From Squalus acanthias (Eukaryota): a stretch of 64,000 nt of DNA. A program made the position numbers and the translations under genes. Each line of letters starts with the position of its first letter. The stretch's first letter is position 1. Location: positions 4,280,001 through 4,344,000 of the forward strand of contig JASTWF010000033.1 of NCBI GenBank assembly GCA_030390025.1, in the 5' to 3' direction. Shown one piece after another: positions 1-64,000 of this stretch. The notes beneath the pieces are model-generated. The model saw only the letters and a program-made list of their open reading frames with translations. It had not been told where the DNA came from and made no database searches.

Positions 1-241
1 TTAAAATGAAATCATAATTGGCAGTGCAATAGCATATTGTAATGGAATATCAATTTGGAATATAATCATCAGTTGCAATGCAATAAAACATTGCAATCGA
101 ATATCACTTTGCTATATAATAGTCATTTGTAATGCAACAGAGCATTGCAATGGAATATCACACCAATATAATTATCATTTGCAATGCAATCGAAAATTAC
201 AATGGACTAACACTTTGCAATATAATAGTTATATTGCAAAT
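1..241 (+). repeat. 54-bp satellite (consensus GCAATGCAATAGAACATT GCAATGGAATATCACTTT GCAATATAATAGTCATTT)
   Basis: Degenerate tandem copies of the unit seen throughout the window. Confidence 0.9.
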
Positions 242-495
242 GACTCACCGGCAGCAGCAGCGAGAGCGGCCCTGGGTGGAGACTGAGCGCAGAGACCGAG
301 GAATTAAGCACTGGGGTGAGAGAGAGCAGCCCAGACTCACCCGCAGCAGCAGCGAGAAAAGCCCTGGGTGGAGACCAGGATTTAAGGAACGGGGAGAGAG
401 ACAGCGGCCGAGACTCCCGGTGGCAGCAGCGAGAGCGGCCCTTGGTGGAGACTGAGCGCAGAGTCCGAAGATTTAAGGAGTGCGGAGAGAGAGAA
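242..495 (+). repeat. GC/purine-rich ~77-92 bp tandem monomers in the CR1 5' UTR (3 copies; 4 in the mirror copy)
   Basis: gactc(a)ccgg..gcagcagcgagagcggccc..gtggagac recurs at 242, 334 and 411. Confidence 0.85.
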
Positions 496-3400
496 GTAAA
501 TAGTAATCGAAGTGTGACGTCACCAGAAAGCAGGTAAATGATTGGTTGGTGAGCATTTATCTCTTTGTCGCTTTTTTCCAAACTTAAATTTGGTGGTTTC
601 TAGTTTCTAGGGTCTCTGTTGTGTAGCGGGGAGTGCGAGTGAAAAAGGGCCCTTGAGTATATCATTTAATTGTTGTGTAATTAGTGGTATTGATTTGATT
701 TAATTTAATTTGAATTAATTAAAGGGTAATTCAAGGCAGCACAGCTCGGCCCCTGGCATGCTCCTCCTGCACTATGTGGGAAATCAGGGACACTTCCTTG
801 ACTCTGACGACCATGTGTGCGGGAAGTGTATCCAGCTGCAGCTACTTGCAGACCGCATAGCGGCGCTGGAGCTGCGAATGGATACATATTGGAGCATTGG
901 CTATTCTGAGGACATCGTGGATAGCACGATTAGGGAGTTGGCCACACTGCAGGTAAAGGCTGCACAGGCAGGAAGAGAATGGGTGAACGCCAGGCAGAGC
1001 ACTAGACTCGGCAGGTAGTGCAGGGGTCCCCTGTGGTCATCCCCCTCTCAAACAGTTATACCACTTGGATATTGTGGGGGGAGACGTTTTATCCGGGGAA
1101 GGCAGCAGTAGCCAGCTTTCTGGCACCATGGATGATTCTACTGCACAGGACGGGAGGAAAAACAGCGGGGGAGCTATAGTGATAGAGGATTCTATTGTAA
1201 GGGTAATCGATAGGCGTTTCTGCGGCCGCAAACGAGACTCCAGCATGGATAGTTGCCTCCCTGGTGCAAGGGTCAAGGTGTCTCAGAGCGGCTGCAGGGA
1301 ATTCTGGAGGGGGATGCTGAACAGCCAGCTGTCGTGGTGCATATAGGTATCAACGATATAGGTAAAAAACGGGTTGAGGTCCTAAAAGCTGAATATAGGA
1401 AATTAGCAGGTAAATTAAAACATAGGTCCTTAAAGGTAGTAATCTCAGTATTGCTAGAAGCGCCACGTGCTCGTCAGAGAAGAAATAGAAGGATATTTCA
1501 GATGAATACGTGGCTAGAGGAATGGTGCAAGGGGGAGTGATTCAAATTCCTGGGACATTGGAACCGGTTCTGTGGGAGGTGGGACCAGTACAAACTGGAC
1601 GGTTTGCACCTGGGCAGGACTGGGACCGATGTCCTAGGGGGAGTGTTTGCTAGTGCTGTTGGGGAGTGTTTAAACTAAAATGGCAGGTGGTTGGGAACCT
1701 GTGCAGGGAGACAGAGAAAAGGGAAGCAAGGATAGAAGCAAAAGACAGGAAGGCGAAAAGCAGAAGTGAAAGGCAAAGAAATGAAGTGTGTAAATCAAAC
1801 AAGGCCACAGTAAATAATAATCCCAAAAGGACTCCGAGTTCTAAAAAAACAAGCCTGAAGGCTTTGTGAGTTAATACGAGGAGAATTTGTAATATGGTGG
1901 ATGAATAAGCTGCGCAATTAGATATACATGGATATGATATAATTGGGATTGCGGATACATTGCTCCAGCGTGACCAAGGGTGGGAATTTAACATCCAGGG
2001 GTGTTCAATATTCAGGAAGGACAGGCGAAAAGGAAAAGGAGGTGGGGTAGCATTGCCGGTTAAAGAGGAGATTAACACAATAATAAGGAAGGATATTAGC
2101 TCTGATGATGTGGAATCTGTATGGGTAGAGCTGAGAAATATCAAGGTGCAGAAAACGTTCGTGGGAGTTGTATACAGATCCTCAAACAGTAATGCTGGTG
2201 TTGGGGATGACATTAAACAGGAAATTAAAGACGCGTGCAATAAGCGAACAGCAGTTATCATGGGCGATTTTAATCTACATGCGGATTGGGCTAACCAAAT
2301 TAGTAACATTACTGTGGAGGAGGAATTCCTAGAGTGTATAAGGGATGGTTTGCTGGAGCAATATGTCGAGGAAACAACTCGAGATCGGGCCATCTTAGAC
2401 TGGGTATTATGTAATGAGAAAGGATTGATTAGCAATCTTATTGTGCGAAGCCCCTTGGGGAGGAGCGATCATAATATGATATAATTATTCATTAAGATGG
2501 AGAGTGAAGTAGTTGACTCAGAGACTTGGGTCCTGAATTTAAATAAAGGTAACTACGATGGTGTGAGGTGCGAGTTGGCTAGGGTGGACTGGGGAACGTT
2601 ACTTATAGGGTTCATGGTGAATCGGCAATGGCAAACATTTAAAGATCGCATGGATTAACTACACAATTTGTTCATCCCTGTCTGGCATAAAAATAAAATG
2701 TGGTGCAAACATGGCGAACAAGGTAAATTAGGCATAGCATAAGATCCAATGAGAAGACATATACATTGGCCAGAAAAAGCAGCAAACCTGAGGCTTGGGA
2801 GCAATTTAGGATTCAGCAAAGGAGGACCAAAAGATTAAATAAGAGGAGGAAAATAGAGTATGAGAGTAAGCTTTCAGGGAACATAAAATCTGACTGTAAA
2901 AGCTTCTACAGATATGTGAAGAGAAAAAGATTTGTGAAGTCAAGCGTAGGTCTCTTGCAGTCAGAATCAGTGGAATTTATAATGGGGAACAAAGAAATGG
3001 CTGACCAATTAAATACATACTTTGGTTCTGTCTTTAAAAAGGACGACACCAATAACCTCCCAGAGATGTCGTGGAACATAGGGTCTAATGAGAGCGAGGA
3101 ACTGAATGAAATCAGTAATTGTAGGGAAATGGTGTTAAGGGAAATTGACGGAATTAAAGGCCGATAAATCCCCAGGGCCTGATAATCTACATCCTAAGGT
3201 ACTTAAGGAAGTGGCCCTAGAAATAGTAGATGTAATGCTGGTCATCTTAGAAACATTTTTAGAATCTGGAACAGTTCCCATGGATTCGTGGGTAGCTAAT
3301 GTAACCCCACAATTTAATAAAGATGGTCGAGAGAAAACGGAGAATTATACACCGGTAAGCCTGACATCGGTAGTGGGGAAAATGCTAGAGTCCATTATAA

Positions 3401-4751
3401 AAGATGTAATAGCAGAGCACTTGAAAAACCGTGACAGGTTCAGAAAAAGTCAACATGGATTTACAAAAGCTAAATCGTGCTTGACTAACCAATGGAATTT
3501 TTTGAGGATGTAACTCGTAGAATAGATAAGGGAGAACCATGGATGTGGTGTATTTGGACTTTCAAAAGGCTTTCGATAAGGTCCCACATCAGAGATTAGC
3601 CTGTAAAGTTAAAGCCCATGTGATTGGGGGTAAGGTCCTGACTTGGATAGAGAACTGGTTGGCAGACAGGAAGCAAAGAGTTGGAATAAACGGGTCTTTT
3701 TCCGAGTGGCAGGCAGTGAATACTGGGTACTGCAGGCATCGGTCCTAGAACCCCAGCTATTCACAATATATATTAATGATCTAGATGAGGGAACTAGATG
3801 TAATATTTTCAAGTTTGCAGTGAAACAAAGCTGGGTGGGCCTGTGTGCTGTGAGGAGGATGCCGAGAAACTCCAATATGTTTTGGACAGGTTGGGTGATT
3901 GGGCAGATGCATGGCAGATGCAATATAACGTGGATAAATGCGAGGTTATCCACTTTGGTGGCAAAAGCAGGAAGGCATGTTATTATCTGAACGGCAATAG
4001 ATTGGGAGAAGGAGAAGTGCAACGAGACCTGGGTGTCCTCGTGCACCAGTCGCTGAAGGTAAGCATGTTGGTGCGGTAGGAGTTTAAGAAGGCAAATGGT
4101 ATTTTGGCCTTCATAGCGAGAGGATTCGAATACAGTAGCAAGGATGAGTTGCTGCAGATGTAGAGGGCGTGGGTGAGACCACACCTTGAGTATAATGTGC
4201 ACTTTTGGTCGCCTTATCTGAGGAAGGATGTTCTTGCAATGGAAGAAGTGCAGCGAAGATACACCAGACTGATACCTGGGATGGCATGAATGACGTATGA
4301 GGAGAGATGGGATCCATTGGGCTTATATTCGATGGAATTTAGAAGAATGAGAGGCGAATTCATTGAAACTTATAAAATTCTAACAGGACTAGACAGACTA
4401 GATGCAGAAAGGATGTTCCCGATGGCGGGGGAGTCGAGAACCAGGGGTCACAGTCTAAAGATAAGGGGTAAGCCGTTTAGCACAGAGATGAGGAGGAATT
4501 TCTTCACCCAGAGAGTGGTGAACCTGTGGAATTCTCTACCACAGAAGGCAGTTGAGGTCAATTCATGAAAATATTCAAAAGGAGTTAGATATATTTCTTA
4601 AGGCTAAAGGGATCAAGGGATATATGGAGAAATCAGGGACAAGGTACTGAATTTGGATGATCAGCCATGACCTAATTAAATGGCGGAGCCAGCTCGAGGA
4701 GCCGAATAACCTACTCCTGCTCTTATTTTCTATGTTTCTATGTTTCTATGT
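242..4751 (+). mobile_element. Full-length decayed CR1-clade LINE (HER1-like): 5' tandem monomers, ORF1 (Cys-finger + SGNH esterase), ORF2 (APE endonuclease + RT)
   Basis: ORF fragments [64 protein letters not shown]; 3' stem-loop and (TTTCTATG)n tail. Many stops and frameshifts. Possible TSD tagttat at 226-232 and 4752-4758. Confidence 0.93.
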
Positions 4752-6356
4752 TAGTTATTTACAATGTAACAGCATATTGCAATGGAATATCACTTTGAAA
4801 TAAATTTGTCATTTGACATGCAATGGCACATAACAATGCAATCGTACATTGCAAAGGAATATCACTTTGCAATATAATACTCATTTGCAATGCAATAGCA
4901 AATTGCCATGGAATATAAATTTGGAACATAATAGTAATCTGCAGCACAATTTCTCATTGTAATGGAATATCGCTTTCAACTAAAATCGTAATTGGCAATG
5001 CAATTGCTTATTGCAATGGAATATCAATTTAAAATATAATTGTCATTTGCAATGCAACAGCACATTGTAATGCAATGTCGCTTTGCCAAATAATATGAAT
5101 TTGCATTGCAATAGCACATTGCAATGGAATATCACTTTGTAATATAACAGTCATTATGTCGATTTCCAATATAATCGTAATTTGCAAAGCGTTGTAACAA
5201 TGCAATGGACTTTCACTTTGCAATATAAATGTCATTGGCAATGCAATGGAACAGTTCAATGGAATATAACTTTGCAATATAATAGTCTATTTGCAATGCA
5301 ATGGCAAATTGTAATGTAATATCGCTTTAAAATATAACCATTATCTGCAGTGCAATAGCACATTGCAATGGAATATCGCTTTGCAGTATAATAGTCATTT
5401 GCAATGCAATAGCACATTGTCAAGTAATATTGCTTTGCAATATAATAGTCATTTGCAATGCAATAGAATATTGCAATGGAATATCACATTGCAATATAAT
5501 ACTTATTTGCAATGCAATAAAAATCTGCCATGTAATATTACATTGCAATATAATACTTTTTTGCAATGCAATAGAACACTGCCAAGGAATATCACATTGC
5601 AATATATTTCTTATTTGCAATGCAATAGAACATTGCAATGGAATATTATTTTAAAATATAACAGTCATTTGCAATGCAATAGAGTATTGCAATGGAATAT
5701 CACTTTGCAATATAATAGACATTTGCAATACAATACAACATTGCAATGGAATATCACTTTCTAATATGATAGTAATTTGCAATGAATTAGCTCTTTCTAA
5801 TGGAATATCATTTTGCTATGTAATAGTCTTTAGCAATGCAAAAGCACATTGCAATGGAATTTGATTTTGCAAATAATAGTCGCTTGCAATGCAAAAGCAC
5901 ATTGCAATGGAATATCACTTTGCAATATAATCGTTATTTTAATGCAATAGCAAATCGCAATGAAATATTGAATTGCAAAATCATTGCCATTTGCAATGCA
6001 ATAGGAAATTCCGATGGAATATCACTTTGCAATATAATAGTCATTTGCCATGCAATAGAACATTGCAATGGAACATAACTTTAAATATAATAGTCATTTG
6101 CAATGCAATAGCACATTAAAATAGAATATCGCTCTGCAATATAATATTCATTTGCAATGCAATAGAATATTGCAATGGAATATCACTTTGAAAAATAATA
6201 GTCATTTGCAATGCAATAGCACATTGTTATGGAATACCGCTTTGCATTATAATCGTCATTTGCAATGCAATAAAACATTGCAATGGAATATCACATTGCA
6301 ATATAATACTTATTTGCAATGCAATAGAACATTGCAATGGGATATCTCTTGAAAAT
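4752..6356 (+). repeat. 54-bp satellite block
   Basis: Period 54, for example gcaatgcaat at 5401 and 5455. Confidence 0.95.
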
Positions 6357-6915
6357 TGTAAGAGTAAAACATTAATTGTAATAATGTAAGTGCAAATCAG
6401 TTGTAATGTTTAAGATTAGTTGAACTGCTTAAAGGACTATAGTAAAGGTCAAAGTATCTCCCGAAGGCTACAAGCCGATGGAGACAGGTGTATAATTAGA
6501 TAAAGGCCAGCTTGCTTAGTCTGCAGTATAGACAATGCAGACACTGCAGAACAAAAACGTGAATCATTGTTTTCTCTAATAAACGAACCTCGAAAAGGCG
6601 TAAGAATGAAACGTTGCGGTGCAGTGGCTGACCACTATTAGACAAAACAGATGTGGTGGATGAATGTCGCTAACATTGTAAGATTCTAATCAAGTTGTTT
6701 TTAGAGACCCTAAGAGTCGCTCATGATGTAATAACTGTGCTGATGATTGTGTTTTCTGGCTTCTTGAAGTGGAAAAAGAAGATTGGCTGCCACTATTAAA
6801 TTGAGAAACTGGTCACTAGACCACAGGCTATGACCCTTCTCCCAGGGCGCTTTGAATAATAAACTGTGATCTTTTGCTTTGAGACAGGCACGAGTGAATT
6901 ACTTTTTCACCAACA
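6357..6915 (+). mobile_element. Solo LTR related to the proviral 3' LTR at 33681-34167
   Basis: TG...CA termini, 4-bp TSD AAAT (6353-6356 and 6916-6919), AATAAA at 6858. The start (tgtaagagtaaaa) and U5 (aataaactgtgatctt.tgctttgaga....cgagtgaatta.tttttcacc) match the ERV LTR. Confidence 0.88.
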
Positions 6916-8169
6916 AAATATAACAGTCATTTGCAATGCAATAGAACATTGCAATGGAATATCACGTTTCTATTTGATAGTCATTTTCAATGCAGCAGCT
7001 TATTCTAATGGAATAACACTTTGCAATGTAATAGTCATTTGCAATGCAGCAGAACATTGCAATGAAATATCACTTAACAGCACAGTCGTCATTTGCAATG
7101 CAACAGAACATTGCAATGCAATATCACTCTGCCATTTAATAGTCATTTGCAATGCAATAGAACATTGCAATGAAATATCCGTGCAATATAATCGTCATTT
7201 GCAATGCAATAGAACATTGCAATGGAATATCACTTTCCAATATGATAGTCATTTGCAATCCATTAGCTCATTCTAATGGAATATCATTTTGCAATGTAAT
7301 AGTTATTAGCAATGCAAAAGCACATTGTATTTGAATTTCATTTTGCAATGTAATAGTCATTTACAATGCAATAGCACATTGCAATGTAATATCACTTTAC
7401 AATATATACGTCATTTGCAATGCAATAGCTTACTGCAATTGAATATCACTTTGCAATATAATAACCACTTGCAATGCAATAAAACTCTGCAATGGAATGT
7501 CACATTTTAATATAATACTTATTTGTAATGCAATATAATATTGCAATGGAATATCACTTAGCAATGCAATAGTCATTTGCAATGCAATAGCACATTGTAA
7601 TAGAATATCGCTTTGCATTATAATCGTCCTTTGCAATGCAATAAAACATTACAATGGAATATTTCGTTAAAATATAAGTTATTTGCAATGCAATAGAACA
7701 TTGCAATGGAATATCACTTTTCGATTTGATAGTCATTTGCAATGCATTAGCTTATTCTAATGGAATATCACTTTGCAATATTAAAGTTATTTGCAATGCA
7801 ACTGAAAATTGAAATGAAATATCACTTAACAGCATAGTAGTCATTTGTGATGCAATAGAACATTGCAATAGAACATCACTTAACGATGTAATAGTCACTT
7901 GCAATGCAAAAGCACATTGAAATGGAATTTCATTTTGCAATGTAATAGTCATTTGCAATGCAACAGAACATTGCAATGAAATATCACTTAACAGCATAGT
8001 TGTAATTTGTGATGCAATAGAACATTGCAATTGAAGATCACTTAGCAATGTAATAGTCCTTTGCAATGCAAAAGCACTTTGCAGTGGAATAATACTTGCA
8101 ACCTAATCGTTATTTGCAATGCAATAGTAAATCGCAATGAAATATTGACTTGCAAAATAATCGTCATTT
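6916..8169 (+). repeat. 54-bp satellite block
   Basis: Tandem degenerate units. Confidence 0.95.
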
Positions 8170-9910
8170 AGAAACATAGAAACATAGAAGATAGGAGCAG
8201 GAGTAGGCCATTCGGCCCCTCGAGCCTGCTCCGCCATTTAATGAGATCATGGCTGATCATCCAAATTCAGCACCCTGTCCCTGCTTTGTCCCCATATCAC
8301 TTGATCCCTTGAGCCTTAAGAAATACATCGACCTCCTACTTGAATATATTTCATGAATTAGCCTCAACTGCCTTCTCTGGTACAGAATTCCACAGGTTCA
8401 CCACTCGCTGGGTGAAGAAATTCCTCCTCATCTCGGTCCGAAATGGCTTACCCCTTATCCTTTGACTGTGACTTCTGGTTCTGGACTCCCCCGCCATCGG
8501 GAACATCCTTCCTGCATCTAGTCTGTCTATTCCTGTTAGAATTTTATAAGTTTCAATGAGATCCCTTCTCATTCTTCAAATCTCGAGCGAACACAAGACC
8601 AATCGTCCCAATCTCTCTTCATATGTCATTCCTGCCATCCCAGGTATCAGTCTGGTGAATCTTCACTGCACTCCCTCCATAGCAAGAACATCCTTCCTCA
8701 GAAAAGGCGACGAAAACTGCACACAATACTCAAGGTGGGGTCTCACCAAGGCCCTGTACAAATGCAGCAAGATATCCTTGCTCCTGTACACGAATCCTCT
8801 CACTATGAAGGCCAACATACCATTTGCCTTCGAAACCGCCTGCTGCACCTGCATGCTTACCTTCAGCGACTGGTGCACAAGGACTCCCAGGTCTCGTTGC
8901 ACTTGCCCTTCTCTCAATCTATTGCCATTCAGATTATAATCTGCCTTCCTGTTTTTGCCACCAAAGTGGATAACCTCGCATTTACCCATATTATACTGCA
9001 TCTGCCATGCACCTGCCCAATCATCCAACTTGTCCAAATCATACTGGAATTTCTCTGCATCCTCCTCACAACACACACGCCCACCCAACTTTGTGTCGTC
9101 TGCAAATTCGGAGATATTACATCCAGTTCCCTCGTCTAGATCATTAATATATATTGTGAATAACTGGGGTCCTAGCACCGATCCCTGCGGTACCCCACGA
9201 GTCACTGCCTGCCACTCGGAAAAAGTCCCGTTTATTCCAACACTTTGCTTCCTGTCTCCCAACCAGTTCTCTATCCAAGTCAGTACCTTACCCACACTCC
9301 CATGTGCTTTAACTTTGCACGCTAATCTCATATGCGGGACCTTATCGAAAGCCTTCTGAAAGTTGAAATACACCACATCCACACGTTCTCCCCTATCTAT
9401 TCTACCAGTTACTTCCTCAAAAAATTCCATGAGATTAGTCAAGCATGATTTACCTTTTGTAAATCCATATTGAATTTGTCCCATTCTGTCACTGTTTTCC
9501 AAGTGCTCTGCTAGTACATCTTTTATAATGGACTCTAGCATTTTCCCCACTACCGATGTCAGGCTTACCGGTCATTAATTCCACGTTTTCTCTCCCGCAC
9601 TTTTTTAAACAGTGGGGTTAGATTAGCTACCCTCCAATCCATGGGAACTGTTCCAGAATCTATAGAATTCTGGAAGATGACCAGCAATGCAGCTACTATT
9701 TCTCGTGCTACTTCCTTAAGTACCCAAGCATGTAAATTATCTGGCCCTGGGGATTTATCGGCCTTCAATACGGCAAATTTCCCGAACACCATTTCCCTAC
9801 AAATACCGATTTCATTCAGTTCTTCCCTCTCATTAGAGTCTATGTTCCCCGACATATCTGGGAGGTTATTTCTGTCCTCCTTTGTGAAGACAGAACCAAC
9901 GTATGTATTG
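8170..9910 (-). mobile_element. 5'-truncated CR1 LINE (RT domain to 3' tail)
   Basis: ORF 8663..9550 has [20 protein letters not shown] and FADDTKL; the tail microsatellite (catagaaa)n is at 8170. Confidence 0.93.
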
Positions 9911-11310
9911 TAAGTGCAATGGAATATCACTTCGCAATGTAATAGTCATTTGAAATGCAAAACCCATTGTAATGGAATATCACTTTGCAATGTAATAGTC
10001 ATTTGTAATGCAACAGAACATTGCAATGAAATATCACTTAACAGCATAGCAGTCATTTGTGATGCAATATAACATTGCAATGGAATATTACTTCGCAATG
10101 TAAAAGTAATTTGCAATGCAATAGCAAATCGCAATGAAATATTGATTTGCAAAATAATTGTCATTTGCAATGCAATAGCACATTTCATTGGAATATCACT
10201 GTGCAATATAATAGTTATTAGCAATGCAACATAACGTTGCAATGAAATATCACTTAACAGCATAGTAGTCATTTGTGATGCAATAGAATATTGCAATGGA
10301 ATTTCACTTATCTATATGATCGTCATTTGCAATGCAATAGAATATTGCAATGCAATATCAGTTAAAAGCACAGCAGTTCTTTGTGATGCAATAGAACGTT
10401 GATATGGAAGATCATTAGCAATGTAACATTCATTTGCCATGCAATAGCACATTGCAATGGAATATCACTTAGCAATATGATCGTAATTTGCAATGCAAAG
10501 GAACATTGCAATGCACTATCACTTAGCCATATAATAGTTATTTGCAAAGCAATATAACATTGCAATGAAATATCATTGCAATATAAGCGTCATTTGCAAT
10601 GCAATAGAAGATTGCAATGCAATATCACTTTGCAATATAATAGTAATTTGCAATGCATTAGAACATTGCAATGGAATATCACTTTGCGAAAAATAGTCAT
10701 TTGCATTGCATTAGCTCATTCTAATAGAATATGACTTTGCAGTATATTCGTCAATTGCAATGCAATAGCACATTGCAATGGAATATCACTTTGCAATTGA
10801 ATAGCAATGAAATTTCAGTTTGCATATTAATAATAATTTTCAATGAAATAGAATATTGCAATGGAATATCACTTAAAAGTAAAGTAGTCATTTTTAATGC
10901 AATATAATATTGTAAAGGAATATCACTTAGCAATGTAATAGTCATTTGCAATGCAATAGAACATTGCAATGGGACATAACTTATAATATATAATAGTCAT
11001 TTGCAATGCAATAGCACATTGCAATGAAATATCGCTCTGCAATATAATATTCATTTGCAATGCAATAGAATATTGTAATGGAATATCACTTTGCCATATT
11101 ATAGTCATTTACAATGCTATAGAACATTGCAATGAAATATCATTGCAATATAATCGTCATTTGCAATGCAATTGAACATTGCAATGGAATATCACTTTGC
11201 AATAGATTCGTCATTTCCAAAGCAAGAGAAAAATGTTTCTGGAATTTCAGTTTGCATTGTAACAATAATTTGCAGTGCAATAGAATATTGCAATGGAATA
11301 TCACTTAAGA
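9911..11310 (+). repeat. 54-bp satellite block
   Basis: Tandem degenerate units. Confidence 0.95.
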
Positions 11311-12206
11311 TGTTAATGATCTCTGAGTTCTTCGACAATACACCAATAGGCAGCAGCCAGTATGTTTGAGCAATAGATCAAGATTTATTAATCATACAGC
11401 GTAATATACTTAATATTCGGCGATAGTTTTAGCGAGTAGCTCGCAGCCCTAGGTCTCTGGAACCTCTCGGATACAGATGACGTCGTCTTAATTGTGTTCC
11501 TCTGTTCTCGCAGTACGTCTGTGTAAAATTGTTCTTTGAGTATCGCGGTTTAAACCCTTTTCTTATCAATAACTTCGTTTGGCCAGTGTACATATATGGT
11601 CTTCAACAAAATCACCTTTTATAATTGGTTCTAATGGTTAACATACCATTGTCACTTCGACTAAGTTAGCATCCCGCCTTTCCAGTATTTTTCCACCAAC
11701 TTTGCCATGTTCAGTGTTATCTTGTTTATAAATTTGCACCCCATTGGAATTGACTTTATCTCTTTCATCTCGAGCTTCCCTGGTAAAAGGCCTTTATACC
11801 AAGTGCCCATATCAGCGCTGTTTCACTCGTCTTGAGGTATCCAGACTATTTCACTTTAATCTACCAGCTAAATACCTTATCTCCATGATCTCTCTCATTT
11901 TATGTCTTTATACAAATTATTCTTTAAATATTGTTGTGATTAGTTTTATTAAGCGAAATCTAAGTTCTACTTAGCATCGTAGTATGTAATTTAATGATTT
12001 TTCCTGCACTATCAGCCTGTAACTGTTTGTTATCAAAGTTTAGTCAAAACTGCTTCAGACTGTGCACTACATTTTGAACAATTCTGAGATTGTAGCTACC
12101 CAGGAGTAATTGTGGGCTATATTATTTGGTCAATGGCTACACTTGAAGTTATACATATATGATTCCCATACACTAAATATCTTCAAATATCAGCCTTCCG
12201 TACACA
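11311..12206 (-). mobile_element. Probable solo LTR (~0.9 kb)
   Basis: Non-coding insert in the satellite with TG...CA ends; minus-strand AATAAA (tttatt at 11384) about 75 bp from the end. TSD is not clear. Confidence 0.72.
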
Positions 12207-14718
12207 GTATAGTAGTCATTTCTAATGTAATACAATATTGCAATGGAATATCACTTTGCAAAATATCATTCATTTGCAATGCAATAGAACACTGCAATAG
12301 AATATCACTTTGAAATATATTCGTCATTTGCAATGCAATAGCATATTGCAATGGAATATCACTTTGCAATATAATAGTCATTTGCAATGCAATAGAACAT
12401 TGCAATGAAATATCACTGCAATATAATCGTCATTTGCAATGCAATAGCACATTGCAATGGAAAATCAATTAAGAAAATAGTAGTCATTTGTAATGCAATA
12501 GAAGTTTGCATTCTAATACAAAGTGAAAATATAATAGTCATTTGCAATGCATTGGCACATTGCAATGGAATATCACTTTGCAATATAATAGTCATTTACA
12601 ATGCAATAGAACATTTCAATGGAGTATCACATTTCATATATAATACTTATTTCCAATGCAACAGAACATTGCAATGTAATATTAATTTAAAATATAACAG
12701 TCATTTGAAATGCAATAGCGTGTTGCAATGGAGAATCACTTTGCAATATAATAGTAATTGGCAATGAAATAGCACATTGCAATGGAATATCACTTTGCAA
12801 TTCAATAGCCATTTGCAATGCAATAGTTCATTGCAAGGAAATACCAATTAAGGATATAGTAGTCATTTGTATTGCAATAGAACATTGCAATGGATTATCA
12901 TTTTGAAATAGAATCGTCATATGCAAAGCAATAGAACATTGCAATGGAATATCACTTTGCAATAGGATCGTCATTTGCAAAGCAAGAGAACATTGCAATG
13001 GAAATTCAGTTTGCATTGTAATAATAATTTGCAATTAAATAGAATATTTCAATGGAATATCAATTAACAGTATAGTAGTCATTTGTTTTGAAATGAATAT
13101 AGCAATGGAATATCACTTTGCAATAGGATCGTCATATCCAAAGCAATACATCATTGAAATGGAATATCAATTTGCAATATAATATTCCTTTGCAATGCAA
13201 TAGCACATGACAATGGAATGTTACTTAGCAATATGATCGTCATTTGCTATGAAATAGAACATTGCAATGGAGTATCACTTTGCCATGTAATAGTCATTTG
13301 CAATGCAACAGAACATTTCAACGAAATATCATTGCAATATAATCGTCATTTGCAATGCAATAGAGCATTGCAATGGAATATCACTTTGCAAAAAATAGTC
13401 ATTTGCAATGCATTAGCTCATTCTAATAGAATTTCGCTTAGCAATATAATCCTCAATCGCAATGCAGTAGCACATAGCAATGGAATATCAATTAAGGAAA
13501 TAGTAGTAATTTGTAATGCAATACAACAATGCAATGGAATATCACTTTGGAATAGAATCGTCATATCCAAAGCAATGGAACATTGCAATGGAATATCACT
13601 TTGCAATAGAATCGTCATTTGCAAAGCAAGAGAACGTTGCAATGAAATTTCACTTTGCATTGTAAAAATAATTTGCACTGCAATATAATATTGCAAAGGT
13701 ACATCACTTAACAGTATATTAGTCATTTGTATTGCAATAGACTATTGCAATTGAATATCACTTAGCAATATAATAGTCATTTGCAATGCAAAACACATTG
13801 CAATGGAATATCACTCTGCAATAGATTCGAAATTTGCAATGCAATAGCATATTGCAATGGAATATCACTTTGAAATATAATATTAATTTGCACTGCAATA
13901 GCACATTGCAATTGAATATCACTTTGCCATATAATAGTCAATTGCAATGAAATAGAACATTGCAAGGAAATATCATTTCAATATCATCGTCATTTGCAAT
14001 GCAATAGAACATTGCAATGGAATATCACTTTGCAATATGATAGTCAATTGCAATGCAATATTACATTGCTATTGAAAATCCGATTGCAATTCAATAGCCA
14101 TTTGCAATGCAATAGCACATTGCAATGGAATATCAATTAAGGATATAGTAGTCATTTGTAATGCAATAGAACATTGCAATTGAATATCACTTTGCATTTG
14201 AATCGTCATATGCAAAGCAATAGAACATTGCAATGGAATATCACTTTGCAATAGAATCGTCATTTGCAAAGCAAGAGACCATTGCAATGGAATTTAAGTT
14301 TGCATTTTAATAATAATTTGCAATGCAATAAAATATCGCAATAAAATATCACTTAACAGTACAGTAGACATTTGTAATGTAATACAATATTGCTATGGAA
14401 TATCACTTAGTAATATATTCGTCATTTGCAATGCAATAGCATATTGCAATGGAATATCACTTTGCAATGTAATAGTCTTTTGCAATGCAACAGAACATTG
14501 CAATGGAACATAACTTTAGATATAATAGTCATTTGCAATGCAATAGCACATTGCATTGTAATATCACTTAGCCATATGATCGACATTTGCAATGCAATAG
14601 AACATTGCAATGGAATATCACTTTGCCATATAATAGTCATTTGCAAGGCAATAGCACATTGCAATGGAATATCGCTTTGCAATATGATTGTTATTTGCAA
14701 TGCAATAGAACAGTGCAA
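12207..14718 (+). repeat. 54-bp satellite block
   Basis: Tandem degenerate units. Confidence 0.95.
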
Positions 14719-15571
14719 TGTCTTCGAAACTAGGGGTGCCTAAAAATGAATATGGCTGCATGAATAATGCTGTGTTTAAATGATAAGTTCCGTTTTCCTG
14801 GAAAGCATGCATTAGAATTTGAGACAGTCTTTTTAATCAGTTAGATTAGGGGAAACATAAACATTCCACACGGGGGACCATAGGATGGTCCTGTCAGGCA
14901 CGTTGTCTGTGGTTTGTCAGTTAGGGTTTTGACTTTAATTATGTATCTTTAATTTGGCCAGTGAAGGCCCAACCTGTTTCTTGCATTGTTACTAATAACC
15001 ATCTTATAATCTCCACAGATAGAATTTGGAATTTGTTCAGCAGAACTGCTTTTCAAGATAATTAAAAGTAAATTAGGAATAGGCATAGAATGAAATACAT
15101 TTGAGGAGGCTAAGGTATCCATCTTAGAATGGGCCATTTGCTAGATGAAGGTGAGATAGCAACTGGCTAATGTGCAACAGCTCTGGCTGGGGCCATGATT
15201 AAGAGGGACAGGGCCGGGCCTTATACTTGCTGGGTTAAGGAGGATATTTAAATATATACGATTAAACATAATGTACCCACGATATTGGTTTGCACTCGAT
15301 CCTGTTTACCAAAGATAGGTGAATCTCGACAAATTGGCGAGCCGAGTCAGGGTTGTTGTTTTCGAAACGTGCCGAGGACGGGTTCAGTCTATAATGTTAC
15401 AAGGCATTCTTATCGGGTTGGAAAGTAAAAACGAAATGGCAGATATAGATATTTTAGAGAAAAGTTTGCGAACAGTCTTTCGGATAGGTAAGGGGCTCCG
15501 GGAGCCCAAGCAGTAATCGGAATAGTACAGGGAGATGGGAAAAGTGAGAAGAGTTACTCTGAGATTTGGTG
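14719..15571 (+). mobile_element. 5' LTR (14719-15331, internally deleted) + PBS + leader of a truncated LTR retroelement/ERV
   Basis: TGTC...GACA termini, ATTAAA near 15261, then aat-TGGCGAGCC. The mirror LTR at 42838-43918 is about 470 bp longer. Confidence 0.75.
15335..15352 (+). promoter_or_regulatory. Primer binding site, tRNA-Arg(ACG)-like
   Basis: TGGCGAGCCGAGTCAGGG lies 3 nt after the LTR end and resembles TGGCGAGCCAGCCAGGAG, the complement of the vertebrate tRNA-Arg(ACG) 3' end. Confidence 0.65.
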
Positions 15572-16965
15572 CGAGATATTTGAGGGACGGCAGATGTCAC
15601 ATCTGACGCCACTGTAAAGAGCATGTCGGTTGTGAGAGGGAGAATATTTCTGACGTGAAGCCGGTTTGAGTCAGACGTAATCTCTAAAGTCCAGGGAATA
15701 TATCCGTAGTTTGTGCAATCTCCCATTGTAATTTGACCCTTGGACAATGTCCATCATTCTGTTAAATCCACGCTTCACTTTTTAAGACTAATATTACCTT
15801 CCTAAGGTGTGAAACCCAGAACTGCACACAGTACTCCAGGTGTGGTCTAACCAGTGCTTTGTATGGCTGTTGCATAATTTCTCCCCCTTATATTGTCATC
15901 CTATAGATATAAGTATCACCTTTCATTCAGCCTTTTTGATTCTTTTCTGTACCTGTCCATGACCATTAAATGATATATGTACATGCACCCTTAAGTGTAT
16001 TTGGATCTCAACTGTTTCCAGCTTAACATTGTATAGAGTGTATTCTAAAAGCCCCTTTTTAGATCCGACGTTGATGACATCACACTTGCTAATATTTAAA
16101 TCAATTTGCCACAGATTTGCCCATTCACTTAATTTATGAATATCTGGGCAAATTTCTTGCTTCCACCTGTACTGCTTATAATGCCGCCTATCTATTTTGT
16201 CATCGTTAAACTTGAATGTGTGACTCTCAATCCCATCAAGTAAGTCGGTAATAAAATCGGCGAATAGATGAGGCCACATAAGAGATTCCTCACGGACACC
16301 ACTCGTCATATCCTGCCAAATAAAGTAACAGATCATTATCCGTAAACGGCGTCTCCTGTCGCGCAAACAATTTCCTAACCAGGACAATAAAACTGTATTT
16401 TGCTCCATGTCTGCCAGCTACTAATGATTTGTGAACTGGGGCTCATAAACCTCTTTACTCCTCAACAGTTAATAGCTTCCAATTATTTAGAAAATACTCC
16501 GAACTATCTCATAATGTTGCAAGGTGGATGCTGTCACACTTGGGCACAGTGAACTCGATTTGCCTTTGTTTTGCCGACTTACTTCGTCTGTCTCTGTCCC
16601 TTTGGTTTGCTCCCGTTCCCATTTGCACTACGACCGGACCTTCTAACTTAGTGCGATCTTCAAACTTGGATCTACAGCGCTCAATTGCTCCATCCAAGTC
16701 AATCGTAAATACGGTGAAAAGTTGAAGATCCAATACAGATATTTGAGGGACGGCAGTTGTCACATTTGACGCCACTGCTAAAGAGCATGTCGCTTGTGAG
16801 AGGGAGAATATTTCTGGCGTGAAGCCGGTTTGAGGCAGTCAATCTGGATTTGTGGGAGAAATGAGCTGTACAGGCTGGATTATGGACAAGAAAATGGAAT
16901 TTGTCGAAGGTGCAATGATGCACTGCAGCCAATGAAAGTCCTTTTGTGAGATCGAGTGAGCAAGA

Positions 16966-17038
16966 GCCCCGATAGCTCAGTTGGTAGAGCATCAGACTTT
17001 TAATCTGAGGGTCCAGGGTTCAAGTCACTGTTCAGGCG
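16966..17038 (+). tRNA. trnK: tRNA-Lys(UUU) copy 1, full length, probably a pseudogene
   Basis: 73-nt match to vertebrate GCCCGGATAGCTCAGTCGGTAGAGCATCAGACTTTTAATCTGAGGGTCCAGGGTTCAAGTCCCTGTTCGGGCG with acceptor-stem and T-stem mismatches; TTTT downstream. Confidence 0.85.
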
Positions 17039-18745
17039 CTGCTTTTAAATCACGATATTCATTTCCACATTCGTGCTCTGATCCTTCAGCAATGAGAATA
17101 ACAACAGAACAAGGCATTTCAACCGCTCGATGCTTTCTGCCATTCAATTGGATCTGTGATCGAACTCCGTTTGCATCCCTTTGCTCCAGATCCCTTCATA
17201 TCTTTGGTTGACCAACATCTGTCAATCTCAAGTTTAACATTGCAAATTGAACCAGATTTAAGTGCTGTTTGCGGAAGTGTGTTACAAATTTCTGACACCC
17301 ATTCCATGTGGAAGCCTTTCCTAACTTCTCTCCTCAAAGGCTTGGAACTAATGTTGAGTCTGTGTCCCGTACTCCTGGACGGGCCAATCATCGGAAATAG
17401 CTTCGCACTATCAGTTCCACTTAATATCGCGAATACTTCAATCAAATCACCACGTAAGCTTCTAAATTCCAGGGAATATATTCCTAGTTTGTGCAATCTC
17501 CCATTGTAATTTGTCCCTTGGACTCTGTGTATCATTCTGGTAAAGCTACGCTTTACTTTTTAAGCCTAATTTTACCTTCCTAAGGTGTGATGCCCAGAAC
17601 TGCACACAGTACTCCAGGTGTGGTCTATCCAGTGCTTTGTATGGCTGTTGCATAATTTATCCCCCTTATATTGTCATCCTATAGATATAAGTATCACCTT
17701 TCATTCAGACTTTTTGATTATTTTCTGTACCTGTCCATGACCATTAAATGATATATGTACATGGACCCTTAAGTCTATTTGGATCTCAACTGTTTCCAGC
17801 TTAACATTGTATAGAGTGTATTCTAAACGCCCCTTTTTAGATCCGAAGTGGATGACATCACACTTCGCTAATATTTAAATCAATTTGACACAGATTTGCC
17901 CATTCACATGATCTATGAATATCTGGGCAAATTTCTTGCTTCCACCTATACTACTTATAATGCCGCCTATCTATTTTGTCATCGTTAAACTTGAATGTTT
18001 GGCTCTCAATCCCATCAAGTAGGTCGTTAATAAAATCGATGAATAGATGAGGCCACATAAGAGATTCCTCGCGGACACCACTCGTCATATCCTGCCAAAT
18101 AAAGTAACAGATCATTATCCGTAAACTGCGTCTCCTGTCGCGCAAACAATTTCCTAACCAAGACAATAAAACTGTATTTTGCTCCATGTCTGCCAGCTAC
18201 TAATGATTTGTGAACTGGGGCTCATAAACCTCTTTACTCCTCAACAGTTAATAGCTTCCAATCATTTAGAAAATACTCCCAACTATCTCATAATGTTGCA
18301 AGGTGGATGCTGTCACACTTGGGCACAGTGAACTCGATTTGCCTTTTGTTTTGCCGACTTACTTCGTCTGTTTCTGTCCCTTTGGTTTGCTCCCGTTCCC
18401 ATTTGCAATACGACCGGACCTTCTAACTTAGTGCGATCTTCAAACTTGGATCTACAGCGCTCAATTGCTCCATCGAAGTCAATCGTAAATACGGTGAAAA
18501 GTTGAACATCCAATACAGATATTTGAGGGACGGCAGTTGTCACATTTGACGCCATTGCCAAAGAGCATGTGCCTTGTGAGAGGGAGAATATTTCTGGCGT
18601 GAAGCCGGTTTGAGGCAGTCAATCTTGATTTGTGGGAGAAATGAACTGTACAGGCTGGATTAAGGAAAAGAAAATGGAATTTGTCGAAGGTGCATTGATG
18701 CACTGCAGCCAATGAAAGTCCTTTTGTGAGATTTTGTCTGCAAGA

Positions 18746-18818
18746 GTCCCGATAGCTCAGTCGGTAGAGCGTCAGACATTTAATCTGAGGGTCCAGGGTT
18801 CAAGTCCCTGTTCGGGCG
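18746..18818 (+). tRNA. trnK: tRNA-Lys(UUU) copy 2, probably a pseudogene
   Basis: Full length; U33 changed to A (cagacatttaatctg) and acceptor-stem changes. Confidence 0.85.
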
Positions 18819-20532
18819 CTGCTTTTAAATCACGATACTCTTTTCTACATTCGTGCTCTGTTCCTTCAGCAATGAGAATAACAACAGAACTGGGCCTTTC
18901 AACCGCTCGAGCCTTTCTGCCGTTTAATTGTATCTGTGATCGAACTCCGTTTGCATCCCTTTGCTCCAGATCCCTTCATATCTTTGGTTAACCAACATCT
19001 ATCAATCTCAAATTTAACATTGCCAATTGACCCAGATTTAAGTTCAGTTTGCGGAAGTGTGTTACAAATTTCTGTCACCCATTCCATGTAGAAGCCTTTC
19101 CTAACTTCTCTCCTGAAAGGCTTGGAACGAATGTTGAGTCTGTGTCCCGTACTCCTAGGCGGGTCAATCATCGGAAATAGCTTCGCTCTATCGACACTAT
19201 CAGTTCCACCTAATATCGTGAATACGTCAATCAAATCACCACGTAAGCTTCTAAATTCCAGGGAATATATCCCTGGTTTGTGCAATCTCCCATTGTAATT
19301 TGTCCCTTGGACTCTGTGTATCATTCTGGTAAATCTACGCTTCACTTTTTAAGCCTAATATTACCTTCCTAATGTGTGATGCCCAGAACTGCACACAGTA
19401 CTCCAGGTGTGGTCTATCCAGTGCTTTGTATGGCTGTTGCATAATTCTCCCCCTTATATTGTCATCCTATAGATATAAGTATCACCTTTCATTCAGCCTT
19501 TTTGATTCTTTTCTGTACCTGTCCATGACCATTAAATGATATATGTACATGGACCCTTAAGTCTATTTGGATCTCAACTGTTTCCGCTTAACATTGTATA
19601 GAGTGTATTCTAAAAGCCCCTTTTTATTTCCGAAGTGGATGACATCACACTTCGCTAATATTTAAATCAATTTGCCACAGATTTGCCCAGTCACATAATC
19701 GATGAATATCTGGGCAAATTTCTTGCTTCCACCTATACTGCTTATAATACCACCTATCTATTTTGTCATCGTTAAACTTGAATGTTTGGCTCTCAATCCC
19801 ATCAAGTAAGTCGTTAATAAAATCGGTGAATAGATGAGGCCACATAAGAGATCCCTCAGGGACACCACTCGTCATATCCTGCCAAATAAAGTACCAGATC
19901 ATTATCCGTAAACTGCGTCTCCTGTCGCGCAAACAATTTCCTAACCAGGTCAATAAAACTGTATTTTGCTCCATGTCTGCCAGCTTCTAATGATTTGTGA
20001 ACTGGGGCTCATAAACCACTTTACTCCTCAACAGTTAATAGCTTCCAATTATTTAGAAAATACTCCGAACTATCCCATAATGTTGCAAAGTGGCTGCAGT
20101 CACACTTGGGCACAGTGAACTCGATTTGCCTTTTGTTTTGCCGACTTACTCCGTCTGCCTCTGTCCCTTTGGTTTGCTCCCGTTCCCATTTGCACTACGA
20201 CCGGACCTTCTAACTTAGTGCGATCTTCAAGCTTGGATCTACATCGCTCAATTGCTCCATCCGAGTCAATCGTAATTACGGTGAAAAGTTGAAGATCCAA
20301 TACAGATATTTGAGGGACGGCAGTTGTCACATTTGACGCCATTGCTAAAGAGCATGTCGCTTGTGAGAGGGAGAATATTTCTGGCGTGAAGCCGGTTTGA
20401 GGCAGTCAATCTGGATTTGTGGGAGAAATGAGCTGTACAGGCTGGATTATGGACAAGATAATGGAATTTGTCGAAGGTGCAATGATGCACTGCAGCCAAT
20501 GAAAGTCCTTTTGTGAGATTTTTTCAGCAAGA

Positions 20533-20597
20533 GCCCGGATAGCTCAGTCGGTAGACTTTTAATCTGAGGGTCCAGGGTTCAAGTCACTGTTCAGGCG
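20533..20597 (+). pseudogene. trnK: tRNA-Lys(UUU) pseudogene with 8-bp deletion
   Basis: ggtagacttttaatctg: GCATCAGA is missing, removing part of the D stem and anticodon stem. Confidence 0.9.
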
Positions 20598-22304
20598 CTG
20601 CTTTTAAATCACGATATTCATTTCTACAATCGTGCTCTGATCCTTCAGCAATGAGAATAACAACAGAACAAGGCATTTTAACCGCTCGAGCCTTTCTGCC
20701 GTTCAATTGGATCTGTGATCGAACTCCGTTTGCATCCCTTTGCTTCCAGATTCCTTAATAGTTTGGTTAACCAACATCTGTCAATCTCAAGTTTAACATT
20801 GCCAATTGACCCAGATTTTAATGCTGTTTGCGGAAGTGTGTTACAAATTTCTGCCACTCATTCCATGTAGAACCTTTCCGAACTTCTCTCCTGAAAGGCT
20901 TGGAACTAATGTTGAGTCTGTGTCCCGTACTCCGAGACGGGCCAATCATCGGAAATAGCTTCGCTCTATCGACACTATCAGTTCCACCTAATATCCTGAA
21001 TACTTCAATCAAATCACCACGTCAGCTTTTAAATTCCAGGGAATATATCCCTAGTTTGTGCAATCTCCCATTGTAATTTGTCCATTGACATCTGTGTATC
21101 ATTCTGGTAAATCTACGCTTCCCTTTTTAAGCCTTATACTAAGGTGTGATGCCCATAACTGCAAACAGTACTCCAGGTGTGGTCTAACCAGTGCTTTGTA
21201 TGGCTGTTGCATAATTTCATCCCCATTATATTGTCATCCTATAGACATAAGTATCACCTTTCATTCAGCCTTTTTGATTCTTTTCTGTACCTTTGCATGA
21301 CCATTAAATGATATATGTACATGGACCCTTAAGTCTATTTGGATCTCAACTGTTTCCGCTTAACATTGTATAGAGTGTATTCTAAAAGCCCCTTTTTAGT
21401 TCCGAAGTGGATGACATCACACTTCGCTAATATTTAAATCAATTTGCCACAGATTTGCCCATTCACATAATCGATGAATATCTGGGCAAATTTCTTGCTT
21501 CCACCTGTACTGCTTATAATGCCGCCTATCTATTTTGTCATCGTTAAACTTGAATGTTTGGCTCTCAATCCCTTCAAGTAAGTCGTTAATAAAATAGGTG
21601 AATAGATGAGGCCACACAAGAGATCCCTCAGGGACACCACTCGTCATATCCTGCCAAATAAAGTAACAAATCATTATCCGTAAACTGCGTCTCCTGTCGA
21701 GCAAACAATTTCCTAACCAGGTCAATAAAACTGTATTTTGCTCCATGTCTGCCAGCTACTAATGATTTGTGAACTGGGGCTCATAAACATCTTTACTCCT
21801 CAACAGTTAATTGTTTCCAATTATTTAGAAAATACTCCGAACTATCTCATAATGTTGCAAAGTGGCTGCAGTCACACTTGGGCACAGTGAACTCGATTTG
21901 CCTTTTGTTTTGCCGACTTACTCCGTCTGCCTCTGTCCCTTTGGTTTGCTCCCGTTCCCATTTGCACTACGACCGGACCTTCTAACTTAGTGCGATCTTC
22001 AAACTTGGATCTACATCGCTCAATTGCTCCATCCGCGTCAATCGTAAATACGGTGAAAAGTTGAAGATCCAATACAGATATTTGAGGGACGGCAGTTGTC
22101 ACATTTGACGCCACTGCTAAAGAGCATGTCGCTTGTGAGAAGGAGAATATTTCTGGCGTGAATCCGGTTTGAGGCAGTCAATCTGGATTTGTGGGAGAAA
22201 TGAGCTGTACAAGCTGGATTATGGACAAGAAAATTGAATTTGTCGAAGGTGCAATGATGCACTGCAGCCAATCAAAGTCCTGTTGTGAAATTGAGTCAGC
22301 AAGA

Positions 22305-22369
22305 GCCCGGATAGCTCAGTCGGTAGACTTTTAATCTGAGTGTCCAGGGTTCAAGTCCCTGTTCGGGCG
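22305..22369 (+). pseudogene. trnK: tRNA-Lys(UUU) pseudogene with 8-bp deletion
   Basis: Same deletion as the copy at 20533. Confidence 0.9.
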
Positions 22370-24075
22370 CTGCTTTTAAATCACGATATTCATTTCGACA
22401 ATCGTGCTCTGATCCTTCAGCAATGAGAATAACAACAGAACAAGGCATTTTAACCGCTCGAGCCTTTCTGCCGTTCAATTGTATCTGTGATCGAACTCCG
22501 TTTGCATCCCTTTGCTCCAGATTTCTTAATACTTTGGTTAACCAACATCTGTCAATCTCAAGTTTAACATTGCCGATTGACCCAGATTTAAATGCTGTTT
22601 GCGGAAGTGTGTTACAAATTTCTGCCACTCATTGCATGTAGAAGCCTTTCCTAACTTCTCTCCTGAAAGGCTTGGAACTAATGTTGAGTCTGTGTACCGT
22701 ACTCCTAGATAGGCCAATCATCGGAAATAGCTTCGCTCTATCGACACTATCAGTTCCACCTAATATCGTGAATACTTCAATCAAATCACCACGTCAGCTT
22801 TTAAATTCAAGGGAATATATCCCTAGTTTGTGCAATCTCCCATTGTAATTTGTCCCTTGGACTCTGTGTATCATTCTGGTAAGTCACCGCTTCACTTTTT
22901 AAGCCTAATACTAAGGTGTGATGCCCAGAACTGCACACAGTGCTCCAGGTGTGGTCTAACCAGTGCTTTGTATGGCTGTTGCATAATTTCTCCCCCTTAT
23001 ATTGTCATCCTATAGACATAAGTATCACCTTTCATTCAGCCTTTTTGATTCTTTTCTGTACCTGTCCATGACCATTAAATGATATATGTACATGGACCCT
23101 TAAGTCTATTTGGATCTCAACTGTTTCCAGCTTAACATTGTATAGAGTGTATTCTAAAAGCCCCTTTTTATTTCCGAAGTGGATGACATCACACTTCGCT
23201 AATATTTAAATCAATTTGCCACAGATTTGCCCATTCACATAATCGATGAATATCTGGGCAAATTTCTTGCTTCCACCTGTACTGCTTATAATGCCGCCTA
23301 TCTATTTTGTCATCGTTAAACTTGAATGTTTGGCTCTCAATCCCATCAAGTAAGTCTTTATAAAATCGGTGAATAGATGAGGCCACATAAGAGATCCCTC
23401 AGGGACACCACTCGTCATATCCTGCCAAATAAAGTATTAGATCATTATCCATAAAATGCGTCTCCTGTCGCGCAAACAATTTCCTAACCAGGTAAATAAA
23501 ACTGTATTTTGCTCCATGTCTGCCAGCTACTAATGATTTGTGAACTGGGGCTCATAAACCTCGTTACTCCTCAACAGTTAATAGCTTCCAATTATTTAGA
23601 AAATACTCCGAACTATCTCATAATGTTGCAAGGTGGCTGCTGTCACACTTGGGCACAGTGAACTCGATTTGCCTTTTGTTTTGCCGACTTACTCCATCTG
23701 TCTCTGTCCCTTTGGTTTGCTCCCGTTCCCATTTGCACTACGACCGGACCTTCTAACTTAGTGCGATCTTCAAACTTGGATCTACATCGCTCAATTGCTC
23801 CATCCGAGTCAATCGTAAATACGGTGAAAAGTTGAAGATCCAATACAGATATTTGAGGGACGGCAGTTGTCACATTTGACGCCACTGCTAAAGAGCATGT
23901 CGCTTGTGAGAGGGAGAATATTTCTGGCGTGAAGCCGGTTTGAGGCAGTCAATCTGGATTTGTGGGAGAAATGAGCTGTACAGGCTGGATTATGGACAAG
24001 AAAATGGAATTTGTCGAAGGTGCAATGATGCACTGCAGCCAATGAAAGTCCTTTTGTGAGATTGAGTCTGCAAGA

Positions 24076-24140
24076 GCCCGGATAGCTCAGTCGGTAGACT
24101 TTTAATCTGAGGGTCCAGGATTCAAGTCCCTGTTCGGGCG
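24076..24140 (+). pseudogene. trnK: tRNA-Lys(UUU) pseudogene with 8-bp deletion
   Basis: Same deletion as the copy at 20533. Confidence 0.9.
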
Positions 24141-25840
24141 CTGCCTTTAAATCACGATATTAATTTCTACAATCGTGCTCTGATCCTTCAGCAATGAGAA
24201 TAACAACTGAACAAGGCATTTTAACCGCTCTAGCCTTTCTGCCGTTCAATTGGATCTGTGATCGAACTCCGTTTGCATCCCGTTGCTCCAGATCCCTTAA
24301 TATCTTTGTTTAACCAACATCTGTCAATCTCAAATTTAACATTGCCAATTGACCCAGATTTAAATGCTGTTTGCGGAAGTGTGTTACAAATTTCTGCCAC
24401 TCATTCCGTGTAGAAGACTTTCCTAACTTCTCTCCTGAAAGGCTTGGAACTAATGTTGAGTCTGTGTCCTGTACTCTTAGACGGGCCAATCATCGGAAAT
24501 AGCTTCGCTCTATCGACACTATCAGTTCCACCTGATATCGTAAATACTTCAATCAAATCACCACGTCAGCTTTTAAATTCCAGGGAATATATCCCTAGTT
24601 TGTGCAATATCCCATTGTAATTTGGACTCTGTGTATCATTCTGGTAAATCTACGCTTCACTTTTTAAGCCTAATACTAAGGTGTGATGCCCAGAACTGCA
24701 CACAGTACTCCAGGTGTGGTCTAACCAGTGCTTTGTATGTTTGTTGCATAATTTATCCCCCTTATATTGTCATCCTATAGATATAAGTATCACCTTTCAT
24801 TCAGCCTTTTTGATTCTTTTCTGTACCTGTCCATGACCATTAAATGATATATGTACATGGACCCTTAAGTCTATTTGGATCTCAACTGTTTCCAGCTTAA
24901 CATTGTATAGAGTGTATTCTAAACGCCCCTTTTTAGATCCGAAGTGGATGACATCACACTTCGCTAATATTTAAATCAATTTGCCACAGATTTGCCCATT
25001 CACATAATCGATGACTATCTGGGCAAATTTCTTGCTTCCACCTATACTGCTTATAATGCCGCCTATCTATTTTGTCATCGTTAAACTTGAATGTTTGGCT
25101 CTCAATCCCATCAAGTAAGTCGTTAATAAAATCGTTGAATAGATGAGGCCACATAAGAGATCCCTCACGGACACCACTCGTCATATCCAGCCAAATATCG
25201 TAACAGATCATTATCCGTAAACTGCGTCTCCTGTCGCGCAAACAATTTCCTAACCAGGACAATAAAACTGTATTTTGCTCCATGTCTGCCAGCTACTAAT
25301 GATTTGTGAACTGGGGCTCATAAACCTCTTTGCTCCTCAACAGTTAACAGCTTCCAATTATTTAGAAATTACTCCGAACTATCTCATAATGTTGCAAGGT
25401 GGATGCTGTCACACTTGGGCACAGTGAACTCGATTTGCCTTTGTTTTGCCGACTTACTTCGTCTGTCTCTGTCCCTTTGGTTTGCTCCCGTTCCCATTTG
25501 CACTACGACCGGACCTTCTAACTTAGTGCGATCTTCAAACTTGGATCTGCAGCGCTCAATTGCTCCATACAAGTCAATCGTAAATACAGTGAAAAGTTGA
25601 AGATCCAATACAGATATTTGAGGGACGGCAGTTGTCACATTTGACGCCACTGCTAAAGAGCATGTCGCTTGTGAGAGGGAGAATATTTCTGGCGTGAAGC
25701 CGGTTTGAGGCAATCAATCTGGATTTGTGGGAGCAATGAGCTGTACAGGCTGGATTATGGACAAGAAAATTGAATTTGTCGAAGGTGCAATGATGCGCTG
25801 CAGCCATTGAAAGTCCTTTTGTGATATTTAGTCCGCAAGA

Positions 25841-25913
25841 GACCGGATAGCTCTGTAGGCAGAGAATAAGACTTTTTATCTGAGGATCCAGGGTTCAAGT
25901 CCCTGGTCGGGCG
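25841..25913 (+). pseudogene. trnK: Degenerate tRNA-Lys(UUU) pseudogene
   Basis: Full length with many substitutions in the D arm and anticodon arm; B box GGTTCAAGTCC retained. Confidence 0.85.
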
Positions 25914-26406
25914 CTGTTTTTAAATGACGATATTCATTTCTACAATCATGCTCTGATCCTTCAGCAATGAGAATAACAACAGAACAAGGCATTTTCACCG
26001 CTCGAGCCTTTCTGCCGTTCAATTGGATCTGTGATCGAACTCCGCTTGCATCCCTTTGCTCCAGATCCCTTAATATCTTTGGTTAACCAACATCTATCAA
26101 TCTCAAGATTAACATTGCCAATTGACCCAGATTTAAGTGCTGTTTGCGGAAGTGTGTTACAAATTTCTGCCACCCATTCCATGTAGAAGCCTTTCCTAAC
26201 TTCTCTCCTGAAAGGCTTGGAACTTATGTTGAGTCTGTGTCCCGTACTCCTAGACGGGCCAATCATCGGAAATAGCTTCGCTCTATCGACACTATCAGTT
26301 CCGCTTAATATCGTGAATACTTCAATCAAATCACCACTTCAGCTTCTAAATTCCAGGGAATATATCCCTAGTTTGTGCAATCTCGCATTGTAATTTGTCC
26401 CTTGGA

Positions 26407-26670
26407 AAAAGAAATTCCACATTCCGTACCATCCCCAAAGTTCTGGAATGGTGGAACGAATGAACCGAACCTTGAAAAGAGTCTGAGCCAAGGCTTCAGG
26501 GGACAAACATCAGCAGTGTGTTGATGTGTTACGGCAAGTCTTAATGAAACTGAGAGCCACCCCAAACCGAACAACGGGCTTATCACCATATGAGCTAACG
26601 ACGGGGAGCGCAATGCAACACCCCCATGGCATAATAACTGGGGAAGACGATGTGGGTCCTCTAAAGGATA
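26407..26670 (+). pseudogene. pol: Retroviral integrase core, C-terminal part (before the CR1 insertion)
   Basis: Manual translation KFHIPYHPQSSGMVERMNRTLKRV*AKAS...LMKLRATPNRTTGLSPYELTTG contains the catalytic E motif. Confidence 0.9.
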
Positions 26671-26761
26671 CATAGATACATAGAAGATAGGAGCAGGAGT
26701 AGGCCATCCGGCCCTTCGAGCCTGCTCCGCCATTTAATGAGATCATGGCTGATCCTCCAAT

Positions 26762-29633
26762 TCAGTATCCCGTCCCCGCCTTCTCTCCGTAACCCTTAAC
26801 CCCTTTTGCCTGTAGAAATATATCTAATTCCCTCTTAAATATATTTAATGAGCTGGCGTACACTGCCCTCTGTGGCAATGAGTTCCACAGGTTCACCACC
26901 CTCTGAGTGAAGAAATTCCCCCTCATTTCTGTCCTAAATGGTTTAGCCCTTATCCTTAAATTATGTCCTCTAGTTCTGTTCTCACCCGCCAACGGAAACA
27001 TTCCTTCTGCATCTAGTCTGTCTAGACCTGTCAGAATTTTATACACTTCTATGAGGTCCCCTCTCAATCTTCTAAACTCCAGTGTGTACATCCCTAAACT
27101 ACATAGTCTCTCCTCATAGGTCAATCCCGCCATTCCTGGTATCAGCCTGGTGAATCGCCGCTGCACCCCTTCCATGGCAAGAACATCTTTCCTCAGATGA
27201 GGCGACCAAAACTGTACACAGTACTCGAGGTGTGGTCTCACCAGTGCCCTGTACAGCTGCAGCAAGGTATCCCTGTTCCTGTATTCCAACCCTTTTGCTA
27301 TGAAGGCCAGCATACCTTTTGCCTTCTTGACCGTCTGTTGCACCTGCATGCTCGCCTTCAGTTACTGGTGTACAAGAACACCCAGGTCTCTCTGTACTTC
27401 CCCCTCTCCCAATTTATTGCCATTTAAATAATAATTTGCCCTCCCGTTCCTGCACCCAAGGTGGATAACTTCGCACTTGTCCACATTATAGTGCATCTGC
27501 CATTTATCCGCCCAATCACCCAGTCTGTCCAAATCGCTCTGGAGCGTCCTGGTCTCCTCCTCTGAGCCCACCCCCCCCCCCTCCTAGTTTAGTGTCGTCT
27601 GCAAATTTGGAAATGCTGCATCCGACTCCCTGATCCAGGTCATTAATGTAAATTGTGAACAGCTGGGGACCCAGGACAGATCCCTGCGGCACCCCACTTG
27701 TTACTGCCTGCCATTCAGAAAATGAGCCGATTATTCCAACTCTCTGTTTTCTATCTGACAGCCAGTTCACTATCCACGTCAATACTTTCCCCTTTATCCC
27801 ATGAGCTTCAATTTTCCATGCTAATCTTTTATGTGGGACCTTGTCGAAGGCCTTTTGGAAGTCCAGGTACACCACATCTACTGGCTCTCCCCCATCTATT
27901 TTACCAGTTACTCCCTCAAAAAATTCCAATAGATTAGTCAAGCACGATTTACCCTTTGTAAATCCATGTTGACTCTGTCCTATCCTGTCCCCATTTGCTA
28001 AGTGCTCCGCTATTTCATCCTTAATGATGGACTCCAGCATTTTGCCCACAACTGATGTAAGGCTTACAGGTCTGTAATTACCTGCTTTTTCCCTACCCCC
28101 CTTTTTGAATAGTGGGGTAACGTTAGCTACCCTCCAATCCATGGGCACTGTTCCCGAGTCTAATGAATTCTGAAAAATCATACTTAGTGCATCCGCTATC
28201 TCTAGGGCCACCTCCTTCAGTACCCTAGGATGCATGTTATCAGGCCCTGGGGATTTGTCCGCCTTCAATCCCTTTAGCTTCCTTAACACCATATCCTTAG
28301 AGATATTGATTTGCGTCAGTTCCTCCTTTGCCAATGTCCCTATTTTTCCCGATATCCCAGGGAGGTTTTTTGTGTCTTCCTTCGTAAAGACTGACCCAAA
28401 GTATGCATTTAGTTGGTCTGCCATTTCCTTATTTCCCGTTATATATTCCCCCGTATCTGACTGCAATGGACCAACTTTGGTTTTCACCAGTCTTTTCCTC
28501 TTGATATACTTATAAAAGCTTTTGGAGTTAGTTTTTATATTTTCCGCCAGCTTGCTTTTGTAAGCTATTTTGCCCCTCTTGATTAAGCCCTTTGTCCTCC
28601 TTTGCTCCATCTTAAACTGTTCCCAATCTTCCGCTCTGGCGCTTTTTTTGGCTATTTTATACGCCCTATCTTTGGACTTTATGCTGTCTATAATTTCCCC
28701 TGTTATCCACGGTTGAGTCACCTTTTTAGATTTCCTTTTATGCCAGATTGGTATAAACAATTTTTGCAATTTTGTCATTCTATCATTAAATGCTTGCCAT
28801 TGTTTATCTACCTCCAGTCCTCCCAGGAACGTTGTCCAATCAGACCTACTCAGTTCCCGTCTAATGGCATCATAATTCCCCTTGTTTAAATTCAGGACCT
28901 TAGTCTCTGAGTCAATTTCTTCGCTCTCCATTTCGAGTGAGAAATCGATCATGTTATGATCGCTCTGACCCAAGGGTCCCCGTACAACAAGATTACTAAT
29001 TAGTCCCTTCTCATTGCACAGTACCCAGTCCAATATAGCCTGTTCCCGAGTTGGTTCCTCGACATATTGATCCACATAACCATCCCTTAAACACTCAAGG
29101 AATTCCTCCTCCTCATTATTTTTACTGATTAGGCTAGTCCAATCTATATGTAAGTTAAAGTCACCTATGATGACAGCTGTGCTCTTATGGCACGCTTCTC
29201 TAATTTCCCTCGTGATGCCCTCCCCAACCTCTATTTTACTATTTGGAGGCCTATATACCACTACTATTAATGTTTTTCGCCCCTCGCTATTTCTTAGCTC
29301 CACCCATATAGATTCTGTATTAACTGAGTTAATATCCTTCCTTTCAATTGCATTTATCCCCTCTTTTACCAGCAATGCTACCCCTCCTCCCTTTCTTTTT
29401 TGTCGATCCTTCCTAAATACTGAATACCCCTGTATGTTAAGCTCCCAGCCCTGCTCACCCTGCAACCATGTTTCCGTAATCCCAATTAGATCATAATTAT
29501 TAACCTCTATTTCCACAGCTAATTCATCTACCTTGTTCCTGATGCTTCTCGCATTAAGGTATAAAACCCTCAGGCTTTTTTTATGCTCACATTTTTTATG
29601 AATTAGTTTGGCCCTTTGTTTTTTGTTCCTCAC
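26762..29633 (-). pseudogene. CR1 ORF2 (APE endonuclease + reverse transcriptase), two lesions
   Basis: 705-aa ORF ([33 protein letters not shown]); frameshift in the G/C homopolymer near 27571-27581; in-frame TAA at 27362; C-terminus 26762..27349. Confidence 0.93.
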
Positions 29634-29707
29634 TCTTTTACCATTTATTTCTGTCTGCCTTTCACTTTCCTCTATTTCACTACATAGGTTTCTAGCCCCC
29701 TGCCATA

Positions 29708-30655
29708 CTAGTTTAAATGCTCCCGAACTGCTTTATCAAAAATTACCCCGAGAACATCAGTTCCATCTTTGCACAGGTGTAGACCGTCCCTTTTGTATAG
29801 GTCACACCTACCACAAAACTGGTTCCAATGCCTCAAAAATTTAAAACCCTCCCTCTTACACCACTGCTCAAGCCACGTATTTAGCCTAACTATCCTGTTC
29901 TCTGTACTCTTACTAGCACGTGGCACTGGTAGTAATCCAAAGATTACTACCTTCGAGGTCCTACTTTTTAGCTTGGCTCCTAAATCCCTAAATTCTACTT
30001 GTAGGACCTCTTCCCTTTTTTTAGCTACGTCGTTGGTACCAACATGTATCACGACAACTGGCTGTTCCCCCTCCCCCTCCAGAATGTTCTGCACCCGCGC
30101 CGAGACATCCTTGACCCTTGCACCAGGGAGGCAACATACCATCCTGGAGTCTCGGTCGCGACCACAGAAACCCCTATCTATTCCCCTTACAATCGAATCC
30201 CCTATTACTATAGCCATGCCACTCTTTTTCCCTCCCTTCTTTGCAACAGAGCCAGTCATGGTGCCATGAGCCTGGCTGCTGGTACCTTCCCCCGATGAGT
30301 CATCCCCCCCGACAACAGCACCTAAGGCGGTGAACCTGTTGCTAAGGGAGACAACCCCAGGGGATTTCTGCACTACCTTCCTGCCCTTGCTCTGCCTTTT
30401 GGTCACCCATGTACTATCTACGCTGGCCTTAACCTGCGGTGTGACCAACTCACTAAATGTGCTATCCACAACCCTCTCAGAATCGTGGATGCTCCAAAGT
30501 GAGTCCATCCGCAGCTCAAGGGCCATCATGCGGTCCCACATGAGCTGCAGCTGGACACACTTCCCGCACACATGGTTGTCAGGGACACAAGAAGCGTCCC
30601 TGATTTCCCACATGTTACAGAAGGAGCATGACACAGGTCCGAGCTCTACTGCCAT
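29708..30655 (-). CDS. CR1 ORF1 protein, 315 aa (Cys-rich finger + coiled coil + SGNH/GDSL esterase domain)
   Basis: Uninterrupted ORF with CSFC...HVCGKC, a heptad leucine stretch, GDSI, PGAR, GTND and DGLH blocks. Confidence 0.9.
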
Positions 30656-31101
30656 GACTTAACCCTTATATTACTTTTTAATTTTCTAGTTTTAGTTTAT
30701 TTATTGACTTTTGTTTTCCCGAAGCTTACTTAGACCAATGTGTACTGTACTCCTCTTATTCCTTTTTAAACTAACCAAATCCCACTAGTTTTAGTTTTAC
30801 TTTCTAGGAAGGTTTGAGGAAAGTAATTACCAGTTAGTCTTACCTCCCTGGTCTTTCGCTGACTTCCCGGTCTTGTGTCCCGTTGGTCCTACGCCGACTT
30901 CCCGCTCCTCCCGGTAACCGTTCTGCCCTGCTGAAAAGAAACTGAGACCAAAAAATTTGTGACCTCTGTTTTTAGACTGCTAAAAGACTAGTAGGTTAGA
31001 GGAGGAGGGCGGGCGGGGGTTCCTACTCTGTAGGAACTCGGGTTTAAGCCACCACCCTCCTTAAATGCCGTTCACCTGGGTACTTCCCACCTGGTCCGCT
31101 T

Positions 31102-31731
31102 CCGGCCTCGTCGCTCCCGACAACAGCCGTTGAAGAAAAGCCCGCGAAAGTGAGTTCAAGTACTCACAGCAACTCACAGCACCTCCGGTCTCGTCGCTCC
31201 GGACAACAGCCTGTGAAGAAAAGCCCGCGAAAGTGAGTTCAAATACTCACAGCACCTCACAGCACCTCCGGTCTCGTCGCTCCCGACAACAGCCTGTGAA
31301 GAAAAGCCCGCGAAAGTGAGTTCAAATACTCACAGCACCTCACAGCACCTCCGGTCTCGTCGCTCCCGACAACAGCCTGTGAAGAAAAGCCCGCGAAAGT
31401 GAGTTCAAATACTCACAGCACCTCACAGCACCTCCGGTCTCGTCGCTCCCGACAACAGCCTGTGAAGAAAAGCCCGCGAAAGTGAGTTCAAATACTCACA
31501 GCACCTCACAGCACCTCCGGTCTCGTCGCTCCCGACAACAGCCTGTGAAGAAAAGCCCGCGAAAGTGAGTTCAAATACTCACAGCACCTCACAGCACCTC
31601 CGGTCTCGTCGCTCCCGACAACAGCCTGTGAAGAAAAGCCCGCGAAAGTGAGTTCAAATACTCACAGCACCTCACAGCACCTCCGGTCTCGTCGCTCCCG
31701 ACAACAGCCTGTGAAGAAAAGCCCGCGAAAG
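31102..31731 (-). repeat. 83-bp tandem monomers (~7.6 copies) forming the CR1 5' end
   Basis: ccgg(t/c)ctcgtcgctc starts at 31102, 31185, 31268, 31351, 31434, 31517, 31600 and 31683; the outer copies are identical. Confidence 0.95.
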
Positions 31732-31735
31732 GATA

Positions 31736-32033
31736 AGCTCCGAAGGTATGTCCTCGAATTAAGCAGTCAATTAAAGGAAATGAGGCAGCAAACGCGGGAC
31801 AGACAGGGAGAAAAGGATAGGGATTTAGTATTGATCGCTTTCCCATATATCCCTCCAGCCGGGACTAAGGTAATGGTTAAAGGTTTACCAGGAAAACCCG
31901 GGTTTGCCCCAAGATGGTCAGGACCACATCAGATTCTAATTAGTGGAGATACGTGTGCTTGCATTGATATGAAGGGCTGGGACGATGGAAGCACTGGACA
32001 CAGCTAAAAGTCTATGATCCTTCGCCAGCTTAA
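31736..32033 (+). pseudogene. pol: Retroviral integrase C-terminus (after the CR1 insertion)
   Basis: KLRRYVLELSSQLKEM...GTKVMVK...FAPRWSGPHQIL (GPY/F-like), then after a frameshift RWKHWTQLKVYDPSPA*. Confidence 0.85.
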
Positions 32034-32035
32034 AA

Positions 32036-32263
32036 ATGGCTACAAGAGAGCATGTACCTTTTGTGGGAAGTGAAGAATATGTTAGACAATTCAAAGAATG
32101 GGAATGGGCGCTAGTACGGACGATGGTATGGACAATATGCATTGTCATAATGGGATACACTATGGGATGCATCGTGAAGCATGTACGGGAACAATCCCAT
32201 CGACTCCAACCGGTCGAGCAGGAGGAGGGAATCCAAATGATTATTATCGAGGAACCAGGCTAA
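32036..32263 (+). CDS. Putative retroviral accessory protein, 75 aa, one hydrophobic segment
   Basis: ATG in aaaATGG context 2 nt after the pol stop, preceded by the acceptor-like tccttcgccAG (32028). Hydrophobic WALVRTMVWTICIVIMGYTMGCIV, then a basic patch and an acidic tail. Confidence 0.5.
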   Translation: MATREHVPFVGSEEYVRQFKEWEWALVRTMVWTICIVIMGYTMGCIVKHVREQSHRLQPVEQEEGIQMIIIEEPG

Positions 32264-32367
32264 TGACAGTATTCTTTCCACCCCCACAGGAAAATAGAAT
32301 ATTCAAGCAACAAAGCGGTTCAGTTGGCGATATAGCCTTTGGGATATTGTTAACATAAAGTGATAAG

Positions 32368-33508
32368 ATGAACGTGTTACGCAATATCAGGTGTAGTTTC
32401 CTAGTTTGTATAATCATAATATGTAGCCTCGGGAGGACTCAGGCTATAGTACCCCCATGGCCAAAAGAGGGTTACGGGTGAACACATTTTTATATATATC
32501 ATGCACATATGCCAAGAGAGTTGATGCTGCCAGCTGTTGGGTCTGCGCCCATGTCCCCACACACTCGGAGGAAGGAGTCCCCTTACAACTAAACCCACTT
32601 AGTGATGATGAGACGGTCAGTTGGATGTTTGGAGTTAGAGCAGGATGCACAAGTGTGGGCTGTTATGAAGCCAAGACAGACGGCAGAACTATAGCAAAGC
32701 TGCAACGTCATGGGTACAACCGAGAATATTGTAGTGGGTGGACACGGTCAACGTATAACGATTACTAACTACCACCGTTCCTTAGAACGAGGAGTAAGAA
32801 GGGACAAAGGGGGGGGACTATGTCTCGTAAAGAGGGGACGACCGACAGATCCTATTGTGGGCAACATTAACAGCACATATAACATTGCCTTGCCTGGTGA
32901 GCCGGGTAGTGTGAAACTCCCATCACGAAACGAAAGCGGTAACTTTTCAGTACAATGGGACCCCCCAGAGGTAAATAAGTATACCTCCTACAACGGGACT
33001 CATTTCGTGTGCGGTCATAGGGCCTATCCCTGGTGGCCCGAGAATGCAGCGGGTAAATTGGCAAGGGAATCCATTAACATGGCCTCCGTCTTGGAGCAGG
33101 TGGCCAACGATACAGCTGAAGCCCTAGCTAAGGTTAATGCAGAGATGGTCCCTCCGCATAGTAGCTCTACAACATCGGATGGCCCTTGACTATGTGTTGG
33201 CGGAAAAAGGGGGAACCTGTGCCCTAATAGGTACAGAATGTTGTACCTACATACCAGATAACTCGAAACCAATAACTAACTTGGCTGAACACATACAGGA
33301 AGAAGTAAAAACATTAAAACAACCTCCGGCATCCACCCTTTGGGGCTGGGCAACTGGATGGTAGGGATCACTCGGGACAGCAGTAGTACAAGGATTGATT
33401 TTGTTCATTGTTATAATATTAGTGATGTATAGTCTGGCCCTATTGTTAAAATGTTGTTGCGCTAAAATGTCACGGCCTGCTGTAAGTGTCATGATGGTTA
33501 ATGAATGA
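32368..33508 (+). pseudogene. env: Gamma-type retroviral envelope (SU/TM), frameshifted and internally deleted
   Basis: Signal peptide MNVLRNIRCSFLVCIIIICSLG, CWVC, NGTHFVCG..AYPW, immunosuppressive domain LQHRMALDYVLAEKGG, CX6CC (CALIGTECC), TM anchor GLILFIVIILVMYSLALLL. Confidence 0.92.
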
Positions 33509-33680
33509 CACCCGGAGAGAGAGATGTGTGGATATGAGTCAATATACAAGGATGCCACAATCTGACTAACGGACTGTGAGCCCCTGGAATGTAAACATAT
33601 CGACTTACATTACCATAAATCCGTATGATGCTGGCTTTCTGTCACAAAAGGAGTTTTGATCAGGGAACAACAGGAGGGAT

Positions 33681-34167
33681 TGTTAGAGTAAAAATTATAG
33701 GGCTTCAAGAATGTAATAAATTCGTAAATTCAGAATGGTTTTGCTAACACAGTGAGATGAGTAATGTCTGTGTTCAACATGCATACGTCCGAGGCCCACC
33801 AAGATAATAATAGTACAACGGTTACACTTGAGAACCAATCACCGCCTGGCCAGCCAGTCCGACTAGACAGAGTTGACACAACATTTCGATGTTTATAGTT
33901 TCGATAGGGAAGTAACATTGTTTAGCTTAAAGTGCAGTTTATAATTAGAAGTCTGTTGCTGGGGGAATGTGATTGGGTGAAGACTTTTGTATGTAATGAA
34001 TTGCGTAACGACCCTATAATGTATAAAATAAGTTTCGATACCACTGTAACGATGAGAAGTGGATCACTAGACCGCGGGGTCGATGGCTCCTTCCCAGAGC
34101 GCTCTGTTAAATAAACTGTGATCTTCTGCTTTGAGAGTGACTCGAGTGAATTAATTTTTCACCTGCA
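33681..34167 (+). mobile_element. ERV 3' LTR (preceded by the polypurine tract aggagggat)
   Basis: TG...CA termini, TATAAAA near 34022, AATAAA at 34110; U5 matches the solo LTR at 6357-6915. Confidence 0.88.
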
Positions 34168-34229
34168 AGAACACACAGTGTCTGCAAATGGATATAGATA
34201 GACGAAGAGTTGGAAGTACGTTGGCAGAT

Positions 34230-36308
34230 GGAGTATAAAGAGTAAACTTGCAAGGAACATACAAGCGGATTGTAAAACCTTCTTCGAATAGTAAAGACAA
34301 GTGTACGCCCCTTACAGTCAGAAACGAGAGAATTTATAATGGGGAACAAGGAAATTGGTGAACAATTAAACAAATACTTTTGTTCTGTCTTCACGGAAGA
34401 GGACACAAATAACTTCCCAGAAATGCTAGGGAACCAAGGGTCTAGTGAGAAGAAAGAATTCAAGAAAATTAGTATTAGTAAAAAAATAGTGCTTGGGAAA
34501 TTAATGGGACTGAAAGCCAAGAAATCCCCAGGGCCTGATAATCTGCACCCCAGAGTACTAAAAGAGGTGGCCATGGAAATAGTGGATGCAGTGATTGTCA
34601 TCTTCCAGAATGTTATAGATTATGGAAAAGTTCCTGCAGATTGGAGGGTGGCAAATGTAACCCCACTATTTAAAAAAGGAGTCGCACAACACCAGATTAT
34701 AGTCCAACAATTTTATTTAAAATTACGAGTTCTCGGAGCCGCTGCCCCTTCGTCAGGTAAAGGTACGAAGGGGCAGCAGCTCCGAAAGCTCGTAATTTTA
34801 AATAAAACTGTTGGAAAATAACCTGGTGTTGTGCGACTTCTCATTTTTGTCCACCCCAGTCCAACACCTGCATCTCCGCATAATAAAAAAGGAGAGAGAA
34901 AACAGGGAACTACAGACCTGATAGCCTATCATCAGTAGTCGGGAGCATGCTAGAGTCTATAAAGAGTATAAAAGATGTGATAATAGGACACTTAGAAATA
35001 ATCAACGGGATTTCATAAGTCAGCATGTATTTATGAAAGGGAAATCGTGTTTGACAAACCTACTGGAGTTTTTGAGGATGTAACTGGTAAAATAGATAAG
35101 GGAAAACCAGTGGATGTGGAGTATTTAGATTTTCAGAAGGCCTTTGATAAAGTCCGACATAAGAGGTTAGTGTGCAAATTTCAAGCACATTTCATTGGGG
35201 GTAATATACTGGCATGAATAAAAAATTGGTTAACAGACAGGAAAGAGAGAGTAGGAATCAATGAGTCTGTTTCGGGGTGGCAGGCGGTGACGAGTGTGGT
35301 ACCAAAGGGATCAGTCTTTGATCCCCAGCTATTCACAGTGTATATCAATGATTTGGATGAGCGTACCAAATGTAATATTTCCAAGTTTGCGGACCACACG
35401 AAACTAGGTGGGATTGTGAGTTGTAAGGAGGATGCAAAGAGGCTTCCAGGCGATTTAGGCAAGTTGAGTGAGTGGGCAAATACAAGCCAGATGCAGGTTA
35501 ACGTGGCTAAATGTGAAGTTATCCACTTCGGTAGACAAAAAAGAAAGGCATAATAGCATTTAAATGGTGATAGATTGGGAGATGTTGATGCATAAATGGA
35601 CCTGGGTGTCCTTGTACAGCAGTCACTGAAAGCAAACATGCAGGTGCAGCAAGAAGGTAGGAAGGCAAGTGGAATGTTGGCCCTCATAGCAGAGGATTTG
35701 AGTACAGGAGCAATGATGTGTTACTGAAGTTGTACAGGGCCTTAGTGAGACAACACCTGGAGTACTGTGTGCAGTTTTGTTCTCTTTACCTAAGAAAGCA
35801 TATACTTGCCATAAAGGGAGTAGGGCGAAGGTTCACCAGACTGATACCTGGGATGGCAGGACTGTCGTACGAGGAGAGATTGCGTCGACTACACCTGTAT
35901 TCATTAGAGTTTTGAAGAATGAGAGGGGATCTCATTGAAACGTATAACATTCTTACAATGGCAGACAGACTGGATGCAGAGAGGATGTTTCCCCTGGCTG
36001 GGGGTTCTAGAACGAGGGGTCACAGTCTCAGGATACGGGGTAGGATATTAAGGACTGAGATGAGGAAACATTTCTTCACTCAGAGGGTGGCGCATCTGTG
36101 GAATTCTCTACAACGGAAGGCTTTGGAGGCCAATTCATCGAATATATTTAAGAAGGAGATAGGTAGATTTCTAGATAAAAAAAAGGCATCAAGGGGTATG
36201 GGGAGTGAGCGGGAATATAATACTGAGATGGAGGTCAGCCATGATCATATTGAACGGCGGAGCTGGATAAAAGTGCGCAATGGCCGACTCCTTCTCCTAT
36301 TTTTCTGT
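34230..36308 (+). mobile_element. 5'-truncated decayed CR1 LINE
   Basis: KSPGPDNLHPRVLKE, PKGSVFDPQLFTVYINDL, RGDLIETY...NSL fragments and a 3' stem-loop. Confidence 0.9.
34682..34883. mobile_element. Short fold-back (Penelope-type terminal repeat) insertion with hammerhead-like cores
   Basis: ~74-bp inverted arms at 34681-34754 and 34765-34837; 11-bp TSD taaaaaaggag (34671-34681 and 34884-34894); minus strand reads CTGACGA-aggggcagcggctcc-GAgA. Confidence 0.75.
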
Positions 36309-36446
36309 TTAGCAAAGTGATGCAAATGGAGTTCGAACTGAATGGCAGAATGGCTCGAGGGATTAAATGGACTAGTCCTGTTGCTATTCTCATTGTTAAA
36401 AAATCAGAGCACGAATGTAGAGATGAGTTTCGCGATTTAAAAGCAG

Positions 36447-36519
36447 CGCATGAACAGGGACTTGATCCCTGGACCCTCAAGTCAACAGTCTAATGCTTTA
36501 CCGACTGAGCTATGCAGGA
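36447..36519 (-). pseudogene. trnK: Strongly degenerate tRNA-Lys-derived pseudogene
   Basis: Reverse complement reads ..atagctcagtcggtaaagcattagactgttgacttgagggtccagggatcaagtccctgttcatgcg; array flank conserved downstream. Confidence 0.8.
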
Positions 36520-36520
36520 G

Positions 36521-37588
36521 CACAAATAGCAGTTGCTGCAAATACTCAGCAGGTCAGGCAGCATCCGTGAAGAGAGAAACAGAGTTAACGTTTCAGGTCG
36601 ATGAACTTTCGTCAGAATTGGAAAAAAGCAGGAAATGGAACAGATTGTTAAGCAAGTGCAGTGGCTGGGAAATGGGGGAGGGGATGAGAGAACGAAAGGG
36701 AAGGCCTGTGATAGGCTGGAAGGCAGGAGAGATTTAGAGACATTGTGATACATTAAGAGATATTCAAGGCAAAAGAGGATGGTAATGCGACAGGTTAAGA
36801 AATAAATGATTGCTCTAGATGAAGTGTAAATTGCGCTGGCAGAATGGAAGACAGCTGCCCTGTGGAAGAGAAGAACAGAACAAAAGTGTGGATAAAATAT
36901 ATATATATATGTTATGATCTGAAGTTGTTGAATTCTATGTTGAGTCCAGAGGGCTGTAAAGTGCCTAATCGAAAGATGAGGTGCTGTTCCTCGAGCTTAC
37001 GCGGAGGACGGTGAGGTCTGAGTGGGAGTGGAGCCGTGAATTAAAGTTACAGGCGACCGGAAGCACGGGGTCCCCCATACGAACTGAACCGAGGTGTTCC
37101 ACAAAGCGGTCACCAATCTGCGTTTGGTCTCCCCAATGTAGAGACCACATCGTGAGCAGCGAATACAGTATACTAAATTGAAAGATGTACAAGTAAATCT
37201 CTGATTCACCTGGAAGCGGTTTTTGGGGCCCTGGACAGTGGGAAGTGGGGAGGTATAAGGGCATGTGTTGCAACTCCTGCGCTTGCATGGGAAGGTGCTG
37301 GGGGAAGGGGTGTTGGGGGCGTAGAGGATTGGACGAGGGTGTCGTGGAGGGAGCGTTCCCTACGGAATGCTGAAAGTGGAGGTGAGGGATAGATGTGTTT
37401 GGTGGTGGGATCACGCTGGAGGAGGCGGAAATGGCGGAGGAAGATACGTTGAATGTGGCGTAAAAGGTGAGGACAAGGGGAACAATATCGTGGTTCCGTT
37501 TTCACTATCCCCTCTGACCTTCACCTCTCTGACCCCGAATGATCAGCCCTTAGCAAAAGGCCTGAGCTTCATCCCCTGACGCCCTTAC
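36521..37588 (-). mobile_element. Penelope-like element fragment (linker + GIY-YIG endonuclease + 3' repeat) with an inverted N-terminal piece
   Basis: RFTCTSFNLVYCIRCSRCGLYIGETKRRL (GIY-YIG) and HFRLLQRDPTTKHIYPSPPLSAFRRERSL. The plus strand at ~37498-37588 reads VFTIPSDL...KGLSFIP. Confidence 0.88.
36584..36618 (-). ncRNA. Minimal hammerhead-ribozyme motif in the Penelope terminal repeat
   Basis: Minus strand ttCTGACGAaagttcatcgacctGAAAcgTTAa fits CUGANGA - stem II - GAAA - palindromic aacgtt - UH. Confidence 0.6.
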
Positions 37589-38069
37589 GTTTTTGGCAAC
37601 ATACCTTAGGAAGGTAATATTAGGCTTAAAAAGTGAAGCGTAGATTTACCAGAATGATACATAGATGCAAGGGACAAATTACAATGGGAGATTTTACAAA
37701 CTTGGGATATATTCCGATGATTGGCCCGTCTCGGAGTACGGGACATAGACTCAATATTAGTTCCAAGCCTTTCAGGAGAGAAGTTAGGAAAGGTTTCTTC
37801 ATGGAATGGGTGGCATAAATTTGGAACACACTTCCGCAAACAGCACTTAAATCTGGGTCAATTGGCAATGTTAAACTTGAGATTGATTGATGTTGGTTAA
37901 CCAAATTTATTAAGGGATCTGGTGCACAGGGATGCAAACGGAGTTCGATCACAGATCCAATTGAATGGCAGAAAGGCTCGAGCGATTAAAAGGCCGAGTT
38001 CTGTTGTTATTCTCATTGCTAAAGGATCAGAGCACGAATGTAGAAATGAATATCGTGATTTAAAAGCAG

Positions 38070-38142
38070 CGCCCGAAAAGGGACTTGAACTCTGGACCCT
38101 AAGATTAAAAGTCGGATGCTTTACCGACTGAGCTATCCGGGA
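38070..38142 (-). pseudogene. trnK: tRNA-Lys(UUU) pseudogene
   Basis: Reverse complement tcccggatagctcagtcggtaaagcatccgacttttaatcttagggtccagagttcaagtcccttttcgggcg has several stem mismatches. Confidence 0.85.
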
Positions 38143-39837
38143 TCTTGCTGACAAAACTTCACAAAAGGACTTTCATTGGCTGCAGTGCCTCATTGCACCT
38201 TCGAAAAATTCAATTTTCTTGTCCATAATCCAGCCTGTACAGCTCATTTCTCCCACAAATCCAGATTGACGGCTTCACGCCAGAAATATTCTCCCTCTCA
38301 CAAGCGACATGCTCTTTAGCAGTGGGGTCAAATGTGACAACTGCCGTCCCTCAAATATCTGTATTGGATCTTCAACTTTTCCCCGTATTTACGATTGACT
38401 TGGATGGAGCAATTGAGCGCCGTAGATCCAAGTTTGAAGATCGCACTAAGTTAGAAGGTCCGGTCGTAGTGCAAATGGGAACGGGAGCAAACCAAAGGGA
38501 CAGAGACAGACGACGTAAGTCGGCAAAACAAAAGGCAAATCGAGTTCACTGTGCCCAAGTGTGACAGCATCCACCTTGCAACATTATGAGATAGTTCGGA
38601 GTATTTTCCAAATAATTGGAAGCTATTAACTGTTGAGGAGTAAAGAGGTTTATGAGCCCCAGTTCACAAATCATTAGTAGCTGGCAGACATGGAGCAAAA
38701 TACAGTTTTATTGTCCTGGTTAGGAAATTGTTTGCGCGACAGGAGACGCAGTTTACGGATAATGATCTGTTACTTTATTTGGCAGGATATGACGAGTGGT
38801 GTCCGTGAGGGATCTCTTATGTGGCCTCATCTATTCACCGATTTTACTAACGACTTACTTGATGAGATTGAGAGCCAAACATTCAAGTTTAACGATGACA
38901 AAATAGATAGGCGGCATTATAAGCAGTATAGGTGGAAGCAAGAAATTTGGTCATATATTCATAGATTAAGTGAATGGGCAAATCTGTTGCAAATTGATTT
39001 AAATATTAGCAAGTGTGATGTCATCCACTTCGGATCTAAAAAGGGGCTTTTAGAATACACTCTATACAATGTTAAGCTGGAAACATTTGAGATCCAAATA
39101 GACTTAAGGGTCCAAATACATATATCATTTAATGGTCATGGACAGGTACAGAAAAGAATCAAAAAAGGCTGAATGAAAGGTGATTCTTATATCTATAGGA
39201 TGACAATATAAGGGGGAGAAATTATGCAACAGCCATACACAGCACTGGATAGACCACACCTGGAGTACTGTGTGCAGTTCTGGGCATCACACCTTAGGAA
39301 GGTAATTTTAGGCTTAAAAGGTGAAGCGTAGATTTACCAGAATGATACACAGAGTCCAAGGGACAAATTACAATGGGAGATTGCACAAACTAGGGATATA
39401 TTCCCTGGAATTTAGAAGCTGACGTGGTGATTTGATTGAAGTATTCACGATATTAAGTGGAACTGATAGTGACGATAGAGCGAAGCTATTTCCGATGATT
39501 GGCCCGTCCAGGAGTACGGGACACAGACTCAACATTAGTTCCAAGCTTTTCAGGAGAGAAGTTTGGAAAGGCTTCTACATGGAATAGGTGGGAGAAATGT
39601 GTAACACACTTCCGCAAACAGCATTTAAATCTGGGTCAATTGGCAATGTTAAACTTGAGATTGATAGATGTTGGTTTACCAAAGATATTAAGGGATCTGG
39701 AGCAAAGGGAGTTCGATCACTGATCCAATTGAATGGCAGAAAGGCTCGAGCGGTGAAAAGGCCTCGTTCTGTTGTTATTCTCATTGCTGATGGATCAGCG
39801 CACGAATGTAGAAAAGAATATCGTGATTTAAAATCAG

Positions 39838-39910
39838 CGCCTGAACAGGGACTTGAACCCTGGAGCCTCAGATTAAAAGGCTGATGCTCTACCGACTGAG
39901 CTATCCGGGA
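39838..39910 (-). tRNA. trnK: tRNA-Lys(UUU) copy, full length, probably a pseudogene
   Basis: Reverse complement tcccggatagctcagtcggtagagcatcagccttttaatctgaggctccagggttcaagtccctgttcaggcg; G1 to T and stem mismatches, A and B boxes intact. Confidence 0.85.
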
Positions 39911-40193
39911 TCTTGCAGACTAAATCTCACAAAAGGACTTTCATTGGCTGCATTGCATCATTGCACCTTCGACAAATTCCATTTTCTTGTCCATAATCCA
40001 GCCTGTACAGCTCATTTCTCCCACAAATCCAGATTGACTGCCTCAAACCGGCTTCACGCCAGAAATATTCTCCCTCTCACAAGCCACATGCTCTTTAGCA
40101 GTGGCGTCAAATGTGACAACTGCCGTCCCTCAAATATCTGTATTGGATGTTCAACTTTTCACCGTATTTACGATTGACTTGGATGGAGCAATT

Positions 40194-40870
40194 AAACATA
40201 GAAACATAGAAAATAGGTACAGGAGTAGACCATTCGGTCCTTCGAGCCTGCACCGCCATTCAATGCGTTCATGGCTGAACATGCTACCTCAGTACCCCAT
40301 TCCTGCTTTCTCGCCATACCCCTTGATCCCCCTAGTTGTGAGTGTTATATCTAACTCCCTTTTGAATATATTTAGCGAACTGGCCTCAACAACCTTCTGT
40401 GGAAGAGAATTCCATAGATTCACCACTCTCTGGGTGAAGAAGTTCCTCCTCAGCTCAGTCCTAAATGGCTTCCCCTTAATCCTTAGACTGTGACCCCTGG
40501 TTCTAGTTTTCCCTACCATTGGGAACATTCTGCCCGCATCTAATTTGTCTAAACCAGTCAGGATTTTAAATGTCTCTATAAGATCCCCCCTCATTCTTCT
40601 GAACTCCAGAGGATACAAGTTCAGTTGACCCAATCTTTCTTGATATGTCAGTCCGGCCATCCCAGGAATCAATCTAGTGAACCTTCGCTGCACTCCCTCA
40701 ATAGCAAGAATGTCCTTCCTTAAGTTAGGAGACCAAAACTGCGCACAATACTCCAGGTGTGGCCTCACCAAGGCCCTGTACAACTGCAGCATCACCTCCC
40801 TACTCCTGTACTCAAATCCCCTTAATATGAAGGCCATCATTCCGTTTGCTTTCTTGACTGCCTGCTGCAC
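40194..40870 (-). mobile_element. Young 3' CR1 fragment inserted in an array unit
   Basis: Open 193-aa ORF2 C-terminus almost the same as 53998..55284; (catagaaa)n tail; a few target bases deleted, no TSD. Confidence 0.92.
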
Positions 40871-42295
40871 TGTAGATCCAAGTTTGAAGATCGGAATACG
40901 TTAGAAGGTCCGGTCGTAGTGCAAATGGGAACGGGAGCAAACCAAAGGGACAGAGACAGAAGAAGTAAGTCGGCAAAACAAAGGCAAATCGAGTTCACTG
41001 TGCCCAAGTGTGACAGCATCCACCTTGCAACATTATAAGATAGTTCGGAGTATTTTCTAAATAATTGGAAGCTATTAACTGTTGAGGAGTAAAGAGGTTT
41101 ATGAGCCCCAGTTCACAAATCATTAGTAGCTGGCAGACATGGAGCAAAATACAGTTTTATTGTCCTGGTTAGGAAATTGTTTGCGCAACAGGAGACGCAG
41201 TTTACGGATAATGATCTGTTACTTTATTTGGTAGGATATGACGAGTGGTGTCCCTGAGGAATCTCTTATGTGGCCTCATCTATTCACCGATTTTATTAAC
41301 GACTTACTTGATGGGATTGAGAGCCAAACATTCAAGTTTAACGATGACAAAATAGATAGGCGGCATTATAAGCAGTATAGGTGGAAGCAAGAAATTTGCC
41401 CAGTTATTCATCGATTATGTGAATGGGCAAATCTGTGGCAAATTGATTTAAATATTAGCGAAGTGTGATGTCATCCACTTCGGAAATAAATAGGGGCTTT
41501 TAGAATACACTCTATGCAATGTTAAGCTGGAAACAGTTGAGATCCAAATAGACTTAAGGGTCCATGTACATATATCATTTAATGGTCATGGACACGTGCA
41601 GAAAAGAATCAAAAAGGCTGAATGAAAGGTGATACTTATATCTATAGGATTACAATATAAGGGGGAGAAATTATGCAACAGCCATACAAAGCACTGGATA
41701 GACCACACCTGGAGTACTGTGTGCAGTTCTTGGCATCATACTTTAGGAAGGTAATATTAGGCTTAAAATGTGAAGCGTAGATTTACCGGATGATAAAGAG
41801 AGTCCAAGGGACAAATTACAATGGGAGATTGCACAAACTAGGGATATATTCCCTGGAATTTAGAAGCTTACGTGGTGATTTGATTGAAGTATTCACGATA
41901 TTAAGTGGAACTGATTGTGTCGACAGAGCGAATCTATTTCCGATGATTGGCCCGTCTCGGAGTTCGGGACACAGACTCCATATTAGTTGCAAGCCTTTCA
42001 GGAGAGAAGTTAGGAAAGGCTTCTACATGGAATGGGTGGCAGAAATTTGTGACACATTTCCGCAAACAGCAGTTAAAGCTGGGTCAATTGTCAATGTAAA
42101 AATTGAGATTGATAGATGTTGGTTAACCAAAGATATTGAGGGATTTGGAGCAAAGGGATGCAAACGCAGTTCGATCACAGATCTCATTGAACGCCAGAAA
42201 GGCCCGAGCGGTTAAACGCCCTGGTCCTGTTGTTATTCTCATTTCTAAAGGATCAGAGCACGAATGTAGAAATGAATATCGTGATTTTATAGCAG

Positions 42296-42368
42296 CGCCC
42301 GAACTGGGACTTGAACTTTGGAATTTCAGATTACAAGTCTGATGTTCTCCCGACTGATCTATCCGGGC
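42296..42368 (-). pseudogene. trnK: Degenerate tRNA-Lys pseudogene (its counterpart is deleted from the left arm)
   Basis: Reverse complement gcccggatagatcagtcgggagaacatcagacttgtaatctgaaattccaaagttcaagtcccagttcgggcg. Confidence 0.8.
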
Positions 42369-42599
42369 ACTTGCTAACTCAATCTCACAAAAGGACTTTC
42401 ATTGGCTGCAGTGCATCATTGCACCTTCGACAATTTCCATTTTCTTGTCCATAATCCAGCCTGTACAGCTAATTTCTCCCACAAATCCAGACTGACTGCT
42501 TCAAACCGGCTTCACGTCAGAAATATTCTCCCTCTCACAACCGACATGCTCTTTAGCAGTGGCGTCATATGTGCCAACTGCCGTCCCTCAAATATCTCG

Positions 42600-43918
42600 C
42601 CCCAAATCTCAGAGTAACTCTTCTCACTTTTCCCATCTCCCTGTACTATTCCGATTACTGCTTGGGCTCCCGGAGCCCCTTACCTATCCGAAAGACTGTT
42701 CGCAAACTTTTCTCTAAAATATATATCTTCCATTTCGTTTTTACTTTCCAACCCGATAAGAATGCCTTGTAACATTATAGACTGAACCCGTCCTCGGCAC
42801 GTTTCGAAAACAACAACCCTGACTCGGCTCGCCAATTTGTAGAGATTCACCTATCTTTGGTAAACAGTTTCGAGTGCAAACCAATATCGTGGGTACATTG
42901 TGTTTAATCGGAGTTTAGTACGAATATAACACACTAGTAAAACAGCAAAAACATACGACCGTGACAAGCAGCTGGTATCAGACCCGATCAGCATGCGTAA
43001 ACAGTTCTCTGGCCTCTTCTCCCTCTCTCTCCGTCGATAGAACCTCCAATGCTGAGCATGGGCTCGCTCTCAATAAGAGCGTTCGACCAGCCCAACTTCT
43101 CTTTGCAACTTCTGTTCGGATCTCCCCTCCACCGTCTGTGGGCAAGCCCTTGGAGTTTCACTTTTTATTCTCCCTTTAGGGTTGGGCCTGAGGCCAAGTT
43201 ATTGACAAGACCAGTTAATCGGTAGAGGTTCCTCTAAAACTTCATCAACCAATGGCAGCTCAAGTTCTTTTTCTTGGATCTTGGATGAAAGCCTTCCCCA
43301 AAAGAGGGTCTCATCACTTCATCCAATTTATCTTTCTTGTTTTTCCATTTAAAGGTTCCTCCATTGGAATCCATCTTATCTCCTTTGAAAATATCCTCCT
43401 TAACCCAGCAAGTATAAGGCCCGCCCCTGTCCCTCTTAATCATGGCCCCAGCTAGAGCTGTTGCACATTAGCCAGTTGCTATCTCACCTTCATCTAGCAA
43501 ATGGCCCATTCTAAGATGGATAGCTTAGCCTCCTCAAATGTCTTTCATTCTATGCCTATTCCTAATTCACTTTTAATTATCTTGAAAAGCAATTCTGCTG
43601 AACAAATCCAAATTCTATCTGTGGAGATTATAATATGGTTCTTAGTAACAATGCAAGAAACAGGTTGGGCCTTCACTGGCCAAATTAAAGATACATAATC
43701 AAAGTCAAAACCCTAACTTACAAACCACAGATAACGTGCCTGACAGGACCATCCTATGGGCCCCCGTGTGGAATGTTAATGTTTCCCCTAATCTAACTGA
43801 TTAAAAAGACTGTCTCAAATTGTAATGCATGCTTTCCAGGAAAACGGAACTTATCATTTAAACACAGCATTATTCATGCAGCCATATTCATTTTTAGGCA
43901 CCCCTAGTTTCGAAGACA
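42600..43918 (-). mobile_element. Mirror 5' LTR (42838-43918, ~1.08 kb, undeleted) + PBS + leader
   Basis: Reverse complement of 14719-15571 plus extra sequence at ~42911-43390; the PBS appears as gactcggctcgcca at 42821-42834. Confidence 0.75.
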
Positions 43919-46643
43919 TTGCACTGTTCTATTGCATTGCAAATAACAATCATATTGCAAAGCGATATTCCATTGCAATGTGCTATTGCCTTGCAAATGA
44001 CTATTACATTGAACGTGATATTCCATTGCAATGTTCTATTGCAATACAAATATCTACGATATTCCTAAGTTATATTCCATTGCAATGTGCTATTGCATTG
44101 TAAATGACTATTATAATGCAAAGTGATGTTCCATTGAAATGTGCTATTACATTGCAAATGACGATTATATTGCAGCGATATTTCATTGCAATGATCTGTT
44201 GCATTGCAAATGACTATTATATGGCAAAGTGATATTCAAATGCAATGTTCTATTGCATTGCAAATGTCGATCATATGGCTAAGTGATATTACAATGCAAT
44301 GTACTATTGCATTGCAAACGACTATTATATCTAAAGTTATGTTCCATTGCAATGTTCTGTTGCATTGCAAAAGACTATTATATTGCAAAGTGATATTCCA
44401 TTGCAATATGCTATTGCATTGCAAATGACGAATATATTGCCAAGTGATATTCCATAGTAATATTGTATTACATTACAAATGTGTACTGTACTGTTAAGTG
44501 ATATTCTATTGCGATATTTTATTGCATTGCAAATGATTATTAAAATGCAAACGTAATTTCCATTGCAATGGTCTCTTGCTTTGCAAATGACGTTTCTATT
44601 GCAAAGTGATATTCCATTGCAATGTTCTATTGCTTTGCAAATGACTACTATATCCTTAATTGATATTCCATTGCAATGTGCTATTGCATTGCAAATGGCT
44701 ATTGAATTGCAATCTGATTTTCCATAGCAATGTAATATTGCATTGCAATTGACTATCATATTGCAAAGTGATATTCCATTGCAATGTTCTATTGCATTGC
44801 AAATGACGATGATATTGAAATGATATTTCCTTGCAATGTTCTATTTCATTGCAATTGACTATTTTATGGCAAAGTGATATTCAATTGCATTGTGCTATTG
44901 CAGTGCAAATTAATATTATATTGCAAAGTGATATTCAATTGCAATGTGCCATTGCATTGCAAATGACTATTATATTTCAAAGTGATATTCCATTGCAATA
45001 TGCTATTGCATTGCAAATTTCGAATCTATTGCAGAGTGATATTCCATTGCAATGTGTTTTGCATTGCAAATGACTAATATATTGCTAAGTGATATTCAAT
45101 TGCAATAGTCTATTGCATTACAAATGACTAATATACTGTTAAGTGATGTTCCTTTGCAATATTATATTGCAGTGCAAATTATTTTTACAATGCAAAGTGA
45201 AATTTCATTGCAACGTTCTCTTGCTTTGCAAATGACGATTCTATTGCAAAGTGATATTCCATTGCAATGTTCCATTGCTTTGGATATGACGATTCTATTC
45301 CAAAGTGATATTCCATTGCATTGTTCTATTGCATTACAAATTACTACTATTTCCTTAATTGATATTCCATTGCTATGTGCTACTGCATTGCGATTGAGGA
45401 TTATATTGCTAAGCGAAATTCTATTAGAATGAGCTAATGCATTGCAAATGACTATTTTTTGCAAAGTGATATTCCATTGCAATGTTCTATTGCATTGCAA
45501 ATGACGATTATATTGCAATGATATTTCGTTGCAATGTTCTGTTGCATTGCAAATGACTATTACATGGCAAAGTGATACTCCATTGCAATGTTCTATTTCA
45601 TAGCAAATGACGATCATATTGCTAAGTAACATTCCATTGTCATGTGCTATTGCATTGCAAATGAATATTATATTGCAAATTGATATTCCATTTCAATGAT
45701 GTATTGCTTTGGATATGACGATCCTATTGCAAAGTGATATTCCATTGCTATAATCTATTTCAAAACAAATGACTACTATACTGTTAATTGATATTCCATT
45801 GAAATATTCTATTTAATTGCAAATTATTATTACAATGCAAACTGAATTTCCATTGCAATGTTCTCTTGCTTTGCAAATGACGATCCTATTGCAAAGTGAT
45901 ATTCCATTGCAATGTTCTATTGCTTTGCATATGACGATTCTATTTCAAAATGATAATCCATTGCAATGTTCTATTGCAATACAAATGACTACTATATCCT
46001 TAATTGGTATTTCCTGGCAATGAACTATTGCATTGCAAATGGCTATTGAATTGCAAAGTGATATTCCATTGCAATGTGCTATTTCATTGCCAATTACTAT
46101 TATATTGCAAAGTGATTCTCCATTGCAACACGCTATTGCATTTCAAATGACTGTTATATTTTAAATTAATATTACATTGCAATGTTCTGTTGCATTGGAA
46201 ATAAGTATTATATATGAAATGTGATACTCCATTGAAATGTTCTATTGCATTGTAAATGACTATTATATTGCAAAGTGATATTCCATTGCAATGTGCCAAT
46301 GCATTGCAAATGACTATTATATTATAACTTTGTATTAGAATGCAAACTTCTATTGCATTACAAATGACTACTATTTTCTTAAGTGATTTTCCATTGCAAT
46401 GTGCTATTGCATTGCAAATGACGATTATATTGCAGTGATATTTCATTGCAATGTTCTATTGCATTGCAAATGACTATTATATTGCAAAGTGATATTCCAT
46501 TGCAATATGCTATTGCATTGCAAATGAATGATATATTGCAAAGTGATATTCCATTGCAATATGCTATTGCATAGCAAATGACGAATATAAGCAAAGTGAT
46601 ATTCCATTGCAATATTGTATTACATTAGAAATGACTACTATAC
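43919..46643 (-). repeat. 54-bp satellite block (inverted)
   Basis: Reverse-complement units. Confidence 0.95.
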
Positions 46644-47539
46644 TGTGTACGGAAGGCTGATATTTGAAGATATTTAGTGTACGAGAATCATATATGTATA
46701 ACTTCAAGTGTAGCCATTGACCAAATAATATAGCCCACAATTACTCCTGGGTAGCTACAATCTCAGAATTGTTCAAAATGTAGTGCGCAGTCTGAAGCAG
46801 TTTTGACTAAACTTTGATAACAAACAGTTACAGGCTGCTAGTGCAGGACAAATCATTAAATTACATACTACGATGCTAAGTAGAACTTAGATTTCGCTTA
46901 ATAAAACTAATCACAACAATATTTAAAGAATAATTTGTATAAAGACATAAAATGAGAGAGATCATGGAGATAAGGTATTTAGCTGGTAGATTAAAGTGAG
47001 ATAGTCTGCATACCTCAAGACGAGTGAAACAGAGCTGATATGGGCCCTTGGTATAAAGGCCTTGTACCAGGGAAGCTCGAGATGAAAGAGATAAAGTCAA
47101 TTCCAATGGGGTGCAAATTTATAAACAAGATAACACTGAACAAGGCAAAGTTGGTGGAAAAATACTGGAAAGGCGGGATGCTAACTTAGTCGAAGTGACA
47201 ATGGTATGTTAACCATTAGAACCAATTATAGAAGGTGATTTTGTTGAAGACCATATATGTACACTGGCCAAACGAAGTTATTGATAAGAAAAGGGTTTAA
47301 ACCGCGATACTCAAAGAACAATTTTACACAGACGTACTGCGAGAACAGAGGAAAAGATTTAAGACGACGTCATCTGTATCCGAGAGGTTCCAGAGACCTA
47401 GGGCTGCGAGCTACTCGCTAAAACTATGGCCGAATATTAAGTATATTACGCTGTATGATTAATAAATCTTGATCTATTGCTCAAACATACTGGCTGCTGC
47501 CTATTGATGTATTGTCGAAGAACTCAGAGATCATTAACA
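46644..47539 (+). mobile_element. Mirror copy of probable solo LTR 11311-12206
   Basis: Near-identical reverse complement; AATAAA at 47461; TG...CA ends. Confidence 0.72.
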
Positions 47540-48690
47540 TCTTAAGTGATATTCCATTGCAATATTCTATTGCACTGCAAATTATTGTTACAATGCAAAC
47601 TGAAATTCCAAATGCATTTTTCTCTTGCTTATGAAATGACGAATCTATTGCAAAGTGATATTCCATTGCAATGTTCTATTGCATTGCAAATGACGATTAT
47701 ATAACAATGATATTTCATTGCAATGTTCTATAGCATTGTAAATGACTATAATATGGCAAAGTGATATTCCATTGCAATATTCTATTGCATTGCAAATGAA
47801 TATTATATTGCAGGCGATATTCCATTGCAATGTGCTATTGCATTGCAAATGACTATTATATATTACAAGTTATGTCCCATTGCAATGTTCTATTGCATTG
47901 CAAATGACTATTATATTGCAAAGTGATATTCAATTGAACATTGCTATTGCGTTGCAAATGATTAACATATTCCAAAGGGATATTCCATTGCAATTTGCTT
48001 TGCATTGCAAATTACTATTATATTGCAAAGTGATATTGCATTGCAATCTTCTATTGCATTGCAAATGACGCTTATATTGCAATGATAGTTCATTGCAATG
48101 TTCTATTGCTTTGCAAATAACTATTATATGGCTAAGTGATATTGCATTGCAATGTTCTTTTGCATTGCAAATTACGATCATATTGCTAAGTGATATTCCA
48201 TTGCAATGTGCTATTGCATGGCAAATGAATATTACATTGCTAATGATCTTCCATATCAACGTTCTATTGCATCACAAAGGACTACTGTGCTTTTAACTGA
48301 TATTGCATTGCAATATTCTATTGCATTGCAAATGACGATCATATAGATAGAAATTCCATTGCAATGTTCTATTGCATCACAAATGACTATTACATTGCAA
48401 AGTGATATTCCATTAGAATGAGCTAATGCATTGCAAATGACTATCAAGTAGCAAAGTGATATTCCATTGCAATGTTCTATTGCATTGCAAATAAGTATTA
48501 TATTGCAAAGTGACATTCCATTGCAATGTTCTATTGCATTGCAAATAAGTATTAAATTGCAAAGTGAAATTCAATTGCAATAAGCTATTGCATTAAAAAT
48601 GACGAATATATTGCAAAGTGATATTCCATTACAATGGGTTTTGCATTTCAAATGACTATTACATTGCGAAGTGATATTCCATTGCACTTA
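47540..48690 (-). repeat. 54-bp satellite block (inverted)
   Basis: Reverse-complement units. Confidence 0.95.
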
Positions 48691-50433
48691 CAATACATAA
48701 TTTGGTTCTGTCTTCACAAAGGAGGACAGAAATAACCTCCCAGATATGTCGGGGAACATAGGCTCTAATGAGAGGGAAGAACTGAATGAAATCGGTATTT
48801 GTAGGGAAATGGTATTCGGGAAATTATGCGGATTGAAGGCCGATAAATCCCCAGGGCCAGATAATCTACATGCTAGGGTACTTAAGGAAGTAGCACGAGA
48901 AATAGTAGCTGCATTGCTGGTCATCTTCCAGAATTCTATAGATTCTGGAACAGTTCCCATGGATTGGAGGGTAGCTAATCTAACCCCACTGTTTAAAAAA
49001 GGTGCGGGAGAGAAAACGTGGAATTAATGACCGGTAAGCCTGACATCGGTAGTGGGGAAAATGCTAGAGTCCATTATAAAAGATGTACTAGCAGAGCACT
49101 TGGAAAACAGTGACAGGATCGGACAAATTCAATATGGATTTACAAAAGGTAAATCATGCTTGACTAATCTCATGGAATTTTTTGAGGAAGTAACTGGTAG
49201 AATAGATAGGGGAGAACGTGTGGATGTGGTGTATTTCAACTTTCAGAAGGCTTTCGATAAGGTCCCGCATATGAGATTAGCGTGCAAAGTTAAAGCACAT
49301 GGGAGTGGGGGTAAGGTACTGACTTGGATAGAGAACTGGTTGGCAGACAGGAAGCAAAGTGTTGGAATAAACGGGTCTTTTTCCGAGTGGCAGGCAGTGA
49401 CTAGTGGGGTACCGCAGGGATCGGTGCTAGGACCCCAGTTATTCACAATATATATTAATGATCTAGACGAGGGAACTGGATGTAATATCTCCGAATTTGC
49501 AGACGACAGAAAGTTGGGTGGGCGTGTATGTTGTGAGGAGGATGCAGAGAAATTCCAGTATGATTTGGAAAAGTTGGATGATTGGGCAGGTGCATGGCAG
49601 ATGCAGTATAATATGGATAAATGCGAGGTTATCCACTTTGGTGGCAAAAACAGGAAGGCAGATTATAATTTGAATGGCAATAGTTTGAGAGAAGGGGAAG
49701 TGCAACGCGACCTGGGAGTCCTTGTGCACCAGTCGCTGAAGGTAAGCATGCAGGTGCAGCAGGCGGTTTCGAAGGCAAATGGTATGTTGGCCTTCATAGT
49801 GAGAGGATTCGTGTACAGGAGCAAGGATATCTTGCTGCATTTGTACAGGGCCTTGGTGAGACCACACCTTGAGTATTGTGTGCAGTTTTCGTCGCCTTAT
49901 CTGAGGAAGGATGTTCTTGCCATGGAGGGAGTGCAGCGAAGATTCACCAGACTGATACCTGGGATGGCAGGAATGACATATGATGAGAGATTGGGACGAT
50001 TGGTCTTGTGTTCGCTCGAGTTTTGAAGAATGAGAGGGGATCTCATTGAAACTTATAAAATTCTAACAGGAATAGACAGACTAGATGCAGGAAGGATGTT
50101 CCCGATGGCGGGGGAGTCTAGAACCAGAAGTCACAGTCAGAGGATAAAGGGTAAGCCATTTCGGACTGAGATGAGGAGGAATTTCTTCACCCAGCGAGTG
50201 GTGAACCTGTGGAATTCTGTACCAGAGAAGGCAGTTGAGGCCAAATAATGAAATATATTCAAGTAGGAGTTCGATGTATTTCTTAAGGCTAAACGGTTCA
50301 AGGGATATGGGGAGAAAGCAGGGACAGGGTACTGAATTTGGATGATCAGCCATGATCTCATTAAATGGCGGAGCAGGCTCGAAGGGCCGAATGGCCTACT
50401 ACTTCTCCTATCTTCTATGTTTCTATGTTTCTA
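48691..50433 (+). mobile_element. Mirror copy of the 5'-truncated CR1 at 8170-9910
   Basis: ORF 49052..50026 matches 8663..9550; same truncation point and flanks. Confidence 0.93.
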
Positions 50434-51849
50434 AATGACGATTATTTTGCAAGTCAATATTTCATTGCGATTTACTATTGCATTGGAAATAACGATTATG
50501 TTGTAAGTATTATTCCACTGCAAAGTGCTTTTGCATTGCAAAGCACTATTACATTGCTAAGTGATCTTCAATTGCAATGTTCTATTGCATCACAAATTAC
50601 TACTATGCTGTTAAATGATATTTCATTGCAATGTTCTGTTGCATTGCAAATGACTATTACATTGCAAAATGGAATTCCATTTCAATGTGCTTTTGCATTG
50701 CTAATAACTGCTACATTGCAAATTGATATTCCATTAGAATGCTCTATTGCATTGCAAATGACTATTATATTGCAGAGTGATATTCCATTGCAATGTTCTC
50801 TTACATTGCAACTGACGATTATATTGCAAGGATATTTCATTGCAATGTTCGATTGCATTGCAAATGACTATTATATGGCAAAGTGATTTTGCATTGCAAT
50901 GTTCTATTGCATTGCAAATGACGATCATATTGCTAAGTGAAATTCCATTGCAAAGTGCTTTAGCATTGCAAATAAATATTTTATTGCAAAGAGATATTCG
51001 ATTGCAATGTGCTATTGCATTGCAAATGACAATTATTTTGCAAGTCAATATTTCATTGCGATTCGCTATTGCATTGCAAATAACGATTATATTACAAGTG
51101 TTATTCCACTGCAATGTGCTTTTGCATTACAAGTGACTATTACATTATTAAGTGATGTTCTATTGCAATGTTCTATTGCATCACAAATGACTACTATGCT
51201 GTTAAGTGATATTTAATTTCAATGTTCAGTTGCATTGCAAATGACTTTTACATTGCAAATTGATATTCCATTAGAATAAGTTAGTGCTTTGCAAATGACT
51301 ATCAAATAGAAAAGTGATATTCCATTGCAATGTTCTATTGCATTGCAAATGACTATTATATTTTAAAGAAATATTCCTTTGCAATGTTTTATTGCATTGC
51401 AAAGGATGATTATAATGCAAAGCGATATTCCATTACAAAGTGCTATTGCATTGCAAATTACTATTGTATTGCTAAGTGATATACCATTGCAATATTATAT
51501 TGCATTACAAATAAGTATTATATTAAAATTTGATATTCCATTGCAGAGTTTTGTTGCATTGCAAATTATTATTATATTGCAAAGTGATATTCAATTGCAA
51601 TAAGCTATTGCATTGCAAATGACTATTACATTGCAAAGTGATATTCCATTAGAATAAGCTGCTGCATTGCAAATGACTTTCAAATAGCAACGTGATATTT
51701 CATTGCAATGTTCTGTTGCATTGCAAATGACTATTACATTGCAAAGTGATATTCCATTAGAATAAGCTGCTGCATTGCAAATGACTTTCAAATAGCAACG
51801 TGATATTCCATTGCAATGTTCTATTGCATTGCAAATGACTGTTATATTT
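50434..51849 (-). repeat. 54-bp satellite block (inverted)
   Basis: Reverse-complement units. Confidence 0.95.
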
Positions 51850-52409
51850 TGTTGCTGAAAAGTTAATTCACTCGAGCCTGTCTCAAAGCAAAAGATCACA
51901 GTTTATTATTCAAAGCGCCCTGGGAGAAGGATCATAGCCTGCAGTCTAATGACCAGCTTCTCAATTTAATAGTGGCAGCCAAGCTTCTTTTTACACTTCA
52001 CGAAGCCAGAAAATACAATCATCAGCACAGTTATTACATCATGAGCGACTCTTAGGGTCTCTAAAAACAACTTGATTAGAATCTTACAATGTTGGCGAAA
52101 CTCATCCACCACATCTGCTTTTGTCGAATAGTGGTCAGCCACTGCACTGCAAGGTTTCATTCTTACGCCTTTTCGAGGTTAGTTTATTCGAGAAAACAAT
52201 GATTCACGTTTTTGCTCTGCCGTGTCTGCATTGTCTATACCTCAGACTAAGCAAACTGGTCTTTATCTAATTATACCCCTGTCTCCATCGGCTTGTAGCC
52301 TTCGGGAGATACTTTGACGTTTAGTATAGTCCTTTAAGCAGTTCAACTAATCTTAAACATTACAACTGATTTGCACTTACATTATTACAATTAATTTTTT
52401 ACTCTTACA
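51850..52409 (-). mobile_element. Mirror copy of solo LTR 6357-6915
   Basis: Reverse complement with the same insertion site. Confidence 0.88.
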
Positions 52410-53639
52410 ATTGTAAAGAAATATTCCATTGCAATATTCTATTGCATAGCAAATAAGTATTATATTGCAATGTGATATTCCATTGCAATGTTTTATTGCA
52501 TTGCAAATGACGAATATGATGCAAAGCGATATTCCATTACAATGTGCTATTGCATTGCAAATTACTGTTATTTTTCTAAGTTATATTCCATTGCAATATT
52601 GTATTGCATTGGAAATGACTATTATATTGCAATGTGATATTCCATTGCAATATTCTATTGCATTGCAAATGAATATTACATTGCAGAGCGATATTCTATT
52701 TTAACGTGCTATTGCATTGCAAATGACGATTATATTTAAAGTTATGTTCCATTGCAATGTTCTATTGCATGGCAAATGACAATTATATTGCAAAGTCATA
52801 TTCAATTGCAACATGGTATTTCATTGAAAATGACGAATACATTGCAAAGTGATATTCCATTGCAATATGTTTTGTTTTGCAAACAACTATTACATTGCTA
52901 AGCGATATTCCATTGCAATATTCCATTGCTTTGTAAATTATTATTACAATGCAAACTGAAATTCAATTGCAATGGTCTCTTGCGTTGTAAATGACAATTC
53001 TATTGCAAAGTGATATTTCATTGCAATGTTCTATTGCTTTGGATATGACGATTCCATTGTAATGTCATATTCCATTGCAATTACAAATGATTACTGTATC
53101 CTTAATTGATATTCCATTGCAATGTGCTTTTGCATTGCAAATGCCTATGGAATTGCAAAGTGATATTCCATTGGAATCTTCTATTGCATGGCAAATGACT
53201 ATTCTATTGCAAAGTGATATTCCATTGCAATTTCCTATTGCATTACAAATGGCAATGATTTTGCAAGTCAATATTTCATTGCGATTTGCTATTGCATTTC
53301 AAATAAAGATTATATTGCAAAGTGATATTCCATTGCAATGTGCTTTTGCATTGCAAGCGACTATTATTTGCTAAATCAAATTCCACTGCAGTGTGCTTTG
53401 CATTGCTAAAGACTATTACATTGCAAAGTGATATGCAATTAGAAAGAGCTAATTCATTACAAATTACTATCATATTTGAAAGTGATATTCCATTGCAATG
53501 TTGTATTGTATTGCAAATGTCTATTATATTGCAAAGTGATATTCCATTGCAATACTCTATTGCATTGCAAATAAGAAATATATTGCAATGTGTTATTCCA
53601 TGGCAGTGTTCTATTGCATTGCAAATAAGTATTATATTG
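52410..53639 (-). repeat. 54-bp satellite block (inverted)
   Basis: Reverse-complement units. Confidence 0.95.
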
Positions 53640-55378
53640 AACAAGTACTTTGGATCGGTGTTTACTGTGGAGGACACAAACAACCTTCTGGAAATAAAAG
53701 AGATAAAAGGATCTGGTAAGAGGGAGGAGCTGAGGGAAATCCTTATCAGTCGGGAAAAGGTGTTGGGGAAATTGATGGGACTGAAGGCTGATAAATCCCC
53801 AGGGCCTGATGGTCTGCATCCCAGAGTACTTAAGGAGGTGGCCTTGGAAATAGTGGATGCATCGACGATCATTTTCCAACATTCCTTAGAATCTGGATCA
53901 CTTCCGAAGGAGTGGAGGGTGGCTAATGTAACCCCCCTTTTTTAAAAAAGGAGGGAGGGAGAAAGCAGGGAATTATAGACCGGTCAGCCTGACATCGGTG
54001 GTGGGTAAAATGATGGAATCAATTATTAAAGATGTCATAACAGACCATTTGGAAAGTGGCGACATGATAGGTCCAAGTCGGCATGGATTTGTGAAAGGGA
54101 AATCGTGCTTGACAAATCTTCTGGAATTTTTTGAGGATGTTTCCAATAGGGTGGACGGGGGGGAACCAGTAGATGTGGTATATTTGGACTTTCAGAAGGC
54201 CTTCGACAAGGTCCCACACAAGAGATTGGTGTGCAAACTTAAAGCACATGGGATTGGGGGTAATGTGTTGACGTGGATTGAGAACTGGTTGGCACACAGG
54301 AAACAAAGAGTAGGAGTGAATGGATACTTTTCAGAATGGCAGGCAGTGACCAGCGGGGTACCGCAGGGCTCGGTGCTGGGGCCCCAGCTGTTTACATTAT
54401 ATATTAATGATTTGGACGAAGGGATTAATTGTAATATCTCCAAATTTGCGGATGACACTAAATTGGGAGGCAGTGTGAACAATGAGGAGGATGCTAGGAG
54501 GCTACAGAGTGACTTGGACTGGTTGGGTGAATGGGCAAATGTATGGCAGATGAAGTACAATGTGGATAAATGTGAGGTTATCCACTTTGGTGGTAAAAAT
54601 AGGGAGGCAGACTATTACCTGAATGGTGGCAGATTAGGGAAAGGGGAGGTGCAACGAGACCTGGGCGTCATGGTACATCAGTCACTGAAGGTGGGAAGAC
54701 AAGTGCAGCAGGCAGTGAAGAAAGCAAATGGCATGATGGCCTTCATAGCAAGGGGATTTGAGTACAGGAGTAGGGAGGTGATGCTACAGTTGTACAGGGC
54801 CTTGGGGAGGCCACACCTGGAGTATTGTGTGCAGTTTTGGTCTCCTAACTTGAGGAAGGACATTCTTACTATTGAGGGAGTGCAACGAAGGTTCACTAGA
54901 TTGATTCCTGGGATGGCCAGACTGACATATCAAGAAAGACTGGATCAACTGAACTTGTATCCTTTGGAGTTCAGAAGAATGAGGGGGGATCTTATAGAGA
55001 CGTTTAAATTCCTGACTGGTTTAGACAAATTAGATGCGGGCAGAATGTTTCCAATGTTAGGGGGAACTAAAACCAGGGGTCTCAGTCTAAGGATAAAGGG
55101 GAAGCCATTTAAGACTGAGATGAGGAGGAACTTCTTCACCCAGAGAGTGGTGAATCTCTGGAATTCTCTACCACAGAAGGTTGTTGAGGCCAGTTCGCAA
55201 AATATATTCAAAAGGGAGTTAGATATAATACTCACAACTAGGGGGATCAAGGGGTATGGCGAGAAAGCAGGAATGGGGTACTGAGGTAGCATGTTCAGCC
55301 ATGACCGCATTGAATGGCGGTGCAGGCTCGAAGGACCGAATGGTCTACTCCTGCACCTATTTTCTATGTTTCTATGTC
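53640..55378 (+). mobile_element. Young 5'-truncated CR1 LINE, right arm only
   Basis: 428-aa open RT-to-C-terminus ORF (53998..55284); TSD tatattg (53633-53639 and 55379-55385); empty site near 5540-5555 in the left arm. Confidence 0.94.
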
Positions 55379-55440
55379 TATATTGCAATGTAACATTAAT
55401 GACTTGGATGAAGGTATCAAGTGTAATGTAGCCAAATTTC

Positions 55441-55749
55441 ACAGAATCACCACAGTGCAGATAGAGGTCATTTCGGCCCATCGAGCCTGAACCGACACAT
55501 ATCCCACCCTATCCCCGTAACCCCACGTATTTAATCCCGCTAACACTAAGGATCAATTTATCATAGCCAAATCAACCTAACCCGCACATCTTTGGACTGT
55601 GGGAGGAAACCAGAGCACCCGGTCGAAACCCACGCCGACACGGGGAGAATGTGCAAACTCCACACAGACAGTCACCCGGGGCCGCGATTCGAACCCGGTC
55701 CCTGGCGCTGTGAGGCAACAGTGCTAACCACGATGCCACCATGTTGCCC
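55441..55749 (-). mobile_element. tRNA-derived SINE of the HE1/V-SINE type, right arm only
   Basis: Minus-strand head gggcaacatggtggcatcgtggttagcactgttgcctcacagcgccagggaccgggttcgaatcgc (A and B boxes), core gtgtggagtttgcacattctccccgtgtc, and a CR1-like tail ggctcgatgggccgaa. Confidence 0.88.
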
Positions 55750-56061
55750 TATTGCAATGCAAATTCATGTGCTATTGCAATGCAAATTCATATTATATGG
55801 CAAAGCGACATTGAATTTCATTGTGCTGTTGCATTGCAAATGACAATTATATTTTAAATTGATATTCCATTGCAATAAGCAATTGCATTGCCAATTACGA
55901 TTTCAGTTTAGAGCGCTATTCCATTACAATGTGAAATTGCGTTGCGGATTAATTTTATATTCCAAATTTATATTCCATGGCAATTTGCTATTGCATGGCA
56001 AATGACGAATTTTTTTCAAAGTGATATTCCATTGCAATATGCTGTTGCATTGTAAATAACT
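55750..56061 (-). repeat. 54-bp satellite block (inverted)
   Basis: Mirror of about 4752-5120. Confidence 0.9.
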
Positions 56062-59000
56062 AACATAGAAACATAGAAAATAGGAGCAGGTGTAGGCCAT
56101 TCGGCTCCTCGAGCTGACTCCGCCATTTAATGAGGTCATGTCTGATCATCCAAATTCAGTACCCTGTCCCTGATTTCTCCATGTATTCCTTGATCCCTTT
56201 AGCCTTAAGAAATATATCTAACTCCTTTTGAATATATTTAATGAATTGACCTCAACTGCTTTCTGTGGTAGAGAATTCCACAGGTTCACCACTCTCTGGG
56301 TGAAGAAATTCCTCCTCATCTCTGTGCTAAACGGCTTAAATCTTATCTTTAGACTGTGATCCTTGGTTCTGGACTCCCCCGCCATCGGGAACATCCTTCC
56401 TGCATCTAGTATGTCTAGTCCTGTTAGAATTTCATAAGTTTCAATGAGATCCCCTCTCATTCTTCTAAATTCCATCGAATATAAGCCCAATGGATCCCAT
56501 CTCTCCTCATACGTCATTCATGCCATCCCAGGTATCAGTCTGGTGAATCTTCGCTGCACTCCTTCCATTGCAAGAACATCCTTCCTCAGATAAGGCGAAC
56601 AAAAGTATACATTATACTCAAGGTGTGGTCTCACCCACGCCCTCTACATCTGTTGCAACTCATCCTTGCTCCTGTACTCGAATCCTCTCGCTATGAAGGC
56701 CAAAATACCATTTGCCTTCTTAAACGCCTGCTGCACCTATATGCTTACCTTCAGCGACTGGTGCACAAGGACACCCAGGTCTCGTTGCACTTCCCGTTCT
56801 CCCAATCTATTGCCCTGCAGATAATAACATTCCTTCCTGTTTTTGCCACCAAAGTGGATAACCTCGCATTTATCCTCATTATACTGCATCTGCCATGCAT
56901 CTGCCCAATCGCCCAACCTGTCCAAATCTTACTGGAGTTTCTCGGCATCCTCTTCACAGCACACACACCCACCCAGCTTTGTTTCGTCTGCAAACTTTCA
57001 GATATGACATCTAGTTCTCTCGTCTAGATCATTAATATATATTGTGAATAGTTGGGTACACTGCGGTACCCCACGAGTCACTGCCTGCCACTCGGAAAAA
57101 AGACCCGTTTATTCCAACTCTTTGCTTCCTGTCTGCCAACCAGTTCTCTATCCAAGTCAGGACCTTAACCACAATCACATGGGCTTTAACTTTACAGGCT
57201 AATCTCTTATGCGGGACCTTATCGAAAGCCTTTTGAAAGTCCAAATACACCACATCCATGGTTCTCCCTTATCTATTCTACGAGTTACAGCCTCAAAAAA
57301 TTCCATTGGTTAGTCAAGCACGATTTAGCTTTTGTAAATCCATGTTGACTTTTTCTGATCCTGTCACTGTTTTCCAAGTGCTCTGCTATGACATCTTTTA
57401 TAATGGACTCGAGCATTTTCCCCACTACAGATGTCAGTCTTATAATTCCCCGTTTTGTCTCGACCATCTTTATTAAATAGTGGGATTACATTAGCTACCC
57501 ACGAATCCATGGGAACTGTTCCAGAGTCTAAATAATTTTGGAAGATGACCAGCATTGCAGCGACTATTTCGAGGGCCACTTCCTTAAGTAATTTAGGATG
57601 TAGATTATCAGGCCCTGGGGATTTATCGGCCTTTAATCCCGTCAATTTCCCTTAACACCATTTCCCTACAAACACTGATTTCATTCAGTTCCTCGCTCTC
57701 ATTAGACGGTATGTTCCACGAAATCTCTGGGAGGTTATTGGTGTCCTCCTTTGTGAAGACAGAACCAAAGTATGTATTTAATTGGTCAGCCATTTATTTG
57801 TTCCCCATTATAAATTCCACTGATTCTGACTGCAAGAGACCTACGCTTGACTTCACAAACCTTTTTCTCTTCACATATCTATAGAAGCTTTTACAGTCAG
57901 TTTTTATGTTCCCTGAAAGCTTACTCTCATTCTCTATATTCCTCCTCTTATTTAATCTTTTGGTCCTCCTTTGCTGAATCCTAAACTGCTCCCAATCCTC
58001 AGGTTTGCTGCTTTTTCACGCCAATGTATATGTCTTCTCCTTGGATCTTATGCTATGCCTAATTTACCTTGTTAGCCATGTTTGCGCCACATTTTTTGTT
58101 TTATTTTTATGCCAGACAGGGCTGAACAAATTCTGTAGTTCATCCATGCGAACTTTAAATGTTTGCCATTGCCTATTCACCGTGAACCCTATAAATAACG
58201 TTCCCCAGTCTACCCTAGCCAACTCCCACCTCACACCATCGTAGTTACCTTTATTTAAATTCAGGACCAAAGTCTCTGAGACAACTATTTCACTCTCCAT
58301 CTTAATGAAGAATTCTATCATATTATGATTGCTCCTCCCCAAGGGGCCGCGCACAATAAGATTGCTAATCAATCCTTTCACATTACATAATACCCAGTCT
58401 AAGATGGCCCGATCTCTCGTTGTTTCCTCGACATATTGGTCCAGCAAATCATCCCTTATATACCCTAGGAATTCCTCCTCCACAGTATTGTTACTAATTT
58501 GGTTGGCCCAATCTGCATGTAGATTAAAGTCACACATGATAACTGCTGTGCCCTTATTGCATGCATCTTTAATTTCCTGTTTAATGTCATCCCCAACACC
58601 AGCATTACTGTTTGAGGATCTGTATACAACTCCCACGAACGTTTTCTGCCCCTTGGTCTTTCTCAGCTCTACGCATACAGATTCCACATCATCAGAGCTA
58701 ATATTCTTCCTTACTATTGTGTTAATCTCCTCTTTAACCGGCAATGCTACCCCACTGTAAGGGTTTTTGTCTCTCAACCTGTGAGATTCGTGTGGCTCTG
58801 TGCTCAGCCTGGATGCTAGTGCGAGTTTAGGCCTTGTTGCCTGTTCTGGTCTCCAGCCAGTCTGGAAGCACTAGACACCTGTGAGTGGTTCGACCCACTC
58901 GCCCTTACGGTTCTAACACTGGACTTAGGTGCGAGAGCAGTAATGCAGAGAAAAACTCAAATAGACCCGGTTGAATAGTATGAAATGGAAATCTTTATTG

Positions 59001-62000
59001 CATATTATTCAAGATTACGAAATACATGTCATAAGCACAGATTAATGACAGTACAATCTTACACGCAGTTATGTAACTAATTTCAGGGAAACGAGGAACG
59101 AACGACACATCATAAATGGGGGCACACATTACAGTTATCCTTAAAACTTAAACCCTCCCCTATCAATACCTATTCTAAACTAGACTGGTAGGATCGAGAC
59201 TCATGCTCACCACTCGTGATAACTCGGAGAATTTTAAAGTAAGGCACTCGGCTCGTTTCGCTGCAGTTCTTTCTTGTATTTTCGGGCGCGGTCGGGGTTT
59301 ACTGACCGTGGCGGTACGTGGATTCTTCTCCTCTTCTTCTCGTCTCGTCTCGTAGTCAACAGAGTCCAGAGAAAAACAGAAGGCTGCTCGTCCAGCAGAG
59401 CGATACCCGAGGATCAGAATAGGAGAATAAAAGTTCAGCAGTCATCAGCGAGATCAATCAGTCAAGAGTCCAGCCCGAGTCAAGAGTCAGCAGAGATATG
59501 AGTCGAATCCAGAGAATAAGCCCTTGATGGACATTTGTTCACTATAGTTATAGTGCTGTGTTCCCTTATCTCCCGCTCAAATCTTAATGTTTGTCCTTTG
59601 TGAAATGCTGGTGCACAAAACTCCCAGCATGGGGCGATTCTTTCCTTTAATGGGTTTCGGTAGCACCTTAAACTGGCCAAGTAGCCGTTAATGTTTTCCC
59701 CATTGTCGAGCCGGCTAGGAGTCTCCCTGACTGGGTTTGGGGCCTTCTCGAATACTGATATGTGTATTGCTGTGTCTGGATGGGCCTTCGATTGCCCATT
59801 ACAATGGTCCTTACTTGTGCATGGAAAATGATTCCAGCACTTATATCTTTGCTATTGTGTCGAATGCAGACAGGTTGCATCCTGTCTTTATCAGTGTTTG
59901 CTGCGTATTAACCAATCTGATACTGAAATGTTTATTCGAACGCCATCTTGTCTGCCCACTGTATTCTGGAAGCTTCTGCCACGATGCTTGGCGGCCATTT
60001 TACAGGCTGCTTGTGTCCACTTTGAAAACCTGACAGCATTCTGCTGAAATAAAGCTGTTTGAACGAAACTATGTGTTTTCTCCTTATTTATAAAATTGCG
60101 ATATATTGCAAATTCTACAGTACCTCCTTTTTCTTTTCGCCTATCATTCCTGAATATTGAACACCCCTGGATGTTGAATTCCCAGCCTTGGTTACGCTGG
60201 AGCCATGTATCCGTAATCCCAATTATATCATATCCGTTTATATCTAATTGCGCAGCTAATTCATCCACCATATTACGAATTCTCCTCGTATTAACACACA
60301 AAGCCTTCAGGCTTGTTTTTTTTAACACTTTTTGTCCTTTTAGAATTATTATTTACTGTGGCCCTGTTTGATTTACACACTTCATTTCTTTGCCTTCCAC
60401 TTCTGCTTTTCGCCTTCCTGTCTTCTGCTTCTATCATTGCTTCCCTTTTCTCTGTCTCCCTGTGCAGGTTTAAATCAGCTGCCATTTTAGTTTAAACCCT
60501 TCCCAACAGCACCAGCAAACACTCTCCCGAGGACATCGGACCCAGTCCTGACCAGGTGCAAACCGTCCAGTTTGTACTGGTCCCACCTCCCCCAGAACCG
60601 GTTCCAATGTCCCAGGGATTTGAATCCCTCCCCCTTGCACCATTCCACTAGCCACTTATTCATCTGAAATATCCTTCTATTTCTTCTCTGACTAGCACGT
60701 GGCACTGGTAGCAATACTGAGATTACTACCTTTGAGGTCCTATATTTTAATTGACCTCCTAACTCCCTATATTCAGCTTTTAGGACCTCATCCCGTTTCT
60801 TACCTATATCGTTGATATCTATATTCACCACGACAGCTGGCTGTTCAGCATCCCCCTCCAGAATGCCCTGCAGCCGCTCCAAGACACCTTGTACCTTGCA
60901 CCAGGGAGGCAACTATCCATGCTGGAGTCTCGTTTGCGTCCGCAGAAACGCCTATCGATTACCCTTACAATAGAATCCTCAATCACAATAGCTCCCCTGG
61001 TCTGTTTCCTCCCGTCCTTTGCAGTACAACCATCCTTGGTGCCAGAAAGCTGGCTACTGCTGTCTTCCCCGGAAATAACGTCTCCCCCCACAATATCCAT
61101 GCGGTATAACTGTTTGAGAGGGGGATGACCACAGGGGACCCCTAACTACCTGCCGAGCCTAGTACTCTGCCTGGCGTTCACCAATTCTCTTCCTCCCTGT
61201 GCAGCATTTACTTGCGGTGTGACCAACCCGCTAAACGTGCTATCCACAATGTCCTCAGAATCGCCAATGCTCCAGAATGTATCCATTCGCAGCTCCAGCG
61301 CCGCTATGCGGTCTGCCAGTAGCTGCAGCTGGATACACTTCCCGCACACATGGTCGTCAGGGACACAGGAAGTGTCCCTGATTTCCCACATAGTGCAGGA
61401 CGAGCATGCCACGGGGCCGAGCTGTGCTGCCATGAATTACCCTTTAATTAATTCAAATTAAATTAAATCAAATCAATACCACTAATTACACAACAATTAA
61501 ATGATGTACTCAAGGGCCCTTTTTCACTCGCACTCCCCGCTACACAACAGAGACCCTAGAAACTTTAAACCACAAAATTTAAGTTTGGAAAAAAGGGACA
61601 AAGAGAGAAATACTCACCAACCAATCACTTACCTGCTTTCTGGTGACTTCACACTTCCATTACTATTTACTTCTCTCTCTCCCCGCTCCTTAAATCCTCG
61701 GACTCTGCGCTCAGTCTCCACACTGGGCCACTCTCGCTGCTGCCACCGGTGAGTCTCGGCCGCTCTCTCTCCCCCCCGTTCCTTAAATTCTGGTCTCCAC
61801 GCATGGCTTTTCTCGCTGCTGCCGCCGGCGAGTCTGGCCGCTCTCTCTCTCCCCACTCCTTAATTCCTCGGTCTCTGCGCTCAGTCTCCACCCAGGGCCG
61901 CTCTCGCTGCTGCCGCCGGTGAGACTGAGCCGCTCTCTCTCTCCCCGCTCCTTAATTCCTCGGTGTCTGTTCAAAGTCTCCACCCAGGACCGCTCTCGCT

Positions 62001-62017
62001 GCTGCCACCGGTGTGTC
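56062..62017 (-). mobile_element. Mirror copy of the full-length decayed CR1 at 242-4751, interrupted by an LTR
   Basis: Shares lesions with the left copy (TNQWNFLR frameshift, MTYEERWDPLG); ORF1 start retained at 61433; four 5' monomers at ~61665-62017. Confidence 0.93.
58756..60119 (-). mobile_element. Probable solo LTR (~1.36 kb) inserted in the CR1 endonuclease region, right arm only
   Basis: TGTA...TACA termini; minus-strand AATAAA (tttatt at 58994); splits the GGGVAL codons, which are uninterrupted at 2038-2055. The TSD is imperfect (ccac / gtac). Confidence 0.75.
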
Positions 62018-64000
62018 ATTTGCAATATAACTATTATGTTGCAAAGTGTTAGTCCATTGTAATTTTCGATTGCATTGCAAATGATAATTATATTGCTGTG
62101 ATATTCCATTGCAATGTTCTATTGCATTGCAAATGACTATTATATAGCAACGTGACATTCGATTGCAATATTCTATTGCATTGCAAATGATGATTATATT
62201 CCAAATTGATATTCTATTGCAATATGCTATCTCACGACCAATTATGATTCATTTTAAAGCGATATTCAATTACAATGTGATATTGCATTGTAACTGACTA
62301 TTATATTGCAAATTTATATTCCGTTGCAATTTGCTATTGCATTGCAAATGACAATTATATTGCAAAGTGATATTCCATTGCATTGTTCTGTTGCATTGCA
62401 AATGACGATTATATTGCAAAGCGACATTTCATTCCAATGTGCTATTGCATTATAAATAACTACTATGCTGTTAAGTGATATTACATTGTAATCTTCTAAT
62501 GCATTGCAAATGACTATTACTTTGCAAACTAAAATTCCATTGCAAAGTGCTATTGCAATGCAAATGCCTATTATATTGCATAGTGACACATAATTACAAT
62601 ATGCTATAGAATTTCAAATGACAATTATATTGCAGTGTGATATTCTATTGCAAAGTGCTATTGCATTGCAAATGACAGTTTATTGCCAAGTTGCATTGTT
62701 CTGTTGCCTTGGAAATGACTATTAGATTGGAAAGTGAAATTGCATTGCAATGTCCTATTGCCTTGGAATTGACTATAATATTACAAAGTTATATTCCATT
62801 GCAATGTGCTATTTCATTGCAAATGACTATTAAATTGCAAAGCGACATTGCATTACAATGTGCTATTGCATTGTAAATGACGATTGTAATGTAAAGCGAT
62901 ATTCCATTGCGATGTGCTATTACATTGCAAATGACGATTCTATTGCAAAGTGATATTCCATTGCAATATGCTATTGCATTGTAAATTGATGTTATATTGC
63001 AAAGTGATATCGCATTGCAATGTCCTAATGAATTGCAAATGACTATTACATTGAAAAGTGATATCACATTGCAATGTTCTCTTGCATTGCAAATTACTAT
63101 TATGTTGCTAAGTGATATTCCATTGCAATGTTCTATTGCCTTGAAATTGACTGTTATATTGCAAAGCGAAATTGCATTACAATGTGCTATTGCTTTGCAA
63201 ATAACGATTTTATTGCAAAGTAATATTCCATTGCAATGTTCTATTGCATTCAGAATGACAATCATTTTACAAAAGCGATATTCCATTGCAATGTGCTATT
63301 ACATTGCAAATGACTATTATATTGCAAAGTGATATCGCATTGCATTGTTCTATTGTCCTGGAAATGACTATTAAATTGCAAAGTGATATTGCATTGTAAT
63401 GTTCTATTGCATTGCAAATGACTATTATATTACAACGAGATATTCCATTGCATTTTGCTATTGCTTAGAAAATGACCACCATATTGCAAGGCGACATTGC
63501 ATTAGAATGTGCTATTGCATTGCAAATGACAATTATATTGCAAAGCGATATTCCATTGCAATGTTCTATTGCATTGCAAATGACGATTATATTGCAAAGG
63601 GATAACACATTGCAATGTTCTATTGCATTGCAAATGACAGTTATACTGCAAAGCGATATTCCATTGCAATGTGCTATTACATTGCAAATTAAAATTATAT
63701 TGCAAACTGAAATTGCATTGCAATGTTCTATTGCATTGCAAATGACGATCATATTGCAAAGCGATATTCTATTGCAATGTGCTATTGCATTGCAAATGAA
63801 TATTTTATTGCAAATTAATATGACATTGCAATGTTTTATTGCATTGCAAGTGATGATTTTATTGCAAAGTGATATTCCATTGCAATATACTATTGCAGTG
63901 CAACTGACAGTCATATTGCATAGTGATATTCCAGTGCAATATGCTATTGCGTTGCAAATGATAATTATATTGGAAATTGATATCGCATTGCAATGTTCTA
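62018..64000 (-). repeat. 54-bp satellite block (inverted), runs off the window
   Basis: Reverse-complement units. Confidence 0.95.

Follow-up and report, generated by a model that had tools for sequence, protein, structure and literature searches.

Does the short open reading frame (ORF) that lies between the remains of pol and env in an endogenous retrovirus (ERV) of Squalus acanthias encode a protein and, if it does, what might that protein have been for? A first-pass annotation of the window (the whole 64,000-nt stretch of DNA analysed here), made from its letters, had proposed an accessory gene with its own splice acceptor, in a layout analogous to that of lentiviral vpu, while granting that a frame of this length can stay open by chance. 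The observation is partly confirmed and the interpretation partly supported. Comparison of sequences makes it probable that the small ORF is a real accessory membrane-protein gene of this ERV family, derived from an infectious ancestor and now sitting in a dead copy. The features concerned are collected in Table 1.

Table 1. Features of the provirus, its inserted LINE and the small ORF, in window positions
Feature	Position	Strand	Basis
Integrase core piece of provirus, 5' of LINE	26487..26670	+	frame 26487-26675
LINE, 5,057 bp, within integrase	26671..31727	-	ORFs 27516-29732 and 29708-30658, minus strand
pol 3' end (integrase C-terminal part)	31728..32033	+	translations; stop 32031-33
Strongest acceptor-like site, within integrase; candidate acceptor for small ORF	31831..31858	+	rank 1/139
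Acceptor proposed in the first-pass annotation, weak	32013..32028	+	AG 32027-28; rank 15/139; without branch-point consensus
Small ORF (75 aa), probably encoding an accessory single-pass membrane protein	32036..32263	+	
Amphipathic Trp-rich helix, residues 12-27, before membrane segment	32069..32116	+	P0001 comparison
Predicted membrane segment, residues 29-47	32120..32176	+	best 19-residue Kyte-Doolittle mean 1.91
ExxxM[IV], non-canonical acidic leucine-type sorting-like motif, residues 64-69	32225..32242	+	motif search
Probable env splice acceptor: branch point, pyrimidine tract, AG	32260..32289	+	rank 2/139
env, gamma-type, broken in this copy	32368..33508	+	Pfam TLV_coat, syncytin-1, translations
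3' LTR, behind purine-rich tract	33681..34161 (right end approximate)	+	sequence; AATAAA 34110-34115

Repeat-rich vertebrate DNA, with LINEs and a 54-bp satellite, fills the window throughout, and the provirus has itself been split by a LINE. This insertion, which we take to be of CR1 type, is apparently full length, with open frames of 738 and 316 aa and an 83-bp tandem array at its 5' end, and is flanked by a target-site duplication of 8 bp (26663-26670 and 31728-31735). In relatives the DNA is continuous here: a contig from one run (X2) goes from 31732 straight into letters matching 26638-26667 and, since it spans the site without the LINE, both pieces of integrase belong to a single gene. 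The first-pass annotation does not mention the split, nor a frameshift near 31975-31985 in the tail of pol. A search across the 64-kb window for further internal-gene pieces of the provirus found none, gag and reverse transcriptase (RT) included. The pol 3' end matches Pfam IN_DBD_C weakly and short of the cut-off (E 0.023), and 6 of the 7 contigs among those listed have a gap against the window there. Env is damaged by indels near 32458, 32809, 33036, 33149 and 33505 and by in-frame stops. Its translation has a signal peptide, CWVC, an immunosuppressive domain (LQHRMALD...), CX6CC (CALIGTECC) and a membrane anchor, and it matches Pfam TLV_coat beyond the cut-off (E 1.4e-5) and syncytin-1 (E 2.4e-9); a protein search with its SU piece among longer proteins gave none (0/33 candidates). 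With CXXC in SU and the immunosuppressive domain and CX6CC in TM, the envelope is of gamma type. This class is that of Env alone, the clade of Pol being a matter for RT, which is outside the window, and the label ‘complex retrovirus’ holds only if the small ORF is a gene. With a LINE in integrase, pol and env broken, and gag and RT missing, the copy is dead.

How does the small ORF sit in its surroundings? Pol has its pol-type end, WKHWTQLKVYDPSPA, and 2 nt beyond the pol stop comes an ATG in strong context (A at -3, G at +4) that opens 75 codons closed by a TAA at 32261-63; the pol end, the ATG and the 75-aa frame had been correctly read in the first-pass annotation. The branch-point consensus of the next acceptor overlaps this TAA, so that the frame occupies the whole interval between pol stop and env signals. 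The hydrophobic segment earlier put at ~24 aa is residues 24-47. The protein is without a signal peptide, 28 residues standing ahead of the membrane segment, and an AlphaFold model gives it a single helix (10-57) with loose ends, at pLDDT 81-98 across residues 11-50. Searches with the ORF returned no Pfam family at E up to 1, no host-protein match, no Rfam match, no fold among viral models at E 0.001 and no candidate from a word-index protein search, and scans of viral and metagenome contigs and of phage records found no relatives. The single locus that the scan returned is a phage terminase region, a false match.

A homologue came from a protein search of 1.84 billion cluster representatives, which yielded two matches. 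One, P0002 (E 2.6e-8), was dropped as a repeat-driven match; the other, P0001 (112 aa, E 1.9e-21), covers query residues 1-74 with identity at 47 of the 74 aligned residues (64%), and a two-sequence alignment search found P0001 alone among 11 candidates. P0001 keeps the Met of the small ORF and its aligned end, its hydrophobic peak (Kyte-Doolittle 1.92) has the identical position, and the two indels that separate the proteins are of whole codons, both in the tail. Conservation is best across residues 12-27 (14 of 16 identical), where the hydrophobic moment is up to 0.61 in the window protein and below 0.55 in P0001. ExxxM[IV] occurs in both, across a one-residue indel, against 0.06-0.09 matches per tail expected from composition; canonical [DE]xxxL[LI] and the DSGxxS phosphodegron are absent from the two proteins. 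The acidic tail of the earlier description is real in the window protein, with 5 acidic residues to 1 basic in the last 20, but is only partly kept in P0001 (3 to 2). Six codons were tested in the contigs of related organisms considered below, and at 5 of them the P0001 residue is encoded, from which it follows that P0001 belongs to this ERV family, while the most diverged contig is without one shared change, so that the window copy, that contig and P0001 represent three lineages. Start, frame, end and character of a 75-76-residue protein are kept, then, in diverged members of the family. The recurrence of Met, frame, end and hydrophobic segment in P0001 speaks for what the first-pass annotation had mainly proposed, a small membrane-protein gene between pol and a gamma-type env.

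Might the ORF be a remnant or duplicate of env, keeping the env start and the anchor with its tail, with a full env behind? The usual gamma-type env start adjoins the pol stop, where the small ORF starts, and the best acceptor (31858) is within integrase. Residues 25-52 of the ORF align with the Env anchor of this copy, in a single register in both homologues (hhalign probability 20.7%, pairwise E 0.0011; BLOSUM scores 38 and 41, shuffle p 0.004-0.03). Against this, of 87 controls, unrelated hydrophobic segments taken from the window, one reached a higher summed score (83 vs 79), similarity at the DNA level extends to no more than 12 nt, and membrane helices are alike through composition. An env remnant is on balance unlikely. 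It is compatible with the reading as a gene, and its protein could act on Env trafficking or incorporation; derivation of the gene from Env's own anchor is weakly suggested by the alignment.

Rather unlikely also is a non-coding spacer that holds the env acceptor, its ORF open by chance in a young family. To gauge chance, the window itself was cut on both strands into overlapping tiles of 334 nt, 2,532 in all. An ATG ORF of at least 75 codons is present in 109 of them (4.3%), which favours the spacer, but with an equally hydrophobic segment added just 7 remain (0.3%); an ORF of that length beginning in the first 6 nt is found in 13. The spacer gains, too, from there being a single homologue, and that from a biased search. 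It loses by the nature of the differences from that homologue, which are conservative, with in-frame indels, at 64% identity. By an analytic neutral model, set at the distance yielding this identity, the frame of an unselected copy would be open with P 0.15-0.17 and its ATG present with P 0.56, a combination reached about 1 time in 11, and the 27 substitutions between P0001 and the window protein have a mean BLOSUM62 score of +0.41 compared with a neutral expectation of -0.31 to -0.47 (z 2.2-2.6), figures which flatter the gene since the search favours copies that are open and similar. Positive-scoring substitutions, 13 of the 27, are not significant alone (P 0.07-0.11).

The contigs bear on the same choice. 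They come from four (X1-X4) of eight runs, represent two related organisms and together reach each of the 30 bins of the element; the figures given from them rest on those listed: 40 of 335 differences, 12 of 54 indels, 24 of 92 loose ends and 32 of 306 pieces. Three among those listed cross the small ORF (X2, X3 and X4), being 3.7, 4.9 and 18.7% different from the window; that the close ones are just 3-5% different suits a spacer. Against it, the listed ORF contigs, which are not independent copies, have 65 substitutions and no gap, as compared with gaps in 7 of 7 listed LTR pieces (Fisher p 0.008); with one indel to every 20 substitutions, 65 substitutions would be free of gaps with P 0.04, and with one to every 33, with P 0.14. 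The 13 listed ORF differences include no stop, 12 of 48 differences being listed for the most diverged contig, where a stop among the others is possible. Taken singly, 5 of the 13 are silent and 8 non-silent. There is no clear silent excess in this, a point for the spacer, and none is expected if most of the differences are later mutations of the window copy itself.

Given a gene, is its product a viroporin, an oligomeric ion channel like influenza M2? The size, the single helix and the adjoining amphipathic helix fit, both proteins have a GxxxG-like motif at 40, and clusters of M2 come up at 0.82 and 0.85 in an Atlas feature search. Every Atlas score, however, stays short of 0.9, the level for a lead, the two homologues have different top families, and the segment 29-47 is without a charged or His residue. 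A channel is accordingly an improbable product.

The start of env matters for whether the ORF is a separate gene at all. When the 139 AGs of the element are ranked by pyrimidine content, the site at 32289, also picked out in the first-pass annotation, stands high, with CTAAT, a pyrimidine tract and CAG, its branch-point consensus 26 nt upstream. It is the probable env splice acceptor. The env ATG at 32368 is the first ATG past it and opens a signal-peptide-like stretch. Loose contig ends of X1-X3 at 32372 share DNA through this ATG and then diverge; read by eye, what follows in them is another version of the signal peptide, begun at that ATG, which supports the env start at 32368 and suggests that env varies within the family. 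Again by eye, the 26 codons that separate the acceptor from the env ATG (32290-32367) look similar in the env frame at the end of one diverged contig, and they may belong to Env as an upstream portion or make up a short second exon. Elsewhere in env, contig joints at 32460-33050 and 33078-33179 suggest env variants or deleted forms within the ERV family.

Could the ORF nevertheless belong to Env, as its leader or first coding exon, or to Pol, as a tail made by read-through? P0001 has at its N-terminus 36 further residues, in a frame overlapping the pol end, and in the window a stop stands 12 nt upstream of the env ATG, with contigs of relatives beginning beside it. In the window, however, three stops interrupt this upstream frame, so that the 36 residues are taken as a gene-calling extension, and pol has its own stop. 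Env is read in another frame than the ORF, with 104 nt and an acceptor separating them; the window protein and P0001 finish at a common point, and the ends at 32372 offer another signal peptide on the same env ATG. These readings are quite improbable, and the earlier concern that the segment might be a frameshifted piece of pol or the env leader is allayed by the pol stop and the difference in frame from env.

How the small ORF itself would be reached is another matter. The acceptor proposed for it at 32028 found no support. P0001 has Asn at the codon that opens with this AG and an Asn codon cannot start AG, so that the site is impossible in P0001; it is probably not a conserved signal. The message would be a sub-genomic RNA distinct from env RNA, with candidate acceptors at 31858 or in the pol-stop region. 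Site 31858 has a branch-point consensus 24 nt upstream and five ATGs between itself and 32036. An alternative route might be re-initiation 2 nt past the pol stop. Listed contig joints touch none of 31858, 32028 and 32289 (0/6), the runs not being on record as RNA and the upstream exon lying outside the stretch. The start of an X2 contig at about 32290, with a rise of depth in the next bin in four runs, was discounted because contigs cannot show starts or levels.

A fusogen of the FAST type, acting between cells like sORF2 of insect LTR retrotransposons, is very improbable. FAST proteins and sORF2 of MDG1-group retrotransposons are of 63-107 aa with one membrane segment and an amphipathic ectodomain (PMC11952523), and the length, membrane segment, ectodomain and probable N-out topology of the protein here fit that description. 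An N-terminal myristoylation motif (most members) and a polybasic tract behind the membrane segment, marks of that group, are missing here: neither protein has MGxxxS/T, and the 10 residues past the membrane segment have 3 Lys/Arg in one and 2 in the other. Further, this element owns an env, whereas the elements described there are without a fusogenic one (PMC11952523). Retention of this copy's ORF by the host for its own use is scarcely credible, for though the ORF is intact beside broken pol and env, 228 nt would escape the copy's indel rate with P 0.39, so that intactness here means little, the 5' part of the copy is lost, and at 5 codons the copy departs on its own from what contigs and P0001 have in common.

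If an accessory membrane-protein gene is what the ORF represents, what did the protein do? It would be a single-pass membrane protein made without a signal peptide, its N-terminus outside and its C-terminus cytoplasmic; that orientation, like that of Vpu, is suggested by the want of a signal peptide, the 28 residues before the membrane segment and the charge bias, C minus N, of +1 in the window protein and +3 in P0001. The membrane helix and the conserved Trp-rich juxtamembrane helix may grip a host or viral membrane protein, which the ExxxM[IV] tail may then reroute. By analogy its most likely job would be that of a Vpu-like trafficking modulator, an assignment offered tentatively. More doubtful is the full proposal, that a shark-lineage retrovirus with a gamma Env independently evolved a Vpu-like membrane protein between pol and env, possibly from the Env anchor, which rerouted a host membrane protein. 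Were it true, antagonism between retrovirus and host at the level of membranes would date to the earliest-branching jawed vertebrates and there would be a probe for a shark antiviral factor. A conserved gene of this kind between pol and env would suggest that surveys of gamma-Env ERVs miss short ORFs, and that the lentiviral layout, with a small membrane protein just 5' of env, arose separately in a virus of cartilaginous fish. The protein is short, intact and testable alone, and its binding partners could indicate membrane defence factors of sharks. If the ORF is merely spacer, nothing new follows.

How far does the likeness to HIV-1 Vpu go? As an analogy, limited to layout and architecture, the comparison made in the first-pass annotation stands; Pfam, protein and structure searches gave no sequence, profile or fold match of the small ORF to Vpu. 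Vpu is a small single-pass membrane protein, as the product here is predicted to be, encoded just 5' of env, with an acidic cytoplasmic tail; the tail has an ExxxLV-like motif, where ExxxM[IV] is found here, and ExxxLV links Vpu to AP-1 (PMC6770538). There are differences. Vpu has a minimal outer part and DSGxxS, whereas here 28 residues precede the membrane segment and DSGxxS is lacking, and Vpu shares a bicistronic RNA with env, whereas here env has its own acceptor behind the ORF (PMC6770538).

ERVs of fish and of a crocodilian offer further comparisons. Epsilon-related class I ERVs of fish and amphibians, from six cartilaginous fish among others, likewise have a gamma-type Env, and that survey states no accessory gene for them, in contrast to the conserved pol-env ORF here, though its supplements may include this family (10.1101/2021.11.23.469661). 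Foamy-like teleost ERVs (DrFV-2, PpERV-1 and AcERV) do have pol-env ORFs, under purifying selection; these are of 1,263-1,335 nt, as against 228 nt, membrane-spanning and beside a gamma-type env, in the present case (PMC5210030). Sub-genomic RNAs of snakehead retrovirus, another virus of fish, carry three small ORFs, with 52, 94 and 76 residues, of which ORF1 overlaps pol and ORF2 overlaps env (PMC12193657). In CrocERV29 an extra ORF between pol and env is a captured host KIT-ligand mRNA (PMC4299795); unlike it, the small ORF matches no host protein or Pfam family. A motif search of the elephant-shark ERV supplement, as far as it was accessible, gave no match to the motifs of this ERV family, and one ERV there has, by eye, a signal-peptide-like frame ~45 nt past the pol stop and no such ORF (PMC4422223). 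The accessible parts of seven further sources held no precedent (10.1101/2024.07.05.601823, PMC12690878, PMC3382231, PMC4977317, PMC8672886, PMC6001957 and PMC13517186), and a small pol-env ORF with a gamma-type envelope was not found described in the literature search, which leaves room for annotation in a repeat library.

Several features of the window lie beyond the provirus. Two LTR-like pieces, 6774-6911 (+) and 51856-51995 (-), have ~75% identity to the last 140 nt of the provirus LTR and are probably of a related family. The window has a large inverted duplication, 2042-15249 against 43389-58755, with blocks of 2.5-4.6 kb at 78-93% identity, which includes 54-bp satellite arrays and an LTR-like piece. 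From ~15400 to 26400 run tandem units of ~1.8 kb made of LINE pieces and tRNA-like sequence, and ARAGORN calls tRNA-Lys(TTT) at 16966, 18746 and 39837 (minus strand) and tRNA-Thr at 42295.
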